The position numbers and the translations under genes are program-made. Shown here one piece after another: positions 1 through 64,000 of a DNA stretch of 64,000 nt. Within the stretch, counting starts at the first letter, position 1. Each line of letters starts with the position of its first letter. The DNA lies in NCBI GenBank assembly GCA_963664395.2, contig OY761159.2, positions 2,144,001 to 2,208,000 of the forward strand, in the 5' to 3' direction. A model generated the notes under the pieces. The model searched no databases. It was not told the DNA's origin and saw only the letters and a program-made list of their open reading frames with translations. Source of the DNA: Candidatus Binatia bacterium (lineage in GTDB: Bacteria; Desulfobacterota; Binatia; Bin18).

Positions 1-219
1 GAAGACGAAGAAGCCTGGCATGAGAGTTGGAGCGGGGAGGAGGAGCCGAAGTTGCCCCAGGCCGTGCGGCTGTCGTGGCGCGCCACCCCGTCTGATAGAG
101 GGGGGATGGGGGGGATGCCGAACGAATGGCAGATCGAGGTCTCGATTCAGGTCCGGGAGCCTGTTGCGGAACTGCGTCGCACTCCCCAGAACCGCCGGCG
201 GAACCGGGGTCGGAGATAA
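1..219 (+). CDS. gspJ: 3' end of probable type II secretion protein GspJ (partial)
   Basis: Frame 1 is open from base 1 to TAA 217-219 (EDEEAWHESW...KLPQAVRLSW). It lies directly upstream of gspK and resembles a GspJ C-terminus. Confidence 0.55.
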   Translation, partial: EDEEAWHESWSGEEEPKLPQAVRLSWRATPSDRGGMGGMPNEWQIEVSIQVREPVAELRRTPQNRRRNRGRR

Positions 220-224
220 CGGCC

Positions 225-1235
225 ATGCGGAACGAGCGCGGCGTTGTCCTGCTTGTTGTTGTGTGGGCACTGGTGGTGCTCATGGTTGTGGCGATTGAGC
301 TGGGCCGCACCGCCCGGGTGGAGGGGCTGAGTACGGATGTCTACCAACAGGAGGTCAAAACCTATTATTTGGCCGTCGCCGGACTGAACCGCGTCCTCTA
401 CCAGCTCATCCGAACGAGCCAGCAGGGCCGCACGCGCAATCTCCAGGACGATGATCGGCTGGGCCCGCGCGACCGGCTGAGCGATGATGAGACCGAGCAG
501 GAGGAATGCCCGGACCTCTGGCTGCTGGGCGATGGCCAATGGAGAAACGAACCCTATGGCGAGGGCGGCTATCAGGTCCGCGTCAGTGATGAGACCGGCA
601 AAATCAATATCAACCAGGCGGATGAGCTTATTTTACGTCAAACCTTTACCAATCTGGACTTTGACCCGGACTTTGGGGATGCCCTGGCTGATGCCATCCT
701 CGACTGGCGCGACCCGGATGCGTTAGAGCGGCTGAATGGGGTCGAGAGTGAGTACTACTTAGAGCAGGACATTTCCTACCCGGCCAAGGACGGGCCGCTC
801 GACACGATTGATGAGCTCCTGCTGATTCGTGACGTCAGCCAGGACCTGTTCTACAACACCCTCAATAGAGTGTTCACGGTATATGGCAATGCACGCAGCG
901 GCAATATGGCCAATACACAAACGGCGAACGCCTTAGTGCTCCGGGCCATACAGGGGGTTGATGCGGAAACCGCGGAGGAAACGATCCGGCAAAGGCGCGA
1001 AAACTGCGGGGAAGAGTTCTTGGACGCGACCGCGGCACGCGGGGGTCTGCCCACGATTGTCACCATAGAGAGCGTCGGCTATCTGCATACCGGCCGTATC
1101 ACCCGCCGGCTGGCCGGCGTGATTGATCGCACGGGGAGCCAGTATCGGATGCTGCGCTGGCAGGACCGTCTGCCCGCACAAGCCCTCCCGCTCAGAAAAG
1201 ACGCTTTTGAAGACGAGGAAGAGGGGTGGTTCTGA
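225..1235 (+). CDS. gspK: Type II secretion system minor pseudopilin GspK
   Basis: Prepilin-like N-terminus MRNERG|VVLLVVVWAL (ATG 225), plus DETGKININ, LADAILDWRDPD and ELLLIR motifs. Confidence 0.9.
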   Translation: MRNERGVVLLVVVWALVVLMVVAIELGRTARVEGLSTDVYQQEVKTYYLAVAGLNRVLYQLIRTSQQGRTRNLQDDDRLGPRDRLSDDETEQEECPDLWLLGDGQWRNEPYGEGGYQVRVSDETGKININQADELILRQTFTNLDFDPDFGDALADAILDWRDPDALERLNGVESEYYLEQDISYPAKDGPLDTIDELLLIRDVSQDLFYNTLNRVFTVYGNARSGNMANTQTANALVLRAIQGVDAETAEETIRQRRENCGEEFLDATAARGGLPTIVTIESVGYLHTGRITRRLAGVIDRTGSQYRMLRWQDRLPAQALPLRKDAFEDEEEGWF

Positions 1236-1317
1236 GCCGGCCCTTCCTATTCCGGCCATACCACGTCAGCCCGCACGGGACTTGCCTGTCGAGCCGGTCT
1301 CAGCCACAACAGGCGTC

Positions 1318-4300
1318 ATGCCGACCCCGAACACAAAACTCACAACAGCAGTCGAAACCTATCTGACTGACCTCCGCCGCATACGGGCCTCGGGCGGCGC
1401 AACCGGCGAGCGGTCATACTATCCGGCACTGTCCGCCCTGCTCGACGCCGTGGGTGCCACGCTGAAACCCAAGGTGTTCTGCGTGGCCGAACTCGCGGCT
1501 CAAGGGGCGGGTCATCCCGACTTCGGGCTCTACACGGCCAAGCAAGTGCAGAGGGGCCAGCCGAAGGAAGGCCAGGTGCCAGAACGCGGCGTCGTTGAAG
1601 TCAAGTCTACCAGCGACGACGCTTGGCTGACTGCGAACAGCGCCCAAGTCAGCCGCTATTGGGAGCGTTACCGGCTGGTGCTGGTCACCAACACACGCGA
1701 TTTCGTTCTGGTGGGTGAAGACACCGCCGGCCAGCCGGCTACGCTCGAAACCTTCCGGCTTGCGGAAAGCACGGAAGACTTCGCCCGGCGCTTGGAAACG
1801 CCGCGGGCGTTGGCCCGTACAGTCGGTGCCGGGCTCGGGGAATATCTCTGCCGCGCCCTGTCACACCGGGCCGCCCTGACCGAGCCGAAAGACCTGGCCT
1901 GGCTGCTGGCGTCCTACGCCCGCGACGGCCTCTCTCGGGTCGAGGCAGCAGGAGACGACGCCCCGTCGCTAGCCGCCGTGCGCGCGGCGTTGGAAGAGGC
2001 ACTCGGGGTACGCTTCGAGGGCGACAAGGGAACGCGATTCTTCCATTCAACCCTAGTCCAGACCTTATTCTACGGGGTATTCTCCGCCTGGGTATTGTGG
2101 GCACGGCAGGCACCCTCCCCAAGGGGGACGTTCAACTGGCATGAAGCCGTGTGGCATCTCCGCGCCCCCGTGCTGGCCGCTTTATTCTCGCAGCTTGCGC
2201 AACCCGGCCGGCTGCAACCGCTCGGCCTGGTCGAAGTCCTGGACTGGACTTCCTCTGCCCTCAACCGCGTAGACCGTACGGCCTTCTTCGCCCGCTTCAA
2301 CGAAGGCGACGCCGTGCCCTATTTCTACGAACCCTTCCTCGAAGCCTTTGACCCCGAACTCCGGAAACAACTCGGCGTGTGGTACACGCCCACCGAAGTA
2401 GTCCGCTACATGGTCGCCCGCGTGGATAAGGCGCTGAAAGATGACCTAGATATCCCGGACGGGCTCGCTGCGGACAATGTCTACGTCCTGGACCCGTGTT
2501 GCGGGACCGGGGCGTATCTGGCCGAAGTGTTGCGCCGCATTGCCGTAAATCTCACTGGCAAAGGCATGGGCGCACTCGCCGGTGCGCGGGTCAAACAGGC
2601 GGCTATGAATCGGGTGTTCGGCTTCGAGATCATGCCCGCCCCGTTTGTCGTGGCGCATCTGCAAGTCGGCCTGACCATGCAGGACTTGGACGCGCCCTTG
2701 GCGGACGATGGCAATGAACGCGCCGGCGTCTTCCTCACCAATGCCCTGACCGGCTGGGAACCCCATACCACCAAGCCGCTCCCCTTCCCCGAGTTGGAAG
2801 AAGAACGGGACCGAGCCGAGCGGGTCAAGCAGAACACCCCGATTCTGGTGATTCTGGGCAACCCGCCCTACAACGGCTATGCCGGTATGGCCGTAGACGA
2901 AGAGCGGGTACTGTCGGACGCCTACCGGGTGACCAAGCGGGTACGGAAACCCGAAGGCCAAGGGTTGAACGATCTGTATGTGCGCTTCTTTCGCATGGCG
3001 GAACGACGGATTGCCGAGAAGACGGGCCAAGGCGTGGTGTGTTTCATCTCCAACTATTCATGGCTGGATGGGTTGTCGTTCACCGGGATGCGGGAGCGCT
3101 ATCTGGAAGCGTTTGACGCCATTCGGATTGATTGTCTCAATGGCGACAAATACAAGACCGGCAAGACCACCCCGGACGGAACACCCGACCCGAGCATCTT
3201 TTCCACGCCAAGTGACCCGGTGGGGATTCAGGTGGGGACGGCCATTACGACCTTGGTCCGTAAGGCCGATCATGCATCGGCTGAAACCATTGGCTTCCGG
3301 CATCTGTGGGGGCAGGCGAAGCGAGAAGACCTGTTGGAGACGGCGGAGACGGAACCGGCGACGCTCTATGACGGCATTGAACCGGTGTTGCCGCTCGGTC
3401 TGCCGTTCGTGCAAACAGCAGTGAGTGAGGGCTGGTTCGACTGGCCGGCGCTGCCTAATCTGTTCCCAAAGTCATTTCCAGGGGTGACCACCAACCGAGA
3501 CGCCTTCCTCGTTGATATTGACCTCGACCGGCTCAAAGCGCGTATAAACGATTACTTCGACTCGGACCTGAGCCATGAGGAGATTGTACGGCGTTACCCG
3601 GTCGCCATGAAGGAAACATCGTCCATACAGTCTAATGCTCGACAGGTCCGCAACATACGTCTCACACGCGGCGGCCCGGACGAGTCCGGCTTCGTGCGCC
3701 ATGCCTATCGACCCTTCGATACGCGATGGCTCTACTGGGAAGAAGATTCCGGGTTGCTGTCTCGCCCATGTCCCGATTCCAAGCCGCATGTGTTCGAGGG
3801 AAATTTGTGGCTGGTCTCGCAGCAGAAACCGCGGCGGGCATGGTCGCCACCGCAAGTGATTTCACACATCGGCTGTTATGATCTCATGGACCGGAACTGT
3901 TCTTGTTTCCCCGTTTGGCTCAGAAGCGATGGTGTCGGAGATAACAAGGACCGTCGTCCGAACCTCTCGGGTACGGCGCAACGCTACCTTAGACGCCTTG
4001 GTCAGGACGTGGAAGACCTGTTTCACCACGTCCTGGCCGTGTTGCACGATCCTGCCTACCGCGAGGCCAACGCAGGAGCACTCCGCATGGAATGGCCCCG
4101 CATCCCGCTGCCCGGTTGGCCCGATGGAGACGCCTCCGAGGCGGATGAAACCCTTGCCCGCTCCGCTGCACGGGGCCGCGAACTGGCCGCCCTGCTTGAT
4201 CCCGAAACCCCCGTGCCCGGCGTGACGACCGGAACCCTGCGCCCGGAGGTCGCTGCCATTGCCGTCCCCGCCACGGTGAACGGACGCAACATGGACGGAG

Positions 4301-4683
4301 ACGACTTCGCACTGACCGCTGGGTGGGGCCATTACGGCACGGGCGACGCGGTGATGCCCGGCCAAGGGCGCGTTGTTGAACGCGATTACACGGCGGACGA
4401 ACACGCCGCTCTGGGCGATACTATTGGGGTACTCGGTCAGACCACGTTCGACATCTATCTGAACGGCAACGCCTACTGGCGCAACGTCCCGGCTGCCGTC
4501 TGGCGCTACAAGCTGGGCGGCTATCAGGTGCTCAAGAAATGGTTGTCGTACCGCGAACGGGCGGTGCTGGGGCGGGCGCCGTTGCCGGAGGAGGTGGGGT
4601 ATTTTGCGGAGGTGGCACGGCGCATTGGGGCGATATTGGTGGCGACCGATACGCTAGCGGTGTCGGATGACGCCTTAGGCTAA
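1318..4683 (+). CDS. Single-polypeptide restriction-modification enzyme, type ISP/IIG-like (N6-adenine methyltransferase with N-terminal nuclease-like region and C-terminal specificity region)
   Basis: GHPDF...VVEVK nuclease-like motif, LGVWYTP, motif I VLDPCCGTG and motif IV GNPPY. The C-terminus has YRPFD and YKLGGYQVLKKWL. ATG 1318 is preferred to the ORF-track start, which overlaps gspK. Confidence 0.85.
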   Translation: MPTPNTKLTTAVETYLTDLRRIRASGGATGERSYYPALSALLDAVGATLKPKVFCVAELAAQGAGHPDFGLYTAKQVQRGQPKEGQVPERGVVEVKSTSDDAWLTANSAQVSRYWERYRLVLVTNTRDFVLVGEDTAGQPATLETFRLAESTEDFARRLETPRALARTVGAGLGEYLCRALSHRAALTEPKDLAWLLASYARDGLSRVEAAGDDAPSLAAVRAALEEALGVRFEGDKGTRFFHSTLVQTLFYGVFSAWVLWARQAPSPRGTFNWHEAVWHLRAPVLAALFSQLAQPGRLQPLGLVEVLDWTSSALNRVDRTAFFARFNEGDAVPYFYEPFLEAFDPELRKQLGVWYTPTEVVRYMVARVDKALKDDLDIPDGLAADNVYVLDPCCGTGAYLAEVLRRIAVNLTGKGMGALAGARVKQAAMNRVFGFEIMPAPFVVAHLQVGLTMQDLDAPLADDGNERAGVFLTNALTGWEPHTTKPLPFPELEEERDRAERVKQNTPILVILGNPPYNGYAGMAVDEERVLSDAYRVTKRVRKPEGQGLNDLYVRFFRMAERRIAEKTGQGVVCFISNYSWLDGLSFTGMRERYLEAFDAIRIDCLNGDKYKTGKTTPDGTPDPSIFSTPSDPVGIQVGTAITTLVRKADHASAETIGFRHLWGQAKREDLLETAETEPATLYDGIEPVLPLGLPFVQTAVSEGWFDWPALPNLFPKSFPGVTTNRDAFLVDIDLDRLKARINDYFDSDLSHEEIVRRYPVAMKETSSIQSNARQVRNIRLTRGGPDESGFVRHAYRPFDTRWLYWEEDSGLLSRPCPDSKPHVFEGNLWLVSQQKPRRAWSPPQVISHIGCYDLMDRNCSCFPVWLRSDGVGDNKDRRPNLSGTAQRYLRRLGQDVEDLFHHVLAVLHDPAYREANAGALRMEWPRIPLPGWPDGDASEADETLARSAARGRELAALLDPETPVPGVTTGTLRPEVAAIAVPATVNGRNMDGDDFALTAGWGHYGTGDAVMPGQGRVVERDYTADEHAALGDTIGVLGQTTFDIYLNGNAYWRNVPAAVWRYKLGGYQVLKKWLSYRERAVLGRAPLPEEVGYFAEVARRIGAILVATDTLAVSDDALG

Positions 4684-4699
4684 TCCGACCGACGGGACT
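4661..4699 (-). repeat. GTAG-family REP-like palindrome
   Basis: TGTCGGATGACGCC..GGCTAATCCGACCGACGGGACT is the reverse of the consensus AGTCCCGTAGGTCGGATTAGC..GCGTAATCCGACA. Confidence 0.75.
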
Positions 4700-4719
4700 C
4701 ACTATATCCTCCCGAATTA

Positions 4720-5307
4720 TCAACCAGATTTTGGCATAAAAACGTTTTCGTAGTATTTCTTCAGCCTTTCGGGCATTGTTGCTGGCGAAACTTGGTCTGT
4801 TCTCTGCTTTTCTTCTCTCTTGACGTCTTCTCCATACTTTTCTTGGTGTGTCTGGATGATGGCCCCGAGTGTGTCCGTTAGCAAGCCAGGGATCATTGGT
4901 AAGTCTTTTTCTGATTCCCTATAGCGTAACTCCTCAAAGCTGTCTTGATGTTCGTCTATGACCCCTTCCACCCGGATGCCCATTACTTTTCCATTCCCCG
5001 GGATGCCTATTGCCTCGCCCTTTTCACGGATGCGCTGTTGTGTTTCGGGAGCCAGCATGTCGTAGAGCTTCCGTAAATTATGAATGTTCTTTGGGGGTTT
5101 CCCCTCTCTCCGAATCAGCGCCTTGAGTGCGTTCTCGATTCCAAATGCCGCTAAGATGCTCTCTGCTAAGAATGGACCCCCTATTCGGACTCGTTCTTCT
5201 TTCGTTCCATTTATCGCTTTGTCAAATATCTTCTTGAGCGCCCCAGAAGACTGGTACATTGCTATAGCTGTCCCGATATTCTTGGCCGCTCTTTCTTTTT
5301 CGTCCAC
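4720..5307 (-). CDS. HEPN-domain protein
   Basis: LAAFGIENALKALI...KNIHNLRKLY...FEELRY pattern typical of HEPN proteins. Confidence 0.65.
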   Translation of the reverse strand: MDEKERAAKNIGTAIAMYQSSGALKKIFDKAINGTKEERVRIGGPFLAESILAAFGIENALKALIRREGKPPKNIHNLRKLYDMLAPETQQRIREKGEAIGIPGNGKVMGIRVEGVIDEHQDSFEELRYRESEKDLPMIPGLLTDTLGAIIQTHQEKYGEDVKREEKQRTDQVSPATMPERLKKYYENVFMPKSG

Positions 5308-5394
5308 GTCTTTTCCTCCTGCCCTTCCATTATCATTCCGGTATCATTGCCGTTCTATATTTAGGCGAGCCAGGGAGGCAGATCAAACAGTCCC

Positions 5395-5425
5395 GTAGGT
5401 CGGCTTAGTGAAGCGTAAGCCGACA
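5395..5425 (+). repeat. GTAG-family REP-like palindrome
   Basis: GTAGGTCGGCTTAGTGAAGCGTAAGCCGACA. Confidence 0.8.
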
Positions 5426-5695
5426 GCCCGATACCATTGCCGATATGAACAACCGAGCTGGATCAATGACCGAGCAGACCAATGAATGCCTCCCGGTCAC
5501 AATCCCGATGTCTTTCTGAATCTTGGACAGCAGGCCAACGCCGATCGTTTCATCACCATGAATGGGCACAACCGTGCTGCGTCCATCCGGGTGCTTCATC
5601 ATCGCATGACTCCCGCGTTGCCTCACGGCAGCAAAACCGGCCTTCCGCAGAGAGCGGACCACATGGGCACCCGTCACGCGCGGGAGTCTGGTCAT
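5405..5695 (-). CDS. hicA: HicA-family toxin, C-terminus probably frameshifted
   Basis: LRKAGF..VRQRGSH..MKHPDGRSTVVPIH. Removing 2 nt near 5498 restores a normal-length end (GIDREAFIGLLGH*). Confidence 0.85.
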   Translation of the reverse strand: MTRLPRVTGAHVVRSLRKAGFAAVRQRGSHAMMKHPDGRSTVVPIHGDETIGVGLLSKIQKDIGIVTGRHSLVCSVIDPARLFISAMVSGCRLTLH

Positions 5696-5904
5696 ACAGA
5701 GATTCTTTGTACACCGACCAGTTCCAGCGGCCTCGGCGCGTCTTCGCCCTCGACCTCAAGCCAGAGGGCGATTGCCTCTTGCATCCGTTCGAGCAATTGG
5801 TCAATGGACGAGCCCTGAGTATGGCAGCCTGGAAGAGCGGGAACACTCCCCACGTAAGAGCCGTCTTCATCTCTCTCGATAACGATGGTGTATTCAGCGC
5901 TCAT
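5692..5904 (-). CDS. hicB: HicB-family antitoxin (short form)
   Basis: YTIVIERDEDGSYVGSVPALPGCHTQG...EAIALWLE; overlaps the hicA start. Confidence 0.9.
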   Translation of the reverse strand: MSAEYTIVIERDEDGSYVGSVPALPGCHTQGSSIDQLLERMQEAIALWLEVEGEDAPRPLELVGVQRISV

Positions 5905-6024
5905 TTGGTGCTCCCCTAGGTTGATCTGGGCGGTCGTAGGCCCTGACGATTCTGTTGGACTGGCTCAGTATGGTCCAGTCCAATCGCCATCTCAAGCGGG
6001 CCGGCTGGTTCAGGGGATGGGCTA

Positions 6025-6136
6025 GGCGGCGATCAACAGAGAGAAGCAAATCAAGAAGTGGCAGCAGGCCTGGAAGCTGGCCCTGATCGAAAAACAGAAC
6101 CCGACGTGGCGGGATTTGTCTGACGCACTCGTCTGA
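6025..6136 (+). pseudogene. 3' remnant of a GIY-YIG nuclease gene, paralog of 6461-6754
   Basis: AINREKQIKKWQQAWKLALIEKQNPTWRDLSDALV*, followed by the same palindrome as the intact copy. Confidence 0.85.
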
Positions 6137-6163
6137 CTGGATTCCTGCTTTCGCAGGAATGAC
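6137..6163 (-). repeat. GTCATTCC-type (CGTC/dRS3-like) palindrome
   Basis: CTGGATTCCTGCTTTCGCAGGAATGAC. Confidence 0.85.
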
Positions 6164-6173
6164 GGGAAGTGCC

Positions 6174-6377
6174 TTAACCGGCGAATGACTTGAGCAACAG
6201 TGAAACGACGCCTGCAACAATCGCGCTGCTCATCCACTTCACGACCGACAATTCCCGTTCAATGGGCGTAAAGTCGGCCTTGGTCGCCAGACTTTCTTCT
6301 GACATGGCCTGAGCGGCCGCCCGCGCCTTTTCTTCGGGTGCTCCCGCCGCTATAGGACCGTTCCTTATCATGGGCAA
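6174..6377 (-). pseudogene. Small coiled-coil/TM protein (DUF1640-like), probably 5'-truncated
   Basis: AAGAPEEKARAAA...LATKADF...LSVVKWM followed by a TM tail. The N-terminus lacks family character and lies next to a REP. Confidence 0.5.
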
Positions 6378-6388
6378 GCAGCCGGGCC

Positions 6389-6426
6389 GTCGGATTACGC
6401 CTCCGGCTGATCGACCGACGGGACTG
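6389..6426 (-). repeat. Degenerate GTAG-family REP
   Basis: GTCGGATTACGCC..GGCTGATCGACCGACGGGACTG. Confidence 0.6.
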
Positions 6427-6781
6427 TCATTCCTGCGAAAGCAGGAATCCAGAAGTTCCCATGACCGAAAAACAGCCGACCGTGTATATCCTGGCCAGCC
6501 ACCGCAATGGAACGATCTATACGGGCGTCACGGGTAATCTGGTGGCACGAATGTGGCAGCACAAAAACGACCTGGTTGAGGGGTTTACCAAAAAGTACGG
6601 CGTCCACACCTTAGTGTATTATGAAGTGCATGAAGATATGCGGTCGGCTATCAATAGAGAAAAGCACATCAAGAAGTGGAAGCGGGCCTGGAAACTGGCT
6701 CTGATCGAAAAACAGAATCCGACGTGGCGTGACTTGTATGACGCTCTCGTCTGACTGGATTCCTGCTTCCGCAGGAATGAC
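6426..6781 (+). mobile_element. Putative element: GIY-YIG gene bracketed by inverted 27-bp palindromic repeats
   Basis: GTCATTCCTGCGAAAGCAGGAATCCAG (6426-6452) and CTGGATTCCTGCTTCCGCAGGAATGAC (6755-6781) flank the ORF almost exactly. Confidence 0.6.
6461..6754 (+). CDS. Small GIY-YIG nuclease family protein
   Basis: VYILAS..NGTIYTGVT..L.ARMWQH...GFTKKY..LVYYE...AINREK.IKKWKRAWK. Confidence 0.92.
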   Translation: MTEKQPTVYILASHRNGTIYTGVTGNLVARMWQHKNDLVEGFTKKYGVHTLVYYEVHEDMRSAINREKHIKKWKRAWKLALIEKQNPTWRDLYDALV

Positions 6782-6831
6782 GAACTTTCGCAGGGACGGA
6801 CTTTTGCAGGAATGACGGAAAGCGGAGAGAG

Positions 6832-6984
6832 ATGCAACAGGAATTCATGGGCAGGGCCATAGAGCTCTCGTGAGTCCATATGCGGGCAGGGGGAGACCGG
6901 CCATGCGGGGCGGTCATCGTCAAGGCCGGAGACATTATTTCAGAGGGATATGTGGCATTTCGGAAACGCCATCTTGCGGGTTGA
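6832..6984 (+). pseudogene. N-terminal remnant of a nucleoside/guanine deaminase-family gene
   Basis: MQQEFMGRAIELS*VHMRAGGDRPCGAVIVKAGDIISEG, with an in-frame TGA and no HAE/PCxxC region. Confidence 0.6.
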
Positions 6985-7160
6985 CGGACTGACTATTTTG
7001 GAGTGAAATCGAACTCCCATTGGGCCACACGCTTGTGACTCGATCAGCCCGAAGGCCAGTGCCGATAAGACGCAGGCCGATGTGGTCGTATTCGCGATGA
7101 TGCTTTTCCAATTCAGCGGACACCTCGAAACACCACGTTAAATTTTGTCGGGTCAGCGAC

Positions 7161-7683
7161 ATGCCAATCAGATCAATCAAACTGTTGTTTGCGGTAATCG
7201 TCGGCTGTCTCCTCTCTTCTTGCTCCCTGACACCAAATCAAAATCCCCCGATTCTCGAAGCAGTGACGGAGTTACCCGACGAGTTTGCCGAAGGTGAAGT
7301 TGCCGGCTCATACGAGCCGCTGGAGTGGTGGAAGGCGTTCGCCGACCCGGTTCTCGACCAGGTAATCGAAGCGGTGCTGGCCTCGAACTTCGACCTGGCC
7401 GAGGCGGTCGCCCGGGTCGACTAGGCCAGGGCGCGGGAGCGTATCGTCAAAGCCCCGGCGTTTCCGCTGCTTCAGCCTTCGCTTGGTATCACCGACACGG
7501 ATACCCCCACCAATGCGGGTATCGCCGCCCACCTGGACGAATTGGGGGTGGGTTCCGACGTATACCGCGATTTTGGCATCAAGCTCCCCGACCGGATCGG
7601 CCTGACGACCTACAGCCTGGGTCTTGACATCTCCTACGAACTTGACCTCTGGGGGCGCAATCGCAACGACGCGCGCGCCGCCG
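7161..7683 (+). pseudogene. Truncated outer-membrane efflux lipoprotein (OprM/NodT family)
   Basis: Lipobox, WWKAFADPVLDQVIEAVLASNFDL, in-frame TAG at 7422, then SYELDLWGR; the homology stops near 7683. Confidence 0.8.
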
Positions 7684-7880
7684 ACCTCTGGCCCCAGGTA
7701 CGAGCCCAGGTGCGGACATACCGCGTCGGCCACGCAGACACGGCCTGCTTCGTCGCACCAAGCGACGATTTCCTCGCCCAGCCACGTCTTCTCGATCAGT
7801 TTCTCTCGCAGAATGGACGCGCGGCTTATGACGAAATACCACCCCTCGGGGAACGCTGGCAACTCATCCATGCTATTCAT
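7678..7880 (-). pseudogene. 5' remnant of a Rieske [2Fe-2S] oxygenase gene
   Basis: FPEGWYFV...WLGEEIVAW..DAVCPHLG; the second CxxH half of the Rieske motif is missing. Confidence 0.75.
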
Positions 7881-7907
7881 GGACAGTCTTTTGGTGCTCC
7901 TCGTCTG

Positions 7908-7938
7908 GTAGGTCGGATGAGCGTAGCGTAATCCGACA
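7908..7938 (+). repeat. GTAG-family REP-like palindrome
   Basis: GTAGGTCGGATGAGCGTAGCGTAATCCGACA. Confidence 0.8.
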
Positions 7939-7996
7939 GCCCCTATGCGTGTCCAACCTCCCCGTCTGAAGTCAAAGCAGGTCCGGCGGGCAATGT

Positions 7997-9295
7997 CTAA
8001 GGGAAGGGAATGTAGGAGATGTTCGGCTGTGGGAGCGGCGCGCCTATCGCCGCCGCAAAATCCGCGTCGGAGATGTGAACGAGGAACGGCGCGGCTTGGC
8101 CGGGATCAATCGGAAATCTCGGTTTAGGGTTCGGAATCGCAAACGCTGGCGTACCAAGCTGTCCCCCCTTATCAACCACGGCTGCAAAGCCACAGACATA
8201 GGTTGCATTGACATGGTCCGCACCATAGTGACCGAACAGCGCATATGAAAGGATGCCTGCACGGCGACGAAGGTGCGGCAGCATCAGATCTGCCGCCGTG
8301 ATGTCCTGGAACTGTACGGCTATAAAGCTTGGGCGATGGCCGGAGAATTGGGACGCGGCTTTACGCATCGCATCCAGCCAAGGCTTCGACGTGTCGTCCT
8401 CGCGTTCGCAGCGCATGACGACGAAGCACCCTCCAGTTTCCGTTAAACCGCCTGCAATATGGGAGTTTGGGCCGAAGGCATCTTCGCAGAAACGGCAGAA
8501 TGCGCGTTCGTCGTTGCACGGTGCCGCGCCGAGGCACTCGTTATAGTCCCGTCGCTCAATACGGAATCCAGCCCTGCGCATGCTGGACGGAGCATTGGCT
8601 TCAAGCATACCTGCGGTTGCACGGCGAAGCTCTGCCTGTTTAGAGATGTTGGACGGAAGCCTCTTCTTAAGAGTAATCACCAGTATCTCCTGCCGCTCCA
8701 AGTCGGCGTGCGCTTCGAGCTGCGGGGAAAGTGCTTGGATGAAGCGATAAAAGTCTTTACGGTGTATGTGGCGCCCTGCATCAGCGGACAGACTCTTACA
8801 CTCAACCTCGCCGACGAAGCCGTTGCGACTGAACTCGATGTCGTAGTTCGCAGAGCATTCCAGATCAGGGAAACGAACTTCGTACCCCTCCGCCATGAGC
8901 CTGAGCGCCAGACCCACTTCAAGATAAAGTGCGGCAAAGCCAGATTCGGCCTTCAACCCGTCGCGTAGCCGACCTTCTAGTTGTCTCTGGGCGTCTTCAG
9001 GGAGTCGCGCATTGATCTCGACCATCGCACCAGCAAATTGCAGCGCCACCAAGGCAAGTTGGTCCACGCGCTCAGGAAGAAGCCGCCTTTCTTTGGCAAG
9101 AACGTCTGCCTGATGGCTGAGCGCCATCTCTAACCAATGATAATCTGAGACTATTTTCCAAAGATAAGGCGAGCTTTTCTGCTCTGCGTCTAGCTGTTCG
9201 ACGCGCCTATACCAGCGGTCCGGGTCTACTAGACGGAAGAAGAGCGGTATGTACGGCGCAAGCCGCTCCAGGTCAGAAAAAACATTGAATCGCAT
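7997..9295 (-). CDS. Hypothetical 432-aa protein with PD-(D/E)XK-like nuclease motif
   Basis: Long ORF with an upstream GGAGG. Contains LYLEVGLA...NYDIEF...EVECKS and later KAASQF. Confidence 0.6.
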   Translation of the reverse strand: MRFNVFSDLERLAPYIPLFFRLVDPDRWYRRVEQLDAEQKSSPYLWKIVSDYHWLEMALSHQADVLAKERRLLPERVDQLALVALQFAGAMVEINARLPEDAQRQLEGRLRDGLKAESGFAALYLEVGLALRLMAEGYEVRFPDLECSANYDIEFSRNGFVGEVECKSLSADAGRHIHRKDFYRFIQALSPQLEAHADLERQEILVITLKKRLPSNISKQAELRRATAGMLEANAPSSMRRAGFRIERRDYNECLGAAPCNDERAFCRFCEDAFGPNSHIAGGLTETGGCFVVMRCEREDDTSKPWLDAMRKAASQFSGHRPSFIAVQFQDITAADLMLPHLRRRAGILSYALFGHYGADHVNATYVCGFAAVVDKGGQLGTPAFAIPNPKPRFPIDPGQAAPFLVHISDADFAAAIGAPLPQPNISYIPFP

Positions 9296-9339
9296 CTGAA
9301 CCTTTCTACTCCCTCCATCTATACACTGCTAGCAGTCCC

Positions 9340-9370
9340 GTAGGTCGGATTAGCGCAGCGTAATCCGACA
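9340..9370 (+). repeat. GTAG-family REP-like palindrome
   Basis: GTAGGTCGGATTAGCGCAGCGTAATCCGACA. Confidence 0.85.
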
Positions 9371-9395
9371 TTCCCGGCTAATCGCAGTATTCTCC

Positions 9396-9632
9396 TCACG
9401 CCTCTTCATCTTCCATTTCGGTTTCCAGTAATTCCTCTTGTTCTTCGAGACGCACCTGGAGGGTGCTCAGCGCTTCAAACACGGCACTGACCGCTTCCTG
9501 AAAGTCATCCTCGGCACTGACCACTCCGGCTGCCACACGTTCTTCACAATCCCGACTCACTTCTGCAATGGACAGTTTGGCCGACTTCACCAGACCGATC
9601 CATTGACCGATAATCGCAAGGGCGTCTTCCAT
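9396..9632 (-). CDS. Small acidic helical hypothetical protein
   Basis: 78-aa ORF with an AGGAGG RBS and protein-like composition. Confidence 0.6.
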   Translation of the reverse strand: MEDALAIIGQWIGLVKSAKLSIAEVSRDCEERVAAGVVSAEDDFQEAVSAVFEALSTLQVRLEEQEELLETEMEDEEA

Positions 9633-9762
9633 CCGATCTGCCTCCTTTCTGCCTTCTAATGAGTAAACATGCCGACTTCTGTATATCTGTTGAGGACATG
9701 TTTACTCATTCCCATCCCCTGGTAGACTGGAGGCTCTCACATCTACAGGAAAGGGGAACAGT

Positions 9763-10965
9763 ATGCGACAGGTTGCAGTCGTTGGAGCGGGGATGACGCG
9801 CTTTGGCAAACATATGGATCGCAGCATGAAGGATTTGGCCCGGGAGGCGGTTGAGGGGGCCGTGCAATCGGCAGGGGTCAGCACGCACGATATCGAGGCC
9901 GCGGCCGTTGGGAATGCGGTGGCCGGCCTGATTACCGGACAGGAGTGTATCCGGGGTCAGGTCGTGCTGCGCGAGCTCGGCATTGGCGGCATCCCGGTCA
10001 TTAATACCGAAAACGCGTGTGCCAGCTCTTCCACCGCTTTTCATCTGGCCTGGCTCTACGTCGCGTCCGGGATGTATGACGTTGTGCTCGCGCTCGGGAT
10101 GGAAAAGCTCTTTCATCCGGATAAGCAACGGACGTTTGAGGCGATAGGCAGCGCCATCGATCTTGAGCAGGCCGAGTCGTTTGCCAGAGAGATGAGCGGC
10201 GAGCAAAGCGCGGGGGCCGGTCAGTCCCGCAGCGTTTTTATGGATTATTATGCCAACCTCGCCCGCCAGCATATGCAGCGCTACGGCACGACACAGAAAC
10301 AGTTTGCTCGCATCGCCGCCAAGAATCATACCAACGGGAGTTTGAACCCGCATGCCCAGTATCAAACCCGGCGCTCGGTCGAAGATGTTCTTGCCGCGCC
10401 ACTCATTGCGGACCCACTCACCCGCATGATGTGTTCGCCCATTGGCGACGGCGCGGCCGCGGTCCTGGTGACCACAGCCGACAAAGCCCGCCAACTCACC
10501 TCCCGGCCCGTCTATGTCAAGGCTTCAACCCTGGGTTCAAGCAAGGAACACGCAGCCGATTCTCCCGGCATCGTCCCGTCAGTCGCCCACAAGGCATACG
10601 AGCAAGCCGGGCTTGGGCCGGAGGATCTCCAGGTTGTCGAGGCTCACGACGCGACCGCGCCGGCCGAACTCCTGGTGTATGAGGAGCTGGGCCTGTGCCA
10701 AGCCGGCGAGGGCGGAAAATTTATTGACGAGGGCGTGACACAGCTTGGTGGCCGCTGCCCGGTCAATCCCAGCGGCGGTCTCTTGGCCAAGGGGCATCCG
10801 GTCGGCGCGACCGGTGTTGCCCAGATCTGTGAAATATTCTGGCAGCTCCGGGGCGAGGCGGGTGAGCGTCAGGTCGCGGGTGCCAAGGTCGGCCTGACCG
10901 AAAACGGCGGTGGCGTGCTTGGGGGCGAAAACGCGGCAGCGTCCATCCACGTGTTTAGCGTCTGA
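9763..10965 (+). CDS. Thiolase family protein (SCP2/lipid-transfer type)
   Basis: NTENACASSS, CSPIGDGAAA, EAHDA and NPSGGLLAKGHPVGATG. Confidence 0.92.
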   Translation: MRQVAVVGAGMTRFGKHMDRSMKDLAREAVEGAVQSAGVSTHDIEAAAVGNAVAGLITGQECIRGQVVLRELGIGGIPVINTENACASSSTAFHLAWLYVASGMYDVVLALGMEKLFHPDKQRTFEAIGSAIDLEQAESFAREMSGEQSAGAGQSRSVFMDYYANLARQHMQRYGTTQKQFARIAAKNHTNGSLNPHAQYQTRRSVEDVLAAPLIADPLTRMMCSPIGDGAAAVLVTTADKARQLTSRPVYVKASTLGSSKEHAADSPGIVPSVAHKAYEQAGLGPEDLQVVEAHDATAPAELLVYEELGLCQAGEGGKFIDEGVTQLGGRCPVNPSGGLLAKGHPVGATGVAQICEIFWQLRGEAGERQVAGAKVGLTENGGGVLGGENAAASIHVFSV

Positions 10966-10979
10966 TCTCCAGAACCAGA

Positions 10980-11090
10980 AAAAGAAAAGGCCCGCAGGAT
11001 AAAGGAGGGGAAACCTGCGGGCCTTAAATCATCGTCAGGACGGGGAGGACCTGACGATGATGTCTTGAACGATGTTCAAGAGAACGGGGA
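10980..11090 (-). ncRNA. Predicted small RNA with C-rich (CCUCCCC) loops and intrinsic terminator
   Basis: Three perfect hairpins (11063-11081, 11028-11061, 10987-11025), a U-tract on the minus strand, and an upstream sigma70-like promoter. Confidence 0.55.
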
Positions 11091-11092
11091 GG

Positions 11093-11121
11093 AATATAGC
11101 CCAGGTGTCCGGCTTTCACAA
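11093..11121 (-). promoter_or_regulatory. Candidate sigma70 promoter for the predicted sRNA
   Basis: TTGTGA-N17-TATATT on the minus strand. Confidence 0.45.
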
Positions 11122-11186
11122 GATAAGTTACACTGAATTAAATTTGTTTTATTTATTAGCAATACTTAAAAATAATCGGCTCGGTC

Positions 11187-12473
11187 TCAGAACAGGATTT
11201 GGGTCTGGACCCGCAGGCGATCGGCACTCGTGCTCCCCTCCACAAACGGTTCCCCATCCAGAAAACTGTAATCCACCTGGAGTTTGACGTGGTGGCCGTA
11301 CAGATAGTAGTTGACCCCTCCTGTATATTCCCGTACATCCCCGGCCGTTCGGGGGTTATTGGCGAACTGAAAGTCCACCCCGGAGACGCGGCCAGCGATT
11401 TCCAGTTTTTCCGTGAGATAGTAACCAATCTGGCCGTAGTAGCCCCAGTCATGGCCCACCTCGTTCAGGGCTTCGAGATTATTGCGACGGTAATAGCCTG
11501 CGGCCTGGACACTGAAACCCTGATAGCGGAAGCCGCCGTCAACGGTGACGTTGGTCGTGCGGTCGCCGGGCATCACGTTCTGAAAGCGGGAGGCCTGCTC
11601 GACCGGGTTAAAGGCCGCCGCAACTCCAATTGAAAGCTGTGGTGTGGCAGCCGGGGTCGGGGAGCTTTCCAGATAACCGTAGGGCTCAAGGAGGTCGTAT
11701 TCCAAACGCCCTTGCCAGGCGACTTCTGCGCCGGCGTTCTGCTGGCCGCCCGCATCCAGTGCCCGAATACTGTTGGTGACCAGCCCGTGGTAGGACAGCC
11801 GACCCACTTTCCCGCTCAGATGCAAGCCGATCGCCCGGTGCAAATTAAAGGCATAATCCGCTGCGGACAGGTCTGGGAACAGCAGATGGCCAGGGTGGGC
11901 GTAGAACTGACGGCTATAGGGCAGGAGAAAGCGACCGGCCTGCGCCCTCAGGTATGGGGAATGGCGGTACTGCATCCACCAGTCGAGCAGGGTCGATCGG
12001 TTGCTGTTGCCAAAGGTGGTCGCTTCGTACTGGAAGAAATACTTCACCTTGGGATCAAACACATTCCCGGAAAACGCCAAGTGTGCCAGGGCCACGTCGA
12101 AATTATTGCGGCTTCTGCCCGTATCCGGGGCGGTCAGCGTATAGCGAGCCTGCAGGAACCCGTTCAGGCTGAGCGAGTAGCGCCCATCTTGACTGCGAAT
12201 GAAAAAGCCATTGTCATACACATCTTCCGCCGCCAAGCCTTGCTTGCGCGTTCCAGCCGTATAACCAAAATCAACTCCGTGCCCGGTCCGTTCCTTCTCC
12301 TTTGCTTCCAGCTCCCGCATACGGCGTTCCAGGGCCTGCATGACCTTGTGCTGCTCGGCGAGTTGCTGGCGTAACTCGCCGAGCTCGTCGGCCAGCCCTG
12401 GGGTCGTCAGGGTGCTGAGAACAAGGCCGGTAATCAGACGGGCCCGGGCGACAAAACCTCCTCTGACTCTCAT
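11187..12473 (-). CDS. OprO/OprP-like outer-membrane porin
   Basis: Signal peptide and short coiled coil, YDNGFFIRSQDG..LNGFLQARY, GVNYYLYGHHVKLQVDY and a terminal F. ATG 12473 has a strong RBS. Confidence 0.8.
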   Translation of the reverse strand: MRVRGGFVARARLITGLVLSTLTTPGLADELGELRQQLAEQHKVMQALERRMRELEAKEKERTGHGVDFGYTAGTRKQGLAAEDVYDNGFFIRSQDGRYSLSLNGFLQARYTLTAPDTGRSRNNFDVALAHLAFSGNVFDPKVKYFFQYEATTFGNSNRSTLLDWWMQYRHSPYLRAQAGRFLLPYSRQFYAHPGHLLFPDLSAADYAFNLHRAIGLHLSGKVGRLSYHGLVTNSIRALDAGGQQNAGAEVAWQGRLEYDLLEPYGYLESSPTPAATPQLSIGVAAAFNPVEQASRFQNVMPGDRTTNVTVDGGFRYQGFSVQAAGYYRRNNLEALNEVGHDWGYYGQIGYYLTEKLEIAGRVSGVDFQFANNPRTAGDVREYTGGVNYYLYGHHVKLQVDYSFLDGEPFVEGSTSADRLRVQTQILF

Positions 12474-12694
12474 ATCCGTACTCCCTCCTTCCTCTCGACG
12501 CTGAGGCGACCGTGAGAGCTTGATGCAAAACGGTGCCGGGGGATAAAAATGCGGGCGGGCCGCTCCTATGGGCTCCCAGCCGCGTTGGGGATGACAGGCG
12601 CCGTCCAGCCGCGGAGAGCGCATAATGACGTAATCTATGACACAGTATGGGAGTGATAGCTACAAGACCTTCAGCGCCGGAGTCGGCCCGCCCG

Positions 12695-12800
12695 AAAAGA
12701 CCCGCAGGGGTAAGGGAGGGGAAACCTGCGAGCCTTTTTGTCTCTTTTCAGAAGAGAAAATAGCCCTGGGCGAGGGGCAGGACCTGAGCCGGTTCGCAGG
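12695..12800 (-). ncRNA. Second predicted C-rich-loop sRNA, related to 10980-11090
   Basis: Terminator AAAAGGCUCGCAGG-UUUCCCCUCCCUUACC-CCUGCGGGUCUUUU is homologous to the first element. It pairs fully, using G:U, only on the minus strand. Confidence 0.5.
12731..12800 (+). repeat. 70-bp direct repeat, left of czcCBA
   Basis: 68/70 identical to 18493-18562. Confidence 0.92.
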
Positions 12801-12993
12801 CGTATTTCTGTATCTTGGCGCTAGTAGTCTGCTGCCGGCCGCCCATGATGCGAGCCATTCCCGTCTGCCGCCTTTGGCGACCCTGGCCGGAGTGGCGTTT
12901 ATTTATGGCGCCCAGTCTTTGGCGCCGCACTAACATCGTGCTGCCGAAAGCGGTTGCGTTCGTGCGCCTCTCAGTTATTCTGCCCAGACGCTC

Positions 12994-14409
12994 ATGACGG
13001 ATATGCGACACATTCCGACACGTCTCTCTCGCCGCTTGATCCGCTTTGGCGTTATCGGGCTCAGCCTTTGCCTACTGCTTGGGCTTCCGAGCTGCGCCGT
13101 CGCCCCTCTTGCTGACAGCACCCTTGAACCACGCCGCTTAGGCCGAGAATTACCACCGGCTCACGCCTCCCCTGAATCAGAATCGGCGCCTCCTGCCTTC
13201 ACCGAACCTACCGGCGGCCTGACGCTCCGCGCCACGCTTGCGGCGGCCTTACTCAACAGCCCGGCGCTGGCCGCCTTTTCCTGGGAGGCGCGCGCCCGAG
13301 AAGCCAGAGCCATACAGGCCGGCCGGCCCCCGAATCCAGTACTCGAGCTTAAAGTGGAAGAGTTTGGCGGCGGTGGCGACCGCACGGCGTTTGATGGTGC
13401 AGACACCACCGTCCGGCTCGGCCAATTGTTTGAACTCGGCGGCAAGCGGGCAAAACGTCAGCGGGTGGCAACGCTCGAACGGGACTTGGCGGCCTGGGAT
13501 TACGAAACCCACCGGCTCAATGTTCTCACCACCGTTGCCAAAGCGTTTGTCGCGGTGCTTGCGACGCAGAGGCGAGTCAGCCTGGCGGAAGAACAGCTGG
13601 GAATGGCAGAAGAAGCCCTCCAAACCGTAGCCGTTCAGATCAAGGCCGGGGCAGTATCGATAGCGGAAGAGGCCCGCGCACGGGTCGCGTTAGCGCGTAG
13701 CCAGGTTGACCTTGCACGACGCAAACGGGAACAGACTGCTGCCCAGCTTCGGCTGGCCGCAACCTGGGGCAGTACGACCGTTACGTTCTCGGCGGTTACC
13801 GGCGACTTGGAGAGCATTATCCCGCCTCCATCTGCTGACGATCTCCTCCCGCATCTCAGCCACAACCCGGACGTTGCCCGTTGGGGCGTAGAAAAAGAAC
13901 AGCACCACGCCGTTCTCGAGCTAGAGCAGGCGCGCCAGATTCCCGACGTCGAGGTGGATGCAGGCGTGCGGTACATTAACGCAGACAAGACTGCCGCTCT
14001 GGTCTTTGAGGCCAACGTGCCGCTCATGCTGTTTGATCAGAATCGAGGCGGTATACAAGAAGCTTCTGCCCGTCTGGCGAAGGTCAACGCGGAACAACGC
14101 GCGGCTGAGGTCCAAATTCGGGTCGCTTTGGCTGCCGCCCATCAATCGCTCTTCTCCGCCTTCGAGCAAGTCACCGCCCTGCGAGATACTATCATTCCTC
14201 AAGCCCGCTCCGCCTTTGAGGAAGTGAACCGAGCATATCGGCGCGGGGGGCTTCGTTATAGGGACGTCTTAGATGTCTGGCAGACGCTTTTTGAACTGCG
14301 CGGACAATATGTCGAGGCTCTCGCCAGCTACCACACCGCGGCGGCGGACGTGGAACGCCTGATTGCCGAGCCGCTTGATGCACTCGACCACATAGACGAG
14401 ACTGACTGA
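12994..14409 (+). CDS. czcC: Heavy-metal RND efflux outer-membrane factor (CzcC/TolC family)
   Basis: Lipoprotein signal, QAGRPPNP, GQLFELGGKRAKR and FDQNRG. Confidence 0.85.
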   Translation: MTDMRHIPTRLSRRLIRFGVIGLSLCLLLGLPSCAVAPLADSTLEPRRLGRELPPAHASPESESAPPAFTEPTGGLTLRATLAAALLNSPALAAFSWEARAREARAIQAGRPPNPVLELKVEEFGGGGDRTAFDGADTTVRLGQLFELGGKRAKRQRVATLERDLAAWDYETHRLNVLTTVAKAFVAVLATQRRVSLAEEQLGMAEEALQTVAVQIKAGAVSIAEEARARVALARSQVDLARRKREQTAAQLRLAATWGSTTVTFSAVTGDLESIIPPPSADDLLPHLSHNPDVARWGVEKEQHHAVLELEQARQIPDVEVDAGVRYINADKTAALVFEANVPLMLFDQNRGGIQEASARLAKVNAEQRAAEVQIRVALAAAHQSLFSAFEQVTALRDTIIPQARSAFEEVNRAYRRGGLRYRDVLDVWQTLFELRGQYVEALASYHTAAADVERLIAEPLDALDHIDETD

Positions 14410-14410
14410 T

Positions 14411-15364
14411 ATGAAGGCCGACGCCCCGTATAGTTCAGTGCTGCTCGTGCTTGGCGCTCTGCTGCTTACGCTCTTGTTTGCCCGTCAGGAAGCACAGGGC
14501 CTCGCACCTGACGATCACGCTGCGGAGCAGGAACACGATGAAGGTCTTGTGCAGCTCTCCCCTGAAGAACTCACAGAATTCGGTATCGAAATCGATCGCG
14601 CCCAGCCAGGAACGATTACACGTACGGTTGAGACGCCAGGCGAAGTGCGGCTGAACGGAGAACAGCTGGCGCATATCGTCCCGCGCTTTTCCGGCATCGC
14701 AACCGCCGTCTATAAAAAGACCGGCGATACGGTTCGCGCCGGTGAAGTCCTCGCGATTGTCGAAAGTAGCCACAGCTTGGCCTCGTATGACCTCAAAACA
14801 CTCATAGCGGGAACCGTCATTGAGAGACATATTACACCCGGCGAGGCAGTCACCCGAGAGACGCAGGCGTTTGTGATTGCCAGCCTGACAAGCGTGTGGG
14901 TCAATCTGAGCGTGTACCAGAAAGACCTCCCGGCCGTTCATGTCGGCCAGCCAGTACGGCTGTCAATGGGTCATGCATTGCCCGAAACGGACGGAAAAAT
15001 CTCGTACGTCTCACCGATAGTCGATAAGGAAACGCGTACGGCGACCGCACGGGTAGTCCTGTCTAACCCCCAGAAACGCTGGCGGCCTGGCATGTTTGTT
15101 ACCGGCCGGATCGTCGTGGAACGCACGAAAGTGCCGCTGGCCGTGCCCCGCACGGCACTCCAGACAATAGCCGACCAGACCGTGGTGTTTGTCGAAACGG
15201 ACGAGGGTTTTCAACCGCGAGCCGTGACGACCGGACGCGCCGATGACGATCTGGTGGAAATCCGGATGGGTCTGGCGCCAGGCGAGCGCTACGTCAGCCG
15301 TGGAGGCTTCACACTGAAAGCGGAACTGTCCCGTGAGCAGTTCGGCGACGGCCACGGTCACTAA
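14411..15364 (+). CDS. czcB: Heavy-metal RND efflux periplasmic adaptor (CzcB family)
   Basis: His/acidic N-terminal patch, VDKETRTATARV, WRPGMFV and a GHGH tail. Confidence 0.85.
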   Translation: MKADAPYSSVLLVLGALLLTLLFARQEAQGLAPDDHAAEQEHDEGLVQLSPEELTEFGIEIDRAQPGTITRTVETPGEVRLNGEQLAHIVPRFSGIATAVYKKTGDTVRAGEVLAIVESSHSLASYDLKTLIAGTVIERHITPGEAVTRETQAFVIASLTSVWVNLSVYQKDLPAVHVGQPVRLSMGHALPETDGKISYVSPIVDKETRTATARVVLSNPQKRWRPGMFVTGRIVVERTKVPLAVPRTALQTIADQTVVFVETDEGFQPRAVTTGRADDDLVEIRMGLAPGERYVSRGGFTLKAELSREQFGDGHGH

Positions 15365-15378
15365 GAGGACGGGCTAGT

Positions 15379-18300
15379 TTGGACCGCATCATTCAGTTCA
15401 GCCTCTCCAACCGCTCACTTATGGCCGTCCTCGGCGTCTTGCTGGCGGTGGCCGGATACCGCAGCTATGTGCATCTCCCCGTTGATGCCTTTCCCGATGT
15501 CTCCCCCAATCTCGTGCAGGTGTTTACCGAGACAGAGGGGCTGGCTCCGGAAGATGTCGAGCAATACGTCACGTATCCAATTGAAGCTGTGATGAACGGA
15601 TTGCCTCTCCTGGAACGTATCCGGTCCGTCTCGAACTTTGGGCTCTCTGTCGTCAGTGTGTACTTTCAGGATGGAACAGACATCTACTTTGCCCGCCAAC
15701 TGGTAAACGAACGGCTACAAGAAGCCCGCGAGCAGATTCCTGAAGGCTTCGGAACCCCCCGGCTTGGACCTATCTCGACCGGGATGGGGCTCGTACTGTT
15801 TTACTACCTCGAAGACGCAACCGGGCGGTATTCACTTGAAGAGCTACGAACCATTCAGGATTGGCTCGTCAAGTTTCATTTACAAACCGTGCCGGGTGTG
15901 ACCGCAGTGCTCGGGATTGGGGGCTATGAAAAACAATTTCAGGTGGCCGTCCATCCGGAACTCTTGCTCCGTGCCGGAGTTACTATCAGCGATGTGATTG
16001 TCAGTATCCGAGAAAACAACCTCAACGTCGGCGCGCAATTTATCGAGAAGAACGCCGAGGAGTTTGTCGTTCGGTCGGTCGGGCTCGCCTCGAACGTGTC
16101 GGATATCGAGAGCATCGTTATCAAGGCTAATGATGGCACCCCCTTTTTTTTGCGCGAGCTCGCGGACGTCGGGGTCGGCGGCGCGATTCGACGCGGAGTC
16201 CAGACCCGAAACGGCCTTGAAGAAGTGGTCGCCGGGATGGTGGTCAAGCTCTTTGGGGCAAATTCCTCAACGGTTATCGAACACGTTGAGGCCAAGATGG
16301 CAGAAATTAATCGCATCCTCCCGACCGGGGTCACACTTGTTCCGTATTACGAACAAAAGACGCTGGTGACGGCGTGTGTGACAACGGTCAGGAACGCCTT
16401 GGTTGAGGGTGTTGTCTTGGTGGTGCTCGTGCTCATGTTTTTCATGGGCAGCTTTCGATCCAGCGTCGTTGTCGCTCTTTCTATTCCCTTCTCGGTCCTC
16501 TTTGCCACGTTGTGGATGGGCTATTTCGACATTTCCGCAAATTTGGTGTCGCTTGGCGGACTCGCCATCGCTATCGGGTTGCTGGTTGATGGCACGATCA
16601 TCATGGTGGAAAACGTCGACCGTATGCTGCGCGAGGCCGACGCCGACGCACCTCGCAGTCAGGTGGTCGCCCGAGCGTGTTCGGAAGTCGCCCGCCCGAT
16701 CGTCTTTGCGGTTGCCATTATTGTCATTGTCTTCCTGCCACTGTTTCTGCTCCAAGGTGTGGAGGGCAAAACTTTTCGTCCGCTGGCGCATACCGTGGTG
16801 CTGGCCATGTGCGGCTCACTTGTCTTTGCATTATTGCTGGCTCCCGGCTTGGCGGCGACGGTCATGCGGCGGCCACGCCATGCGGACCGTGCGCCATCCG
16901 GAGGACGCGTCTCGCGCAGCCTGATCTATCCCTACCGACCGGTGGTGAGGCTCTTTGTTCGTTGGCCGGTGCTGGCCGTTCTTGTTGTGGTTCTTTTAGT
17001 CGCATTGGGTGGGGCAGTGTTTCCCTTGCTCGGCTCTGAGTTTACCCCACGCCTGCAAGAAGGGACGTTGGTGCTGCGGTTGACGATGGCGCCCTCGATT
17101 TCACTGCGCGAGAGTCAACGAGTGACGATGATCGTCGAGCGGCGGCTCATGAAAATTCCCGAAATTGCCGGAGTGGTGACACGGATCGGCCGGGGCGAAG
17201 TCGGCGCGCACACCGACCCCATTAATAGCGCCGAAATGTATATTCAGCTTCGTCCGCAAGAAGACTGGCGCACGGCGCAGAATCAAGAGCAGCTCGAAGG
17301 CGTCATTCGCAAGGAACTAGGGCGCGTCCCCGGCGTGCTGACAAACTTTACCCAACCAATCGCAATGACCGTCGACGAACTCCTTGAGGGCGTGCGGGCA
17401 GAGCTCGCCATTAAACTTTTTGGCGATGACCTGGATATCCTTATTGCCAAGGGCAACGAGATTGCCAGCGTGACACGGCGTATCCGAGGAGCAACTGACG
17501 TCCAGGTGGATCAGGTGGCGGGCATGCCGCAGCTTGTCGTCCGCGTGAATCGGCAAGCCGTCGCGCGATACGGCATGAATGTGGCGGACGTGCAGCAGAC
17601 GGTCCGAGCGGCAGTGGGTGGCGAAGTCGCAGGGCAGATTTTTGAGGGCAGCCGCCGCTTTGCCATTCTCGTCCGGTTTGCTCCGGAATACCGAAGCACG
17701 AGCGCCGCAATCAGTAACATTCTTGTTCCTGGTCCGGGTCGCGTACGCGTGCCGCTCTCAGAGTTGGCGACGATTGAGGAAGTGGTCGGCCCGCGTCAAA
17801 TCACCCGCGAGAATAATCAGCGCTTTCTCACTATTCAGTGTAATGTCTCGGGGCGCGATATCGGGTCGTTTGTAGCGGAAGCCCAAGCCGCCATTGAGAC
17901 GCAAGTGCACCTGCCGACGGGCTATTTGGTCACCTGGGGCGGGCAGTTTCGTCTACAACAGGAGGCAAATAAGCGGCTGGCCATCGTCATTCCGCTGACC
18001 TTGCTGATCGTTTTCTTGCTCCTGTTTTCCAGTTTTCAATCGCTCCGAAATGCGCTGTTGATTCTCCTCAATATTCCGCTGGCACTGGTGGGGGGCATGG
18101 TCGCGTTATGGGTCACGAGCCAGAATTTCTCCGTTCCCGCGTCGGTGGGATTCATCGCGCTGTTTGGCATCGCGCTTGAGAACGGCATGGTGCTGGTGAC
18201 GTATCTGAACCAACTGGTTCGTGAAGGTATTGCGGTTGACGAGGCGGCCATACGAGGCGCGTGTTTACGGCTGCGCCCGGTACTGATGACTGCCATCACA

Positions 18301-18468
18301 ACTGCTCTGGGACTGCTCCCCCTCCTCCTCTCCCATGGCACGGGCAGTGAGGTGCAGCGCCCGCTGGCTACAGTTGTGGTGGGCGGTCTGATCTCCTCAA
18401 CCGTGCTCACCCTCCTGGTACTCCCCGCGTTGTATACGTGGAGTGAGCAACGGCACGCGCATGTGTGA
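15379..18468 (+). CDS. czcA: Heavy-metal RND efflux pump (CzcA/CusA family)
   Basis: LPVDAFPDVS, GLLVDGTIIMVEN, RLRPVLMTA and GSEVQRPLATVV. Confidence 0.92.
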   Translation: MDRIIQFSLSNRSLMAVLGVLLAVAGYRSYVHLPVDAFPDVSPNLVQVFTETEGLAPEDVEQYVTYPIEAVMNGLPLLERIRSVSNFGLSVVSVYFQDGTDIYFARQLVNERLQEAREQIPEGFGTPRLGPISTGMGLVLFYYLEDATGRYSLEELRTIQDWLVKFHLQTVPGVTAVLGIGGYEKQFQVAVHPELLLRAGVTISDVIVSIRENNLNVGAQFIEKNAEEFVVRSVGLASNVSDIESIVIKANDGTPFFLRELADVGVGGAIRRGVQTRNGLEEVVAGMVVKLFGANSSTVIEHVEAKMAEINRILPTGVTLVPYYEQKTLVTACVTTVRNALVEGVVLVVLVLMFFMGSFRSSVVVALSIPFSVLFATLWMGYFDISANLVSLGGLAIAIGLLVDGTIIMVENVDRMLREADADAPRSQVVARACSEVARPIVFAVAIIVIVFLPLFLLQGVEGKTFRPLAHTVVLAMCGSLVFALLLAPGLAATVMRRPRHADRAPSGGRVSRSLIYPYRPVVRLFVRWPVLAVLVVVLLVALGGAVFPLLGSEFTPRLQEGTLVLRLTMAPSISLRESQRVTMIVERRLMKIPEIAGVVTRIGRGEVGAHTDPINSAEMYIQLRPQEDWRTAQNQEQLEGVIRKELGRVPGVLTNFTQPIAMTVDELLEGVRAELAIKLFGDDLDILIAKGNEIASVTRRIRGATDVQVDQVAGMPQLVVRVNRQAVARYGMNVADVQQTVRAAVGGEVAGQIFEGSRRFAILVRFAPEYRSTSAAISNILVPGPGRVRVPLSELATIEEVVGPRQITRENNQRFLTIQCNVSGRDIGSFVAEAQAAIETQVHLPTGYLVTWGGQFRLQQEANKRLAIVIPLTLLIVFLLLFSSFQSLRNALLILLNIPLALVGGMVALWVTSQNFSVPASVGFIALFGIALENGMVLVTYLNQLVREGIAVDEAAIRGACLRLRPVLMTAITTALGLLPLLLSHGTGSEVQRPLATVVVGGLISSTVLTLLVLPALYTWSEQRHAHV

Positions 18469-18492
18469 AGATAGGAGGCATCATTCAGCCTC

Positions 18493-18562
18493 AGCCTTTT
18501 TGTCTCTTTTCAGAAGAGAAAATAACGCTGGGCGAGGGGCAGGACCTGAGCCGGTTCGCAGG
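18493..18562 (+). repeat. 70-bp direct repeat, right of czcCBA
   Basis: Copy of 12731-12800 that lacks the adjoining terminator hairpin. Confidence 0.92.
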
Positions 18563-18645
18563 TGAGTATTTCACCGTTCGCTTTGACGACGTACGTCTCC
18601 AGATTGACTTCTATCTCCGGCAGGGCCTGATGGCCAGGGCGGTCC

Positions 18646-18945
18646 GTCACGGTGCTCAATAGCGGAGACCGACCCATTCAGGTGGGTTCGCATTATCACT
18701 TCTTCGAGGCCAATCGCGCGCTGCGTTTTCCTCGGGCCACGACTTTTGGTCTGCGGCTTGATATTCCAGCCGGTACGGCCGTTCGTTTTGAGCCGGGAGA
18801 AGAGAAAAGCGTACAACTCGTCCCGTTTGGTGGACAACGGACGGTCTTCGGTTTGAACGGTTTGACCGAGGGGAATACACAGGATGCCAGCGTTCGACAG
18901 CAGGCGCTCCTCAGAGCGGCAGAGCAGGGCTTCCTGAAAGAGTAA
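18646..18945 (+). pseudogene. ureB: Urease beta subunit, 5'-truncated
   Basis: [23 protein letters not shown]...[15 protein letters not shown]. An in-frame TGA at 18628 means the usual N-terminal residues are absent. Confidence 0.85.
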
Positions 18946-19014
18946 ACGTGTCCTCCAATAAATATGCAGATGCTGGACACGTTTACTCTTTTCCTCAGAC
19001 GAAGATGAGGCTGT

Positions 19015-19632
19015 ATGACAGGCTATGCTGAAGTTCCCCGGCTCGGTATCGGCGGACCAGTCGGCTCGGGGAAGACAGAGCTGATTGAACACGTGGTGCC
19101 GTATCTTCAGGGGCAGGGAAAACAGCTCGCGGTTATCACCAATGACATTCTGACCCAGGAAGACGCCCAACGCCTGCGCAGTCGCGGCTTCCTCTCCCCG
19201 GACCGCATTGTCGGCGTTGAGACCGGCGCCTGCCCACACACGGTTATTCGCGAAGATCCGACCATGAATCTGGAAGCAGTCCGCCGGCTGGAGGAACAGT
19301 TCCCTGCCCTGGATCTCATTATCTTAGAGAGTGGCGGGGACAATCTGGCGTCAACGTATTCTCCGGAACTCGCCGACGCCTTTGTCTTTGTCATCGACGT
19401 TGCCGGGGGCGACGACATTCCACGCAAGCGGGGGCTGGGGATTACCCGCTCAGACCTGCTGGTTATCAACAAGGTCGATCTTGCTCCGCATGTCGGAGCA
19501 AATATTGAGGTGATGACCCAGGATGCACGTCAGGCGCGTGGTACGCGGCCCGTTCTTCTCACCAACTGTAAAACAGGGATGGGGATTACGGACGTGGGCG
19601 AGTGGATTGAACGCGAATTACTCTTTGTCTAG
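19015..19632 (+). CDS. ureG: Urease accessory GTPase UreG
   Basis: [23 protein letters not shown] and NKVD. Confidence 0.95.
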
Positions 19633-19645
19633 TGCTCTCTCCCCC

Positions 19646-20596
19646 ATGCCAGTGTCTGCGCATGACGCCTCCCGGCCGGGCCTCTCTCTTGATGCCGCCT
19701 TCTGGCCGCGCTCGTTTCAGGCCTATCTGTCTGACACACTCGATCAACGCCCGGCTGGTTCGGCTGGCAAGTCCGGCGCGTGCAAGCTGACCTTTGCAGC
19801 AGAGTCAGGAAAAACCCATCTTCAGCGCTCGTTTGTTTCCCATCCTTTCCATCTGACCCGTCCCTGGTATTTGGACCCGGCCTTGCCCGGTATGGCGGTG
19901 GTCTACGTCCAAACACCCGCGGGCGGACTAATTCAGGGCGATCGGGCAACGCTCCGGTTCGATCTGGGCGACGCGGCCCAAGTCCATATTACCAATCAGG
20001 CCGCAGAGAAGATTCACTCTATGACTGCCAACTGCGCACTGCAAAGCGTCTCGTTTGTTTTGGACGCAGGGGCCTATGCGGAGTATTGTCCCGAGCCCAT
20101 TATTCTCTTTCCCCGCGCGCGTTTCGGCCAGCAACTCCACGTCCAACTCGGCCGACAGGCGACCTTTTTCTTTTCCGAGATCTTTCTCATTCGTGGGGAC
20201 ATGACGCGAGAACCGTTTGAGGCACTCTCTACCAGCCTGAGCGTCACTGATGCTGCCGGCGCCCTACTCATACGAGAACACGGAGTCGTCCTCCCACTCC
20301 AGCAGCGCCTCACTGGCCCTGGCGTCCTGGGTCGCTATCACGTCTGGGGCCAAGCCGTCCTCGTTGGCCGATCGGTGACCGAGAGCTGGGCACGAGAAAT
20401 CCAAGGAAAGCTTCAAGAGGAATTGTTGCCTGACACAGCTCTCGTGGCCGGCACGACTGTCCTCCCAGAGGAATGCGGAATCTGCGTGAAAGTAGCAGGG
20501 ACAAGCGTTCCAGCGGTTCGACGGGTATTACGCCGAGCCTGGCACGGGCTGTGCCGGCGCCATCTCGGTGTTCCCGCACCAGACCTACCAAAATGA
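19646..20596 (+). CDS. ureD: Urease accessory protein UreD
   Basis: TPAGGLIQGD, ITNQAAEKIH and EYCPEPIILF. Confidence 0.9.
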   Translation: MPVSAHDASRPGLSLDAAFWPRSFQAYLSDTLDQRPAGSAGKSGACKLTFAAESGKTHLQRSFVSHPFHLTRPWYLDPALPGMAVVYVQTPAGGLIQGDRATLRFDLGDAAQVHITNQAAEKIHSMTANCALQSVSFVLDAGAYAEYCPEPIILFPRARFGQQLHVQLGRQATFFFSEIFLIRGDMTREPFEALSTSLSVTDAAGALLIREHGVVLPLQQRLTGPGVLGRYHVWGQAVLVGRSVTESWAREIQGKLQEELLPDTALVAGTTVLPEECGICVKVAGTSVPAVRRVLRRAWHGLCRRHLGVPAPDLPK

Positions 20597-20597
20597 G

Positions 20598-20659
20598 GAA
20601 CGGAGGCCACGCATGCTGCGCATCAGTCATCGTCTCGGGAATGTCCATCAGGATTCCGA
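20598..20659 (+). repeat. Displaced RBS and 5' end of ureE (left island boundary)
   Basis: ATG 20613 encodes MLRISHRLGNVHQDS, an imperfect copy of 31507-31568 (MLRVSHHLGNIHQDS). Confidence 0.85.
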
Positions 20660-20679
20660 AGGGGTAGTATGACGACGGA

Positions 20680-23193
20680 ATGAACGAAGCCACCGCCCGT
20701 ATCAAAATCAACAAGCTGCTCGAAGCAGCCGGCTGGGGTTTCTTTGCCGACGGCGACCAACCTGCCAACATCCGTCTTGAGCCAAGCGTTACGATAAAGG
20801 CGTCCGATCTCGACGCGCTTGGTAACGACTTCGATAAAACCGCTAAGGGCTTTATTGACTTTCTGCTGCTCGATACCAAGGGCTTCCCGCTCATCGTGCT
20901 GGAGGCCAAAGCCGAGGACAGGAATCCCCTGGTCGGCAAGGAGCAGGCGCGTAAATACGCTCGCTCGCTGAACTGCCGTTTCGTTATGCTCTCCAACGGA
21001 AATCTGCACTACTTCTGGGACCTGGAGCGCGGTAATCCCTACCTCATCACTACCTTTCCCACACCGGACTCGGTGGCCGGCTATGCGAGTGCCTCACCCG
21101 ACCCGCAGCGTCTGGTCAATGAACAGGTCAACGACGACTATATCGTCCTCACCCAGCGTCTCGGCTACGCATCCGAGGCAGCCTGGAAGAACGAAGACGA
21201 GCGCCCCGGCTTCATCCAGGCTAACAGACTTCGTTTTTTGCGGCCCTATCAACTGAGAGCCGTATACGCCCTGCAACGCGCGGTACACCAGGGCAAAGAC
21301 CGCTTTCTGTTCGAGATGGCGACCGGCACCGGCAAGACGCTCACCGCCGCAGCGGTCATCAGGCTATTCCTGCGCTCTGCCAACGCTCGGCGCGTGTTGT
21401 TTCTGGTGGACCGCCTGGAACTGGAGGAGCAGGCCAGAAAGGTTTTTGCGGCCCTGCTGTCCGCGGACTTCCAGACGGTCATTTACAAGGAGAAGCGTGA
21501 CGACTGGCGGCGGGCCGAGATCGTCGTCAGTACCGTTCAATCTCTGCTGTTCAATAACAAATACCAACAGCTTTTCTCGCCGACGGACTTTGACTTGGTG
21601 ATCTCCGACGAGGCGCACCGCTCGATTGGCGGCAATGCTCGGGCGGTATTCGACTATTTCGTTGGCTACAAGCTCGGTCTGACCGCCACGCCCCGCGATT
21701 ACTTACGGAGCTTCGACCAGACCAAGCGCACGACGCGGGACCCGCGTGAGGCCGAGCGTCGGCTGCTGCTGGACACCTATCGTACTTTCGGCTGCGAGAG
21801 CGGACAGCCAACCTTTCGCTACTCACTGCTCGACGGTGTCAGGGAGGGCTTTCTGATCAACCCCACGGTGGTGGACGCGCGGACGGAAGTCACCACCCAA
21901 CTCCTCTCCGAAGAGGGCTTTGTTGTGTCGTTCACCGAGGGCAGCGGTGAGGATCAGCAGGAAGCGTACAAGCAGCGCGAGTTCGAGAAACGCTTCTTTT
22001 CCGAAGCCACCAACCAACTTTTCTGTAAGACTTTTCTTGAGAACGCGCTACGCGACCCGATCAGCGGAGAGATCGGCAAATCCATTATCTTTGCCGTCAG
22101 CCAGCACCACGCGGCCAGGCTGACGCAAATCCTCAACCAGATGACCGAGCGTATGTTTCCCGGCAAGTACCAGTCCGATTTCGCCGTACAGGTTACCTCG
22201 CAGATACCCGACGCCCAGCAGTTCACCATCAACTTTGCCAACAACAACCTGATCGGCTCGGGCAACTTCCTGCCCGACTACAAGACCGGCAAGGCCCGTA
22301 TCTGCGTCACGGTCGGCATGATGACGACCGGGTACGACTGCACCGATATCCTGAATCTCGGCATGTTCCGGCCTATCTTCTCACCCACCGATTTCGTCCA
22401 GATCAAGGGACGGGGCACGCGCAAGCACGATTTTCGCGACCAACTTTTCGACATCGGCCTCAAGGACGCCGTCACCCAGCCACACAAAACCGCTTTCAAG
22501 CTGTTCGACTTCTTCGGCAACTGCGAATACTTCGAGGACGAGTTCAACTACGACGAAGTCCTCAAGCTGCCTCGACCTCGGGCTCAGGGGAACGGCGACG
22601 GCCCGCAACCCTACGGAACTTACGAGCATCTGGGCCGCGACATCCTCGAAGAAATTGCAGAAGAAACCATCGGCCTGGAGGGGATGAGGATAGACCGGAT
22701 GTTCTTCGACCGGTTCGCGGACGCAGTGCGACAAGACGAGACCATCGCGCAGGCCGTCGAAGCCGGCCAGTGGGACCGCGTTATGGACTACATCAACCGC
22801 GAAGTCTTCGACAAACCCGAGGAGTACTATACTCTTGCCAAACTGCGCAAAGCTGCCGCCGTGGACCGCCGCCTGACCCTGCGTGAAATTCTGGAAAAGG
22901 TTTTTGACATCATCCCGCGCTTCAAACCCAAGGACGAACTGCTGGAAGAAGAATTCACCAAGTTTGTCGCCGACCATACCCCGCCACGGGCTGACTCCAT
23001 TGCGGCTATCAAGGCCTACTTCAAAGCATACGCCACCGACGGCTACACTCGTGACATCATCGACACCCGGCAGTTCTCCAGGCTGGCCACCTCTCCGGTC
23101 TTTTCCATTGGCGACTATCGGGCCGTGCCGGAGAAATATCGCGCGATCATTCCCGAGTACGTGAAGGACTACGTGTCGTTGAACCAGTTCTGA
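20680..23193 (+). CDS. hsdR: Type I restriction endonuclease subunit R
   Basis: IDFLL..LEAK nuclease motif, MATGTGKT, DEAH, GLTATP and QIKGRGTR. Confidence 0.9.
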   Translation: MNEATARIKINKLLEAAGWGFFADGDQPANIRLEPSVTIKASDLDALGNDFDKTAKGFIDFLLLDTKGFPLIVLEAKAEDRNPLVGKEQARKYARSLNCRFVMLSNGNLHYFWDLERGNPYLITTFPTPDSVAGYASASPDPQRLVNEQVNDDYIVLTQRLGYASEAAWKNEDERPGFIQANRLRFLRPYQLRAVYALQRAVHQGKDRFLFEMATGTGKTLTAAAVIRLFLRSANARRVLFLVDRLELEEQARKVFAALLSADFQTVIYKEKRDDWRRAEIVVSTVQSLLFNNKYQQLFSPTDFDLVISDEAHRSIGGNARAVFDYFVGYKLGLTATPRDYLRSFDQTKRTTRDPREAERRLLLDTYRTFGCESGQPTFRYSLLDGVREGFLINPTVVDARTEVTTQLLSEEGFVVSFTEGSGEDQQEAYKQREFEKRFFSEATNQLFCKTFLENALRDPISGEIGKSIIFAVSQHHAARLTQILNQMTERMFPGKYQSDFAVQVTSQIPDAQQFTINFANNNLIGSGNFLPDYKTGKARICVTVGMMTTGYDCTDILNLGMFRPIFSPTDFVQIKGRGTRKHDFRDQLFDIGLKDAVTQPHKTAFKLFDFFGNCEYFEDEFNYDEVLKLPRPRAQGNGDGPQPYGTYEHLGRDILEEIAEETIGLEGMRIDRMFFDRFADAVRQDETIAQAVEAGQWDRVMDYINREVFDKPEEYYTLAKLRKAAAVDRRLTLREILEKVFDIIPRFKPKDELLEEEFTKFVADHTPPRADSIAAIKAYFKAYATDGYTRDIIDTRQFSRLATSPVFSIGDYRAVPEKYRAIIPEYVKDYVSLNQF

Positions 23194-23415
23194 ACTGTGA
23201 TTGAATGGGATTTTTGGGATTGATGGGATGCAGAAGGAGCATAAGTTTCGGAGTTGACCGGCCAGATCATCGGGTGTGCTATGACGGTGCATTCCGCGCT
23301 GGGCAATGGGTTTCAGAACGAGTCACCAACAAGAAGTTCAACCAAAAAAATCAACGCAATCCCAAAATCCCCTAAATCCTGTTAATCCTACCAATCCCAC
23401 AAATCACAGTTCAGA
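23189..23415 (+). mobile_element. Inverted-repeat-bounded mini-element carrying an internally deleted GxxExxY gene
   Basis: Perfect 14-bp IR TCTGAACTGTGATT/AATCACAGTTCAGA, subterminal GGGAT/ATCC repeats, and internal ELTGQIIGCAMTVHSALGNGFQ. Confidence 0.7.
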
Positions 23416-23417
23416 CT

Positions 23418-26009
23418 ATGTTAGACACCACCACCAAACGCCGGATTGACACCGCCCGCGACCTCCTCGTCGGCAAGGTGCCTGACCCCAAGAGTCAGGT
23501 CGAACAGATTACCATTGCGCTCATCTACAAGTTCATGGATGACATTGACGCCGAGAGCGAAGAGTTCGGCGGCACGCGTACCTTCTTCGCCGATGACTTC
23601 GCCCGTTACGGCTGGGCCAAACTGATGTACTCCGGCCTGGGCGGAAACGAGATTCTCAATCTTTACGCCGAGGCCATTACCCGAATGCCGGAGAACCCCG
23701 GTATCCCGCCGCTGTTCCGCGATATTTTCAAGAACGCCTATCTGCCCTACCGCGACCCCGAGACCCTGCGCGGCTTTCTCAAGGTGATTGACGAGTTTAC
23801 CTACGACCACTCCGAACGCCTGGGTGATGCCTTCGAGTATCTGCTGTCCGTACTCGGCTCTCAGGGCGATGCCGGGCAGTTCCGCACCCCACGGCACATC
23901 ATCGACTTTATCGTGGCCGTCATTGACCCCAAAAAGAATGAAACCATCCTCGACCCGGCCTGCGGTACCGCCGGATTTCTGATCTCCTCGTACAAACACA
24001 TCCTGAAGGCAAACACCGACGCCGACGGTCACAGCACTTTGACCCCGGACGAAAGGGGCCGATTGGCAACCAATTTTCAGGGTTACGACATCTCGCCCGA
24101 CATGGTGCGCCTGTCGCTGGTCAATATGTATCTGCACGGCTTTGTCGCCCCGCATATCTTCGAGTACGACGCCCTGACCAGCCAGGAGCGTTGGAACGAG
24201 TACGCCGACGTGATTCTGGCCAACCCGCCGTTCATGTCGCCCAAAGGCGGCATCCGGCCCCACAATCACTTCTCGGTGCAGTCCAAACGCAGCGAAGTAC
24301 TGTTTGTAGACTACATGGCCGAGCATCTGACGCCCAACGGCCGCGCTGGCATCATCGTGCCCGAGGGCATCATTTTTCAGAGCCAGAACGCTTACAAGCA
24401 ACTGCGCAAGATGCTGATAGAGGACTATCTGGTGGCGGTGGTATCGCTGCCGGCGGGTGTGTTCCAACCCTACTCCGGCGTCAAGACTTCGATTCTGATT
24501 CTGGACAAGGTGTTAGCCAAGAAAGCCGACCGCATCGCCTTCTTCAAGGTAGAAAACGACGGCTTCGGCCTGGGGGCGCAACGCCGCCCGATTGACAGGA
24601 ATGACTTGCCGCAGGTGCAAAAGGAGCTGGGCGAATATCTTGGAAGGCTGCGGGCTGGCGAATCGGTGGACGATTTCCAGCCAGCGTTGACGGACCGCGT
24701 AGCCGAACCAGGGGCGGAGTACACGAAGAGCGAATCGACACACGGGCTCATCGCCGAGAAGGAGAAGATTGCTGCGAGTGGAGAGTATAATCTGAGCGGG
24801 GAGCGGTATCGGGAGAATCGGGTACGCAATCACGCGTTCCCTTTAGTTTCCATTGGAGATTCAGAACTTTTCCGTGTCGAAAGTGGTGGTACGCCAAAAT
24901 CCGATGTGAAGGAATACTGGAGTGGCAGCATTCCTTGGGCGACGTTGGTTGATTTGCCTGCAACCAATTTTATCACCGAGATTAGGGCTACTCAGCGTAC
25001 CATTACCGAACTTGGCTTAAATAAGTCCTCAGCGAAGCTGATTCCAGAAAATTCTGTCATCGTTTCGACCCGGGCGACTATTGGGAGAATCGCCATCAAC
25101 CGTATACCACTAGCGACCAACCAGGGGTTCAAGAACGTCGTTATCAAGGACCTGAACAAAGTTCTCCCCGAATATGTCGCACTCACGTTGACAAAGCTTG
25201 TGCCCACGATGGAAGCCCAGGCGAGCGGTGGCACCTTCAAAGAGATTTCCAAGTCGAGGTTCTGTGGGCTACAAATCCCCCTACCGCCGCTGGAAGTGCA
25301 GCGGGAAATTGTGGCCGAGATTGAAGGCTACCAAAAAGTGATTGACGGGGCGCGGATGGTAGTGGAGAACTATCGGCCTCATATTGTAGTTGATCCTGAG
25401 TGGCCGATGATTCCGCTTAGTGATGCGTGTGAGTTAATCATGGACGGGACTCACTTTTCTCCGAAGAATATGGAACAAGGCGCACGGCTGTACCTCACCT
25501 CCAAGAATGTTAGAGAAAACCACCTTGACCTTTCCAAAGTCAGTTACGTGACTGAAGCAGACCACAAATCCATTTATGCGCGCTGCCCAGTTCAAAAGGG
25601 AGATGTTCTCTACGTCAAGGATGGAGCGAACACGGGTCTTACGGCCATAAACACTCTGGATGAAAAATTCTCACTACTCTCAAGTGTCGCAGTCTTACGG
25701 GGAAAGCGGAATTACCTTGATAACCAATTCTTGTGTCTCTTTCTGAATACCCCCGACGGTCGGAGCAGGTTACTTTCCATGATGTCAGGCGTAGCTATCA
25801 GAAGGCTGACGTTGACGAAGATCAATCAGGCTCAGATTCCTTTGCCACCTATTCAAGACCAGAAGAGAATAGTTCAGGAGATCGAAGCCGAGCAAGCTGC
25901 CGTCGACGCCAACCGTGAACTGATTGAGCGATTTGAGAAGAAGATTCAGGCGGCGGTGGGGCGGGTGTGGGGAGAAACCGAAGTCGTAGGTCGGACTAGC
26001 TCGGCGTAA
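23418..26009 (+). CDS. hsdM: Type I RM fused methyltransferase-specificity subunit (HsdM-HsdS)
   Basis: GQFRTP, DPACGTAGFL and NPPF, followed by two TRD-CR units (IPLPPLEVQREIV, IPLPPIQDQKRIV). Confidence 0.9.
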   Translation: MLDTTTKRRIDTARDLLVGKVPDPKSQVEQITIALIYKFMDDIDAESEEFGGTRTFFADDFARYGWAKLMYSGLGGNEILNLYAEAITRMPENPGIPPLFRDIFKNAYLPYRDPETLRGFLKVIDEFTYDHSERLGDAFEYLLSVLGSQGDAGQFRTPRHIIDFIVAVIDPKKNETILDPACGTAGFLISSYKHILKANTDADGHSTLTPDERGRLATNFQGYDISPDMVRLSLVNMYLHGFVAPHIFEYDALTSQERWNEYADVILANPPFMSPKGGIRPHNHFSVQSKRSEVLFVDYMAEHLTPNGRAGIIVPEGIIFQSQNAYKQLRKMLIEDYLVAVVSLPAGVFQPYSGVKTSILILDKVLAKKADRIAFFKVENDGFGLGAQRRPIDRNDLPQVQKELGEYLGRLRAGESVDDFQPALTDRVAEPGAEYTKSESTHGLIAEKEKIAASGEYNLSGERYRENRVRNHAFPLVSIGDSELFRVESGGTPKSDVKEYWSGSIPWATLVDLPATNFITEIRATQRTITELGLNKSSAKLIPENSVIVSTRATIGRIAINRIPLATNQGFKNVVIKDLNKVLPEYVALTLTKLVPTMEAQASGGTFKEISKSRFCGLQIPLPPLEVQREIVAEIEGYQKVIDGARMVVENYRPHIVVDPEWPMIPLSDACELIMDGTHFSPKNMEQGARLYLTSKNVRENHLDLSKVSYVTEADHKSIYARCPVQKGDVLYVKDGANTGLTAINTLDEKFSLLSSVAVLRGKRNYLDNQFLCLFLNTPDGRSRLLSMMSGVAIRRLTLTKINQAQIPLPPIQDQKRIVQEIEAEQAAVDANRELIERFEKKIQAAVGRVWGETEVVGRTSSA

Positions 26010-26056
26010 TCCGACAAGGGAGGTGGGGTGGGTGAAGGCTGAAGTGGAGACGGGGG

Positions 26057-26260
26057 ATGCCAAAAGTTAGAGACGCGATTAGGCTCATAGAGCGAGAGGG
26101 CTGGGAATTGGTCCGTACCCGTGGAAGTCACAGGCAATATCGCCACTCCAAAAAATCGGGAACCGTTACGATAGCAGGCCGAATGAGTAAGGACCTTGCG
26201 CCTAAAACTTGGGCGAGTATTCTCAAACAAGCAGGAATAGACAGAGGAGAATCGCTGTGA
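26057..26260 (+). CDS. hicA: HicA-family toxin
   Basis: EREGWELVRTRGSHRQYRH..KSGTVTI...SILKQAG. Confidence 0.92.
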   Translation: MPKVRDAIRLIEREGWELVRTRGSHRQYRHSKKSGTVTIAGRMSKDLAPKTWASILKQAGIDRGESL

Positions 26261-26487
26261 AATACGCCATCCTCATTGAAAGAACCGACAACGGCTACTC
26301 TGCCTATGTGCCCGATTTACCCGGTTGTATCGCCGCCGCAGATACAAAAACCGCAGTGGAAGAACTGATCCGCGAAGCTATCAGCCTCCACCTCGAATCC
26401 CTCCACGAACACGGCGACCCAATTCCTGAACCGCACACAACCGCTGCTCTCATTGAGGTCCAACCTTTCTCCGATTCGTTTGTTTGA
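26257..26487 (+). CDS. hicB: HicB-family antitoxin
   Basis: GTG start overlaps the hicA stop; YSAYVPDLPGCIA...EAISLHLE...PIPEP. Confidence 0.9.
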   Translation: MKYAILIERTDNGYSAYVPDLPGCIAAADTKTAVEELIREAISLHLESLHEHGDPIPEPHTTAALIEVQPFSDSFV

Positions 26488-26526
26488 GATGGCGGGACGG
26501 GCGCCAGTCTTACGGTCCTGCTGGGG

Positions 26527-26560
26527 AGGTTGGGTGACGCCTTCGGCTCACCCAACCTAC
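26527..26560 (-). repeat. GTAG-family REP-like palindrome
   Basis: Reverse strand reads GTAGGTTGGGTGAGCCGAAGGCGTCACCCAACCT. Confidence 0.75.
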
Positions 26561-26565
26561 GGGCT

Positions 26566-26703
26566 AAAATTCCGATGTCGAATCTTGAAACCCAAGGTGC
26601 CATTGTCGCAGAAATTGAAGCCAAACAATCGCTAGTCAACGCCAACCGTGAACTGCTTGAACGATTTGAGAAGAAGATTCGGGCGGCGGGGGGGCGGAGA
26701 TAA
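26566..26703 (+). pseudogene. Orphan hsdS 3' conserved-region fragment (copy 2)
   Basis: KIPMSNLETQGAIVAEIEAKQSLVNANRELLERFEKKIRAAGGR. Confidence 0.85.
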
Positions 26704-26761
26704 GACAAAGGGCGCGGACTAACCTCAAACCGGATTATTTTGGGAAAGCGGGCAGGAACGC

Positions 26762-28468
26762 CTACGAATCCGCAGACGAGGATTTTTGCTTCTCGTAATC
26801 ATCCAAGGCTGCCACAATACGATCTAACAATTTACCGAATCCTGAAAAATCAATCTTGTCGGCACTTGGTCTAACTACCTTTTCGGCAAAAACGGTCTTT
26901 CCGTACGTATCGTCTGTGTTGTGTTTCTTCGAGGGGTCAAACTTCTTTCCATCTATAGGAATTTTGAGCAACTTTGGGCCAAACAAATCTTCTATGCAGG
27001 ATTTTGAATCCGTGCCGTTCTCTGGTGTCTTTACGAGATAAAGATTCTTGTGAAGATGGTAGAATAATTCCGAAACTTCGTTTGTTATATTAAGGCTATA
27101 ATTTTCTTTTACAACGCTGAAGATACTCTTAGCGCCGTCGTCGTTGTCGGTTAGGATGATCACCGGATGGGCAAGCGGTGCATGTTTGAAGGAGGCGATG
27201 ATGATTTTGTACTTTGCGATAAGGCGGCTGATATCACCTGTACCACCACCAAGCTGAAGGACTTGGTAAATTGTTTGCGAGTATCTCATGAAGCGGACAG
27301 TACTTGAGAAGCTGCCGTTTACAAGCTCACCTAATTGTGGATGGTAATCCGTTAGTTTTTTGATTGCTGCACGTAGATAAACGATATCGGTTTTTCCTTC
27401 TGTCACAATCAAGGGTTTTTCTAACGCCACAAAGTGCTTATAGAAGAGAAATTTTTTGTACAACATCCGAGCCGCGGTTGGTGTTTTCTTTTTTTCAACT
27501 TCCTCCCTTAGATCGGAGCGATCCTTTATGTAATGTATGTGACTGAGAATGCCCTCAATTTTATTTAAGCCTTTCACGGAGGTGTCAGGGGTGGATACAT
27601 AATAGCTCCCGGTCGAGAACAGCTTATGACAAATCGCGCGTGCGGTCCGATAGTATTCCGATCTGATGTTGACTTTTTCGTTGACTATTAAACCGGTCGT
27701 CACTTGGCGCGACCCACGCCACTGCATCCGTGTTTTGCTGGCGTTTATTTTGAAGCCGGCTCTATGAATCTCCTTTACAAGTTGCGAACCAAGTTCCCAG
27801 GCCGAGAGTCTTTCAGGAATTGGTTTTGCTAAAGCTGTAGGAAAATCCTTACGGTTCGTCGAAAAGGTGATGTCATCAGCATAGCGCGAATAAGTGCACT
27901 TGTTTTTCTTGGCGAATCGAGCAAGACGCACATCCAGTATATGTCCAAGCAAGTTGGATATTATCGGGGAACATGGACTGCCCTGCGGCAATTCGTTCTT
28001 ATGACACGCAATTTGCGCAATGACTGTCGCGACTTTCTCATTTAGCTCAAAACGTTTGTCTTTTATGAAGAAGCCTCGAACACGTCCGAAATTGAATGAA
28101 GGGAAAAAGTCTTGGAGATCCAGGTTCAGTACATAGCGGCGACGTTTATGCACAGAAGCATTGGTGAAGATTGAGCAGGAGCGCGCAAAGCCATGAGCGA
28201 GCGGATGGTGGGTGGGGCCGGTTTTCTCAAATTCGGCGACGCATCTGTAGAGTACGTCCGCCAATCGTCTCTGTAGCATTTTCAACCGACGTTCGGGCGC
28301 GTTGATTAGCCGCTTCCCACCGTTGTGTTTTGGGATTTCAAAGGAGTGGTACTTTTCTGCTTCTGGCAACTGATACAGTAGATATGAAACGGTCTTAGGT
28401 TGTACACCGAGAATATGACCGACATCCTTCAATGTTCGGGCTGCCCGCAGCTTCTCCAAGTCGGTCAT
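26762..28468 (-). CDS. Retron Ec67-like reverse transcriptase fused to a TOPRIM nuclease domain
   Basis: NASVH (region X), DLQDFFPS, LPQGSPCSP, YSRYADD and QVTTGL; C-terminal IVTEGKTD...LTDND. Confidence 0.93.
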   Translation of the reverse strand: MTDLEKLRAARTLKDVGHILGVQPKTVSYLLYQLPEAEKYHSFEIPKHNGGKRLINAPERRLKMLQRRLADVLYRCVAEFEKTGPTHHPLAHGFARSCSIFTNASVHKRRRYVLNLDLQDFFPSFNFGRVRGFFIKDKRFELNEKVATVIAQIACHKNELPQGSPCSPIISNLLGHILDVRLARFAKKNKCTYSRYADDITFSTNRKDFPTALAKPIPERLSAWELGSQLVKEIHRAGFKINASKTRMQWRGSRQVTTGLIVNEKVNIRSEYYRTARAICHKLFSTGSYYVSTPDTSVKGLNKIEGILSHIHYIKDRSDLREEVEKKKTPTAARMLYKKFLFYKHFVALEKPLIVTEGKTDIVYLRAAIKKLTDYHPQLGELVNGSFSSTVRFMRYSQTIYQVLQLGGGTGDISRLIAKYKIIIASFKHAPLAHPVIILTDNDDGAKSIFSVVKENYSLNITNEVSELFYHLHKNLYLVKTPENGTDSKSCIEDLFGPKLLKIPIDGKKFDPSKKHNTDDTYGKTVFAEKVVRPSADKIDFSGFGKLLDRIVAALDDYEKQKSSSADS

Positions 28469-28487
28469 AGACCAGTTCTCAAGAGAA

Positions 28488-28634
28488 GGCTTACAGGCAC
28501 TCCTATGCGAAACGAAACCCTAGAGAACGATATCTAACGATATCTAGCGTTGTTCAAGGATGACCAGGGAGCACGCGCGCCCTGACATTCTGTCTTATAT
28601 CGCGATTGCGCGATAACAAGTCTGCCTGTAAGCC
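28488..28634 (-). ncRNA. Retron msr-msd ncRNA (Ec67-like)
   Basis: Perfect 12-bp a1/a2 IR GGCTTACAGGCA/TGCCTGTAAGCC, candidate branching G at 28622, and internal hairpins; directly upstream of the RT. Confidence 0.88.
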
Positions 28635-28690
28635 AGCGCACACCGTGGCATATCGGTGCTGGAATAGCAAGAAAAATAGAAAAGGTCGTC

Positions 28691-28774
28691 GAGATTGAAG
28701 TTGACAAGCCCTGGTCAACGCTAACCGCGAACTGATTAAGCAATTTGAGGAGAAGGTTCGGACGAGTGGGGGGG
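28691..28774 (+). pseudogene. Orphan hsdS 3' conserved-region fragment (copy 3, degenerate)
   Basis: EIEV..QALVNANRELIKQFEEKVR with an indel. Confidence 0.75.
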
Positions 28775-28830
28775 CATAGCGAGGGCAAGGTCAATCGGGT
28801 AGAATTTTCACTTACGAGGAGGGGAAAGTC

Positions 28831-29028
28831 ATGTCTGAAAGAGCCGAGACAGAAAGGGTCTCAGATGATTATCTGAGGACATTAGAACGTGTCAAAAAGC
28901 AATACCAGCAATACGTGGAAGTGAGCGAGCTTTACAAATTGCCTGTCCAAAAGGAAGAGGAAATTATCCAATATCAATCTCCAAGTCCAGAGCACCCTCT
29001 GACGACAAATACAATTCGTATCAAGTAA
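28831..29028 (+). CDS. Hypothetical 65-aa protein
   Basis: Strong RBS (GAGGAGG); ends 11 nt upstream of the protease gene. Confidence 0.65.
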   Translation: MSERAETERVSDDYLRTLERVKKQYQQYVEVSELYKLPVQKEEEIIQYQSPSPEHPLTTNTIRIK

Positions 29029-29039
29029 GTGAAATAGTC

Positions 29040-30019
29040 ATGGCTTCATGGAGCGAACTCCTAGAACTGCTAAAAGCTCAAAGAGACCCTGTCTGGCTTG
29101 ATAGCAAACTAAAAGAACATTTGAGCGCCATCTCAGGGCGTCGTAACGGTGCCGCCGTCATCTTTTACGCCTCGGCTTTTCTGCAAAAAACGCCGACAAG
29201 GTGGCCATCACCAGAGAAGATATCAATGGCTTCATGAACGCGCTTTACGAAGCACCGACCGATAGAGGTCTCGTATTGATCCTTCATACTCCTGGTGGCG
29301 ACCCGAATGCTGTTGAAAGTATCGTTGAGTATCTTCATTCCAAATTCAATTATCTTGAGGTCATTGTTCCATACCTGGCTATGTCCGGCGGCGCGATGAT
29401 AAGTCTTGCGAGCGATCAACTAACGCTCGGTAAGCAGAGCCAACTTGGGCCGATTGACCCTCAACTTGTCATTGGTAACAAAACACATTCGGCCAGGGCG
29501 ATTCAGGAAGGATTTAATAAGGCAAGAGAGGATATTGAAAGCGATACGAAATTAGCGCATCTCTGGGCACCTATTTTACAAAATATGGGACCTTCGCTTT
29601 TCTTGGAAGCTGAGAAAGCTTTGTCATACAGCAAAGAGTTGGTGGCAAACTGGCTCATGAAAAGGATGCTCAAAGGTATACGCGACGAGACAGAAAGAAA
29701 GAGAAAAGCCGATACCATTGCGGCATATTTTAATGCTGAAGATATTCCTGACTACGGCCAAGTGCATGTCCATGGCCAGAGGATTGGAGCGGTCAAGCTT
29801 AGGGAACTTGGGCTTAATCTGCAATTTTTTGAGGATGACCAAGCTCTGCAGAATGATATTTTAACGGCATATCACTTGATGACCTTGATTTTTGAAATGA
29901 CGACTTCCCTCAAGTTCATTGCCAGCGATAGAGGAAAAATGTGGGTCAAACAAGAACAGCAGATTCTTGCCCCAGCATCCCCTCCTGTCCCTCAACAACC
30001 TCCCTCAATTATCCCCTGA
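29040..30019 (+). pseudogene. SDH/ClpP-like serine protease, frameshifted at an A6 tract
   Basis: LILHTPGGD, AMSGGAMI and QLGPIDPQL. The N-terminal part joins the main frame if A6 at 29185-29190 is read as A7. Confidence 0.8.
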
Positions 30020-30784
30020 TTCCCAGACCTTGTCTGAAAACTGGACGATATGTTCACCTTCCCGTAATGGCTCGCCGGCGAGGCTGTCGAGCCAGTTCAT
30101 ACCCTCGACATAAACATCGTCATAACGGGCATCTTTTACGGGGTTAATCAGTTTGTGATCTTTGCGTTCTCTGTTTTTATACCGCGCTCGTAATGCCCGC
30201 ATTCGCTCTTTGAATTGCTTCTTTTTCTTGGCCGATAAGCCGTCCATTCTCAGCGGTGTCGGAACAGGCTCATTCATTGAGATGTCCTGGGTGACGACTG
30301 TAAAGTCCAAAAACTCATTAGGCGCGGCAGATAACATGGGTTCCGTCCTATAAACGTAATGCAGCAGGCTCTGCGTGTCTTGCCCGAATCGCCGCACATC
30401 TTCTTTCAGTCCCGAAGTTATCGCAAATGAGAGTTGGTTCCCTATCTCTTCTAACTGCTCTTCATCACTCAGAGACCAACGAACCCAATCCTGCCTCTCT
30501 TCATAGTTGCTCTCAAAAGACCGTCTCTCCGCGTCGATAGCGCTGAGTGCAGGCTCAATACGCGCGTAAACCGATTGGGACCACGGACCGAATTTGTAAA
30601 ATTGCTACCCTGTCCCGGTAAAGGTAACGCCGTTGTTTCGTTTCGCATGGAAAAGGTCGGCCAAATACACATACTTAATCAGGTGAATTGGTCCGAGCTG
30701 GCGGTCTAAGAATTCATCCTGCTCTCCAGCAACCAGCAACGCATACTGGAGCAGCAAGTCAACACGGGAGGGGGCCACTGGCAT
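30005..30784 (-). pseudogene. Panacea/SocA (DUF4065)-like antitoxin with one in-frame amber stop
   Basis: MPVAPSRVDLLLQYALL...IHLIKYVYLAD...TFTGTG*QFYKFGPWS...YVYRTEPM; TAG at 30605-30607. Confidence 0.7.
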
Positions 30785-31072
30785 TACTTCGACTCGAAGG
30801 GCTGAGAATCAGGTCTATTTACGGTTCTCCTGGGACAGCAAGCATACCGGAATTGTCGGAGCGCGCCTACCCGTATGTGGGCTCCTCCCATATAAGATTG
30901 AAGCCGAACGAACTCTTGTCACCGCTAATCGTGAACTGATTGAACGATTTGAGAAGAAAATTCGGGAAGCGATTGGGAGGGTGTGGGGAGAGGCCGAAGT
31001 CGTAGGTCGGACTAGCTCGGCGTAATCCGACAAGGGAGGTGGGGTGGGGAGAGGCTGAAGCGGAGACGGGGG

Positions 31073-31276
31073 ATGTCAAAAGTTAGAGACGCGATTAGGC
31101 TCATAGAGCGAGAGGGCTGGGAATTGGTCCGTACCCGTGGAAGTCACAGGCAATATCGCCACTCCAAAAAATCGGGAACCGTTACGATAGCAGGCCGAAT
31201 GAGTAAGGACCTTGCGCCTAAAACTTGGGCGAGTATTCTCAAACAAGCAGGAATAGACAGAGGAGAATCGCTGTGA
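31073..31276 (+). CDS. hicA: HicA-family toxin (duplicate)
   Basis: Differs from 26057-26260 only at residue 2. Confidence 0.92.
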   Translation: MSKVRDAIRLIEREGWELVRTRGSHRQYRHSKKSGTVTIAGRMSKDLAPKTWASILKQAGIDRGESL

Positions 31277-31479
31277 AATACGCCATCCTCATTGAAAGAA
31301 CCGACAACGGCTACTCTGCCTATGTGCCCGATTTACCCGGTTGTATCGCCGCCGCAGATACAAAAACCGCAGTGGAAGAACTGATCCGCGAAGCTATCAG
31401 CCTCCACCTCGAATCCCTCCACGAACACGGCGACCCAATTCCTGAACCGCACACAACCGCTACCCTCATTGAGGTCTGA
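31273..31479 (+). CDS. hicB: HicB-family antitoxin (duplicate)
   Basis: Near-identical to 26257-26487, with an earlier stop. Confidence 0.9.
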   Translation: MKYAILIERTDNGYSAYVPDLPGCIAAADTKTAVEELIREAISLHLESLHEHGDPIPEPHTTATLIEV

Positions 31480-31521
31480 CCCATCTGCGATTCGTCTGTT
31501 TGAGCAGAACGGAGTGCAAAT

Positions 31522-32673
31522 ATGCTGCGCGTCAGTCATCATCTCGGGAATATTCACCAGGATTCCGACCTCGCCGCTCAGGTCACGCGCTGGGAGCACG
31601 CGCACCAACTGGAAGAAGTGACCCTGAACGAACGGGAGGCGCAGAAGAGTCGGCTTCGCCTACAGACCTCGACCGGCCAAGAGCTGGGGCTCGTCTTGCC
31701 CCGTGGCACAGAAATCACGGATGGGGACGTCTTTGCCTTCACCGATAGGGAAGGCGGCCTGTTAGTCCACCTCGCTCTTCAGGAGGTCATGGTGCTGACG
31801 CTTCGCCCAGGACTGCCCTTGGGCAAGCAACACCACTGGCTGGTGCGCCTGGGCCATGTGCTGGGCAACCAGCACTGGCCGGTCGCGAGCGTCAACGAGG
31901 CGGTCCTGGTGCCGGTCAGCCTCGACCGGGCGGTGATGGAAACCGTTCTGCGTACCCATCATCTCCTGGATCAATTTACGGTTCGGTATGAGCGGCGTTC
32001 CTGGCCAAAAGCAGCCTTGCAGCTGACCGACTCCTTTTTTCCCTCCGGCACAGTCACCCTGTCGCACGGCCTGGAAACCTTTCTCGGTGGCCAGTCCGCG
32101 GAGATCGACCTGTCTCAGCTCCTTCAAGATTATCTCGAAAGGAAAATTGCTCCCTGTGATCTGGTTGCCTATGCGCACGCGTATCGGGCCGCAGAAGAGG
32201 GAGACGTTGAGCGTTTGCATCAGCTCGACCGCTACTTGAATGTTTCGCTCCTTCCGCAAGAACTGCGGCAGGGCTCCGCACGTTCAGGCAGGGCGACGCT
32301 GGAAACACTGCGGCGCTTAGTCGAGGAGCCCCTCTTCCAGGCATTTCTCGCTGGCATAGAGGCGGGCAAGAGCAGCGGTCATATCTCCATTTGCCTGGGT
32401 CTCTTACACGTTCTGTGGCGTATCCCCCAACGCAGAGGCGGCGCTATGTTGCTCTACACCTTCATGGTGAACTTTCTTGGCGCAGCCATCCGTTTAGGCT
32501 GTCTTGGGCATCGGGAAGCACAGAGGTTGCTCATCAACTTCCGACCTCATTTGATTCCACTCGCAGATCAAGCGCTAGAGAGCCCACTCGAAGAGATCGG
32601 AACTTTTGTTCCGCTCGCGGATATCCGCGCGATGCAACATGCCCACCTGTCTGTCCGACTTTTTAGTAGCTAG
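31522..32673 (+). CDS. ureEF: Fused urease accessory protein UreE-UreF
   Basis: UreE part: KSRLRL..GQELGL.LPRG, LGHVLGNQH. UreF part: LQLTDSFFPSG..SHGLE and terminal RLFSS. Confidence 0.85.
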   Translation: MLRVSHHLGNIHQDSDLAAQVTRWEHAHQLEEVTLNEREAQKSRLRLQTSTGQELGLVLPRGTEITDGDVFAFTDREGGLLVHLALQEVMVLTLRPGLPLGKQHHWLVRLGHVLGNQHWPVASVNEAVLVPVSLDRAVMETVLRTHHLLDQFTVRYERRSWPKAALQLTDSFFPSGTVTLSHGLETFLGGQSAEIDLSQLLQDYLERKIAPCDLVAYAHAYRAAEEGDVERLHQLDRYLNVSLLPQELRQGSARSGRATLETLRRLVEEPLFQAFLAGIEAGKSSGHISICLGLLHVLWRIPQRRGGAMLLYTFMVNFLGAAIRLGCLGHREAQRLLINFRPHLIPLADQALESPLEEIGTFVPLADIRAMQHAHLSVRLFSS

Positions 32674-32759
32674 GAGGACGGTATCCTGACTCCCATTTGT
32701 CTTCACCAGGCTTGTCTGGAGGCTGGACTATGGAGTAAGATTCCACATTACTTTTCTGT

Positions 32760-32833
32760 GCCCCCGTAGCTCAGGAGGATAGAGCACCGGATTCCTAATC
32801 CGGGTGTCGTGCGTTCGAATCGCGCCGGGGGCA
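32760..32833 (+). tRNA. tRNA-Arg(CCT)
   Basis: Acceptor stem GCCCCCG/CGGGGGC, anticodon arm CCGGA-TTCCTAA-TCCGG and TTCGAAT T-loop; CCA is not encoded. Confidence 0.95.
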
Positions 32834-32848
32834 GTTTTCTTCTCACCA

Positions 32849-32884
32849 CGGGATATGCGGGATATGCGGGATATGCGGGATATG
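32849..32884 (+). repeat. Tandem repeat (CGGGATATG)x4
   Basis: Four perfect 9-bp units just before the aminotransferase start. Confidence 0.95.
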
Positions 32885-32885
32885 A

Positions 32886-34055
32886 ATGATGCTGCGTGAA
32901 AGTCGGCGGATGCGGGAGGTACAGTCGCCGATCATTCCGGTGATTGGCGAATTAATCCGCGCGAACCCCGGTACGGTTTCTCTGGGCCAAGGGGTCGCGT
33001 ACTACGGCCCGCCGCCTGAGGCGCTGGAAGCGGTCCGCCGGTTTCAGGCTGAACCGGATAACCATAAATACAAACCCGTCCAAGGCATTGACCCGCTCTT
33101 AGAGATCATTCGCCACAAGCTGTTGGAGGAGAACGGTATCGCGCTGAATGATGCGCAGCGGATCGTCGTGACGGCCGGGGGCAATATGGCGTTCATGAAT
33201 GCGTTGCTGGCAATCGCCGACCCCGGTGATCAGATTATTTTGCAACTGCCCTATTACTTCAACCACGAGATGGCAATTAGCATGGTCAATTGTGAGGCGG
33301 TGTGTGTACCGACCGACGAGCACTACCAACTTCAACTCGATGCGATCAGCAACGCGATTACGGATCGTACGCGCGCCATTGTGACCGTGTCGCCAAACAA
33401 CCCGGCCGGTGTGGTGTATGCCGAATCAGACTTGCGTGCGGTCAATGATCTCTGTCGCGAGACCGGCCTCTATCACATCAGTGACGAAGCGTATGAGTAT
33501 TTCACGTACGATGGCGCAACCCATTTCTCGCCGGGATCAATCCCGGACAGCAGCGAGTACACAATCTCCCTGTACTCGCTGTCCAAAGCGTACGGCTTTG
33601 CGAGCTGGCGCATCGGCTGGATGGTCGCGCCCGAACACCTGTATACGGCGATCAAAAAAGCCCAGGATACGATCCTGATCTGCCCGCCGGTCGTCTCGCA
33701 ATACGCCGCGGCGGCCGCGATGCAAGTCGGGTCGGCCTACTGTCGTGAAAAACTCAGGGCGATGACCGCGACACGCCGGGTCGTACAGAGCAGCCTGAAC
33801 GAGTTGAGTGATCTGCTCACGCTGCCTCGGTCCGACGGCGCGTTCTACTTCCTGCTGCGGGTGCACACAGATATGGATGCCATGACGTTGACTGAGCGGT
33901 TAATCCAAGAGCATCACGTCGCGGTGATTCCCAGTACGGCGTTCGGCGTAACCGAGGGGTGCTATCTGCGCGTAGCCTACGGCGCGCTGAACGAAGAGGT
34001 GGCCGGCGAGGCCGGCGGGCGGCTCTCGCGTGGACTGCGGCATATTCTTTTGTAA
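32886..34055 (+). CDS. PLP-dependent aminotransferase class I/II
   Basis: SPNNPAG, ISDEAYE and SLSKAYGFASWRIG. Confidence 0.92.
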   Translation: MMLRESRRMREVQSPIIPVIGELIRANPGTVSLGQGVAYYGPPPEALEAVRRFQAEPDNHKYKPVQGIDPLLEIIRHKLLEENGIALNDAQRIVVTAGGNMAFMNALLAIADPGDQIILQLPYYFNHEMAISMVNCEAVCVPTDEHYQLQLDAISNAITDRTRAIVTVSPNNPAGVVYAESDLRAVNDLCRETGLYHISDEAYEYFTYDGATHFSPGSIPDSSEYTISLYSLSKAYGFASWRIGWMVAPEHLYTAIKKAQDTILICPPVVSQYAAAAAMQVGSAYCREKLRAMTATRRVVQSSLNELSDLLTLPRSDGAFYFLLRVHTDMDAMTLTERLIQEHHVAVIPSTAFGVTEGCYLRVAYGALNEEVAGEAGGRLSRGLRHILL

Positions 34056-34191
34056 CGCGCTGAGAGGCGATCTGAGCATGCGGGGCTGGCGAGACATGAG
34101 AGCGTGCGACATAATATCTTGCGCCCGAACATTCTGATAGCGTTGCGGCGTTTTGGAGTGAACCGAAAGACAGGCGAGAGGACGTACTGTT

Positions 34192-35352
34192 ATGCGAGAA
34201 GGCTTTCATGTGATGGACAGTGATCTCCACGTTATTGAAAACGGAGAGGTGTATGAGAAATATCTCGACGAGAAATACCGCGATAAGAAACCCCGTTACC
34301 TGGGCTGGAGTCCAACCAATTTTCCGCACTGGGATGTACAGGGACAGCTGATCCCCCCATGGGCGAAGTCTGCGGAAGTGGTGAAAGCCCAGGAATATCT
34401 CGACAAACCAACTGAGCATATCTACAAGTCGGTCCGCGAGCGGAAGTACGAGCCCTCTTCCACTCTTGAAGCCATGGACGCGGAGGGTATTGATGTTGGT
34501 ATTGTCTACCGCACTTTTGCGCACATGATTGTTTCCATTGATGATTTAGAGCCAGCATATGCTACTGCCTACTGCGCCGCGTTTAACGATTGGCTGGCTG
34601 ATTACTGTCAGACTGACCCAAGGCGTCTCAAAGCGGCGGCTATTATCTCATTGCACGACCCTGAACTCGCAGCCGCCGAAGCCCGCCGCGCCGTAGAAGA
34701 CAAAGGCCATGTTGCTGTCGTTCTGCTGCCCATGCCCTGCAACGGACGCTATTTCAACGCGCCCGAGTGTGACGTGCTGTGGAAAGAAATCAGGCGGCTG
34801 AACGTGCCCCTGGCTTTTCATGGAACGAGCGGGGGCGCGTCAAAGGATTACGTGACCAATCGCTACCGCGGCCATCCGAATTTCCGCACGCTGAACCATT
34901 CTTCAGCCTTTCCCATGGAGTTGATGCTTGCGATGGGCGCCATGACAGTAGGCGGCGTGCTTGAGCGCTTTCCCGACCTGCGGGTCGGTTTTCTGGAGGG
35001 CAATTGTGGCTGGCTGCCGTGGTGGCTGGACCGTCTTGACGACCAGTGGGAGAAGTACGGCGGCGGCGAGGAAATCAAACTATCGGCCAAGCCGAGTGAA
35101 TACTTTAAGCGCCAGTGCTTTATTGGGACCGATGTCGACGAAGAGTTGTTAGCGGTCACGGTTGATAAAATCGGCGACGACAATATTGTCATGTCGGTCG
35201 ATTACCCCCATGCCGACGGCCCCTTCCCGAACGGGATCAAAGAGTTTCTGGAGCTGCCTGGGGTAGGATTAGACTCCAAACGCAAGATTATGTGGAAAAA
35301 CTGCCTCCGCTTATACGATTTTGATGAGAAGAAGATGCTTGGCGGCGAGTGA
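34192..35352 (+). CDS. Amidohydrolase family 2 protein
   Basis: DSDLH, AFNDWLADY, GVLERFPDLRVGFLEG and SVDYPHAD. Confidence 0.9.
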   Translation: MREGFHVMDSDLHVIENGEVYEKYLDEKYRDKKPRYLGWSPTNFPHWDVQGQLIPPWAKSAEVVKAQEYLDKPTEHIYKSVRERKYEPSSTLEAMDAEGIDVGIVYRTFAHMIVSIDDLEPAYATAYCAAFNDWLADYCQTDPRRLKAAAIISLHDPELAAAEARRAVEDKGHVAVVLLPMPCNGRYFNAPECDVLWKEIRRLNVPLAFHGTSGGASKDYVTNRYRGHPNFRTLNHSSAFPMELMLAMGAMTVGGVLERFPDLRVGFLEGNCGWLPWWLDRLDDQWEKYGGGEEIKLSAKPSEYFKRQCFIGTDVDEELLAVTVDKIGDDNIVMSVDYPHADGPFPNGIKEFLELPGVGLDSKRKIMWKNCLRLYDFDEKKMLGGE

Positions 35353-36285
35353 TTACACAGGCTGTTGCATGCCAACCATGGCATAATGCTCAGGCGCAGC
35401 AGTCCGCGGGTCTTTATACATGATGACCCGACACAGTCCGCCAGTTGCCCCTTTTTCGCACACAATGGCCGGCCACGGCGCGCCAATACGCTCGATGGGC
35501 ATGATGGTGTGCATAACTGCGATATGCGCCTGATAGACTGAGACATTGCCATCCAGAAAAGAGAGAGGATGCTGTTCTTTGACGAGGGCGAGATTGAGCG
35601 GTGGTTTGAGGCAGCCCTGCCGAATTTGACGGCCACAACTCCCGCACGGGTCTTGGAAAAGAGTAAATTTTTCGCCGTCTTCTTCGATTCTGAGTGTGGC
35701 AAAATTTCCGAGCAAAAGGGCGACCCAGCTCCGGAGCCGTGCTGTGGCATCATGCGTAATGTCGTCCATCATCCACGGCATCCAGCGCTTATCACTGCTG
35801 AAGCGTAGACACTGTTCGAGCTCATCAATGCCATACTCCCGGTAGACGTGAGACAGCAGGAGAGAGACCCATTCCCGATAGAGATCGTGCAGGTCTCGAA
35901 AACCCTTCTCCATGTAGTCATAGAATTTTTTGACTTCCTCAACGTCGCCTTTGTCAATGAGCGCGTTCATGCGGTCTATGGCCGACTTGCTACAGTTGAG
36001 GACCTCGCCGACGCTCATATCAAGTTTAAGCGCTTCGGCGAGAACCGCACTAATCGGAGCCGCTTTGGCCAAACCCTCATGACCATGGGTCTCGTAAATG
36101 AATTCCTGCTCCGTAGCCACCCAGTGGTGATAGATATCGTGAAAGGCGAGAAAAGATTCTTCGAGCTCAGCGTACTTCGCCTTCGCCTCTGCTCTGTCTC
36201 CGGTCTCAAGAGCCGCGTACATCTGTTCACGCGGAGGACGGCACATTGCATCGAGCTCGTCTTGGGTAAAGAGCCGAGTTGTCAT
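35353..36285 (-). CDS. Hypothetical protein with duplicated HDxY helical repeat and DPCGSCG motif
   Basis: 310-aa ORF with an RBS, co-oriented downstream of glcF. Confidence 0.75.
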   Translation of the reverse strand: MTTRLFTQDELDAMCRPPREQMYAALETGDRAEAKAKYAELEESFLAFHDIYHHWVATEQEFIYETHGHEGLAKAAPISAVLAEALKLDMSVGEVLNCSKSAIDRMNALIDKGDVEEVKKFYDYMEKGFRDLHDLYREWVSLLLSHVYREYGIDELEQCLRFSSDKRWMPWMMDDITHDATARLRSWVALLLGNFATLRIEEDGEKFTLFQDPCGSCGRQIRQGCLKPPLNLALVKEQHPLSFLDGNVSVYQAHIAVMHTIMPIERIGAPWPAIVCEKGATGGLCRVIMYKDPRTAAPEHYAMVGMQQPV

Positions 36286-36338
36286 ATTTGTCCCCTTTTG
36301 GGTCGGACCTCTTGTTGATCTATTCCCGATAGTGTTGA

Positions 36339-37598
36339 CTACTCTTCGTAGGCTTGTGCCAATAAATCAATGGTATGCACGGCTTGAATCGGCAGGCCAT
36401 GCTGCTGTAAGCCAGCCCGTATCTGCATTAAACAGCCGGGATTGCCGGTCACGACCACGTCGGCTTCAGTTGCCTGAATATGCCCGACTTTACGCTCCAG
36501 CAGTCGGGCCGCCATCTCCGGTTGGGTCAGATTATACGTGCCGGCACTGCCGCAGCACCAATCTGACTCGGGTAAGTTGACAAACGTCAGCCCAGGAATG
36601 GCCCGCAGCAGTGCACGAGGTTGCTCACGGACACCTTGTCCATGCGCCAAGTGACAGGCGTCATGGTAGGTGACCTTTGCTCTGACCTCTCGGGTTGGTG
36701 GTGTAAGCGGAATACTCCCAACAAACTCAGCCACGTCTTTCATTTTTTCGGTGAGGCGTTCTGCCTTGTCCCGGTAAGCAGGGTCGTCTTTGAACAGCTC
36801 GCCGTACTCTTTCATCATCGCTCCGCAGCCAGCGGAGTTGATAATAAGAGCGTCCAGCTCAAGTTTGCCGAAGACGTCAATATTATGTCTGGCCAGCGAC
36901 AGGGCATTCAGCTTATCCCCATTATGCAAGAGGAGCGCCCCACAGCAGGATTGGGCCTTGGGAACCAGGACTTCACAGCCATTATGGCGGAGCACTTTCA
37001 CCGTGGACTGGTTGGTTGCCCCAAAGACCGTAGACATGACACAACCCGATAGCACGGCAACGGTGTGGCGTTTTTCACCAATCGCGGGGTAGCGCTCTAA
37101 TAGTGGTGCAGAAGATACGGTTCCACGTTCCGGCAAGAGCCCCAGCCAATAGCGAAGTTTTACCGGCATTGCTTCAGAGCGCGCAAAACGCGCCAATCCA
37201 AGGGCGGCGCCGACTTTGAGGGAAAGCGCGAAAAGGCGGGCCCCCAACGGATTGGGGAAGGTCTTGTTCATCATCCAGCGCTTTACTCGTTCCAGCAAAG
37301 GCCGGCGATAGTGTTGCTCAATAAAGGGCCGGACGCCTTCGATGAGTTCTCCATACCGCACCCCGGATGGACAAGCGGTTTCACACGCCCGACACCCCAG
37401 GCACAGATCAAGATGCCCAACGATCTCAGCGTCGAGCTGCGCATGCCCCTCTTGAAGCGCGCGCATCATCACGATGCGTCCCCGAGGGGAGTCCATCTCC
37501 GTACCTAATTCGACATAGGTTGGACACGAGGCCAGACACAGCCCACAGTGCACGCAGTCAAAGAATTTTTCGTGGTCAACAAAAGAGACGTTTTCCAT
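36339..37598 (-). CDS. glcF: Glycolate oxidase iron-sulfur subunit
   Basis: CVHCGLCLASCP, CLGCRACETACP and two CCG domains. Confidence 0.88.
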   Translation of the reverse strand: MENVSFVDHEKFFDCVHCGLCLASCPTYVELGTEMDSPRGRIVMMRALQEGHAQLDAEIVGHLDLCLGCRACETACPSGVRYGELIEGVRPFIEQHYRRPLLERVKRWMMNKTFPNPLGARLFALSLKVGAALGLARFARSEAMPVKLRYWLGLLPERGTVSSAPLLERYPAIGEKRHTVAVLSGCVMSTVFGATNQSTVKVLRHNGCEVLVPKAQSCCGALLLHNGDKLNALSLARHNIDVFGKLELDALIINSAGCGAMMKEYGELFKDDPAYRDKAERLTEKMKDVAEFVGSIPLTPPTREVRAKVTYHDACHLAHGQGVREQPRALLRAIPGLTFVNLPESDWCCGSAGTYNLTQPEMAARLLERKVGHIQATEADVVVTGNPGCLMQIRAGLQQHGLPIQAVHTIDLLAQAYEE

Positions 37599-37653
37599 AG
37601 AGAGCAGTCAACCTTATAAAAATGAGCCAGGAGTCTATAAAACGTAAAAATTC

Positions 37654-38922
37654 CTATATTCCACCAATAAAGCGACCGGGGTTCAAAATACGGTTGGGGT
37701 CCAGGGTCTCTTTGAGCCGTTGCATAAGTGGAAACGCTTTTCCCACCGTGCCCCATACATTCGCCCGTTCCTTGAGCGCCGATGGGATCTCTTCCACGAC
37801 GGCAAAGCCATTATTGCGAGCTGCCTGGACACGTATCCAGTCAACAAGAGCCAGGAGCTGGTTATCGGGGACGGCCTCCCCTTCAAAGGCCGTGTACAGG
37901 ATGCCGTTCCCGGCCCGGGCCAGTAAACGGACCGGAATCTGACGGCGCTGAGCTTCCGCCGCCAGGTCCGCACAGAACGTCGCCAGCTGGGTTGGCTGAA
38001 GGCTCACTTTACACCGAAGCGCAGCTTGACCGGACACTGGAAAATCCCGGAGGGCCTGAGAGAGCGTCTGCGCCTCGTCGGCACTCAACTCCTCAACAAC
38101 ACATTCGTCATCCCCAAGGACAGCACGGAGGCGACTGCGCTGCTCATCGACTTCTTCCTGAATCCCGGCAAAGCCGACGAAGAGGAGGTAACCTGGAGGG
38201 AGTGGACCCCCTGACAGGGGGTGTGACGGGACCGGAGAAAAATTGGCCAGTTCAAGGAAAAAGGGCTGGATATCCGAGCCAGTCAATTTCAGCGCTGCTT
38301 CTCCGGCTTTTTCAGCAGATGAGAACGTTAGGGCGAGCGTTGTTTGGGCTTCAGGGCGGGGACGGATCATAAATGTGGCTTCGACAATAACGCCGAGCGT
38401 TCCAAACGACCCACAATAGAGTTTCGGCAAATCATAGCCGGCAACATTTTTGACTACTTGCCCGCCCCCCTTAATCAGTGTCCCATCCGAGCGAACGACG
38501 CGGAGGCCAATCAGAAAATCGCGGACTGTGCCTTGAGAGAATCGAGACGGACCATTGAGATTGGCAGCAATGAGTCCGCCGACCGTCGCCCGCTCCGGAC
38601 AAGGTGGGTCGAGTGGCAGCCATTGACGGTTTTCCCCAAGAACAGCCTGGAGTTGGGCCAGAGACATACCGGCCCCAACTCTAACGGTCATATCTGCAGG
38701 CTGGTAGTCTACGAGCGTATTCAGCGCCGTCGTACACAGCGCCTGCTCATACCGTTTCGGTACGCCGCCAAGGTGGAGGAACGCGCCGTGCCCCACCGGG
38801 CTTATGGCGCGGCCGTGTTCATTCGCCTCTTTCAGCAGTTGCGAGACTTCTGCAATCGATGTGGGATAGACCACAGTCTCGGGCGCTTTCCCATCGATTA
38901 TAAACTGGTCGGCCTCCCTCAT
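37654..38922 (-). CDS. glcE: Glycolate oxidase FAD-binding subunit
   Basis: GGQVVKNVAGYDL, GSFGTLGVI and LDPNRILNPG. Confidence 0.85.
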   Translation of the reverse strand: MREADQFIIDGKAPETVVYPTSIAEVSQLLKEANEHGRAISPVGHGAFLHLGGVPKRYEQALCTTALNTLVDYQPADMTVRVGAGMSLAQLQAVLGENRQWLPLDPPCPERATVGGLIAANLNGPSRFSQGTVRDFLIGLRVVRSDGTLIKGGGQVVKNVAGYDLPKLYCGSFGTLGVIVEATFMIRPRPEAQTTLALTFSSAEKAGEAALKLTGSDIQPFFLELANFSPVPSHPLSGGPLPPGYLLFVGFAGIQEEVDEQRSRLRAVLGDDECVVEELSADEAQTLSQALRDFPVSGQAALRCKVSLQPTQLATFCADLAAEAQRRQIPVRLLARAGNGILYTAFEGEAVPDNQLLALVDWIRVQAARNNGFAVVEEIPSALKERANVWGTVGKAFPLMQRLKETLDPNRILNPGRFIGGI

Positions 38923-38948
38923 CAGTTTGGCTTTCTCTCAAAAAGTCT

Positions 38949-40385
38949 CTAGAGCGGGACCTGGCGTCGAGGCGTCGTTACGTCAATACAGCCACCGGGC
39001 GTAGGGATAATTTTATTGGGATTACACAGGTTGTCCGGATTAAAAACAGACCGGAGCTGGGTCATAACCATCAGATCTTCGGGGCTGAAGAGGAGCGGCA
39101 TCTGGCCCATCTTTTCGACGCCAATGCCGTGCTCGCCCGTCAGACTTCCCCCTAGGTCTATACATGCGTTCAAGATTTCCTTCCCCGCTTTGACCACGCG
39201 CCGGGTTTCGTCTGCATTGCGCTCGTCATACATCAGAATCGGATGGATATTGCCGTCTCCCGCGTGGAACACATTGGCAATCCGCAGTTGATACTTTTCT
39301 GAAATCTCAGTAATCCGCTGCAGAATGTCCGGAACCTTAGTGCGAGGGACTACGCCATCTTGGGTGCAATAATTTGGTGATAAACGGCCAATGGCACCAA
39401 AGGCACGCTTGCGACTCTTCCAGAGCGCCATACGTTCGGCATCATTCTGAGCGATCCGTACCTCGCGAGCATTATTGTGTTTGCAGATGGCCTGAATCTG
39501 GGCAGTTTGTGGGTCGAGACTGGCTGCAAGGCCATCAATCTCAATAATCAAAACAGCACCAGCATCGGTCGGGAAGCCGAAGTGAAAGGCTTCTTCGACT
39601 GCTTGGATAATAAGCGTATCCATCATTTCCAGGGCAGCTGGGACAATGCCCGAAGTAATAATACCGGAGACCGTTTGGGTGGCTTGGTGGACCGACTCAA
39701 ACACAGCCAGGAACGTGCGGTAGGCCTGCGGCTGGCGTGTCAGCTTGAGGGCGGCCTGGGTGACAATCCCGAAAGTGCCTTCCGCGCCTATGGTAATGCC
39801 GCGTAAGTCATAGCCGGGAACGTCCTCGACCGTCCCGCCTAGGGTGACGATTTCTCCATCCGGCAGGACGACTTCCAATCCGAGAACATGATTGGTCGTG
39901 ACGCCATATTTGAGCGTATGCGGCCCGCCGGAATTTTCTGCGATGTTGCCGCCGATGGTGCACGCCTGCTGGCTGGACGGGTCAGGCGCATACTGAAGGC
40001 CGTGATCTTTCACCGCATTACTCACCCACAGATTCACTACACCGGACTGGGCCACAACGTAGCGATTGAGAAGATCAATGTGTACGATTTTATTGAGTCG
40101 GCTGGTGCCGATCATGACTGGCGCTTCAACCGGCAGACAGCCGCCACTGAGGCCGGTCCCGGCGCCGCGCGGGACAAAGGCGATCTTTTCTTTGTTCAGA
40201 AATTTTACGACAGCCGCCACTTCTTCGGTCGAGTGAGGGAGAACGACGACCTCAGGCACCGCCTTCTCTAATGTGTACCCATCGCAGTCGTATACCGAGA
40301 GGGAATTTTTATTGGCCACGACCCCATCAGGACCAACGAGTTCACACAGCCGATCCAAGAATTTCCGATCGATTTTCTGATCCAC
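38949..40385 (-). CDS. glcD: Glycolate oxidase subunit GlcD
   Basis: PRGAGTGLSGG, PDPSSQ, HAGDGNIHP and GEHGIG. Confidence 0.9.
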   Translation of the reverse strand: MDQKIDRKFLDRLCELVGPDGVVANKNSLSVYDCDGYTLEKAVPEVVVLPHSTEEVAAVVKFLNKEKIAFVPRGAGTGLSGGCLPVEAPVMIGTSRLNKIVHIDLLNRYVVAQSGVVNLWVSNAVKDHGLQYAPDPSSQQACTIGGNIAENSGGPHTLKYGVTTNHVLGLEVVLPDGEIVTLGGTVEDVPGYDLRGITIGAEGTFGIVTQAALKLTRQPQAYRTFLAVFESVHQATQTVSGIITSGIVPAALEMMDTLIIQAVEEAFHFGFPTDAGAVLIIEIDGLAASLDPQTAQIQAICKHNNAREVRIAQNDAERMALWKSRKRAFGAIGRLSPNYCTQDGVVPRTKVPDILQRITEISEKYQLRIANVFHAGDGNIHPILMYDERNADETRRVVKAGKEILNACIDLGGSLTGEHGIGVEKMGQMPLLFSPEDLMVMTQLRSVFNPDNLCNPNKIIPTPGGCIDVTTPRRQVPL

Positions 40386-40411
40386 GAGAGCTCCTTCGCA
40401 TTGCCTCCGAA

Positions 40412-40861
40412 CTATACTGGCCGGCGGCGGATCATCCGTTTGACCGTGTACTCAAGTAAAACAGTGTCCTCCTGATTAATGACCTGGGTCAACGAAGTGA
40501 CCACCCCACGGTCAGGTTTTGAGGTCTCGCGCTTACCAAGAATCTGTACTTTGACATGCACGGTGTCTCCGCAGCGTAATGGTGCCGGGATTTTCATGTC
40601 TCCAATTCCGAGGAGAGCCATGCCGCCCTTTGCCATACCAGACTGCACAGTCAGGCCCTCAGCAAGGGCAAAGGTGAACGAGCCCGGCGATATCCGGCCT
40701 TCAAACAGGCTGTTGTTTTTGACGAACTGCATGTCCATGAATAAGGGCTCGTGAAAGCCGAACAGGTTCACGAAGTTGACGATATCCGCTTCGGTTATTG
40801 TTCGAGCCTTGGTCTCAAACTCCGCGCCGATTTCATACTCTTCAAAGTATTCGAGTGCCAT
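40412..40861 (-). CDS. MaoC-family dehydratase
   Basis: RTITEADIVNF..HEPLFMD and ETSKPDRGVV. Confidence 0.85.
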   Translation of the reverse strand: MALEYFEEYEIGAEFETKARTITEADIVNFVNLFGFHEPLFMDMQFVKNNSLFEGRISPGSFTFALAEGLTVQSGMAKGGMALLGIGDMKIPAPLRCGDTVHVKVQILGKRETSKPDRGVVTSLTQVINQEDTVLLEYTVKRMIRRRPV

Positions 40862-40976
40862 ATCATTTCCTCGGGAAAAGCGTCAGCAGGAAGTCTGCGT
40901 GCTTATGCCGGAGAAGTCAACAACGAACGAGGCGGGGTGTTGACAATTGGTCCGCTCTCGCGTTGTTTTAGCCGCT

Positions 40977-42056
40977 ATGAAAAAGCGTGTCGCCGTTGTT
41001 GGAGCAACTGGGATTGCGGGTCAGCAATTCCTCGTTGCGCTTCAGGACCATCCCTGGTTTGAGGTTGCTTTGCTGGCTGCGTCAGAGCGCTCAGCAGGCA
41101 AAAGCTATGCAGAAGCTATCCGCGATTCCAAAACCGGAGCGCGGCGCTGGTGGTGCGAGGTAGAACCACCGCCGCCCATGCTGACGCTTCCTGTCCACGA
41201 AGCCTCGGCTCTGGACCTGAGCGGGATTGATCTCGTTTTTACGGCTGTCGAATCAGGACCGGCACGAGAACTTGAACCGGTGTATGCCAGAACGACCCCG
41301 GTGGTCAGCACGGCCTCGGCGTTCCGACAAGAAGCGGACGTTCCGCTCCTTATTCCGGGTGTCAATCTGGATCATATCGCCCTGATTGATACGCAAAAGA
41401 AAAATCGTGACTGGCAAGGCTATATCGTCACTCAGCCCAACTGTACCACCATAGGTCTGGCTATTACCCTCAGGCCGCTGTTTGATCAATTCGGTCTGAA
41501 AAAGGTCATCATGACCTCTATGCAGGGGCTGTCCGGGGCCGGTCGCTCGCCCGGGGTGATCGCAATGGATACCATAGACAACGTCATTCCGTTCATTTCT
41601 GGCGAGGAAGAGAAAGTCGAAAAGGAAGGGCACAAAATTCTTGGCACCTTCGAGAATGGAGCCATTGTCCCAGCTAACTTTCTCGTCAGTGCGACATGTA
41701 CTCGCGTACCGGTTCTTGAAGGCCATACCGAGGCACTGCTGGTTTCTATGGATACACCCTGCTCAGTCGCTGATGTCCGGGCAGCTATGGTCGGATTTGG
41801 CAAAGAGTTTATCGAACTGGGCCTGCCTTCTTCTCCGCGGCATATGATTATCGTGCACGATGACCCATTTCGACCCCAGCCGCGCTTGGACCGTGATGCG
41901 GAAGACGGCATGGCTACCTCGGTTGGTCGTCTGCGGCCAGATCATGCCCTTGAGAATGCGGTGAAATATATTCTTGTCAGCCACAATACCAAGATGGGGG
42001 CGGCCAAAGGCGCGGTACTCACAGCGGAGTATCTATATCAGAAGGGGTATGTGTAG
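40977..42056 (+). CDS. asd: Aspartate-semialdehyde dehydrogenase
   Basis: VGATGIAGQ, QPNCTT, MQGLSGAG, CTRVPVLEGH and HNTKMGAA. Confidence 0.92.
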   Translation: MKKRVAVVGATGIAGQQFLVALQDHPWFEVALLAASERSAGKSYAEAIRDSKTGARRWWCEVEPPPPMLTLPVHEASALDLSGIDLVFTAVESGPARELEPVYARTTPVVSTASAFRQEADVPLLIPGVNLDHIALIDTQKKNRDWQGYIVTQPNCTTIGLAITLRPLFDQFGLKKVIMTSMQGLSGAGRSPGVIAMDTIDNVIPFISGEEEKVEKEGHKILGTFENGAIVPANFLVSATCTRVPVLEGHTEALLVSMDTPCSVADVRAAMVGFGKEFIELGLPSSPRHMIIVHDDPFRPQPRLDRDAEDGMATSVGRLRPDHALENAVKYILVSHNTKMGAAKGAVLTAEYLYQKGYV

Positions 42057-42087
42057 TTCCGTAAAAGAACGGAGTAGATATATACCA

Positions 42088-42486
42088 ATGCTAAGTAAAA
42101 TGATTCTCTTTGCGGCCCTGCTCCTGGGCCTGAGAGCGTGTGCCCCGACCACGGCGCGATACCACATTCAACTACCGACAGACACCCAACTCTCGTGTGA
42201 CGAGCTATGGGAGGCTAGGCGCCAAGTGGCTCTCACAGGGATAGACGCCTATCAGAACGGGCACTCGGAGAGCGTACTAGACCTCAATCTCCGATTACGC
42301 TGGCTCAAGGGTTTGTATAAAGGGAAAGGGTGCCTGGAAGAAGAGCGGCTTGGGTGTCTCAGGCTAGACAGTTTTTCGCGCCAGCTAACCGGCTACTCGG
42401 TTGAGGAATACTTGAGTATATACGGGGTACCTCCCGATATGGATTACAGCGTCTTAGAGCGGTGCAGAAAAGTAACCGGGAATTGA
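42088..42486 (+). CDS. Hypothetical exported/lipoprotein, Cys-containing
   Basis: Signal-like N-terminus ending RAC, and LSCDEL. Confidence 0.5.
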   Translation: MLSKMILFAALLLGLRACAPTTARYHIQLPTDTQLSCDELWEARRQVALTGIDAYQNGHSESVLDLNLRLRWLKGLYKGKGCLEEERLGCLRLDSFSRQLTGYSVEEYLSIYGVPPDMDYSVLERCRKVTGN

Positions 42487-42516
42487 CGTTGATATGTGTA
42501 GTTCAGTACGCCCATC

Positions 42517-43542
42517 TTGAAACAGCATACTGCCTCGATGCCCACATCCTTCGCCGGCGTTGCCTTTGTCTTGTTCGGTCCCAAGCGCGTGTATGCTTCC
42601 GTTGAGAAAACAACGGAAGTGCTGGTCATTGTGGTCACGGTCGGCCTTGGTCTCGTGGCCTGTGTTGTTGGCAATACGGAAACGTGGGCAGAGCTGGGAC
42701 GCGGGATGCTGAATTTCCCGTTCAAGCATCCAGATATGCCGACGTATATTCTGTTCTCTTCGGTTGTTTTTGCTGGAGCTGGGGGTACCGCGAATCTCTT
42801 TTTCTCGTTCTATATTCGAGACAAAGGCTGGGGCATGGGCGCGCTTATGCCCAAAGTGGTGAATCCGCTCCGAGCGCAGGAGGACGTTGCTTCAGAGCAG
42901 GCGTTTCAGATTGACGCAACCGAGTCCAACCTTGCGCGCTGGCGTGAATGGTTCAGACATTTGTCTTGGGATCAAATGCTCTTTTTCTGGCTGCTCAACA
43001 CTTTTACCATTCTCTTGTTTATCTTTGGGGCGCTGGCGGTGCTGCATCCGCAAGGCATTGTACCAAGCCAAGAAATGCTGGTCTGGGAGGAAGCCGAAAT
43101 TTTAGGCAGCGTGGGAGGAGGACTCGGAAAAACCCTCTTTCTTTTAGTCGGGATCGCGTGTTTGTTCAGCACCCAACTAACGCTTATCGATGGGGTTGCC
43201 CGTACAGGCGCAGATATTCTGCACACCAACTATGCCTGGGCGCAAAAGAAGCCGCTGAGTTGGTGGTATGGCGTCATTGCCGTGGGCTGGATCGTACTCG
43301 GTACTTTCTTGACATACGTGTATGAAGGCCTGCCACCCATTCTCTTTTTAATGGGATCAGCGTTTTTTGGTGGGATTGCTATGGCCGTCTACACACCGCT
43401 GACACTGGTGGTCAATCGAAAACTGCTCCCGCCGGCGCTCCGGCCCGGTCCGGCGAAAACTGCTCTTCTTGTCGGAATTAGCTGTTTTTATATTATTTTT
43501 GCCGTCTTTTCGATTGTTCAGCTTGGACAGCAGCTATTATAA
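42517..43542 (+). pseudogene. Nramp-like membrane transporter, apparently lacking its N-terminal part
   Basis: FAGAGGTANL...RDKGWGMG and LFSTQLTLIDGVAR; begins mid-membrane domain with a weak TTG start. Confidence 0.6.
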
Positions 43543-43572
43543 GAAAGGGCGCGGCATGCCGCGCCCTTTCTT
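43541..43572. terminator. Bidirectional terminator (perfect 32-bp palindrome)
   Basis: AAGAAAGGGCGCGGCATGCCGCGCCCTTTCTT between convergent genes. Confidence 0.75.
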
Positions 43573-43590
43573 GCTTGCTCAATTAAGAGT

Positions 43591-43908
43591 TTACACTTTT
43601 GCAGATAGCGTAAACGCGATAACCAGCGCGTAAATAGCCAGCGCCTCGATGAAGGCGATACCGATGATCATCGGGGTCTGGATGCGATCAGCCGCATTTG
43701 GGTTACGGCCAATGGACTCCATGGCGGCAGCCACCGCACGTCCCTGACCCAAGCCTGCGCCAACGGCAGCGATACCGATGCCAAGGCCGGCGGCAAGGGC
43801 AATCATTCCTCTTGAGGAATCGCCTGCTCCGTCAGCCGCGAGGGCAGCGCCAGCGGTTAGCAGCAGCATACATACTGCCAACACCCCAGTTACACATACT
43901 TTCTTCAT
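43591..43908 (-). CDS. atpE: ATP synthase F0 subunit c
   Basis: GxGxGxG motif, RNP loop and FIEALAIY; signal-like N-terminal extension. Confidence 0.95.
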   Translation of the reverse strand: MKKVCVTGVLAVCMLLLTAGAALAADGAGDSSRGMIALAAGLGIGIAAVGAGLGQGRAVAAAMESIGRNPNAADRIQTPMIIGIAFIEALAIYALVIAFTLSAKV

Positions 43909-44036
43909 ACGTCCTACTCCTTTCATGTCCCGATGGCGAAATATAGAGTCTGCCTCCTCTTATCCTCCTCGCCGCTTCATACCCTTTTCGCCACGTAGAC
44001 AATGGGTTTTATTGCACTATTTCTCTTCTCTTTCCC

Positions 44037-44738
44037 CTAGTGATGCTCGCCATGGGCAACGGCCAAGGAGACGTACACCATGCTGAGCAGAGTAAAAACA
44101 AAAGCTTGTACGAGTGAAACAAACGCCCCAAGCGCGTAAAAGATGACCGGAATACCAATTTTCGTCAGATCCGTAAATATCTCTAAAACAACGTGGTCGC
44201 CGGTCATATTCCCAAAGAGTCGCAGGGAAAGAGAGAAGGGACGGACAAAATTGTCAATGAGTTCCAGCGGGATCATCAAAATGCCCAGCCACCAGATCGG
44301 GCCGACAAAATGCTTCAGGTAGGCAAGGCCCCGTTCTTGGAAGGCATAAAAATTATAGGCAACAAAGGAAAGGACGCCTAATGCGAGCGTCACGTTGAAA
44401 TTGCTCGTCGGCGGAGAAAACCCAGGTAAAAGCCCAGAGAGGTTTGAGACCAGAATAAAGAGGAAGAAACTGCCATACAGATGTATATATTTATGCGCTT
44501 GGTCGCCCAGTACGCCCTCGGCCATGTCAGACACGCCTTGGGTAAGGAGCTCGGCCATATTCCGAAAGGTCAGCGAGTCGTCGGGGACAGCCACATCGTC
44601 CGCGGCAGCCAACTGCCTCTTGGCCATGTAAGCAAAGGAAATAAGTATTGCGGAGATGATGAGGGACGTTGCGATATGACCGGGGAGAAGGTTGAGCCCA
44701 GGAATATGATCGACCCATAGAAAGAGATGATGTTCCAT
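44037..44738 (-). CDS. atpB: ATP synthase F0 subunit a
   Basis: RPFSLSLRLFGNM and VQAFVFTLL. Confidence 0.95.
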   Translation of the reverse strand: MEHHLFLWVDHIPGLNLLPGHIATSLIISAILISFAYMAKRQLAAADDVAVPDDSLTFRNMAELLTQGVSDMAEGVLGDQAHKYIHLYGSFFLFILVSNLSGLLPGFSPPTSNFNVTLALGVLSFVAYNFYAFQERGLAYLKHFVGPIWWLGILMIPLELIDNFVRPFSLSLRLFGNMTGDHVVLEIFTDLTKIGIPVIFYALGAFVSLVQAFVFTLLSMVYVSLAVAHGEHH

Positions 44739-44741
44739 AGA

Positions 44742-45146
44742 TTAGCGTGGGGTAAAGGGGTGTTCAGACTGCTCCTCTGATCTGCTCAGGCCGATTATCA
44801 TGCAGGCAATAAGCAGTAAAGGGACCCCCGCTACAAAACTCTTGGCATCAATAGGGTAATGAAAAAGAACAGCACTTAAAAGCAATAAATAAAATCCCGC
44901 TTTGGCAGCGAGCCACAGCGCAACATGAGTTTTACTGTTCAGACGTGAGTCCCCTGAACCCTGCGAATCGACTGAAGCGAGTGCAGAGCGGACAACTTTT
45001 TTGAGCAGCCAGAAATTGGCCTGCATCACTCCGCCGCCAAGTAAAAAGCTGGGCACATGAATAATTCCCGCTATCCCGCCTATAGCTGCACCAGCCCCAA
45101 CTAAAACAAGATTCAGGACTTCTATTTTCTCAATTGTCTTCTTCAC
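44742..45146 (-). CDS. atpI: ATP synthase subunit I-like membrane protein
   Basis: Four-TM protein directly upstream of atpB. Confidence 0.7.
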   Translation of the reverse strand: MKKTIEKIEVLNLVLVGAGAAIGGIAGIIHVPSFLLGGGVMQANFWLLKKVVRSALASVDSQGSGDSRLNSKTHVALWLAAKAGFYLLLLSAVLFHYPIDAKSFVAGVPLLLIACMIIGLSRSEEQSEHPFTPR

Positions 45147-45384
45147 GAGCAGAAAGCCGCCGGAGAACGATTATCAGACGATATATCGCTCCTGCCATAC
45201 CAAAGATCACTCCAATGACCATGAGGAAAGGCGCTGTACCGAACCGGGTGTCCGCATAGTTTCCAATAAAGAGACCGGCGATAATGGCTCCGGCAAACTC
45301 AAACCCAAGCGCACCATACCTTCCGTAGGCGGCGAAAATATGATTGGAGGACACGTTTCCTCTTTGTGGACTTTTCTTAGCCAT
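45130..45384 (-). CDS. AtpZ/AtpI family protein
   Basis: GLFIGNYADTRFGTAP motif and operon position. Confidence 0.8.
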   Translation of the reverse strand: MAKKSPQRGNVSSNHIFAAYGRYGALGFEFAGAIIAGLFIGNYADTRFGTAPFLMVIGVIFGMAGAIYRLIIVLRRLSAREEDN

Positions 45385-45389
45385 TTTGC

Positions 45390-46673
45390 TCAGCCACGGA
45401 TATTTTTAAGCACCGTCCTCGCGGCACGTAGGGTTTCTTGGATTTCGTCCTCGCCATGCGCCAGGGAAATAAAGGCGGATTCGAATTGAGAGGGGGGAAG
45501 GTATATGCCCTGCTCAATCATGCCGTGAAAGTAACTGGCGAACATTTTTGTATCGCTCTGGGTTGCGGTGTCATAGTCGCGAACGTGGTCTACCCCAAAG
45601 AAAACAGTGAACATCGAACCCATTTGGTTCACACAGGCTTTTATTTCAGTCTCACGAATGACATTGCGCAGTCCCTTGGCCAGCATGTCTCCAAGCATAT
45701 TCAGCCTCTCATAGGCTCCAGCAGCGTGAACGAGCTTTAACGTCTCAATCCCAGCGGTCACCGCCAACGGATTTCCGGACAGCGTCCCTGCTTGGTAGAC
45801 CCCCCCCAATGGAGCAAGCACGTCCATTATCGCCGCCTTTCCGCCAACCGCAGCCAATGGGAGGCCACCGCCCACGACTTTCCCTAAGCAGGTGAGATCC
45901 GGATCGATGTTGTAAATCTCTTGAACGCCGCCACGTGCTACACGGCAACCGGTCATCACCTCGTCAAAGATGAGCACAACACCCAACTCCCGGGTGAGTT
46001 CTCGTAGACCTTCAAGAAAGCCTTGCTCGGGCGGCACGAGGCCCATATTTCCAGGAACAGGCTCCAGTATGACAGCCGCCACCCCCTCCGGATCAGCCTC
46101 CAGGTACGCCCGTACACTAGAGAGATCATTGTACTCCGCCACAAGCGTCAGGCTGCTAAATGCCTCGGGAACGCCTTGACTGTCCGGGGTGCTGAACGTA
46201 AGCGCACCGGACCCGGCTCTCACCAGAAGCGCATCAGTATGACCGTGATAGCAACCAGAGAACTTGATGATCTTCGCCCGGCCTGTATAGCCACGGGCGA
46301 GACGCAGGGCGGTCATGGTCGCTTCTGTACCCGAGGAGGTCAGGCGGACTTTCTCGATTGACGGAATGGTCTGAGTAAGCGTTTTTGCCAGCTCAATCTC
46401 TTTTGCGGTTGGGGCACCAAAACTGGTCCCGTTCTTCACCACCCGCTCAAGTGCACCAACAACCCGCGGATGAGCATGTCCGGCTATTAAAGGTCCCCAA
46501 GAGCCGACATAGTCTATATACTCGCGCCCATCCGCATCAGTAACGCGACACCCTTTCCCGCGGTTGATAAAAAGAGGGTCACCACCAACGGCCCGCCACG
46601 CACGAACCGGGCTGTTCACTCCACCTGGGATATATTTTTGCGCTTCATTAAAGAGTTTTTGCGATGTTGACAT
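45390..46673 (-). CDS. hemL: Glutamate-1-semialdehyde 2,1-aminomutase
   Basis: IPGGVNSPVRA, SGTEATM, FDEVMTG and LGKVVGGGLP. Confidence 0.96.
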   Translation of the reverse strand: MSTSQKLFNEAQKYIPGGVNSPVRAWRAVGGDPLFINRGKGCRVTDADGREYIDYVGSWGPLIAGHAHPRVVGALERVVKNGTSFGAPTAKEIELAKTLTQTIPSIEKVRLTSSGTEATMTALRLARGYTGRAKIIKFSGCYHGHTDALLVRAGSGALTFSTPDSQGVPEAFSSLTLVAEYNDLSSVRAYLEADPEGVAAVILEPVPGNMGLVPPEQGFLEGLRELTRELGVVLIFDEVMTGCRVARGGVQEIYNIDPDLTCLGKVVGGGLPLAAVGGKAAIMDVLAPLGGVYQAGTLSGNPLAVTAGIETLKLVHAAGAYERLNMLGDMLAKGLRNVIRETEIKACVNQMGSMFTVFFGVDHVRDYDTATQSDTKMFASYFHGMIEQGIYLPPSQFESAFISLAHGEDEIQETLRAARTVLKNIRG

Positions 46674-47194
46674 CTACATACACCCACGTATCAGTTCAGT
46701 CACTCTGGACTGTATCAAGCCAGACTTTCATTGAGATTTCCCCTGCTACCACCCGCCCACAAGAGAGTCAAGATAAAAGAGCTTTTCCATAAGAATATCG
46801 AATTTTCCCCCTCTCCCCATGTCTTCTGATAGAAATTGATAACAAAATGTGATGCCTTTACGCTTTTTTTTACGACCGACGTGTTCAGAAATAATTAAAA
46901 AAACAAATAGATACGAACCCCCTCGTTCAAGGCTATTGTTTTTCATATTATCACTTCGTGTTATGAATTGGATTTTATCTAGCGATATCCGCTGCTTTGG
47001 AAAAGTCTTGGTTTTTTTCTTGCGTTCTTTAGAGAAAAAGTTTAAGACGCAAGGGTCCTATCCATTCTGGCCTGATAAATTTTAAGCGGCACACTGATCC
47101 GGGTAGATATGGGTCTTCTTCTCGTCCCCCTGACCATATGGTTGGTGAACAGGGTTCCCCCTAGGACGGAAGGCTAGACAGGGGGACAAATGCG

Positions 47195-47272
47195 TGTGGA
47201 TAACTCCTTTGCCGACAGATATTTCCTTAGTTTACAGAGGAAGTTATCGAGTTATCCACAGATGTGGATAAC
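47195..47272. promoter_or_regulatory. DnaA boxes upstream of dnaA
   Basis: TGTGGATAA (47195), TTATCCACA (47252) and TGTGGATAA (47263). Confidence 0.85.
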
Positions 47273-47302
47273 CTCATACGTTGAGCGGTGTAGGGGTGTG
47301 GT

Positions 47303-48634
47303 ATGTATAGGGTGTGGGAACGGGTGTTGGGGATTGTTGAGGGAAAAGTAGGAAAGACGAATAGTGAAACCTGGCTCAAACCGATTCGGCCTCTTGGGCT
47401 ACAAGATGATATATTCCATCTTGAGGTACCAAGCGCGCTCTTTAAGGATTGGTTACTCAGTCATCTCGTCGGCCCTTTAGAAAACGCATTGACTGAGGTT
47501 CTTGGTCAGCCAACGCACCTCATATTGCATGTACAGGAAAAACCACAAGGAGAACTCTTCCTGGAAGAAGAGAAAAAACAAACAGCCGAGGAAAAGGGAA
47601 GAGGGGGAGGAAAGAAAAACGGACTCATCCAGAATTATACATTTTCCTCCTTTGTTGTCGGGGGCGGTAATCAGTTTGCTCATGCCGCGGCTAGGGCAGT
47701 CAGTAAACACCCAGGGAAAAGCTACAATCCGTTGTTCATTTATGGGGGAGTTGGGTTAGGAAAAACTCATCTCATCAATGCTATTGGTCATGAGACATCG
47801 GTAAGGAGGGGAGGAGACAATATTGTCTATCTTTCTTCAGAGTCCTTTACCAATGAATTGATCGTTCATATACGAAAGAACCGGATGACGGAATTTAAAA
47901 ATAAATTCCGTCGCGCAGATGTTCTTATTCTTGATGATGTGCAGTTCCTGTCTGGTCGTGAACGGACACAAGAAGAATTCTTTCATACCTTTAATTCTCT
48001 TCATGAGTCGAGTAAGCAGATTGTATTAACGTCCGATAAATTTCCAAATGAGATTGGCGGGCTAGAAGAGCGGTTACGAAACCGTTTTGAATGCGGATTG
48101 ATTGCTGACATTCAGCCACCCGACCTCGAGACGCGGGTAGCAATTCTGCAAAAGAAATCACGCGCAAAACGTATTTCCCTCCCCGACGATGTTGCCCTTT
48201 TTATTGCCTCTCATGTGACTTCAAATGTCCGAGAGCTTGAGGGAGGCCTGACGCGATTAGGCGCGCTGGCAGCCTTAAATCAGGCTGATATTACTGTCAA
48301 CTTTGCGCGACAGGCCCTCCAAAACTTAGTCACAGCTAAAGAAAAGGAAGTCTCGATTGAGACTGTACAGAAAACTGTAAGTAAGTATTTTAGTGTCAGC
48401 GTTGCTGATATTACCTCAAAAAAACGGACAAAGCTGGTTTTGTTTCCAAGACAGGTTAGTATGTTTCTCTGCCGCAAGCTCGCCGGCGCCTCCTACCCAA
48501 TGATTGGAATGCGATTTGGAGGGAAAGATCATACTACGGTTCTGCACGCCTGTAAAATAATTGAAAAGCGGTCCAAAAAGGACGAAGAGCTTCGTGATAT
48601 TATTAATAGAATAGAAATCATGATTTATGATTAG
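47303..48634 (+). CDS. dnaA: Chromosomal replication initiator DnaA
   Basis: YNPLFIYGGVGLGKTHL, DDVQFL and GGKDHTTVLHA. Confidence 0.98.
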   Translation: MYRVWERVLGIVEGKVGKTNSETWLKPIRPLGLQDDIFHLEVPSALFKDWLLSHLVGPLENALTEVLGQPTHLILHVQEKPQGELFLEEEKKQTAEEKGRGGGKKNGLIQNYTFSSFVVGGGNQFAHAAARAVSKHPGKSYNPLFIYGGVGLGKTHLINAIGHETSVRRGGDNIVYLSSESFTNELIVHIRKNRMTEFKNKFRRADVLILDDVQFLSGRERTQEEFFHTFNSLHESSKQIVLTSDKFPNEIGGLEERLRNRFECGLIADIQPPDLETRVAILQKKSRAKRISLPDDVALFIASHVTSNVRELEGGLTRLGALAALNQADITVNFARQALQNLVTAKEKEVSIETVQKTVSKYFSVSVADITSKKRTKLVLFPRQVSMFLCRKLAGASYPMIGMRFGGKDHTTVLHACKIIEKRSKKDEELRDIINRIEIMIYD

Positions 48635-48640
48635 GCTATC

Positions 48641-48925
48641 TGTGGATCTGTGGATAACCTGTGGATAACCTGTGGATAACCTGTGGATAACCTGTGGATA
48701 ACCTGTGGATAACCTGTGGATAACCTGTGGATAACCTGTGGATAACCTGTGGATAACCTGTGGAAAAGTTATCCACAGGTATAGCGAAGTTATCCACACC
48801 CCCTGTGGATAACTTTTCAAGAATAAACAGATACTTAACCCACTTATCCACATATCCACAGGCCCTACTACTACTAATATTACTCTTATATATAAATGAG
48901 TAGTAGAATAAGTAGTAGTATTAGT
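48641..48925. other. oriC: Replication origin oriC (DnaA-box array, DnaA-trios, AT-rich region)
   Basis: Ten tandem TGTGGATAA-CC units (48649-48758), further boxes at 48769, 48790, 48804 and 48844, then GGCC-CTACTACTACTA and an AT-rich tract. Confidence 0.92.
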
Positions 48926-48990
48926 GGGAAAAGTAAAAAGTGAAATAAGAGAAAAGACTATGGTTAATAAAAGGAAAAAAAGGAGGGTAT

Positions 48991-50145
48991 ATGGAATTCA
49001 GCGTCAGTAAAGAAGACCTCCTCCAGTGCCTATATCTGGTCCAAGGTGTTGTTGAAAAACGTTCCTCCCTCCCTATGCTCTCCCATGTTCTTATTGAATC
49101 TAGCCCTACAGAAGAGAAAGATGGAGGCATCTGTCTTGGAGCAACAGATCTTGAAATTGGAATCCGCCAACAATGTCAGGCAGAAGTAAAAGAGTCTGGA
49201 TCAATGACAGCGGATGCAAGAAAGCTGTACGAGATCATTCGTGAGCTGCCGTCCGGTCAAGTCCGCTTACGCTCAAGTGGAAACGGATGGGTGGAGGTCA
49301 AGAGCGGCAAGTCTCGGTTCCGGATCGCAAGTCTTGATCCCAAGGAGTTTCCCACGATAACAGCACAGAAGGAAAAGAAAGAGGAACCTCCTGCTTCATC
49401 CAACCAATTCCTCTCTTTATCTGGGCCAACCATGCGGGAGATGATCGAAAAAACCCTCTTTGCAACCTCACCGGACGAGACACGACTGAACCTCAGCGGT
49501 GTCTATCTTGAGACAGAGAAAGAGGGAAAGATTCGCATGGTCGCCAGTGATGGTCACCGCCTCTCTCTTATAGAAAAAGAAATGGACGCCTCTTCTGTAC
49601 CCGATTGGCCGAGCGTTATCCTTCCGAAAAAAGGCCTGATGGAAACACGGAAGCTTCTTGAACGGAGCGAAGGAACAATAGAGGTCTCCCTCAGCGACTC
49701 GGTGATGAACCTCAAGAAAGAAACAACGGAACTTTTTATGCGTCTGATAGAAGGGGATTTTCCTGACTACCAGCAAGTCGTTCCAAAGGATCATACGCAC
49801 CGCGTTAAATTTCTCCGAGATGATCTCCTCTTTGCGCTCCGTCGGGTTTTGATTCTGACAACAGAACGATCTCGGGGGGTGAAGTTGCAGTTCGGGAAGG
49901 ACAAGATCGATATTTCAGTCAATACTCCAGACGTTGGGGAAGGGACAGAGGAGATTACGGCTTCATACGCCGGAGATGGATTATCAATCGGGTTTAACGG
50001 AAGGTATTTGACAGAGGCATTGAATGTCATAGATGAAGGAGATTCTGTCGTCCTTCTTCTCAAAGATGAGATGAGTCCTGGGCTTCTCCAGACGGAAAAA
50101 AGCAGTGAATTTTCATATGTCATAATGCCTATGAAAATAAACTAA
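48991..50145 (+). CDS. dnaN: DNA polymerase III beta clamp
   Basis: ATDLEIGI, VASDGHRL, RLIEGDFPDY and YVIMPM. Confidence 0.97.
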   Translation: MEFSVSKEDLLQCLYLVQGVVEKRSSLPMLSHVLIESSPTEEKDGGICLGATDLEIGIRQQCQAEVKESGSMTADARKLYEIIRELPSGQVRLRSSGNGWVEVKSGKSRFRIASLDPKEFPTITAQKEKKEEPPASSNQFLSLSGPTMREMIEKTLFATSPDETRLNLSGVYLETEKEGKIRMVASDGHRLSLIEKEMDASSVPDWPSVILPKKGLMETRKLLERSEGTIEVSLSDSVMNLKKETTELFMRLIEGDFPDYQQVVPKDHTHRVKFLRDDLLFALRRVLILTTERSRGVKLQFGKDKIDISVNTPDVGEGTEEITASYAGDGLSIGFNGRYLTEALNVIDEGDSVVLLLKDEMSPGLLQTEKSSEFSYVIMPMKIN

Positions 50146-50207
50146 TAGAAAGTCGTTTTAATAGCACCCATGGTTTACGTAAGATAAAGGAAATGCTAGG
50201 GTTTTAG

Positions 50208-52655
<2,448 letters not shown>

Positions 52656-52732
52656 TTCCACTAGGCCAGTAATGCCTGTCTTGTTTTAGACCCTTACGCT
52701 CACCGCTGTCATCAAAAAGGAATCTGCTCTGT

Positions 52733-55264
52733 ATGGAAGACCATTCTGATTCCCTTCCCTCTGTCAACATTGAACAAGAGATGCGGCAGTCCTATATGGA
52801 CTACGCCATGAGTGTGATTATTGGTCGAGCACTGCCCGATGTCCGTGATGGACTGAAGCCTGTACACCGACGCGTCCTGTATGCCATGCACGACCTTGGG
52901 AATGAATGGAACCGCTCGTATAAGAAATCTGCCCGTGTTGTGGGTGACGTGATTGGGAAGTACCACCCACACGGAGATTCGGCTGTCTATGATACCCTTG
53001 TTCGCATGGCGCAGGATTTTTCGCTGCGTTACCCATTAATTGACGGTCAAGGAAACTTTGGCTCGGTTGATGGTGATCCCCCCGCTGCCATGCGGTATAC
53101 CGAAGTCCGCATGACCCGCATCACTTCTGAAGTGCTCGCCGATATTGACCGAGAGACAGTGAATTTCACACCGAATTATGACGATACAAGCCACGAACCC
53201 GCTGTTCTCCCAAGTAAACTTCCCAATCTACTCGTAAACGGCTCATCTGGAATTGCTGTGGGGATGTCAACCAACATCCCCCCTCACAACCTTGGCGAAG
53301 TGATTACTGCTCTCCTTGCTCTGATTGAGAACACGGCGCTCGAAAATCGTGATCTCATGCACTACATCCATGGTCCAGATTTTCCCACCGGAGCGTTCAT
53401 CCATGGACTATCCGGAGTACGGGACGCCTACGAAACCGGGCGAGGCATCGTTCAGATGCGGGCCCGGACAGCGATCGAGGAAGACGAGAAGACCGGAAAA
53501 AGCCGAATTATTGCGTACGAGATCCCTTACCAAGTGAATAAATCCCGCCTGATTGAGCGTATTGCTGATCTGGTGAATGAGAAGCGTATTACGGGAATCT
53601 CTGACCTGCGTGACGAGTCTGACAGAGAGGGAATGCGCATTGTTATCGAGTTGAAAAGAGATGTTGTCCCAAATGTCATTCTTAATCAGTTGTATAAAAT
53701 GACCCCCCTTCAGGATTCATTCGGGGTCATTCTTCTCGCCATTGTCGATGGCCGTCCTCGTCTCCTGACTCTCAAAGAGACACTCCTCCACTTTCTTGAA
53801 CATCGCCGAGAAGTAGTCCGACGCCGGACTGCTTTTGATCTTCGGAAAGCCGAAGAACGGCTGCACCTTCTTGAGGGGCTCAAAATCGCGCTGGATAACC
53901 TTGATCCGGTGCTCCAAACCATTCGCCAAGGGCAGAACGCGGCCGGTGTGCGACAAGCCCTTATGGGCCAATTTTCGCTGACTGAGACGCAAGCGCAGGC
54001 CATTCTTGATATGCGCTTGCAGCGACTCACGCAGCTGGAACAGGGGAAAATTCTGTCCGAGCATAGTGAAACGCGCAGTTTTATTGCTTCGTTGCAGAGT
54101 ACTCTGGCCAGTACGGAGAAGATTGACGGCGTGATCAAAGAGGAGCTGACTGATCTCCAGACCCGATTTTCTGACGAGCGGCGAACAGAGATCCTACCCG
54201 ACGGCGTAGACCTCTCGGACGAAGATTTGATTGCTGAAGAAGATGTAGTTGTGACCATATCACACGCCGGCTACATCAAAAGAATCCCAGTGACAGAATA
54301 CCGCTCGCAACGTCGGGGAGGAAAAGGGGTTGTTGGAGCAACAACCCGAGAAGAAGACTTTGTTGAGCACCTGTTCATCTCCTCTACACACGCCTTCCTG
54401 TTATTTTTCTCCTCAATTGGCAAAGTGTATTGGGTGAAAGTCCATGAACTTCCTCAAGGCAGCCGCATTGCAAAGGGAAAAGCCATAGTCAACCTGCTGC
54501 CTCTGCAAGCAGGAGAGAAAATTTCAGCCCTTCTCCCTATCCGAGAGTTCCAAGAAAACCGATTCCTTGTCTTTGCCACCCGCAAAGGACAAGTCAAGAA
54601 AACCGAGCTTATGTCGTATGCCAATCCGCGTCGTGGCGGAATCATCGCTCTTACTCTTGGGACCGATGACGAGGTTATCGGCGTCCAACTAACGGACGGT
54701 AAACAAGAGGTCCTCCTTTCGACAAAAAACGGAAAAGCGATCCGATTTACAGAAAAAGAAGTAAGAGCAACCGGGCGCGGCACATCCGGCGTCCGGGGTA
54801 TTACCCTTGAAGATGAGGATGACGTGGTCTCTCTTGAAATCCTCAATCAAGAGGCCACACTCCTCACTGTGTCATCTCAAGGGTATGGGAAGCGGAGCAG
54901 CATAGAGGAATACCGGGTGCAATCGCGCGCGGGGAAAGGAGTCAGTACAATGCGCACCACGGACAAGACCGGAGAGGTCTGTGGTGTGCGGCAGGTGAAG
55001 GAAGACGATGACTTGATGCTCGTGACGGATAGTGGCAAGATAATACGGCTTCGGGTCGCTGAGTTGCGGGTGATTGGCAGAAATACCCAAGGCGTGAAAC
55101 TCTTTAACGTTGGTGCGGATGGACACGTCTCCAGTCTCGCGCTGGTAGCAGAAGAGGAAGAAGAGGAAGTCGAAGAGGAAGTCGAAGAGGAAGTCGCGCC
55201 AAGGGGAGCCGAAAACGGAGAAGAAGTTCTCAATTCACAGAGAATAGAGGAGCAACAGCTATGA
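52733..55264 (+). CDS. gyrA: DNA gyrase subunit A
   Basis: YHPHGD, AAMRYTE, GyrA box QRRGGKG and an acidic tail. Confidence 0.98.
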
Positions 55265-55731
55265 GCATTCAGGTGGGCCAAACGGCACCGGATTTCACCC
55301 TCAAGACAAACAAGATGCAGGATTTTGCACTCAACGAGGCAAAGGGGAAGAAGAATACCGTCATCCTTTTTGTTCCTTTTGCCTTTACAGGTGGTTGAAC
55401 GAAGGAATTGTGCTCGGTTCGAGACAATATCAACACGTTGCAGAATGACGAGACCCAGGTTGTGGCCATTAGTGTGGATAGCCCTTTCTCGCTTGACGCC
55501 TGGGCGGCGAAGGAAGGCTATGATTTTCCACTGCTGAGTGACTTTAATAAGGAAGTTTCTCAAGCGTACGGGTCGTTCTATGAAAACCTGCTTGTTTTCA
55601 ACGGCGTCTCTAAACGTTCGGCCTTTGTCGTGGATAAGAGCGGGACAGTCCAGTACGCCTGGATTACAGAAGATGCCAGCCAGCTTCCTGAACTTGCTCC
55701 CATACGAGACTGTTTACAGCATTGTGGATAA
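55261..55731 (+). CDS. Peroxiredoxin with in-frame TGA at the peroxidatic position (probable selenoprotein)
   Basis: [14 protein letters not shown]...FVPFAFTGG[TGA]TKELC...AISVDS...LLSDFN...RSAFVVD. Confidence 0.85.
55407..55428 (+). promoter_or_regulatory. Candidate bacterial SECIS hairpin
   Basis: ATTGT-G-CTCG-GTT-CGAG-ACAAT, beginning 8 nt after the TGA. Confidence 0.6.
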
Positions 55732-55767
55732 GGCGGTATAGCGTTCCGAGAACTGTAAGGGCGGGGC

Positions 55768-56022
55768 TCACTCCGCCCTTACTTTCCCCCCTTTTCCCTG
55801 TATCGCGAGGAGGAGAAGGAGAGTGAGGGCCCAGACGCCAAAAAGCAGCCCGCCGATGACCCAGGGATAGTGTGAGCGCGCACTTTTCTTGGCAATGAGG
55901 CCGCAGGCAATTCCGTCAAAAAAGTGAATAAAGAGCGCAGTCCCGGCAAGAGTGGAAAAGTCCATTGTCTTGTCGAGGAAACGTAAGCCGGTGAAATACC
56001 CAAGAAGAACTTCGAAATCCAC
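55768..56022 (-). CDS. Small membrane hypothetical protein
   Basis: IAKKSARS..PWVIGGLLFGVWAL, a two-TM pattern. Confidence 0.65.
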   Translation of the reverse strand: MDFEVLLGYFTGLRFLDKTMDFSTLAGTALFIHFFDGIACGLIAKKSARSHYPWVIGGLLFGVWALTLLLLLAIQGKGGKVRAE

Positions 56023-56145
56023 ACTATCTCCCCCAGAAGTATCGAGAATCCCAAATTTAATCAGAAAGTTATTCTCTATATTTCTGCATTCCTGACAACA
56101 TTGTTATAGTCTGATTTTCCTCAGCGGAAAACCTTCCTTAGGGCC

Positions 56146-56484
56146 ATGGACGAAGAGAGAACTGTTTTCGAGAAGCTGTACGAGGCAAATAGAGAGAACT
56201 TTACCAACCTTGTAAAGGACCTCTTTGCACAGGTTCCTATGCACGACGTTATGGAGGAGACGTTGCGGAACGCGACACAAGCGAAAGAAGAAGTCGCCCA
56301 AAATATGGAGGCGTTACTCTCCCTTCTGAATATGCCCTCCAAAACAGACTACGAGCATTTGCTTGAAAAGATCGAAGAAGTCCAAGGCAGCCTTCTCAAT
56401 ATCAATATGAAACTCGATCGTGTACTCGCGAAAAAAGACAAGAAGCGCCGGCAGCCTGCCAACAAAAAAAAGGCCAAAAAATAA
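56146..56484 (+). CDS. Hypothetical coiled-coil protein (phasin-like) with Lys-rich tail
   Basis: LNMPSKTD..L..KIEE motif. Confidence 0.6.
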   Translation: MDEERTVFEKLYEANRENFTNLVKDLFAQVPMHDVMEETLRNATQAKEEVAQNMEALLSLLNMPSKTDYEHLLEKIEEVQGSLLNINMKLDRVLAKKDKKRRQPANKKKAKK

Positions 56485-56523
56485 GAAAGGTTTCAGTCAC
56501 CGCGTGACGGTGACTATTCAGTA

Positions 56524-57216
56524 ATGGCATCGCCTATTCGTACCTGGCCCGAATCTGACCGACCGCGCGAGAAGCTCATTGAGCACGGTTCGGCAACCCT
56601 CTCCAAAGCAGAACTCCTCGCCATCATCCTCCGCACTGGTGACGCAAGTTCGGGCCAGAGTGCGCTCGATCACGGCCGCACCCTTGTCTCCCGTTTTGGC
56701 GACTCATTCCGAAAACTGGAAGAGGCGAGCATAGCCGAACTGTGTGAGGTCAAAGGGATAGGGCCGGCAAAGGCCGCCCAGATAAAAGCCTCCTTGGAGA
56801 TTGCTAAGCGTTTCTCACAAGAAGAAATTCGGCGTGGGGCGTCTTTCCGTTCCAGTGCGGAAGTCTTCAATCACTACCGTGAACAACTCGGCAGCCTCAA
56901 AAAAGAAGAGTTTCACGTACTCCTACTGGACGCCAAGAACAGAAAACTCAAAGACGTGCGTATCTCGGAGGGGTCTTTGACCTCTTCCTTAGTACATCCC
57001 CGCGAGGTCTTTCAGCCCATCATCCGCGAGTCAGCCGCCGCGGCTATCCTGGTGCATAACCACCCCAGTGGCGACCCCATGCCGAGCCAGGAAGACCTCC
57101 AGATCACGCAACGTCTCAGAGAGGTTGGGGAGGTCATGGGCGTCCACATCCTGGACCATCTTATTATTGGCAAAGGTCGCTATATCAGCTTTGTCGACGA
57201 CGGGTACTGGGATTAG
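56524..57216 (+). CDS. radC: RadC/JAB-domain protein
   Basis: DRPREKL, GIGPAKA, VHPREVF, HNHPSGDP and LDHLII. Confidence 0.95.
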   Translation: MASPIRTWPESDRPREKLIEHGSATLSKAELLAIILRTGDASSGQSALDHGRTLVSRFGDSFRKLEEASIAELCEVKGIGPAKAAQIKASLEIAKRFSQEEIRRGASFRSSAEVFNHYREQLGSLKKEEFHVLLLDAKNRKLKDVRISEGSLTSSLVHPREVFQPIIRESAAAAILVHNHPSGDPMPSQEDLQITQRLREVGEVMGVHILDHLIIGKGRYISFVDDGYWD

Positions 57217-57235
57217 GGGGCAAGAAGTCGAAACA

Positions 57236-58081
57236 ATGGGACTCAATCGGGACCTGCTTGGCAAAGAGTACGACCCACAGGAGTATGTTGTCAGCGCTGC
57301 GGCAACCACGGCATACGCGCGTGCGTATAATGAGGATAACGTCTGGTTTTTTGATGCAGACAAACCCGGCGGCGTTCTTGCACCACCGCTGTTTGGCGCG
57401 GCCGCAAGCTGGCTCTCGCTGATAATGGTTGTGACCGACGCTGAGCTGAATGTCGATGTCTTACGTTTGGTTCACAGCCAGCAAGATATGCGTTTTTTCC
57501 ATCCTATTGTTCCTGGAGACATCGTCACCAGTACGGCGAAAATTGTAGCAATAGAGGAGCAGCGGGGGGGCGAGTCTCTCGCCATTGATCTCCACTGTCG
57601 CAATCAGACAGGCGAGATCGTCCAGCACATCACGTTTACCGCCTTTATTCGAGGACAAGGACGCCGCCAACGTAGGGTAGCACCAACCGCTGGGACTCCC
57701 GATCGTGAACCTCTGCATCGTGTATCCCAGACCATCGACGCGGCTCAAACAGTGCGCTATGCGGAAGCATCCGGCGACCGCAATCCCATTCATGTGGACG
57801 AGAATGTTGCCAGGCTGGCAGGACTGCCAGGCATTGTCGTCCACGGCCTGTGCACGATGGCGTTTGCCTCAAAAGCGATTATTGACAGCGTATGTGAAAG
57901 GGACCCGCGCCGGCTCAGGCGTCTTAGCGCCGGGTTCGCCCGGCCGGTACTTCCCGGGCAGACGATCACGACAAGTATATGGCCGGATGAGAATTCCGGG
58001 ACGTATCGGTATGAGACCGCTAATTCCGATGGCCGGGCCGTGATACAGCCCGGCTACGCTGAGATTGCGCAGGTCGTGTAG
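57236..58081 (+). CDS. Double hot-dog MaoC-family dehydratase
   Basis: YAEASGDRNPIH, VVHGLCTM and FARPVLPG. Confidence 0.88.
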   Translation: MGLNRDLLGKEYDPQEYVVSAAATTAYARAYNEDNVWFFDADKPGGVLAPPLFGAAASWLSLIMVVTDAELNVDVLRLVHSQQDMRFFHPIVPGDIVTSTAKIVAIEEQRGGESLAIDLHCRNQTGEIVQHITFTAFIRGQGRRQRRVAPTAGTPDREPLHRVSQTIDAAQTVRYAEASGDRNPIHVDENVARLAGLPGIVVHGLCTMAFASKAIIDSVCERDPRRLRRLSAGFARPVLPGQTITTSIWPDENSGTYRYETANSDGRAVIQPGYAEIAQVV

Positions 58082-58109
58082 TAGGGGCTGGTTTCAAACC
58101 CGTCCCTAT
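58081..58109 (+). repeat. GTAG-type REP-like palindrome (second family)
   Basis: GTAGGGGCTGGTTTCAAACCCGTCCCTA, related to 63089-63116. Confidence 0.7.
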
Positions 58110-58546
58110 TAGAACGGCACGTCATCATCCGGAGGGACTGAGCCCGCCCCAGCATCATCAAACCCGCCCCCCGGTTCATCATCTAACGACTGGCCCGAAC
58201 GTGTGCCCCCGCCGTCACGGCTGCCGAGGAACGTCACTTGCTGAGCGTTGATCTCAGTGAAATAGCGTTCCTTCCCTTCTCTATCCTCAAACTTCCGCGT
58301 CTGGATACGCCCCTCGATATAGACCTGCCGGCCTTTGGACAGATATTGTCCGCACGTCTCGGCCTGCTTGCCCCAGACCACGATGTTGTGCCACTCCGTG
58401 CGTTCCTGACGGCCATTTTCCCGGTCCATCCACGTATCTGTCGTGGCAACAGAAAATCGTGCCATGGCCTGTCCACTTTGCGTAAAGCGCACCTCCGGGT
58501 CTTTCCCAAGATTCCCAACAATAATCGCTTTGTTCACCGAAGCCAT
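58109..58546 (-). CDS. ssb: Single-stranded DNA-binding protein
   Basis: MASVNKAIIVGNLGKDPE, TEWH and a DDDVPF tail. Confidence 0.97.
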   Translation of the reverse strand: MASVNKAIIVGNLGKDPEVRFTQSGQAMARFSVATTDTWMDRENGRQERTEWHNIVVWGKQAETCGQYLSKGRQVYIEGRIQTRKFEDREGKERYFTEINAQQVTFLGSRDGGGTRSGQSLDDEPGGGFDDAGAGSVPPDDDVPF

Positions 58547-58678
58547 GGCGGTATCCTCCCTGGCGGACAACCTACCAACCTCGTTTTTTGAAGTCAATCA
58601 GATTGCCTGAGGCGGGCAGTGGGGATTGTTGCTCTTCTCTGGCTCGCCTATATTCGTTCAGGTCTGCATGAGGAAAAT

Positions 58679-60430
58679 ATGATGCTGAGGGCGCGAACTT
58701 TCCAAAGAGTAGAGCAGGTTGTCTTATTGCTGGTCTTATCCAGCCCTCTTACCGGGCTGGCATACGGTGCTGATTCTCCCTTCATTGCCACCTCCCAGCA
58801 CGGCATGGTTGCTGCTGCGAACGCGCCGGCGAGCGAGGCTGGCGTGGACATGCTCCGCCGAGGAGGCAATGCGGTTGATGCCGCGGTTGCCTCCTCATTT
58901 GCAATCAGTGTGCTCAGGCCACAATCAACCGGAATAGGCGGCGGTGGTTTTCTGTTGCTCTATCTGGCTGAAGACCAAAAAACGTGGGCGATTGATTTCC
59001 GCGAACGGGCTCCGCTCAAAGCCACACGAGACATGTTTGTCCGGGACGGAAAAACCGTCCCCTCCCTGAGCCGAACCGGACCACTTGCCGTAGCCGTGCC
59101 GGGCATGGTCGCCGGACTGGTGGAAGTCCAGCGCCGATTTGGGCACTTGTCGCTCGAAGAGGTCATGCAGCCAGCCCTCCGTCTGGCAGAAGACGGCTTC
59201 CCTGTCTATCCGCATTTGGCCAGGGCTATAGCCTACCGGGCTGAGACGTTGGGCGCATCCGAGGCAACCCGTAGGGTATATTTCCACAACGATCAGCCGC
59301 TTGAGCAAGGTGCTCTCTTTGTCCAAAAAGACTTAGCCAGCACCCTGCGCGCCATTGCCAAGGACGGCAAAGACGCCTTTTACACCGGCCAGGTGGCAAA
59401 GGCGATTGTCGCGGAAATGCAACGGATAGGCGGCTTGCTGACCCAGGATGATTTGGATCAGTATAGCGTGATTGACCGCGCGCCGGTGACTGGAACTTTT
59501 CAGGGTGCGCGTATCGATTCTATGCCGCCGCCGAGTTCTGGGGGCGTCCTGCTTGTACAGATGCTGAATGTCTTGTCAGGATTTCCGTTACAAAAGCTCG
59601 GCTTCCAAACACCTGGAGCCACGCATATCCTGACAGAAACCCTGCGGGCGGCCTTCCGCGACAGGGCTCGCTACCTGGGCGATGCGGACTTTGTGTCGGT
59701 TCCTATTGAACGCCTCGTCTCGCCTGCATATGCACAAGACGTACGGGCGAAGATAGATGTCTCCAAAGCCACGCCCAGTCAGGGCATTCCGCAAACACCA
59801 ACAGGACAGATGGAGTCCACGAGCACGACGCATCTGTCCGCGATTGACAAAGCTGGAAACGCCGTCGCCACAACCCAGACTGTGAATTTGTATTTTGGTA
59901 GCGGGGTACTGGTTCCTGGGACCGGTATTATGCTCAACGATGAGATGGACGACTTCAACGCCCAGCCCGATCAACCCAACGCCTTTGGCCTGATCGGCAA
60001 TACGGACGCGAATGCTATTGCGCCCCGGAAAACGCCGCTGAGCAGCATGAGTCCAACCATCGTTACCCGGGACGGAAAAGTCGAACTCGTGATCGGCGGG
60101 CCAGGTGGATCGCGCATCATCAGCTCGGTACTGCAAGTCATGCTCAATGTCCTCGCCTACCAGATGTCCTTGCCGGATGCCATGTTTGCCACGCGCATTC
60201 ATCATCAGTGGTATCCGGACAGGCTGAATCTGGAAGTACAGACAGGCAGTGAATCGAACGGGCTTGCCGAAGCGCTTCAGGCTATGGGCCACAATGTGGA
60301 AGTCGTGGAATGGGGTCCCGGCAAGCGTTCCCGCTTTGGCAACATCCAGGCGATTCATGTTGACCGGGAGTCCGGTCTGATAACGGGGGTCTCCGACCCT
60401 CGTGGGGAAGGACAACCGCGCGGCTTATAG
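58679..60430 (+). CDS. ggt: Gamma-glutamyltransferase
   Basis: GGNAVDAA, DFRERAP, TTHLS, PLSSMSP and SDPRG. Confidence 0.95.
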   Translation: MMLRARTFQRVEQVVLLLVLSSPLTGLAYGADSPFIATSQHGMVAAANAPASEAGVDMLRRGGNAVDAAVASSFAISVLRPQSTGIGGGGFLLLYLAEDQKTWAIDFRERAPLKATRDMFVRDGKTVPSLSRTGPLAVAVPGMVAGLVEVQRRFGHLSLEEVMQPALRLAEDGFPVYPHLARAIAYRAETLGASEATRRVYFHNDQPLEQGALFVQKDLASTLRAIAKDGKDAFYTGQVAKAIVAEMQRIGGLLTQDDLDQYSVIDRAPVTGTFQGARIDSMPPPSSGGVLLVQMLNVLSGFPLQKLGFQTPGATHILTETLRAAFRDRARYLGDADFVSVPIERLVSPAYAQDVRAKIDVSKATPSQGIPQTPTGQMESTSTTHLSAIDKAGNAVATTQTVNLYFGSGVLVPGTGIMLNDEMDDFNAQPDQPNAFGLIGNTDANAIAPRKTPLSSMSPTIVTRDGKVELVIGGPGGSRIISSVLQVMLNVLAYQMSLPDAMFATRIHHQWYPDRLNLEVQTGSESNGLAEALQAMGHNVEVVEWGPGKRSRFGNIQAIHVDRESGLITGVSDPRGEGQPRGL

Positions 60431-60438
60431 AATAAGAA

Positions 60439-60489
60439 GTAGGGTGCGCCCTGCGCACTAAGCAAAGTGGTGCATGGGATGCACCTTAC
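60439..60489. repeat. Inverted REP-like doublet
   Basis: GTAGGGTGCGCCCTGCGCAC ... GTGCATGGGATGCACCTTAC. Confidence 0.6.
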
Positions 60490-60528
60490 AAAGGGATAAA
60501 GCCAGTTTTTGTGCGAAGGGAGTCTGCC

Positions 60529-61710
60529 GTGGCGAATTTTATTGACACCGATTTTTACCAGATTGAAGAGCTGCTGAGTGAAGAAGAACGTATGGTGCGC
60601 AATGTGGCGCGCCGTTTCGTGGATGAAGAATTCATGCCACGGGTTCAGCAGTGTTTCCGCGAAGGCTCTTTTCCCATGGAACTCGTCCCGCGACTGGCCG
60701 AGCTGGGCTTCTTGGGTATGACTGTTCCAACCGAATACGGCGGCGCCGGTATGAACAGCGTTGTCTACGGCTTGGTCAGCCAGGAGCTTGAGCGCGGGGA
60801 TAGCGGGCTCCGCTCATTCGCCAGCGTACAGTCGTCGTTGGTGATGTATCCGATTTTGACGTTCGGCTCGGAGAAGCAAAAGCAATATTGGCTACCGCGT
60901 CTGGCAAAGGCTGAGGCGATTGGCTGCTTCGGGCTGACGGAACCGGACTTTGGCTCAAATCCAAGTGGGATGATAACCCGCGCGCGGCAGGAAAACGGTG
61001 GCTATGTCCTCAATGGAACCAAGCGTTGGATCACCAATGGTTCGATCTCTGATGTGGCCGTGGTGTGGGCCAAGCTTGAAGAGGACGGTAGAGATGTCAT
61101 TCGCGGCTTCCTGGTCGAAAAAGAACGCGCCGGCTTCACGCGGCAAAACATTGACGGAAAATTCAGTTTTCGGGCGTCCGTGACCTCGGAGCTGATTTTC
61201 GAGGACTGTTGGATTCCTGAAGACAATCTTCTGCCACAATCCGGCGGCCTCAAATCCCCGCTCATGTGCCTGACCCAAGCGCGCTACGGTATTTCCTGGG
61301 GTGCGACCGGGGCGGCCATGGCCTGTTACGAGTGCGCGGTCGATTACGCCCAAAACCGCAAGATGTTCTCGCGGCCGATTGGGGGCTATCAGCTCGTGCA
61401 GGCCAAACTCGTCACCATGCTGACTGAGATCACGAAAGCGCAGCTTCTGGCCTACCGGCTGGGCCGGCTCAAAGACGCCGGCAAGATGCGGCCGGACCAG
61501 GTCAGCATGGCCAAGATGAATAATGTTTCGACCGCGTTGCACACCACGCGGCTCGCTCGGGACATTCTGGGTGGAAACGGCATCACGGATGAGTATCCGA
61601 TTATTCGGCACCTGCTTAACCTTGAGACGGTCAATACCTACGAGGGCACCGAGGATATCCACCGCCTGACGCTTGGTCGCTATATTACCGGGTTGAGTGC
61701 GTTTGAGTGA
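60529..61710 (+). CDS. Acyl-CoA dehydrogenase, glutaryl-CoA dehydrogenase-like
   Basis: GCFGLTEPDFGS, KRWITN, ARYGISWG and TYEGT. Confidence 0.88.
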   Translation: MANFIDTDFYQIEELLSEEERMVRNVARRFVDEEFMPRVQQCFREGSFPMELVPRLAELGFLGMTVPTEYGGAGMNSVVYGLVSQELERGDSGLRSFASVQSSLVMYPILTFGSEKQKQYWLPRLAKAEAIGCFGLTEPDFGSNPSGMITRARQENGGYVLNGTKRWITNGSISDVAVVWAKLEEDGRDVIRGFLVEKERAGFTRQNIDGKFSFRASVTSELIFEDCWIPEDNLLPQSGGLKSPLMCLTQARYGISWGATGAAMACYECAVDYAQNRKMFSRPIGGYQLVQAKLVTMLTEITKAQLLAYRLGRLKDAGKMRPDQVSMAKMNNVSTALHTTRLARDILGGNGITDEYPIIRHLLNLETVNTYEGTEDIHRLTLGRYITGLSAFE

Positions 61711-62435
61711 GCGCCTTAGCCTATGAGGCAAAGAGTAAACGTGCCAACAGCTTTGTATGTGTTGGAGGGCACGTTTACTCTTCGGAGCCTATTGAGGTCG
61801 TCATCGGCTCACGCACGCTGACCCTGCTCCGCGTCAAAGACCTTGAGCGGATGGTTGACCGCGAGGCCCTGCTGCAAGACGACACGGAGGAGCCGCCGTA
61901 CTGGGCCCATCTGTGGACCGGCGCGCTGACCCTGGCGCGCTATATTGACTCTTTCATCGATGTGCGAGACCAGACCGTGCTCGATCTCGGTTGTGGACTT
62001 GGGTTGACCGGCATCATCGCCGCGCAAAAAGGCGGACGGGTCACCTTTGCCGACAAAGAAGTCGACGCTGTGTCTTTTGCGCGTGAGAACGCGCGGTTAA
62101 ACGGATGTACGCAATACGAGGCGAGACCGCTCGACTTTACCCAGGATGTCCTGGATACCCGTTTCTCGCTCATCTGTGGTGCGGAGATTTTATACGATAG
62201 GCCGACCTTCCCCGCCCTGGTGCGTTTTCTCGCAACGCATCTCTCCCCCGCCGGGCGGGCAATCCTGTCTGATGCCAAACGGACGAATACCCAGGACTTT
62301 TACCAGCAGCTTGACCAAGCAGGGTTGCAATGGACCCAGGAAGAGGTGCCTGAGCGGGAAGACCACTTGCCCCTGCCCGTCACCATTGTCACCATACAAG
62401 GGGGAGAGGGAGGATACAGCAGTGGTGACGAATAG
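61707..62435 (+). CDS. Class I SAM-dependent (protein N-lysine-type) methyltransferase
   Basis: PYWAHLW, VLDLGCGLGL and GAEILY. Confidence 0.8.
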   Translation: MSALAYEAKSKRANSFVCVGGHVYSSEPIEVVIGSRTLTLLRVKDLERMVDREALLQDDTEEPPYWAHLWTGALTLARYIDSFIDVRDQTVLDLGCGLGLTGIIAAQKGGRVTFADKEVDAVSFARENARLNGCTQYEARPLDFTQDVLDTRFSLICGAEILYDRPTFPALVRFLATHLSPAGRAILSDAKRTNTQDFYQQLDQAGLQWTQEEVPEREDHLPLPVTIVTIQGGEGGYSSGDE

Positions 62436-63081
62436 AACAATTTCTCGGGTGATCGGTATCCTGCGTCACTCATCTGCGGACTGGCACGCGCCTGTTGTGA
62501 CGGAAATGGCGGGGTTTTCACGTGATCCATACCAGGTGTTGATCGCATGTCTGCTGAGTTTGCGGACCAAAGATGAAACAACCGGCCCTGCGGCACGGCG
62601 GTTGTTTGCCCTGGCTTATACGCCTGAAAAAATGGTTACCCTTACGCCAGCTCAAGTGAAGAAGGCGATTTATCCGGTTGGGTTCTATAAAACAAAGGCG
62701 CAAACCGTGCTCGATGTCTCCCAGAGGATACTTGATGCCTATGCGGGCCGAGTCCCTGACGACATAGACGAACTCTTGACTTTTAAGGGCGTGGGCCGGA
62801 AAACTGCGAATCTCGTTGTGACCCTGGGATTTCAAAAACCGGGGATTTGTGTAGACACGCACGTCCACCGCATCTCTAACCGTTGGGGGTATGTTGAAAC
62901 GGACAATCCGGAAAAGACAGAAATGGCCCTGCGTGGCATGCTGCCCAAGCGTTTCTGGATCGGCTATAACGACCTGCTGGTCGCTTTTGGACAGACCGTG
63001 TGTCATCCAACTTCACCCAAGTGTAGCGAATGTCCGATTGAGCGGTTTTGCGAAAAAATCGGGGTGGAGCGGAGTCGGTAA
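62422..63081 (+). CDS. nth: Endonuclease III
   Basis: GVGRKTANLV, VDTHVHR and C-x6-C-x2-C-x5-C. Confidence 0.93.
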   Translation: MVTNRTISRVIGILRHSSADWHAPVVTEMAGFSRDPYQVLIACLLSLRTKDETTGPAARRLFALAYTPEKMVTLTPAQVKKAIYPVGFYKTKAQTVLDVSQRILDAYAGRVPDDIDELLTFKGVGRKTANLVVTLGFQKPGICVDTHVHRISNRWGYVETDNPEKTEMALRGMLPKRFWIGYNDLLVAFGQTVCHPTSPKCSECPIERFCEKIGVERSR

Positions 63082-63088
63082 TCGATAA

Positions 63089-63116
63089 GTAGGGACGGGT
63101 TTGAAACCTCCCCTAC
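63089..63116 (+). repeat. GTAG-type REP-like palindrome (second family)
   Basis: GTAGGGACGGGTTTGAAACCTCCCCTAC. Confidence 0.7.
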
Positions 63117-63125
63117 GAGCATATT

Positions 63126-64000
63126 GTGGCACAGTCTCTCACAACTCGAGCGAAACTGATGTGGGTGGCCCTGCTGTATTTTGCCGAGGGTTTTCCATTC
63201 GGGCTCCTGTTTGATGCGTTTCCGGTGTATTTCCGGACGCATGGCATGAGCCTCACCGAAATTGGTCTGTTGAGTGTGGTGGGAGTGCCGTGGACGCTCA
63301 AGTTTCTGTGGGCACCATTGGTTGATGTATTGGGGTCGCGGCGAAGCTGGATTGTGACCTGCCAGGGCTTGCTGGCTCTCGACTTGGGCTTACTCCTTTT
63401 CCTCGACCCGACCAATATAGGCAGTCTGGCGTGGGGCGGACTCATTGCGCTTGCCATACTGTCGGCAACCCAAGACATTGCGATTGACGCCTATACGATC
63501 GAACTCCTGGACCAGACAGAAATGGGGCCTGCCAATGGGATACGAGTCAGTACCTATCGTGTCGCATTGATCGTTGCCGGGGGGATGTTTGTTGGAGCCG
63601 CTGGTCTCGTCGGTTGGCATGTGGCATTTCTGGCTGCTGCTGTCCTCTTCGCCGTACTGGCACTGGTCTCAAGTCAAATGCCTCGTATCGCGCAGGGACC
63701 ACAACGTACGCAGTATACTCAATCTTGGTCCACTGCGCTCACACACGGGTTCCTCAACCCGCTCAAGAGTTTTTGGCGGCGGCCTGGCGTTATTGCGGTC
63801 CTTCTCTTTGTGCTGCTCTTCAAACTCGGGGATATGGCATTGGGGCCGATGGTCCGGCCGTTCTGGGTGGACCGGGAGTTTACGCCGCTTCAGATAGGCA
63901 TTATTCCGGGAACGGTTGGCGTCGCCAGTACGATTCTCGGAGCGTTGCTCGGCGGTCGTCTCACCAAACAATGGGGGCTTTTTCGCGCATTGTGGGTATT
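63126..64000 (+). CDS. AmpG-like MFS permease (runs off the window end)
   Basis: LLYFAEGFP, PWTLKFLWAPLVD and SATQDIAIDAY. Confidence 0.88.
   Translation, partial: MAQSLTTRAKLMWVALLYFAEGFPFGLLFDAFPVYFRTHGMSLTEIGLLSVVGVPWTLKFLWAPLVDVLGSRRSWIVTCQGLLALDLGLLLFLDPTNIGSLAWGGLIALAILSATQDIAIDAYTIELLDQTEMGPANGIRVSTYRVALIVAGGMFVGAAGLVGWHVAFLAAAVLFAVLALVSSQMPRIAQGPQRTQYTQSWSTALTHGFLNPLKSFWRRPGVIAVLLFVLLFKLGDMALGPMVRPFWVDREFTPLQIGIIPGTVGVASTILGALLGGRLTKQWGLFRALWV

What the first reader, a model, noticed from the sequence alone, without database searches (positions are those of the whole stretch)
25878..31504. Defence-cassette array in which every cassette follows a copy of the hsdS 3' end
Seen: the C-terminal conserved region of the HsdM-HsdS gene (IEA.Q..V.ANREL.ERFEKKI) occurs four times in the same orientation. 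The copies are at 25878-25975 (in the live gene), 26611-26703, 28691-28774 and 30894-30992. They differ from one another, so they are not one recent duplication. Each is followed by a cargo unit: HicAB; an Ec67-like retron; small ORF + ClpP-like protease + Panacea; HicAB again. Established: hsdS conserved regions mediate TRD swapping in type I RM systems. Inference: here the same sequence acts as a recurrent landing site, so defence cargo accumulates like integron cassettes but with no integrase in the island. Each event might also replace TRD2, coupling a change in restriction specificity to gain of a new defence module.
Basis: partly seen in the sequence, partly recalled or inferred. Interest (0 to 1): 0.88.

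Follow-up and report, generated by a model that had tools for sequence, protein, structure and literature searches.

The report
Stacked defence genes behind hsdS tails
Behind a restriction-enzyme gene, four small anti-phage or toxin-antitoxin modules are stacked, each led by a copy of that gene's last ~100 bases, which look like scars of repeated recombination showing how defence islands can grow without their own integrase.

Summary
The window has four same-strand copies of the hsdS C-terminal conserved region: one live and three orphans. They occur nowhere else in the 5-Mb genome. They separate HicAB, a type I-C retron, a small ORF + SDH protease + Panacea-like gene, and a second HicAB. The protease is frameshifted and the Panacea-like gene has an in-frame TAG.

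In sister genomes (MAGs titled Candidatus Binatia) the retron and protease modules sit directly behind live hsdM-S genes, colinear with the window's tail+cargo. Tails t2 and t3 are chimeras with breakpoints inside the tail.

Orphan left edges differ (at least 7 positions) and no integrase is present. Synonymous sites in the tail are no more conserved than in hsdM. TRD2 does not co-vary with cargo.

Extra tails occur in 13 of 79 genomes across several phyla, and 24 of 24 hits lie downstream on the same strand.

Best reading: a displacement array built by homology-guided recombination at the hsdS tail, not a site-specific integron. It resembles Rhs C-terminal displacement and "insertion with long target duplication". 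The whole island is itself flanked by a duplicated 62-nt ureE start.

Earlier notes of this scan recorded similar orphan tails on other DNA. Phasing of the two HicAB copies was not verified.

The parts
20598..20659 (+). Left copy of a 62-nt direct repeat (a remnant of the ureE 5' end) that flanks the whole island
   Evidence: (family D3): 84% identical to 31507-31568. Empty ureD|ureE sites in 5 of 5 sister genomes hold one copy.
20680..23193 (+). hsdR (type I restriction subunit)
   Evidence: ResIII E 2.8e-37, HSDR_N. REase_I E 6e-58.
23205..23385 (+). Remnant of a PD-(D/E)XK (PDDEXK_3) gene that is intact between hsdR and hsdM-S in relatives
   Evidence: The ORF fragments match the N- and C-termini of the L027 protein printed. 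That protein is PF13366 at E 1e-38. This was read by eye, not aligned.
23418..26009 (+). Live fused hsdM-hsdS gene (863 aa)
   Evidence: N6_Mtase E 8e-48, and Methylase_S E 2e-35 with two stretches. MTase_I and Specificity_I.
25842..25975 (+). Tail t1: C-terminal conserved region of the live gene (LPPIQ...GRVWGE)
   Evidence: 92.6% identical to G002 up to 25972, after which the cargo differs.
25976..26045 (+). REP-like element that supplies the last 9 codons and the stop of the live gene
   Evidence: 23 hits to this element genome-wide (two of them its own copies in this locus; the dispersed hits match its core); copies recur in relatives' arrays.
26057..26487 (+). hicA-1 (26057-26260) and hicB-1 (26257-26487)
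   Evidence: HicA_toxin E 3e-19, HicB_lk_antitox E 2e-13.
26488..26566 (+). Second REP-like element, abutting the left edge of t2
   Evidence: many copies in relatives' arrays, in both orientations; 4 weak copies in the own genome.
26567..26703 (+). Orphan tail t2 (full conserved region, open frame, own stop)
   Evidence: From about +45 it is colinear with G016's live tail and retron; its left part is only about 50% identical.
26762..28468 (-). Retron reverse transcriptase fused to Toprim (type I-C)
   Evidence: RT-Toprim_I-C E 4.9e-228. RVT_1 E 8e-21. 80% aa identity to G016.
28469..28678 (-). Presumed retron non-coding RNA region
   Evidence: Highly conserved with G016. Fold z-score -2.19. 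No Rfam match. Inferred, not shown.
28679..28776 (+). Orphan tail t3 (degenerate chimera)
   Evidence: the left part matches G016's orphan next to the retron; the right part matches G022's live tail leading into the small ORF and protease.
28831..29028 (+). Small ORF (65 aa) that always accompanies the protease
   Evidence: 85-89% identical in G007 and G022, in the same position. No family hit.
29040..30019 (+). SDH/ClpP-like serine protease, frameshifted near 29185-29200
   Evidence: PF01972 E 1.2e-19 on 29201-30019. Two frames. Single 326-aa ORF in G007 and G022.
30008..30784 (-). Panacea-like (SocA-like) gene with an in-frame TAG at 30605-30607
   Evidence: PF13274 at 23.2 bits, below the 25.7 cut-off. 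88-91% nt identity to G027 and G007.
30894..30991 (+). Orphan tail t4 (5'-truncated), followed by a REP-like copy (30992-31060)
   Evidence: Tail plus REP is 83% identical to G027's orphan.
31073..31479 (+). hicA-2 and hicB-2, colinear with G006 through ureE
   Evidence: window 31041-31695 is 91% identical to G006 over 658 nt. One search gives the identity profile against copy 1.
31507..31568 (+). Right copy of the 62-nt direct repeat (the true ureE start)

Best explanation
This is a displacement array at a defence-gene hotspot immediately 3' of a fused type I hsdM-hsdS gene. The conserved last ~130 bases of hsdS (the distal conserved region) are shared by otherwise divergent alleles. They therefore act as a portable homology arm.

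Modules made of tail plus cargo (HicAB, a retron, small ORF + protease + Panacea-like gene) once lay directly behind a live hsdS. They were recombined in through crossovers inside the tail. The donor could be circular DNA carrying a partial tail, or a pairing between non-allelic tails. Each event left a 5'-truncated orphan tail between modules.

No dedicated recombinase is involved. The tails are scars and also substrates for further homologous exchange or deletion. They are not recognition sites.

Shown: the repeats, their colinearity with live tail+cargo elsewhere, the chimeric tails, and recurrence in other phyla.

Inferred: the recombination pathway (RecA-type homologous recombination), the circular intermediates, and the order of events.
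For: 1. Four tails, found only in this locus.

2. Window 26602-28689 (t2 + retron + RNA region) is colinear over 2133 nt at 85% identity with G016's LIVE tail and retron. Window 28691-30429 (t3 + small ORF + protease + Panacea 3' end) is colinear over 1752 nt at 86% with G022's LIVE tail and the same cargo.

3. G016 has live tail, retron, then an orphan with the same left edge as t3, but different cargo follows (a TIR gene).

4. t3 is a chimera. Its left part matches G016's orphan and its right part matches G022's live tail. t2 is about 50% identical to G016's live tail on its left and about 88% from about +45 onward into the retron.

5. The two tail+HicAB copies are 100% identical over 26080-26439, about 93% over 25960-26079 and about 78% over 25880-25959, with sharp outer edges. 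t1 is 92.6% identical to G002 through TRD2 up to 25972, and then the cargo differs. So crossovers fall at or in the tail.

6. TRD2 and cargo are uncoupled.

7. Orphan left edges lie at 7 or more positions, all inside the conserved region. None keeps TRD2.

8. 13 of 79 genomes with an intact homologue have extra tails. They include Latescibacterota, Verrucomicrobia and Proteobacteria. 24 of 24 hits are downstream and on the same strand. L106 has a 129-nt direct repeat, about 95% identical with sharp edges, around its cargo.

9. There is no integrase in the island or in the relatives' cargo that was scanned.

10. The island itself is flanked by a 62-nt duplication that is present once in 5 of 5 empty sites. 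This pattern is described for R-M genes by Furuta et al. 2010 (PMC2853133, passages read).

11. Jackson et al. 2009 (PMC2935791, abstract and section 10 read) propose homologous recombination with circular intermediates for the analogous Rhs arrays, which have partial cores of varying length.
Against: - The tails are only 61-84% identical to each other now, and the longest shared runs are about 20-35 nt. That makes them poor RecA substrates unless they were more alike when the events happened.

- How the first orphan at a locus arises is not explained by homologous recombination alone. Some junctions look illegitimate. Examples are the REP element abutting t2, and in G007 a tiny orphan only 160 nt behind the live tail with no cargo between.

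- At tail positions +40 to +50, the left tails of the retron match each other between genomes, and so do the right tails. This fits one ancestral tail-retron-tail block passed on by outer crossovers. It does not fit two independent circle integrations.

- Retron relatives in Latescibacterota lie 3-3.9 kb behind an hsdM-S tail without flanking orphans.

- No excised circle or tail-to-tail deletion product was seen (contigs only).

- The window comes from a metagenome-assembled genome. The order t1-HicAB-t2 ... t4-HicAB-ureE passes through a 360-nt exact repeat that short-read contigs cannot phase.
Confidence: 0.62

Rival explanations
1. Gene debris. Each orphan tail is what is left of a once complete hsdS (or a whole R-M system) after ordinary deletions. 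The tail homology played no part in building the array.
For: Two of the three orphan-led modules carry broken genes. t3 is degenerate. Small microhomology deletions occur next to tails: a 78-nt difference between the window and G016 lies between GAAAGGT repeats. An earlier scan note (e1-868606) read similar tails as debris.
Against: All orphans start inside the ~46-codon conserved region and none keeps TRD2, in 24 of 24 hits. Random deletion end-points in a 2.6-kb gene would not do that. t2 begins only 79 nt after hicB. The chimeric tails and the 95%-identical 129-nt repeat in L106 show exchange within the tails.
Confidence: 0.15
2. A true cassette system. The tail holds a site for a recombinase encoded elsewhere (Xer-like or integron-like) that inserts and excises tail+cargo circles.
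For: There is one tail per module and all are in the same orientation. The pattern recurs across phyla. The right edge of homology is constant, just after ..GRVWGE. The contig graph of the likely source run also allows a 5-kb circle (HicAB-t2-retron-t3-protease-Panacea-t4) as an alternative to two HicAB copies.
Against: Left edges fall at 7 or more positions. There are no inverted repeats in the tails. Synonymous-codon sharing is 0.49-0.53 in the tail against 0.54 in hsdM over 80 genes. The G-rich end is specific to the Binatia alleles and absent in L106. No recombinase gene lies in or beside any array scanned. The constant right edge is simply where the coding constraint ends.
Confidence: 0.08
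3. Assembly artefact. The window's four-module array is a chimera of strain variants from a metagenome, joined through the repeated tail+HicAB segment.
For: There is a 360-nt exact repeat. In the run that holds 98% of the stretch's sampled words, contigs break at t1 (25937), at 26416-26445, at 30032-30061 and at 31023, and their depths are unequal at 2.7 to 11.4.
Against: One contig of that run covers 26416-30061 with 0 differences, bridging t2, the retron, t3 and the protease. Another covers 30032-31023. Every resolution of the graph therefore still needs HicAB followed by t2 and t4 followed by HicAB. Comparable arrays exist in relatives listed with a single contig: G007 with 3 orphans and G027 with 1. 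G016, with 1 orphan, carries it on a 4.9-Mb contig.
Confidence: 0.08

Closest known systems
Rhs (and CDI) C-terminal displacement arrays (Jackson et al. 2009, PMC2935791; abstract and section 10 read)
   Same: An intact gene is followed, on the same strand, by fragments of its conserved 3' region of varying length. Each fragment leads a different module, and the same modules are attached to intact genes in other genomes. The conserved part and the variable part are evolutionarily decoupled. The proposed mechanism is homologous recombination with circular intermediates.
   Different: In Rhs arrays the displaced unit is the gene's own variable toxin tip plus its immunity gene. Here the HsdS protein keeps a conserved tail, and what is displaced are separate, unrelated defence or toxin-antitoxin genes downstream. 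Orphan tails here are shorter (about 50-135 nt).
Insertion with long target duplication of R-M genes (Furuta, Abe & Kobayashi 2010, PMC2853133; passages read)
   Same: Direct repeats longer than 30 bp flank an insert that has no mobility gene, and the empty site has one copy. This was met for the whole island (62 nt at ureE; 5 of 5 empty sites). It is mirrored by the 87-135-nt tail repeats around cargo.
   Different: Those authors required R and M genes in the insert. Here the inner inserts are non-R-M defence or toxin-antitoxin modules, and the duplicated target is the 3' end of an R-M gene itself. Repeats here are often chimeric rather than simple duplicates.
Integron cassette arrays
   Same: A directional stack of promoter-poor modules, each with one recombination-prone element, sits next to a fixed anchor gene.
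   Different: There is no IntI, no attI or attC palindromes and no fixed crossover point. Cargo lies on either strand and has its own regulatory regions.
Phase-variable type I loci with extra partial hsdS copies (e.g. pneumococcal SpnD39III; papers seen only in the search listing)
   Same: Partial hsdS sequences lie near a live hsdS and recombine through the conserved regions.
   Different: Those copies carry TRDs, are mostly inverted, often have a recombinase, and switch specificity. Here the copies lack TRDs, are direct, and separate unrelated genes. No specificity change is implied.
Defence genes linked to type I hsd loci and moved with them by homologous recombination (S. aureus vSa-alpha/beta islands, PMC12829572, passages read; PrrC in the prr locus, recalled)
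   Same: Type I hsd genes anchor defence islands whose neighbouring cargo is swapped between lineages by recombination.
   Different: Those reports, in the passages read, do not describe orphan hsdS 3' ends between modules.

Membership tests
HsdS distal (C-terminal) conserved region of type I R-M | Sequence homology to the conserved region of an intact HsdS | tested here: met
   all four copies, with nhmmer E 5.5e-43 to 3.5e-31. The live gene has Methylase_S at E 2e-35.
HsdS distal (C-terminal) conserved region of type I R-M | Is part of an open gene with target-recognition domains (a working specificity subunit) | tested here: not met
   Met only for t1. t2, t3 and t4 have no TRD upstream: the nearest ORF ends 79-110 nt away. 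t3 has stops.
Integron | IntI tyrosine recombinase next to the array | tested here: not met
   Pfam and PADLOC on the 10 ORF segments of the island and Pfam on 30 proteins from relatives' arrays and flanks gave no integrase or recombinase family.
Integron | attC-like imperfect palindrome and a fixed crossover point at each cassette boundary | tested here: not met
   None of the 25 longest of 57 inverted-repeat pairs lies within a tail. Orphan left edges fall at 7 or more positions.
Rhs/CDI-type displacement array | An intact gene followed on the same strand by conserved-region fragments of varying length, each heading a different module | tested here: met
   (24 of 24 hits downstream and same strand).
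Rhs/CDI-type displacement array | The same modules occur attached to intact genes in other genomes | tested here: met
   Retron behind G016's live tail, and protease module behind G022's live tail. HicAB only partly: in G006 it lies 1.6 kb behind the live tail.
Rhs/CDI-type displacement array | The displaced unit is the gene's own variable C-terminal domain plus a cognate immunity gene | tested here: not met
   The cargo consists of separate genes. The HsdS tail itself is conserved. So the array works like this kind but is not a member.
Insertion with long target duplication (Kobayashi group) | Direct repeats over 30 bp flank an insert, with one copy at the empty site of a relative and no mobility gene | tested here: met
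   62-nt repeat at 84% identity. Single copy in 5 of 5 empty ureD|ureE sites. For tails, 66 of 79 genomes have only the live copy.
Retron type I-C (Ec67-like; the Ec67 label is recalled) | RT fused to a Toprim domain | tested here: met
   PADLOC RT-Toprim_I-C, 756 bits over residues 1-565.
Retron type I-C (Ec67-like; the Ec67 label is recalled) | Adjacent structured msr-msd RNA | tested here: inconclusive
   No Rfam hit. Fold z-score -2.19. The region is conserved with G016.
Panacea (SocA-like) antitoxin domain | Pfam PF13274 above its gathering score | tested here: not met
   23.2 bits against a 25.7 cut-off, E 1.4e-4, with X at the TAG.

The most novel reading that the evidence does not exclude
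Tail+cargo units form an integrase-free cassette pool. They loop out as small circles by tail-tail recombination. The contig graph here also permits a 5-kb circle holding HicAB-t2-retron-t3-protease-Panacea-t4. The circles re-enter any genome that carries this widely transferred hsdM-S family by a single crossover in the tail. On this reading the conserved end of a restriction gene serves as a cross-phylum docking sequence for defence genes.
Probability: 0.2. Interest if true: 0.8.

Novelty: new variant of a known kind. Interest (0 to 1): 0.58.

Why it matters
Defence islands are known to cluster around restriction genes, but how they gain genes without mobile-element machinery is poorly understood. 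This locus gives a concrete, testable route: the conserved 3' end of hsdS acts as a shared homology arm. Each gain leaves a dated scar, so the array can be read as a record of successive gains.

The pattern occurs in about one in six genomes carrying this hsdM-S family, across several phyla. Orphan tails could therefore serve as markers for finding unannotated defence genes. Examples here are the 65-aa ORF that always accompanies the protease and the 256-aa gene next to Panacea in G027.

The data also show that specificity domains and cargo are shuffled independently.

Tried and rejected
- Rfam scan of 25500-32000 at E<=1 gave no match, so the retron RNA stays inferred.

- An exact 17-nt search of the tail|retron junction in genome contigs gave 24 hits. 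Only one (G016) was relevant. The rest look like chance hits in unrelated taxa.

- A search with the retron RT in genome contigs found close relatives (68-72%) in three Latescibacterota. In two of them the retron lies 3-3.9 kb behind an hsdM-S tail, with no flanking orphan detected using the window's tails as query. This gives no extra independent context for the cassette.

- Public runs were served only as assembled contigs, so rare joints, circles and the phasing of the two HicAB copies could not be tested. Two single-contig joints were laid at 88% likeness with short sides. One, 26565->30032 in X8, skips t2-retron-t3-protease and has one extra letter at the joint. The other, 25965->31046 in X10, fits a tail-HicAB form without the REP element. 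Both may come from other strains or organisms, and I do not count them as evidence. The first is not a tail-to-tail product and remains unexplained. Parts with low depth are not interpreted.

- Synonymous-site conservation in the tail, as a test for a cis-acting DNA site, was not elevated.

- ComEC and DprA are present, but they also hit 10 and 11 of 14 control genomes (DprA above its cut-off in 10), so they say nothing about competence.

- The idea that two independent circle integrations explain the retron's flanks was rejected, because the inner 10 nt of both flanking tails are each conserved between genomes.

- TRD2-cargo coupling was rejected.

- G008's 'extra' tail is probably the live gene's own tail behind a broken TRD2, so it was not counted as an orphan.

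- Literature: searches for hsdS with defence island and recombination terms, and for truncated, partial, orphan, remnant or fragment hsdS, listed only phase-variable or solitary hsdS genes. I found no description of orphan hsdS 3' ends between defence genes. Supplementary figures and tables of Furuta 2010 were not opened and might contain type I examples of this kind.

Full report
**What is there**

The window holds a 10.9-kb island between the urease accessory genes ureD (19523-20596) and ureE/F (31522-32673). It contains:
- hsdR (20680-23193);
- a fused hsdM-hsdS gene (23418-26009);
- four small modules.

Pfam and PADLOC confirm the identities: ResIII/HSDR_N; N6_Mtase plus two Methylase_S stretches; HicA and HicB; a retron RT-Toprim of type I-C (756 bits); and an SDH/ClpP-like protease.

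The Panacea label rests only on a sub-threshold match, 23.2 bits against 25.7, with X at an in-frame TAG. The protease is split over two frames near an A-run at 29185-29200. It is a single 326-aa ORF in G007 and G022.

**The repeats are real**

A profile of them scores E 5.5e-43 to 3.5e-31.

In the whole 5.04-Mb genome the tail occurs only here. All copies are on the strand of the live gene.

Their extents differ:
- t2 (26567-26703) keeps the whole conserved region and its own stop.
- t3 (28679-28776) is degenerate.
- t4 (30894-30991) lacks the first third.

**Relatives**

Record titles name the genus as MAGs of Candidatus Binatia. Thirteen loci with an orthologous hsdR/hsdM-S were fetched, 12 from the genus and one from another family of the order.

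The island sits in two places:
- ureD|ureE in the window, G002, G006 and G014;
- rpe|PD40-Smr-RlpA in G008, G016, G011, G018, G027, G007 and G022.

The DNA just behind hsdM-S is a variable slot. It holds DUF3644+REase-like, Schlafen/AlbA, TIR, AAA+DUF3226, AAA+DUF4435, SIR2, Vsr+Dcm+HATPase, Tle1-like, NYN, PIN/VapBC and HicA genes.

Orphan tails occur in G016 (1), G027 (1), G007 (3), G037 (1) and weakly in G014. There are none in G002, G006, G011, G018, G013, G017 or G022. G008's extra tail is probably its own, behind a broken TRD2.

**Modules travel with a tail**

- Window 26602-28689 (most of t2, the retron and the RNA region) aligns in one piece, 2133 nt at 85%, with G016's live tail plus retron.
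- Window 28691-30429 (t3, small ORF, protease, Panacea 3' end) aligns in one piece, 1752 nt at 86%, with G022's live tail plus the same genes.
- The second HicAB continues into ureE exactly as in G006.

So each orphan is the fossil of an hsdS end that once directly preceded that cargo.

**Crossovers inside the tails**

- t3 matches G016's orphan (the tail on the far side of the retron) on its left. It matches G022's live tail on its right.
- t2 is only about 50% identical to G016's live tail on its left, but about 88% from about +45 onward into the retron.
- The two tail+HicAB copies are 100% identical over 360 nt, about 93% over the next 120 nt and about 78% in the tail.
- t1 with its TRD2 is 92.6% identical to G002 up to 25972, where the cargo changes.
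- TRD1, TRD2 and cargo assort independently. This removes the proposed coupling between specificity change and cargo gain.

**Not site-specific**

- Orphan left edges fall at 7 or more different positions, all within the conserved region.
- Homology among all tails stops at one place, just after ..GRVWGE. That is simply where coding constraint ends; the stop codon lies in cargo-specific sequence.
- No inverted repeats lie in the tails.
- Over 80 genes, the chance that two genes share a codon at conserved residues is 0.49-0.53 in the tail and 0.54 in hsdM.
- No recombinase was found.

**Generality**

The fused hsdM-S family is spread over many phyla at 57-80% identity. I searched each of 80 intact genes' own tails against its 20-kb locus, which covers 79 genomes.

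13 genomes have extra tails. All 24 hits are downstream and on the same strand, although upstream flanks and the opposite strand were also searched. Some hits are weak, at E 1e-3 to 4e-4 in L040. Thirteen of the 93 loci were left out because the gene was not intact by my length filter. One of these is G007, which has three orphans by nhmmer.

In L106 a 129-nt repeat, about 95% identical with sharp edges, brackets the cargo.

L094 has a live tail followed by SIR2, and L083 has an orphan followed by SIR2. Both share the same junction.

**The island itself**

A 62-nt repeat of the ureE start flanks the whole island. Five of five sister genomes that carry the island elsewhere have an uninterrupted ureD-ureE with one copy of that sequence.

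This is the 'insertion with long target duplication' described for R-M genes (PMC2853133, passages).

**Mechanism**

The closest described process is Rhs C-terminal displacement: homologous recombination with circular intermediates leaves partial cores of varying length before displaced tips (PMC2935791, abstract and section 10). Earlier notes of this scan on other genomes pointed me to that comparison.

I favour homology-guided recombination at the tail, either through circles or through non-allelic pairing of tails in arrays. Occasional illegitimate joins may also occur.

The inner parts of both tails flanking the retron are conserved between the window and G016. This suggests that one ancestral tail-retron-tail block was passed on by outer crossovers.

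**Caveats**

- The pathway is inferred, not shown.
- The tails are now too diverged for efficient RecA exchange.
- How the first orphan at a locus arises is open.
- The window is from a MAG. In the run holding 98% of the stretch's sampled words, one contig covers 26416-30061 and another 30032-31023, both without differences. The two HicAB copies cannot be phased from contigs, and a 5-kb circular form is an allowed alternative.

**Verdict**

The tail is a recurrent stacking point without an integrase. However, it acts as a shared homology arm and scar rather than an integron-like site, and there is no link to TRD2.

I found no paper describing this for hsdS. The scan has noted it before on other DNA.

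Noticed in passing
20598-20659 and 31507-31568: The whole 10.9-kb R-M/defence island is flanked by a 62-nt direct repeat of the ureE 5' end (84% identical). Sister genomes with the island at another site have an intact ureD-ureE with one copy. This is a clean case of insertion with long target duplication.
   Followed up: yes
25976-26045, 30992-31060, 26488-26566: REP-like hairpin elements sit at module borders (core GTAGGTCGGACTAGCTCGGCGTAATCCGAC; 23 hits genome-wide, two of them in this locus). One supplies the last 9 codons and the stop codon of the live hsdM-S gene. They recur in both orientations in relatives' arrays.
   Followed up: partly
29185-29200 and 30605-30607: Both larger genes of the third module are broken. 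The protease has a frameshift in an A-run and the Panacea-like gene has an in-frame TAG. Sequencing error cannot be excluded for the A-run.
   Followed up: partly
23205-23385: Between hsdR and hsdM-S lies an internally deleted remnant of a PDDEXK_3 (GxxExxY-type) gene. The gene is intact at this position in G002, G016, G011 and G018. Other relatives have a HicB-like and HicA pair there instead.
   Followed up: partly
L027 (G002), end of hsdM-S; window 26680-26700: The G-rich end of the Binatia tails (GGTGGGGCGGGTGTGGGG) varies in length. G002 has a long uninterrupted G run there. Contigs of two public runs show 9- and 16-nt insertions in t2. Slippage here changes the C-terminal residues of HsdS.
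   Followed up: no
31522-32673: UreE and UreF are read as one 383-aa ORF in the window but as two ORFs in the five sister genomes searched. This could be a fusion or an error; it was not examined.
   Followed up: no
32849-32884: Four tandem copies of CGGGATATG lie just upstream of the aminotransferase gene at 32886.
   Followed up: no
L033 (G027), oriented 13872-14642, minus strand: A 256-aa protein with no Pfam match lies directly downstream of the intact Panacea gene. It is a candidate toxin partner. The window's Panacea-like gene has lost any such partner and instead converges on the protease.
   Followed up: no
28831-29028: A 65-aa ORF with no family match precedes the SDH protease in all three genomes that have it (85-89% identity). 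It is probably a functional partner of the protease.
   Followed up: no
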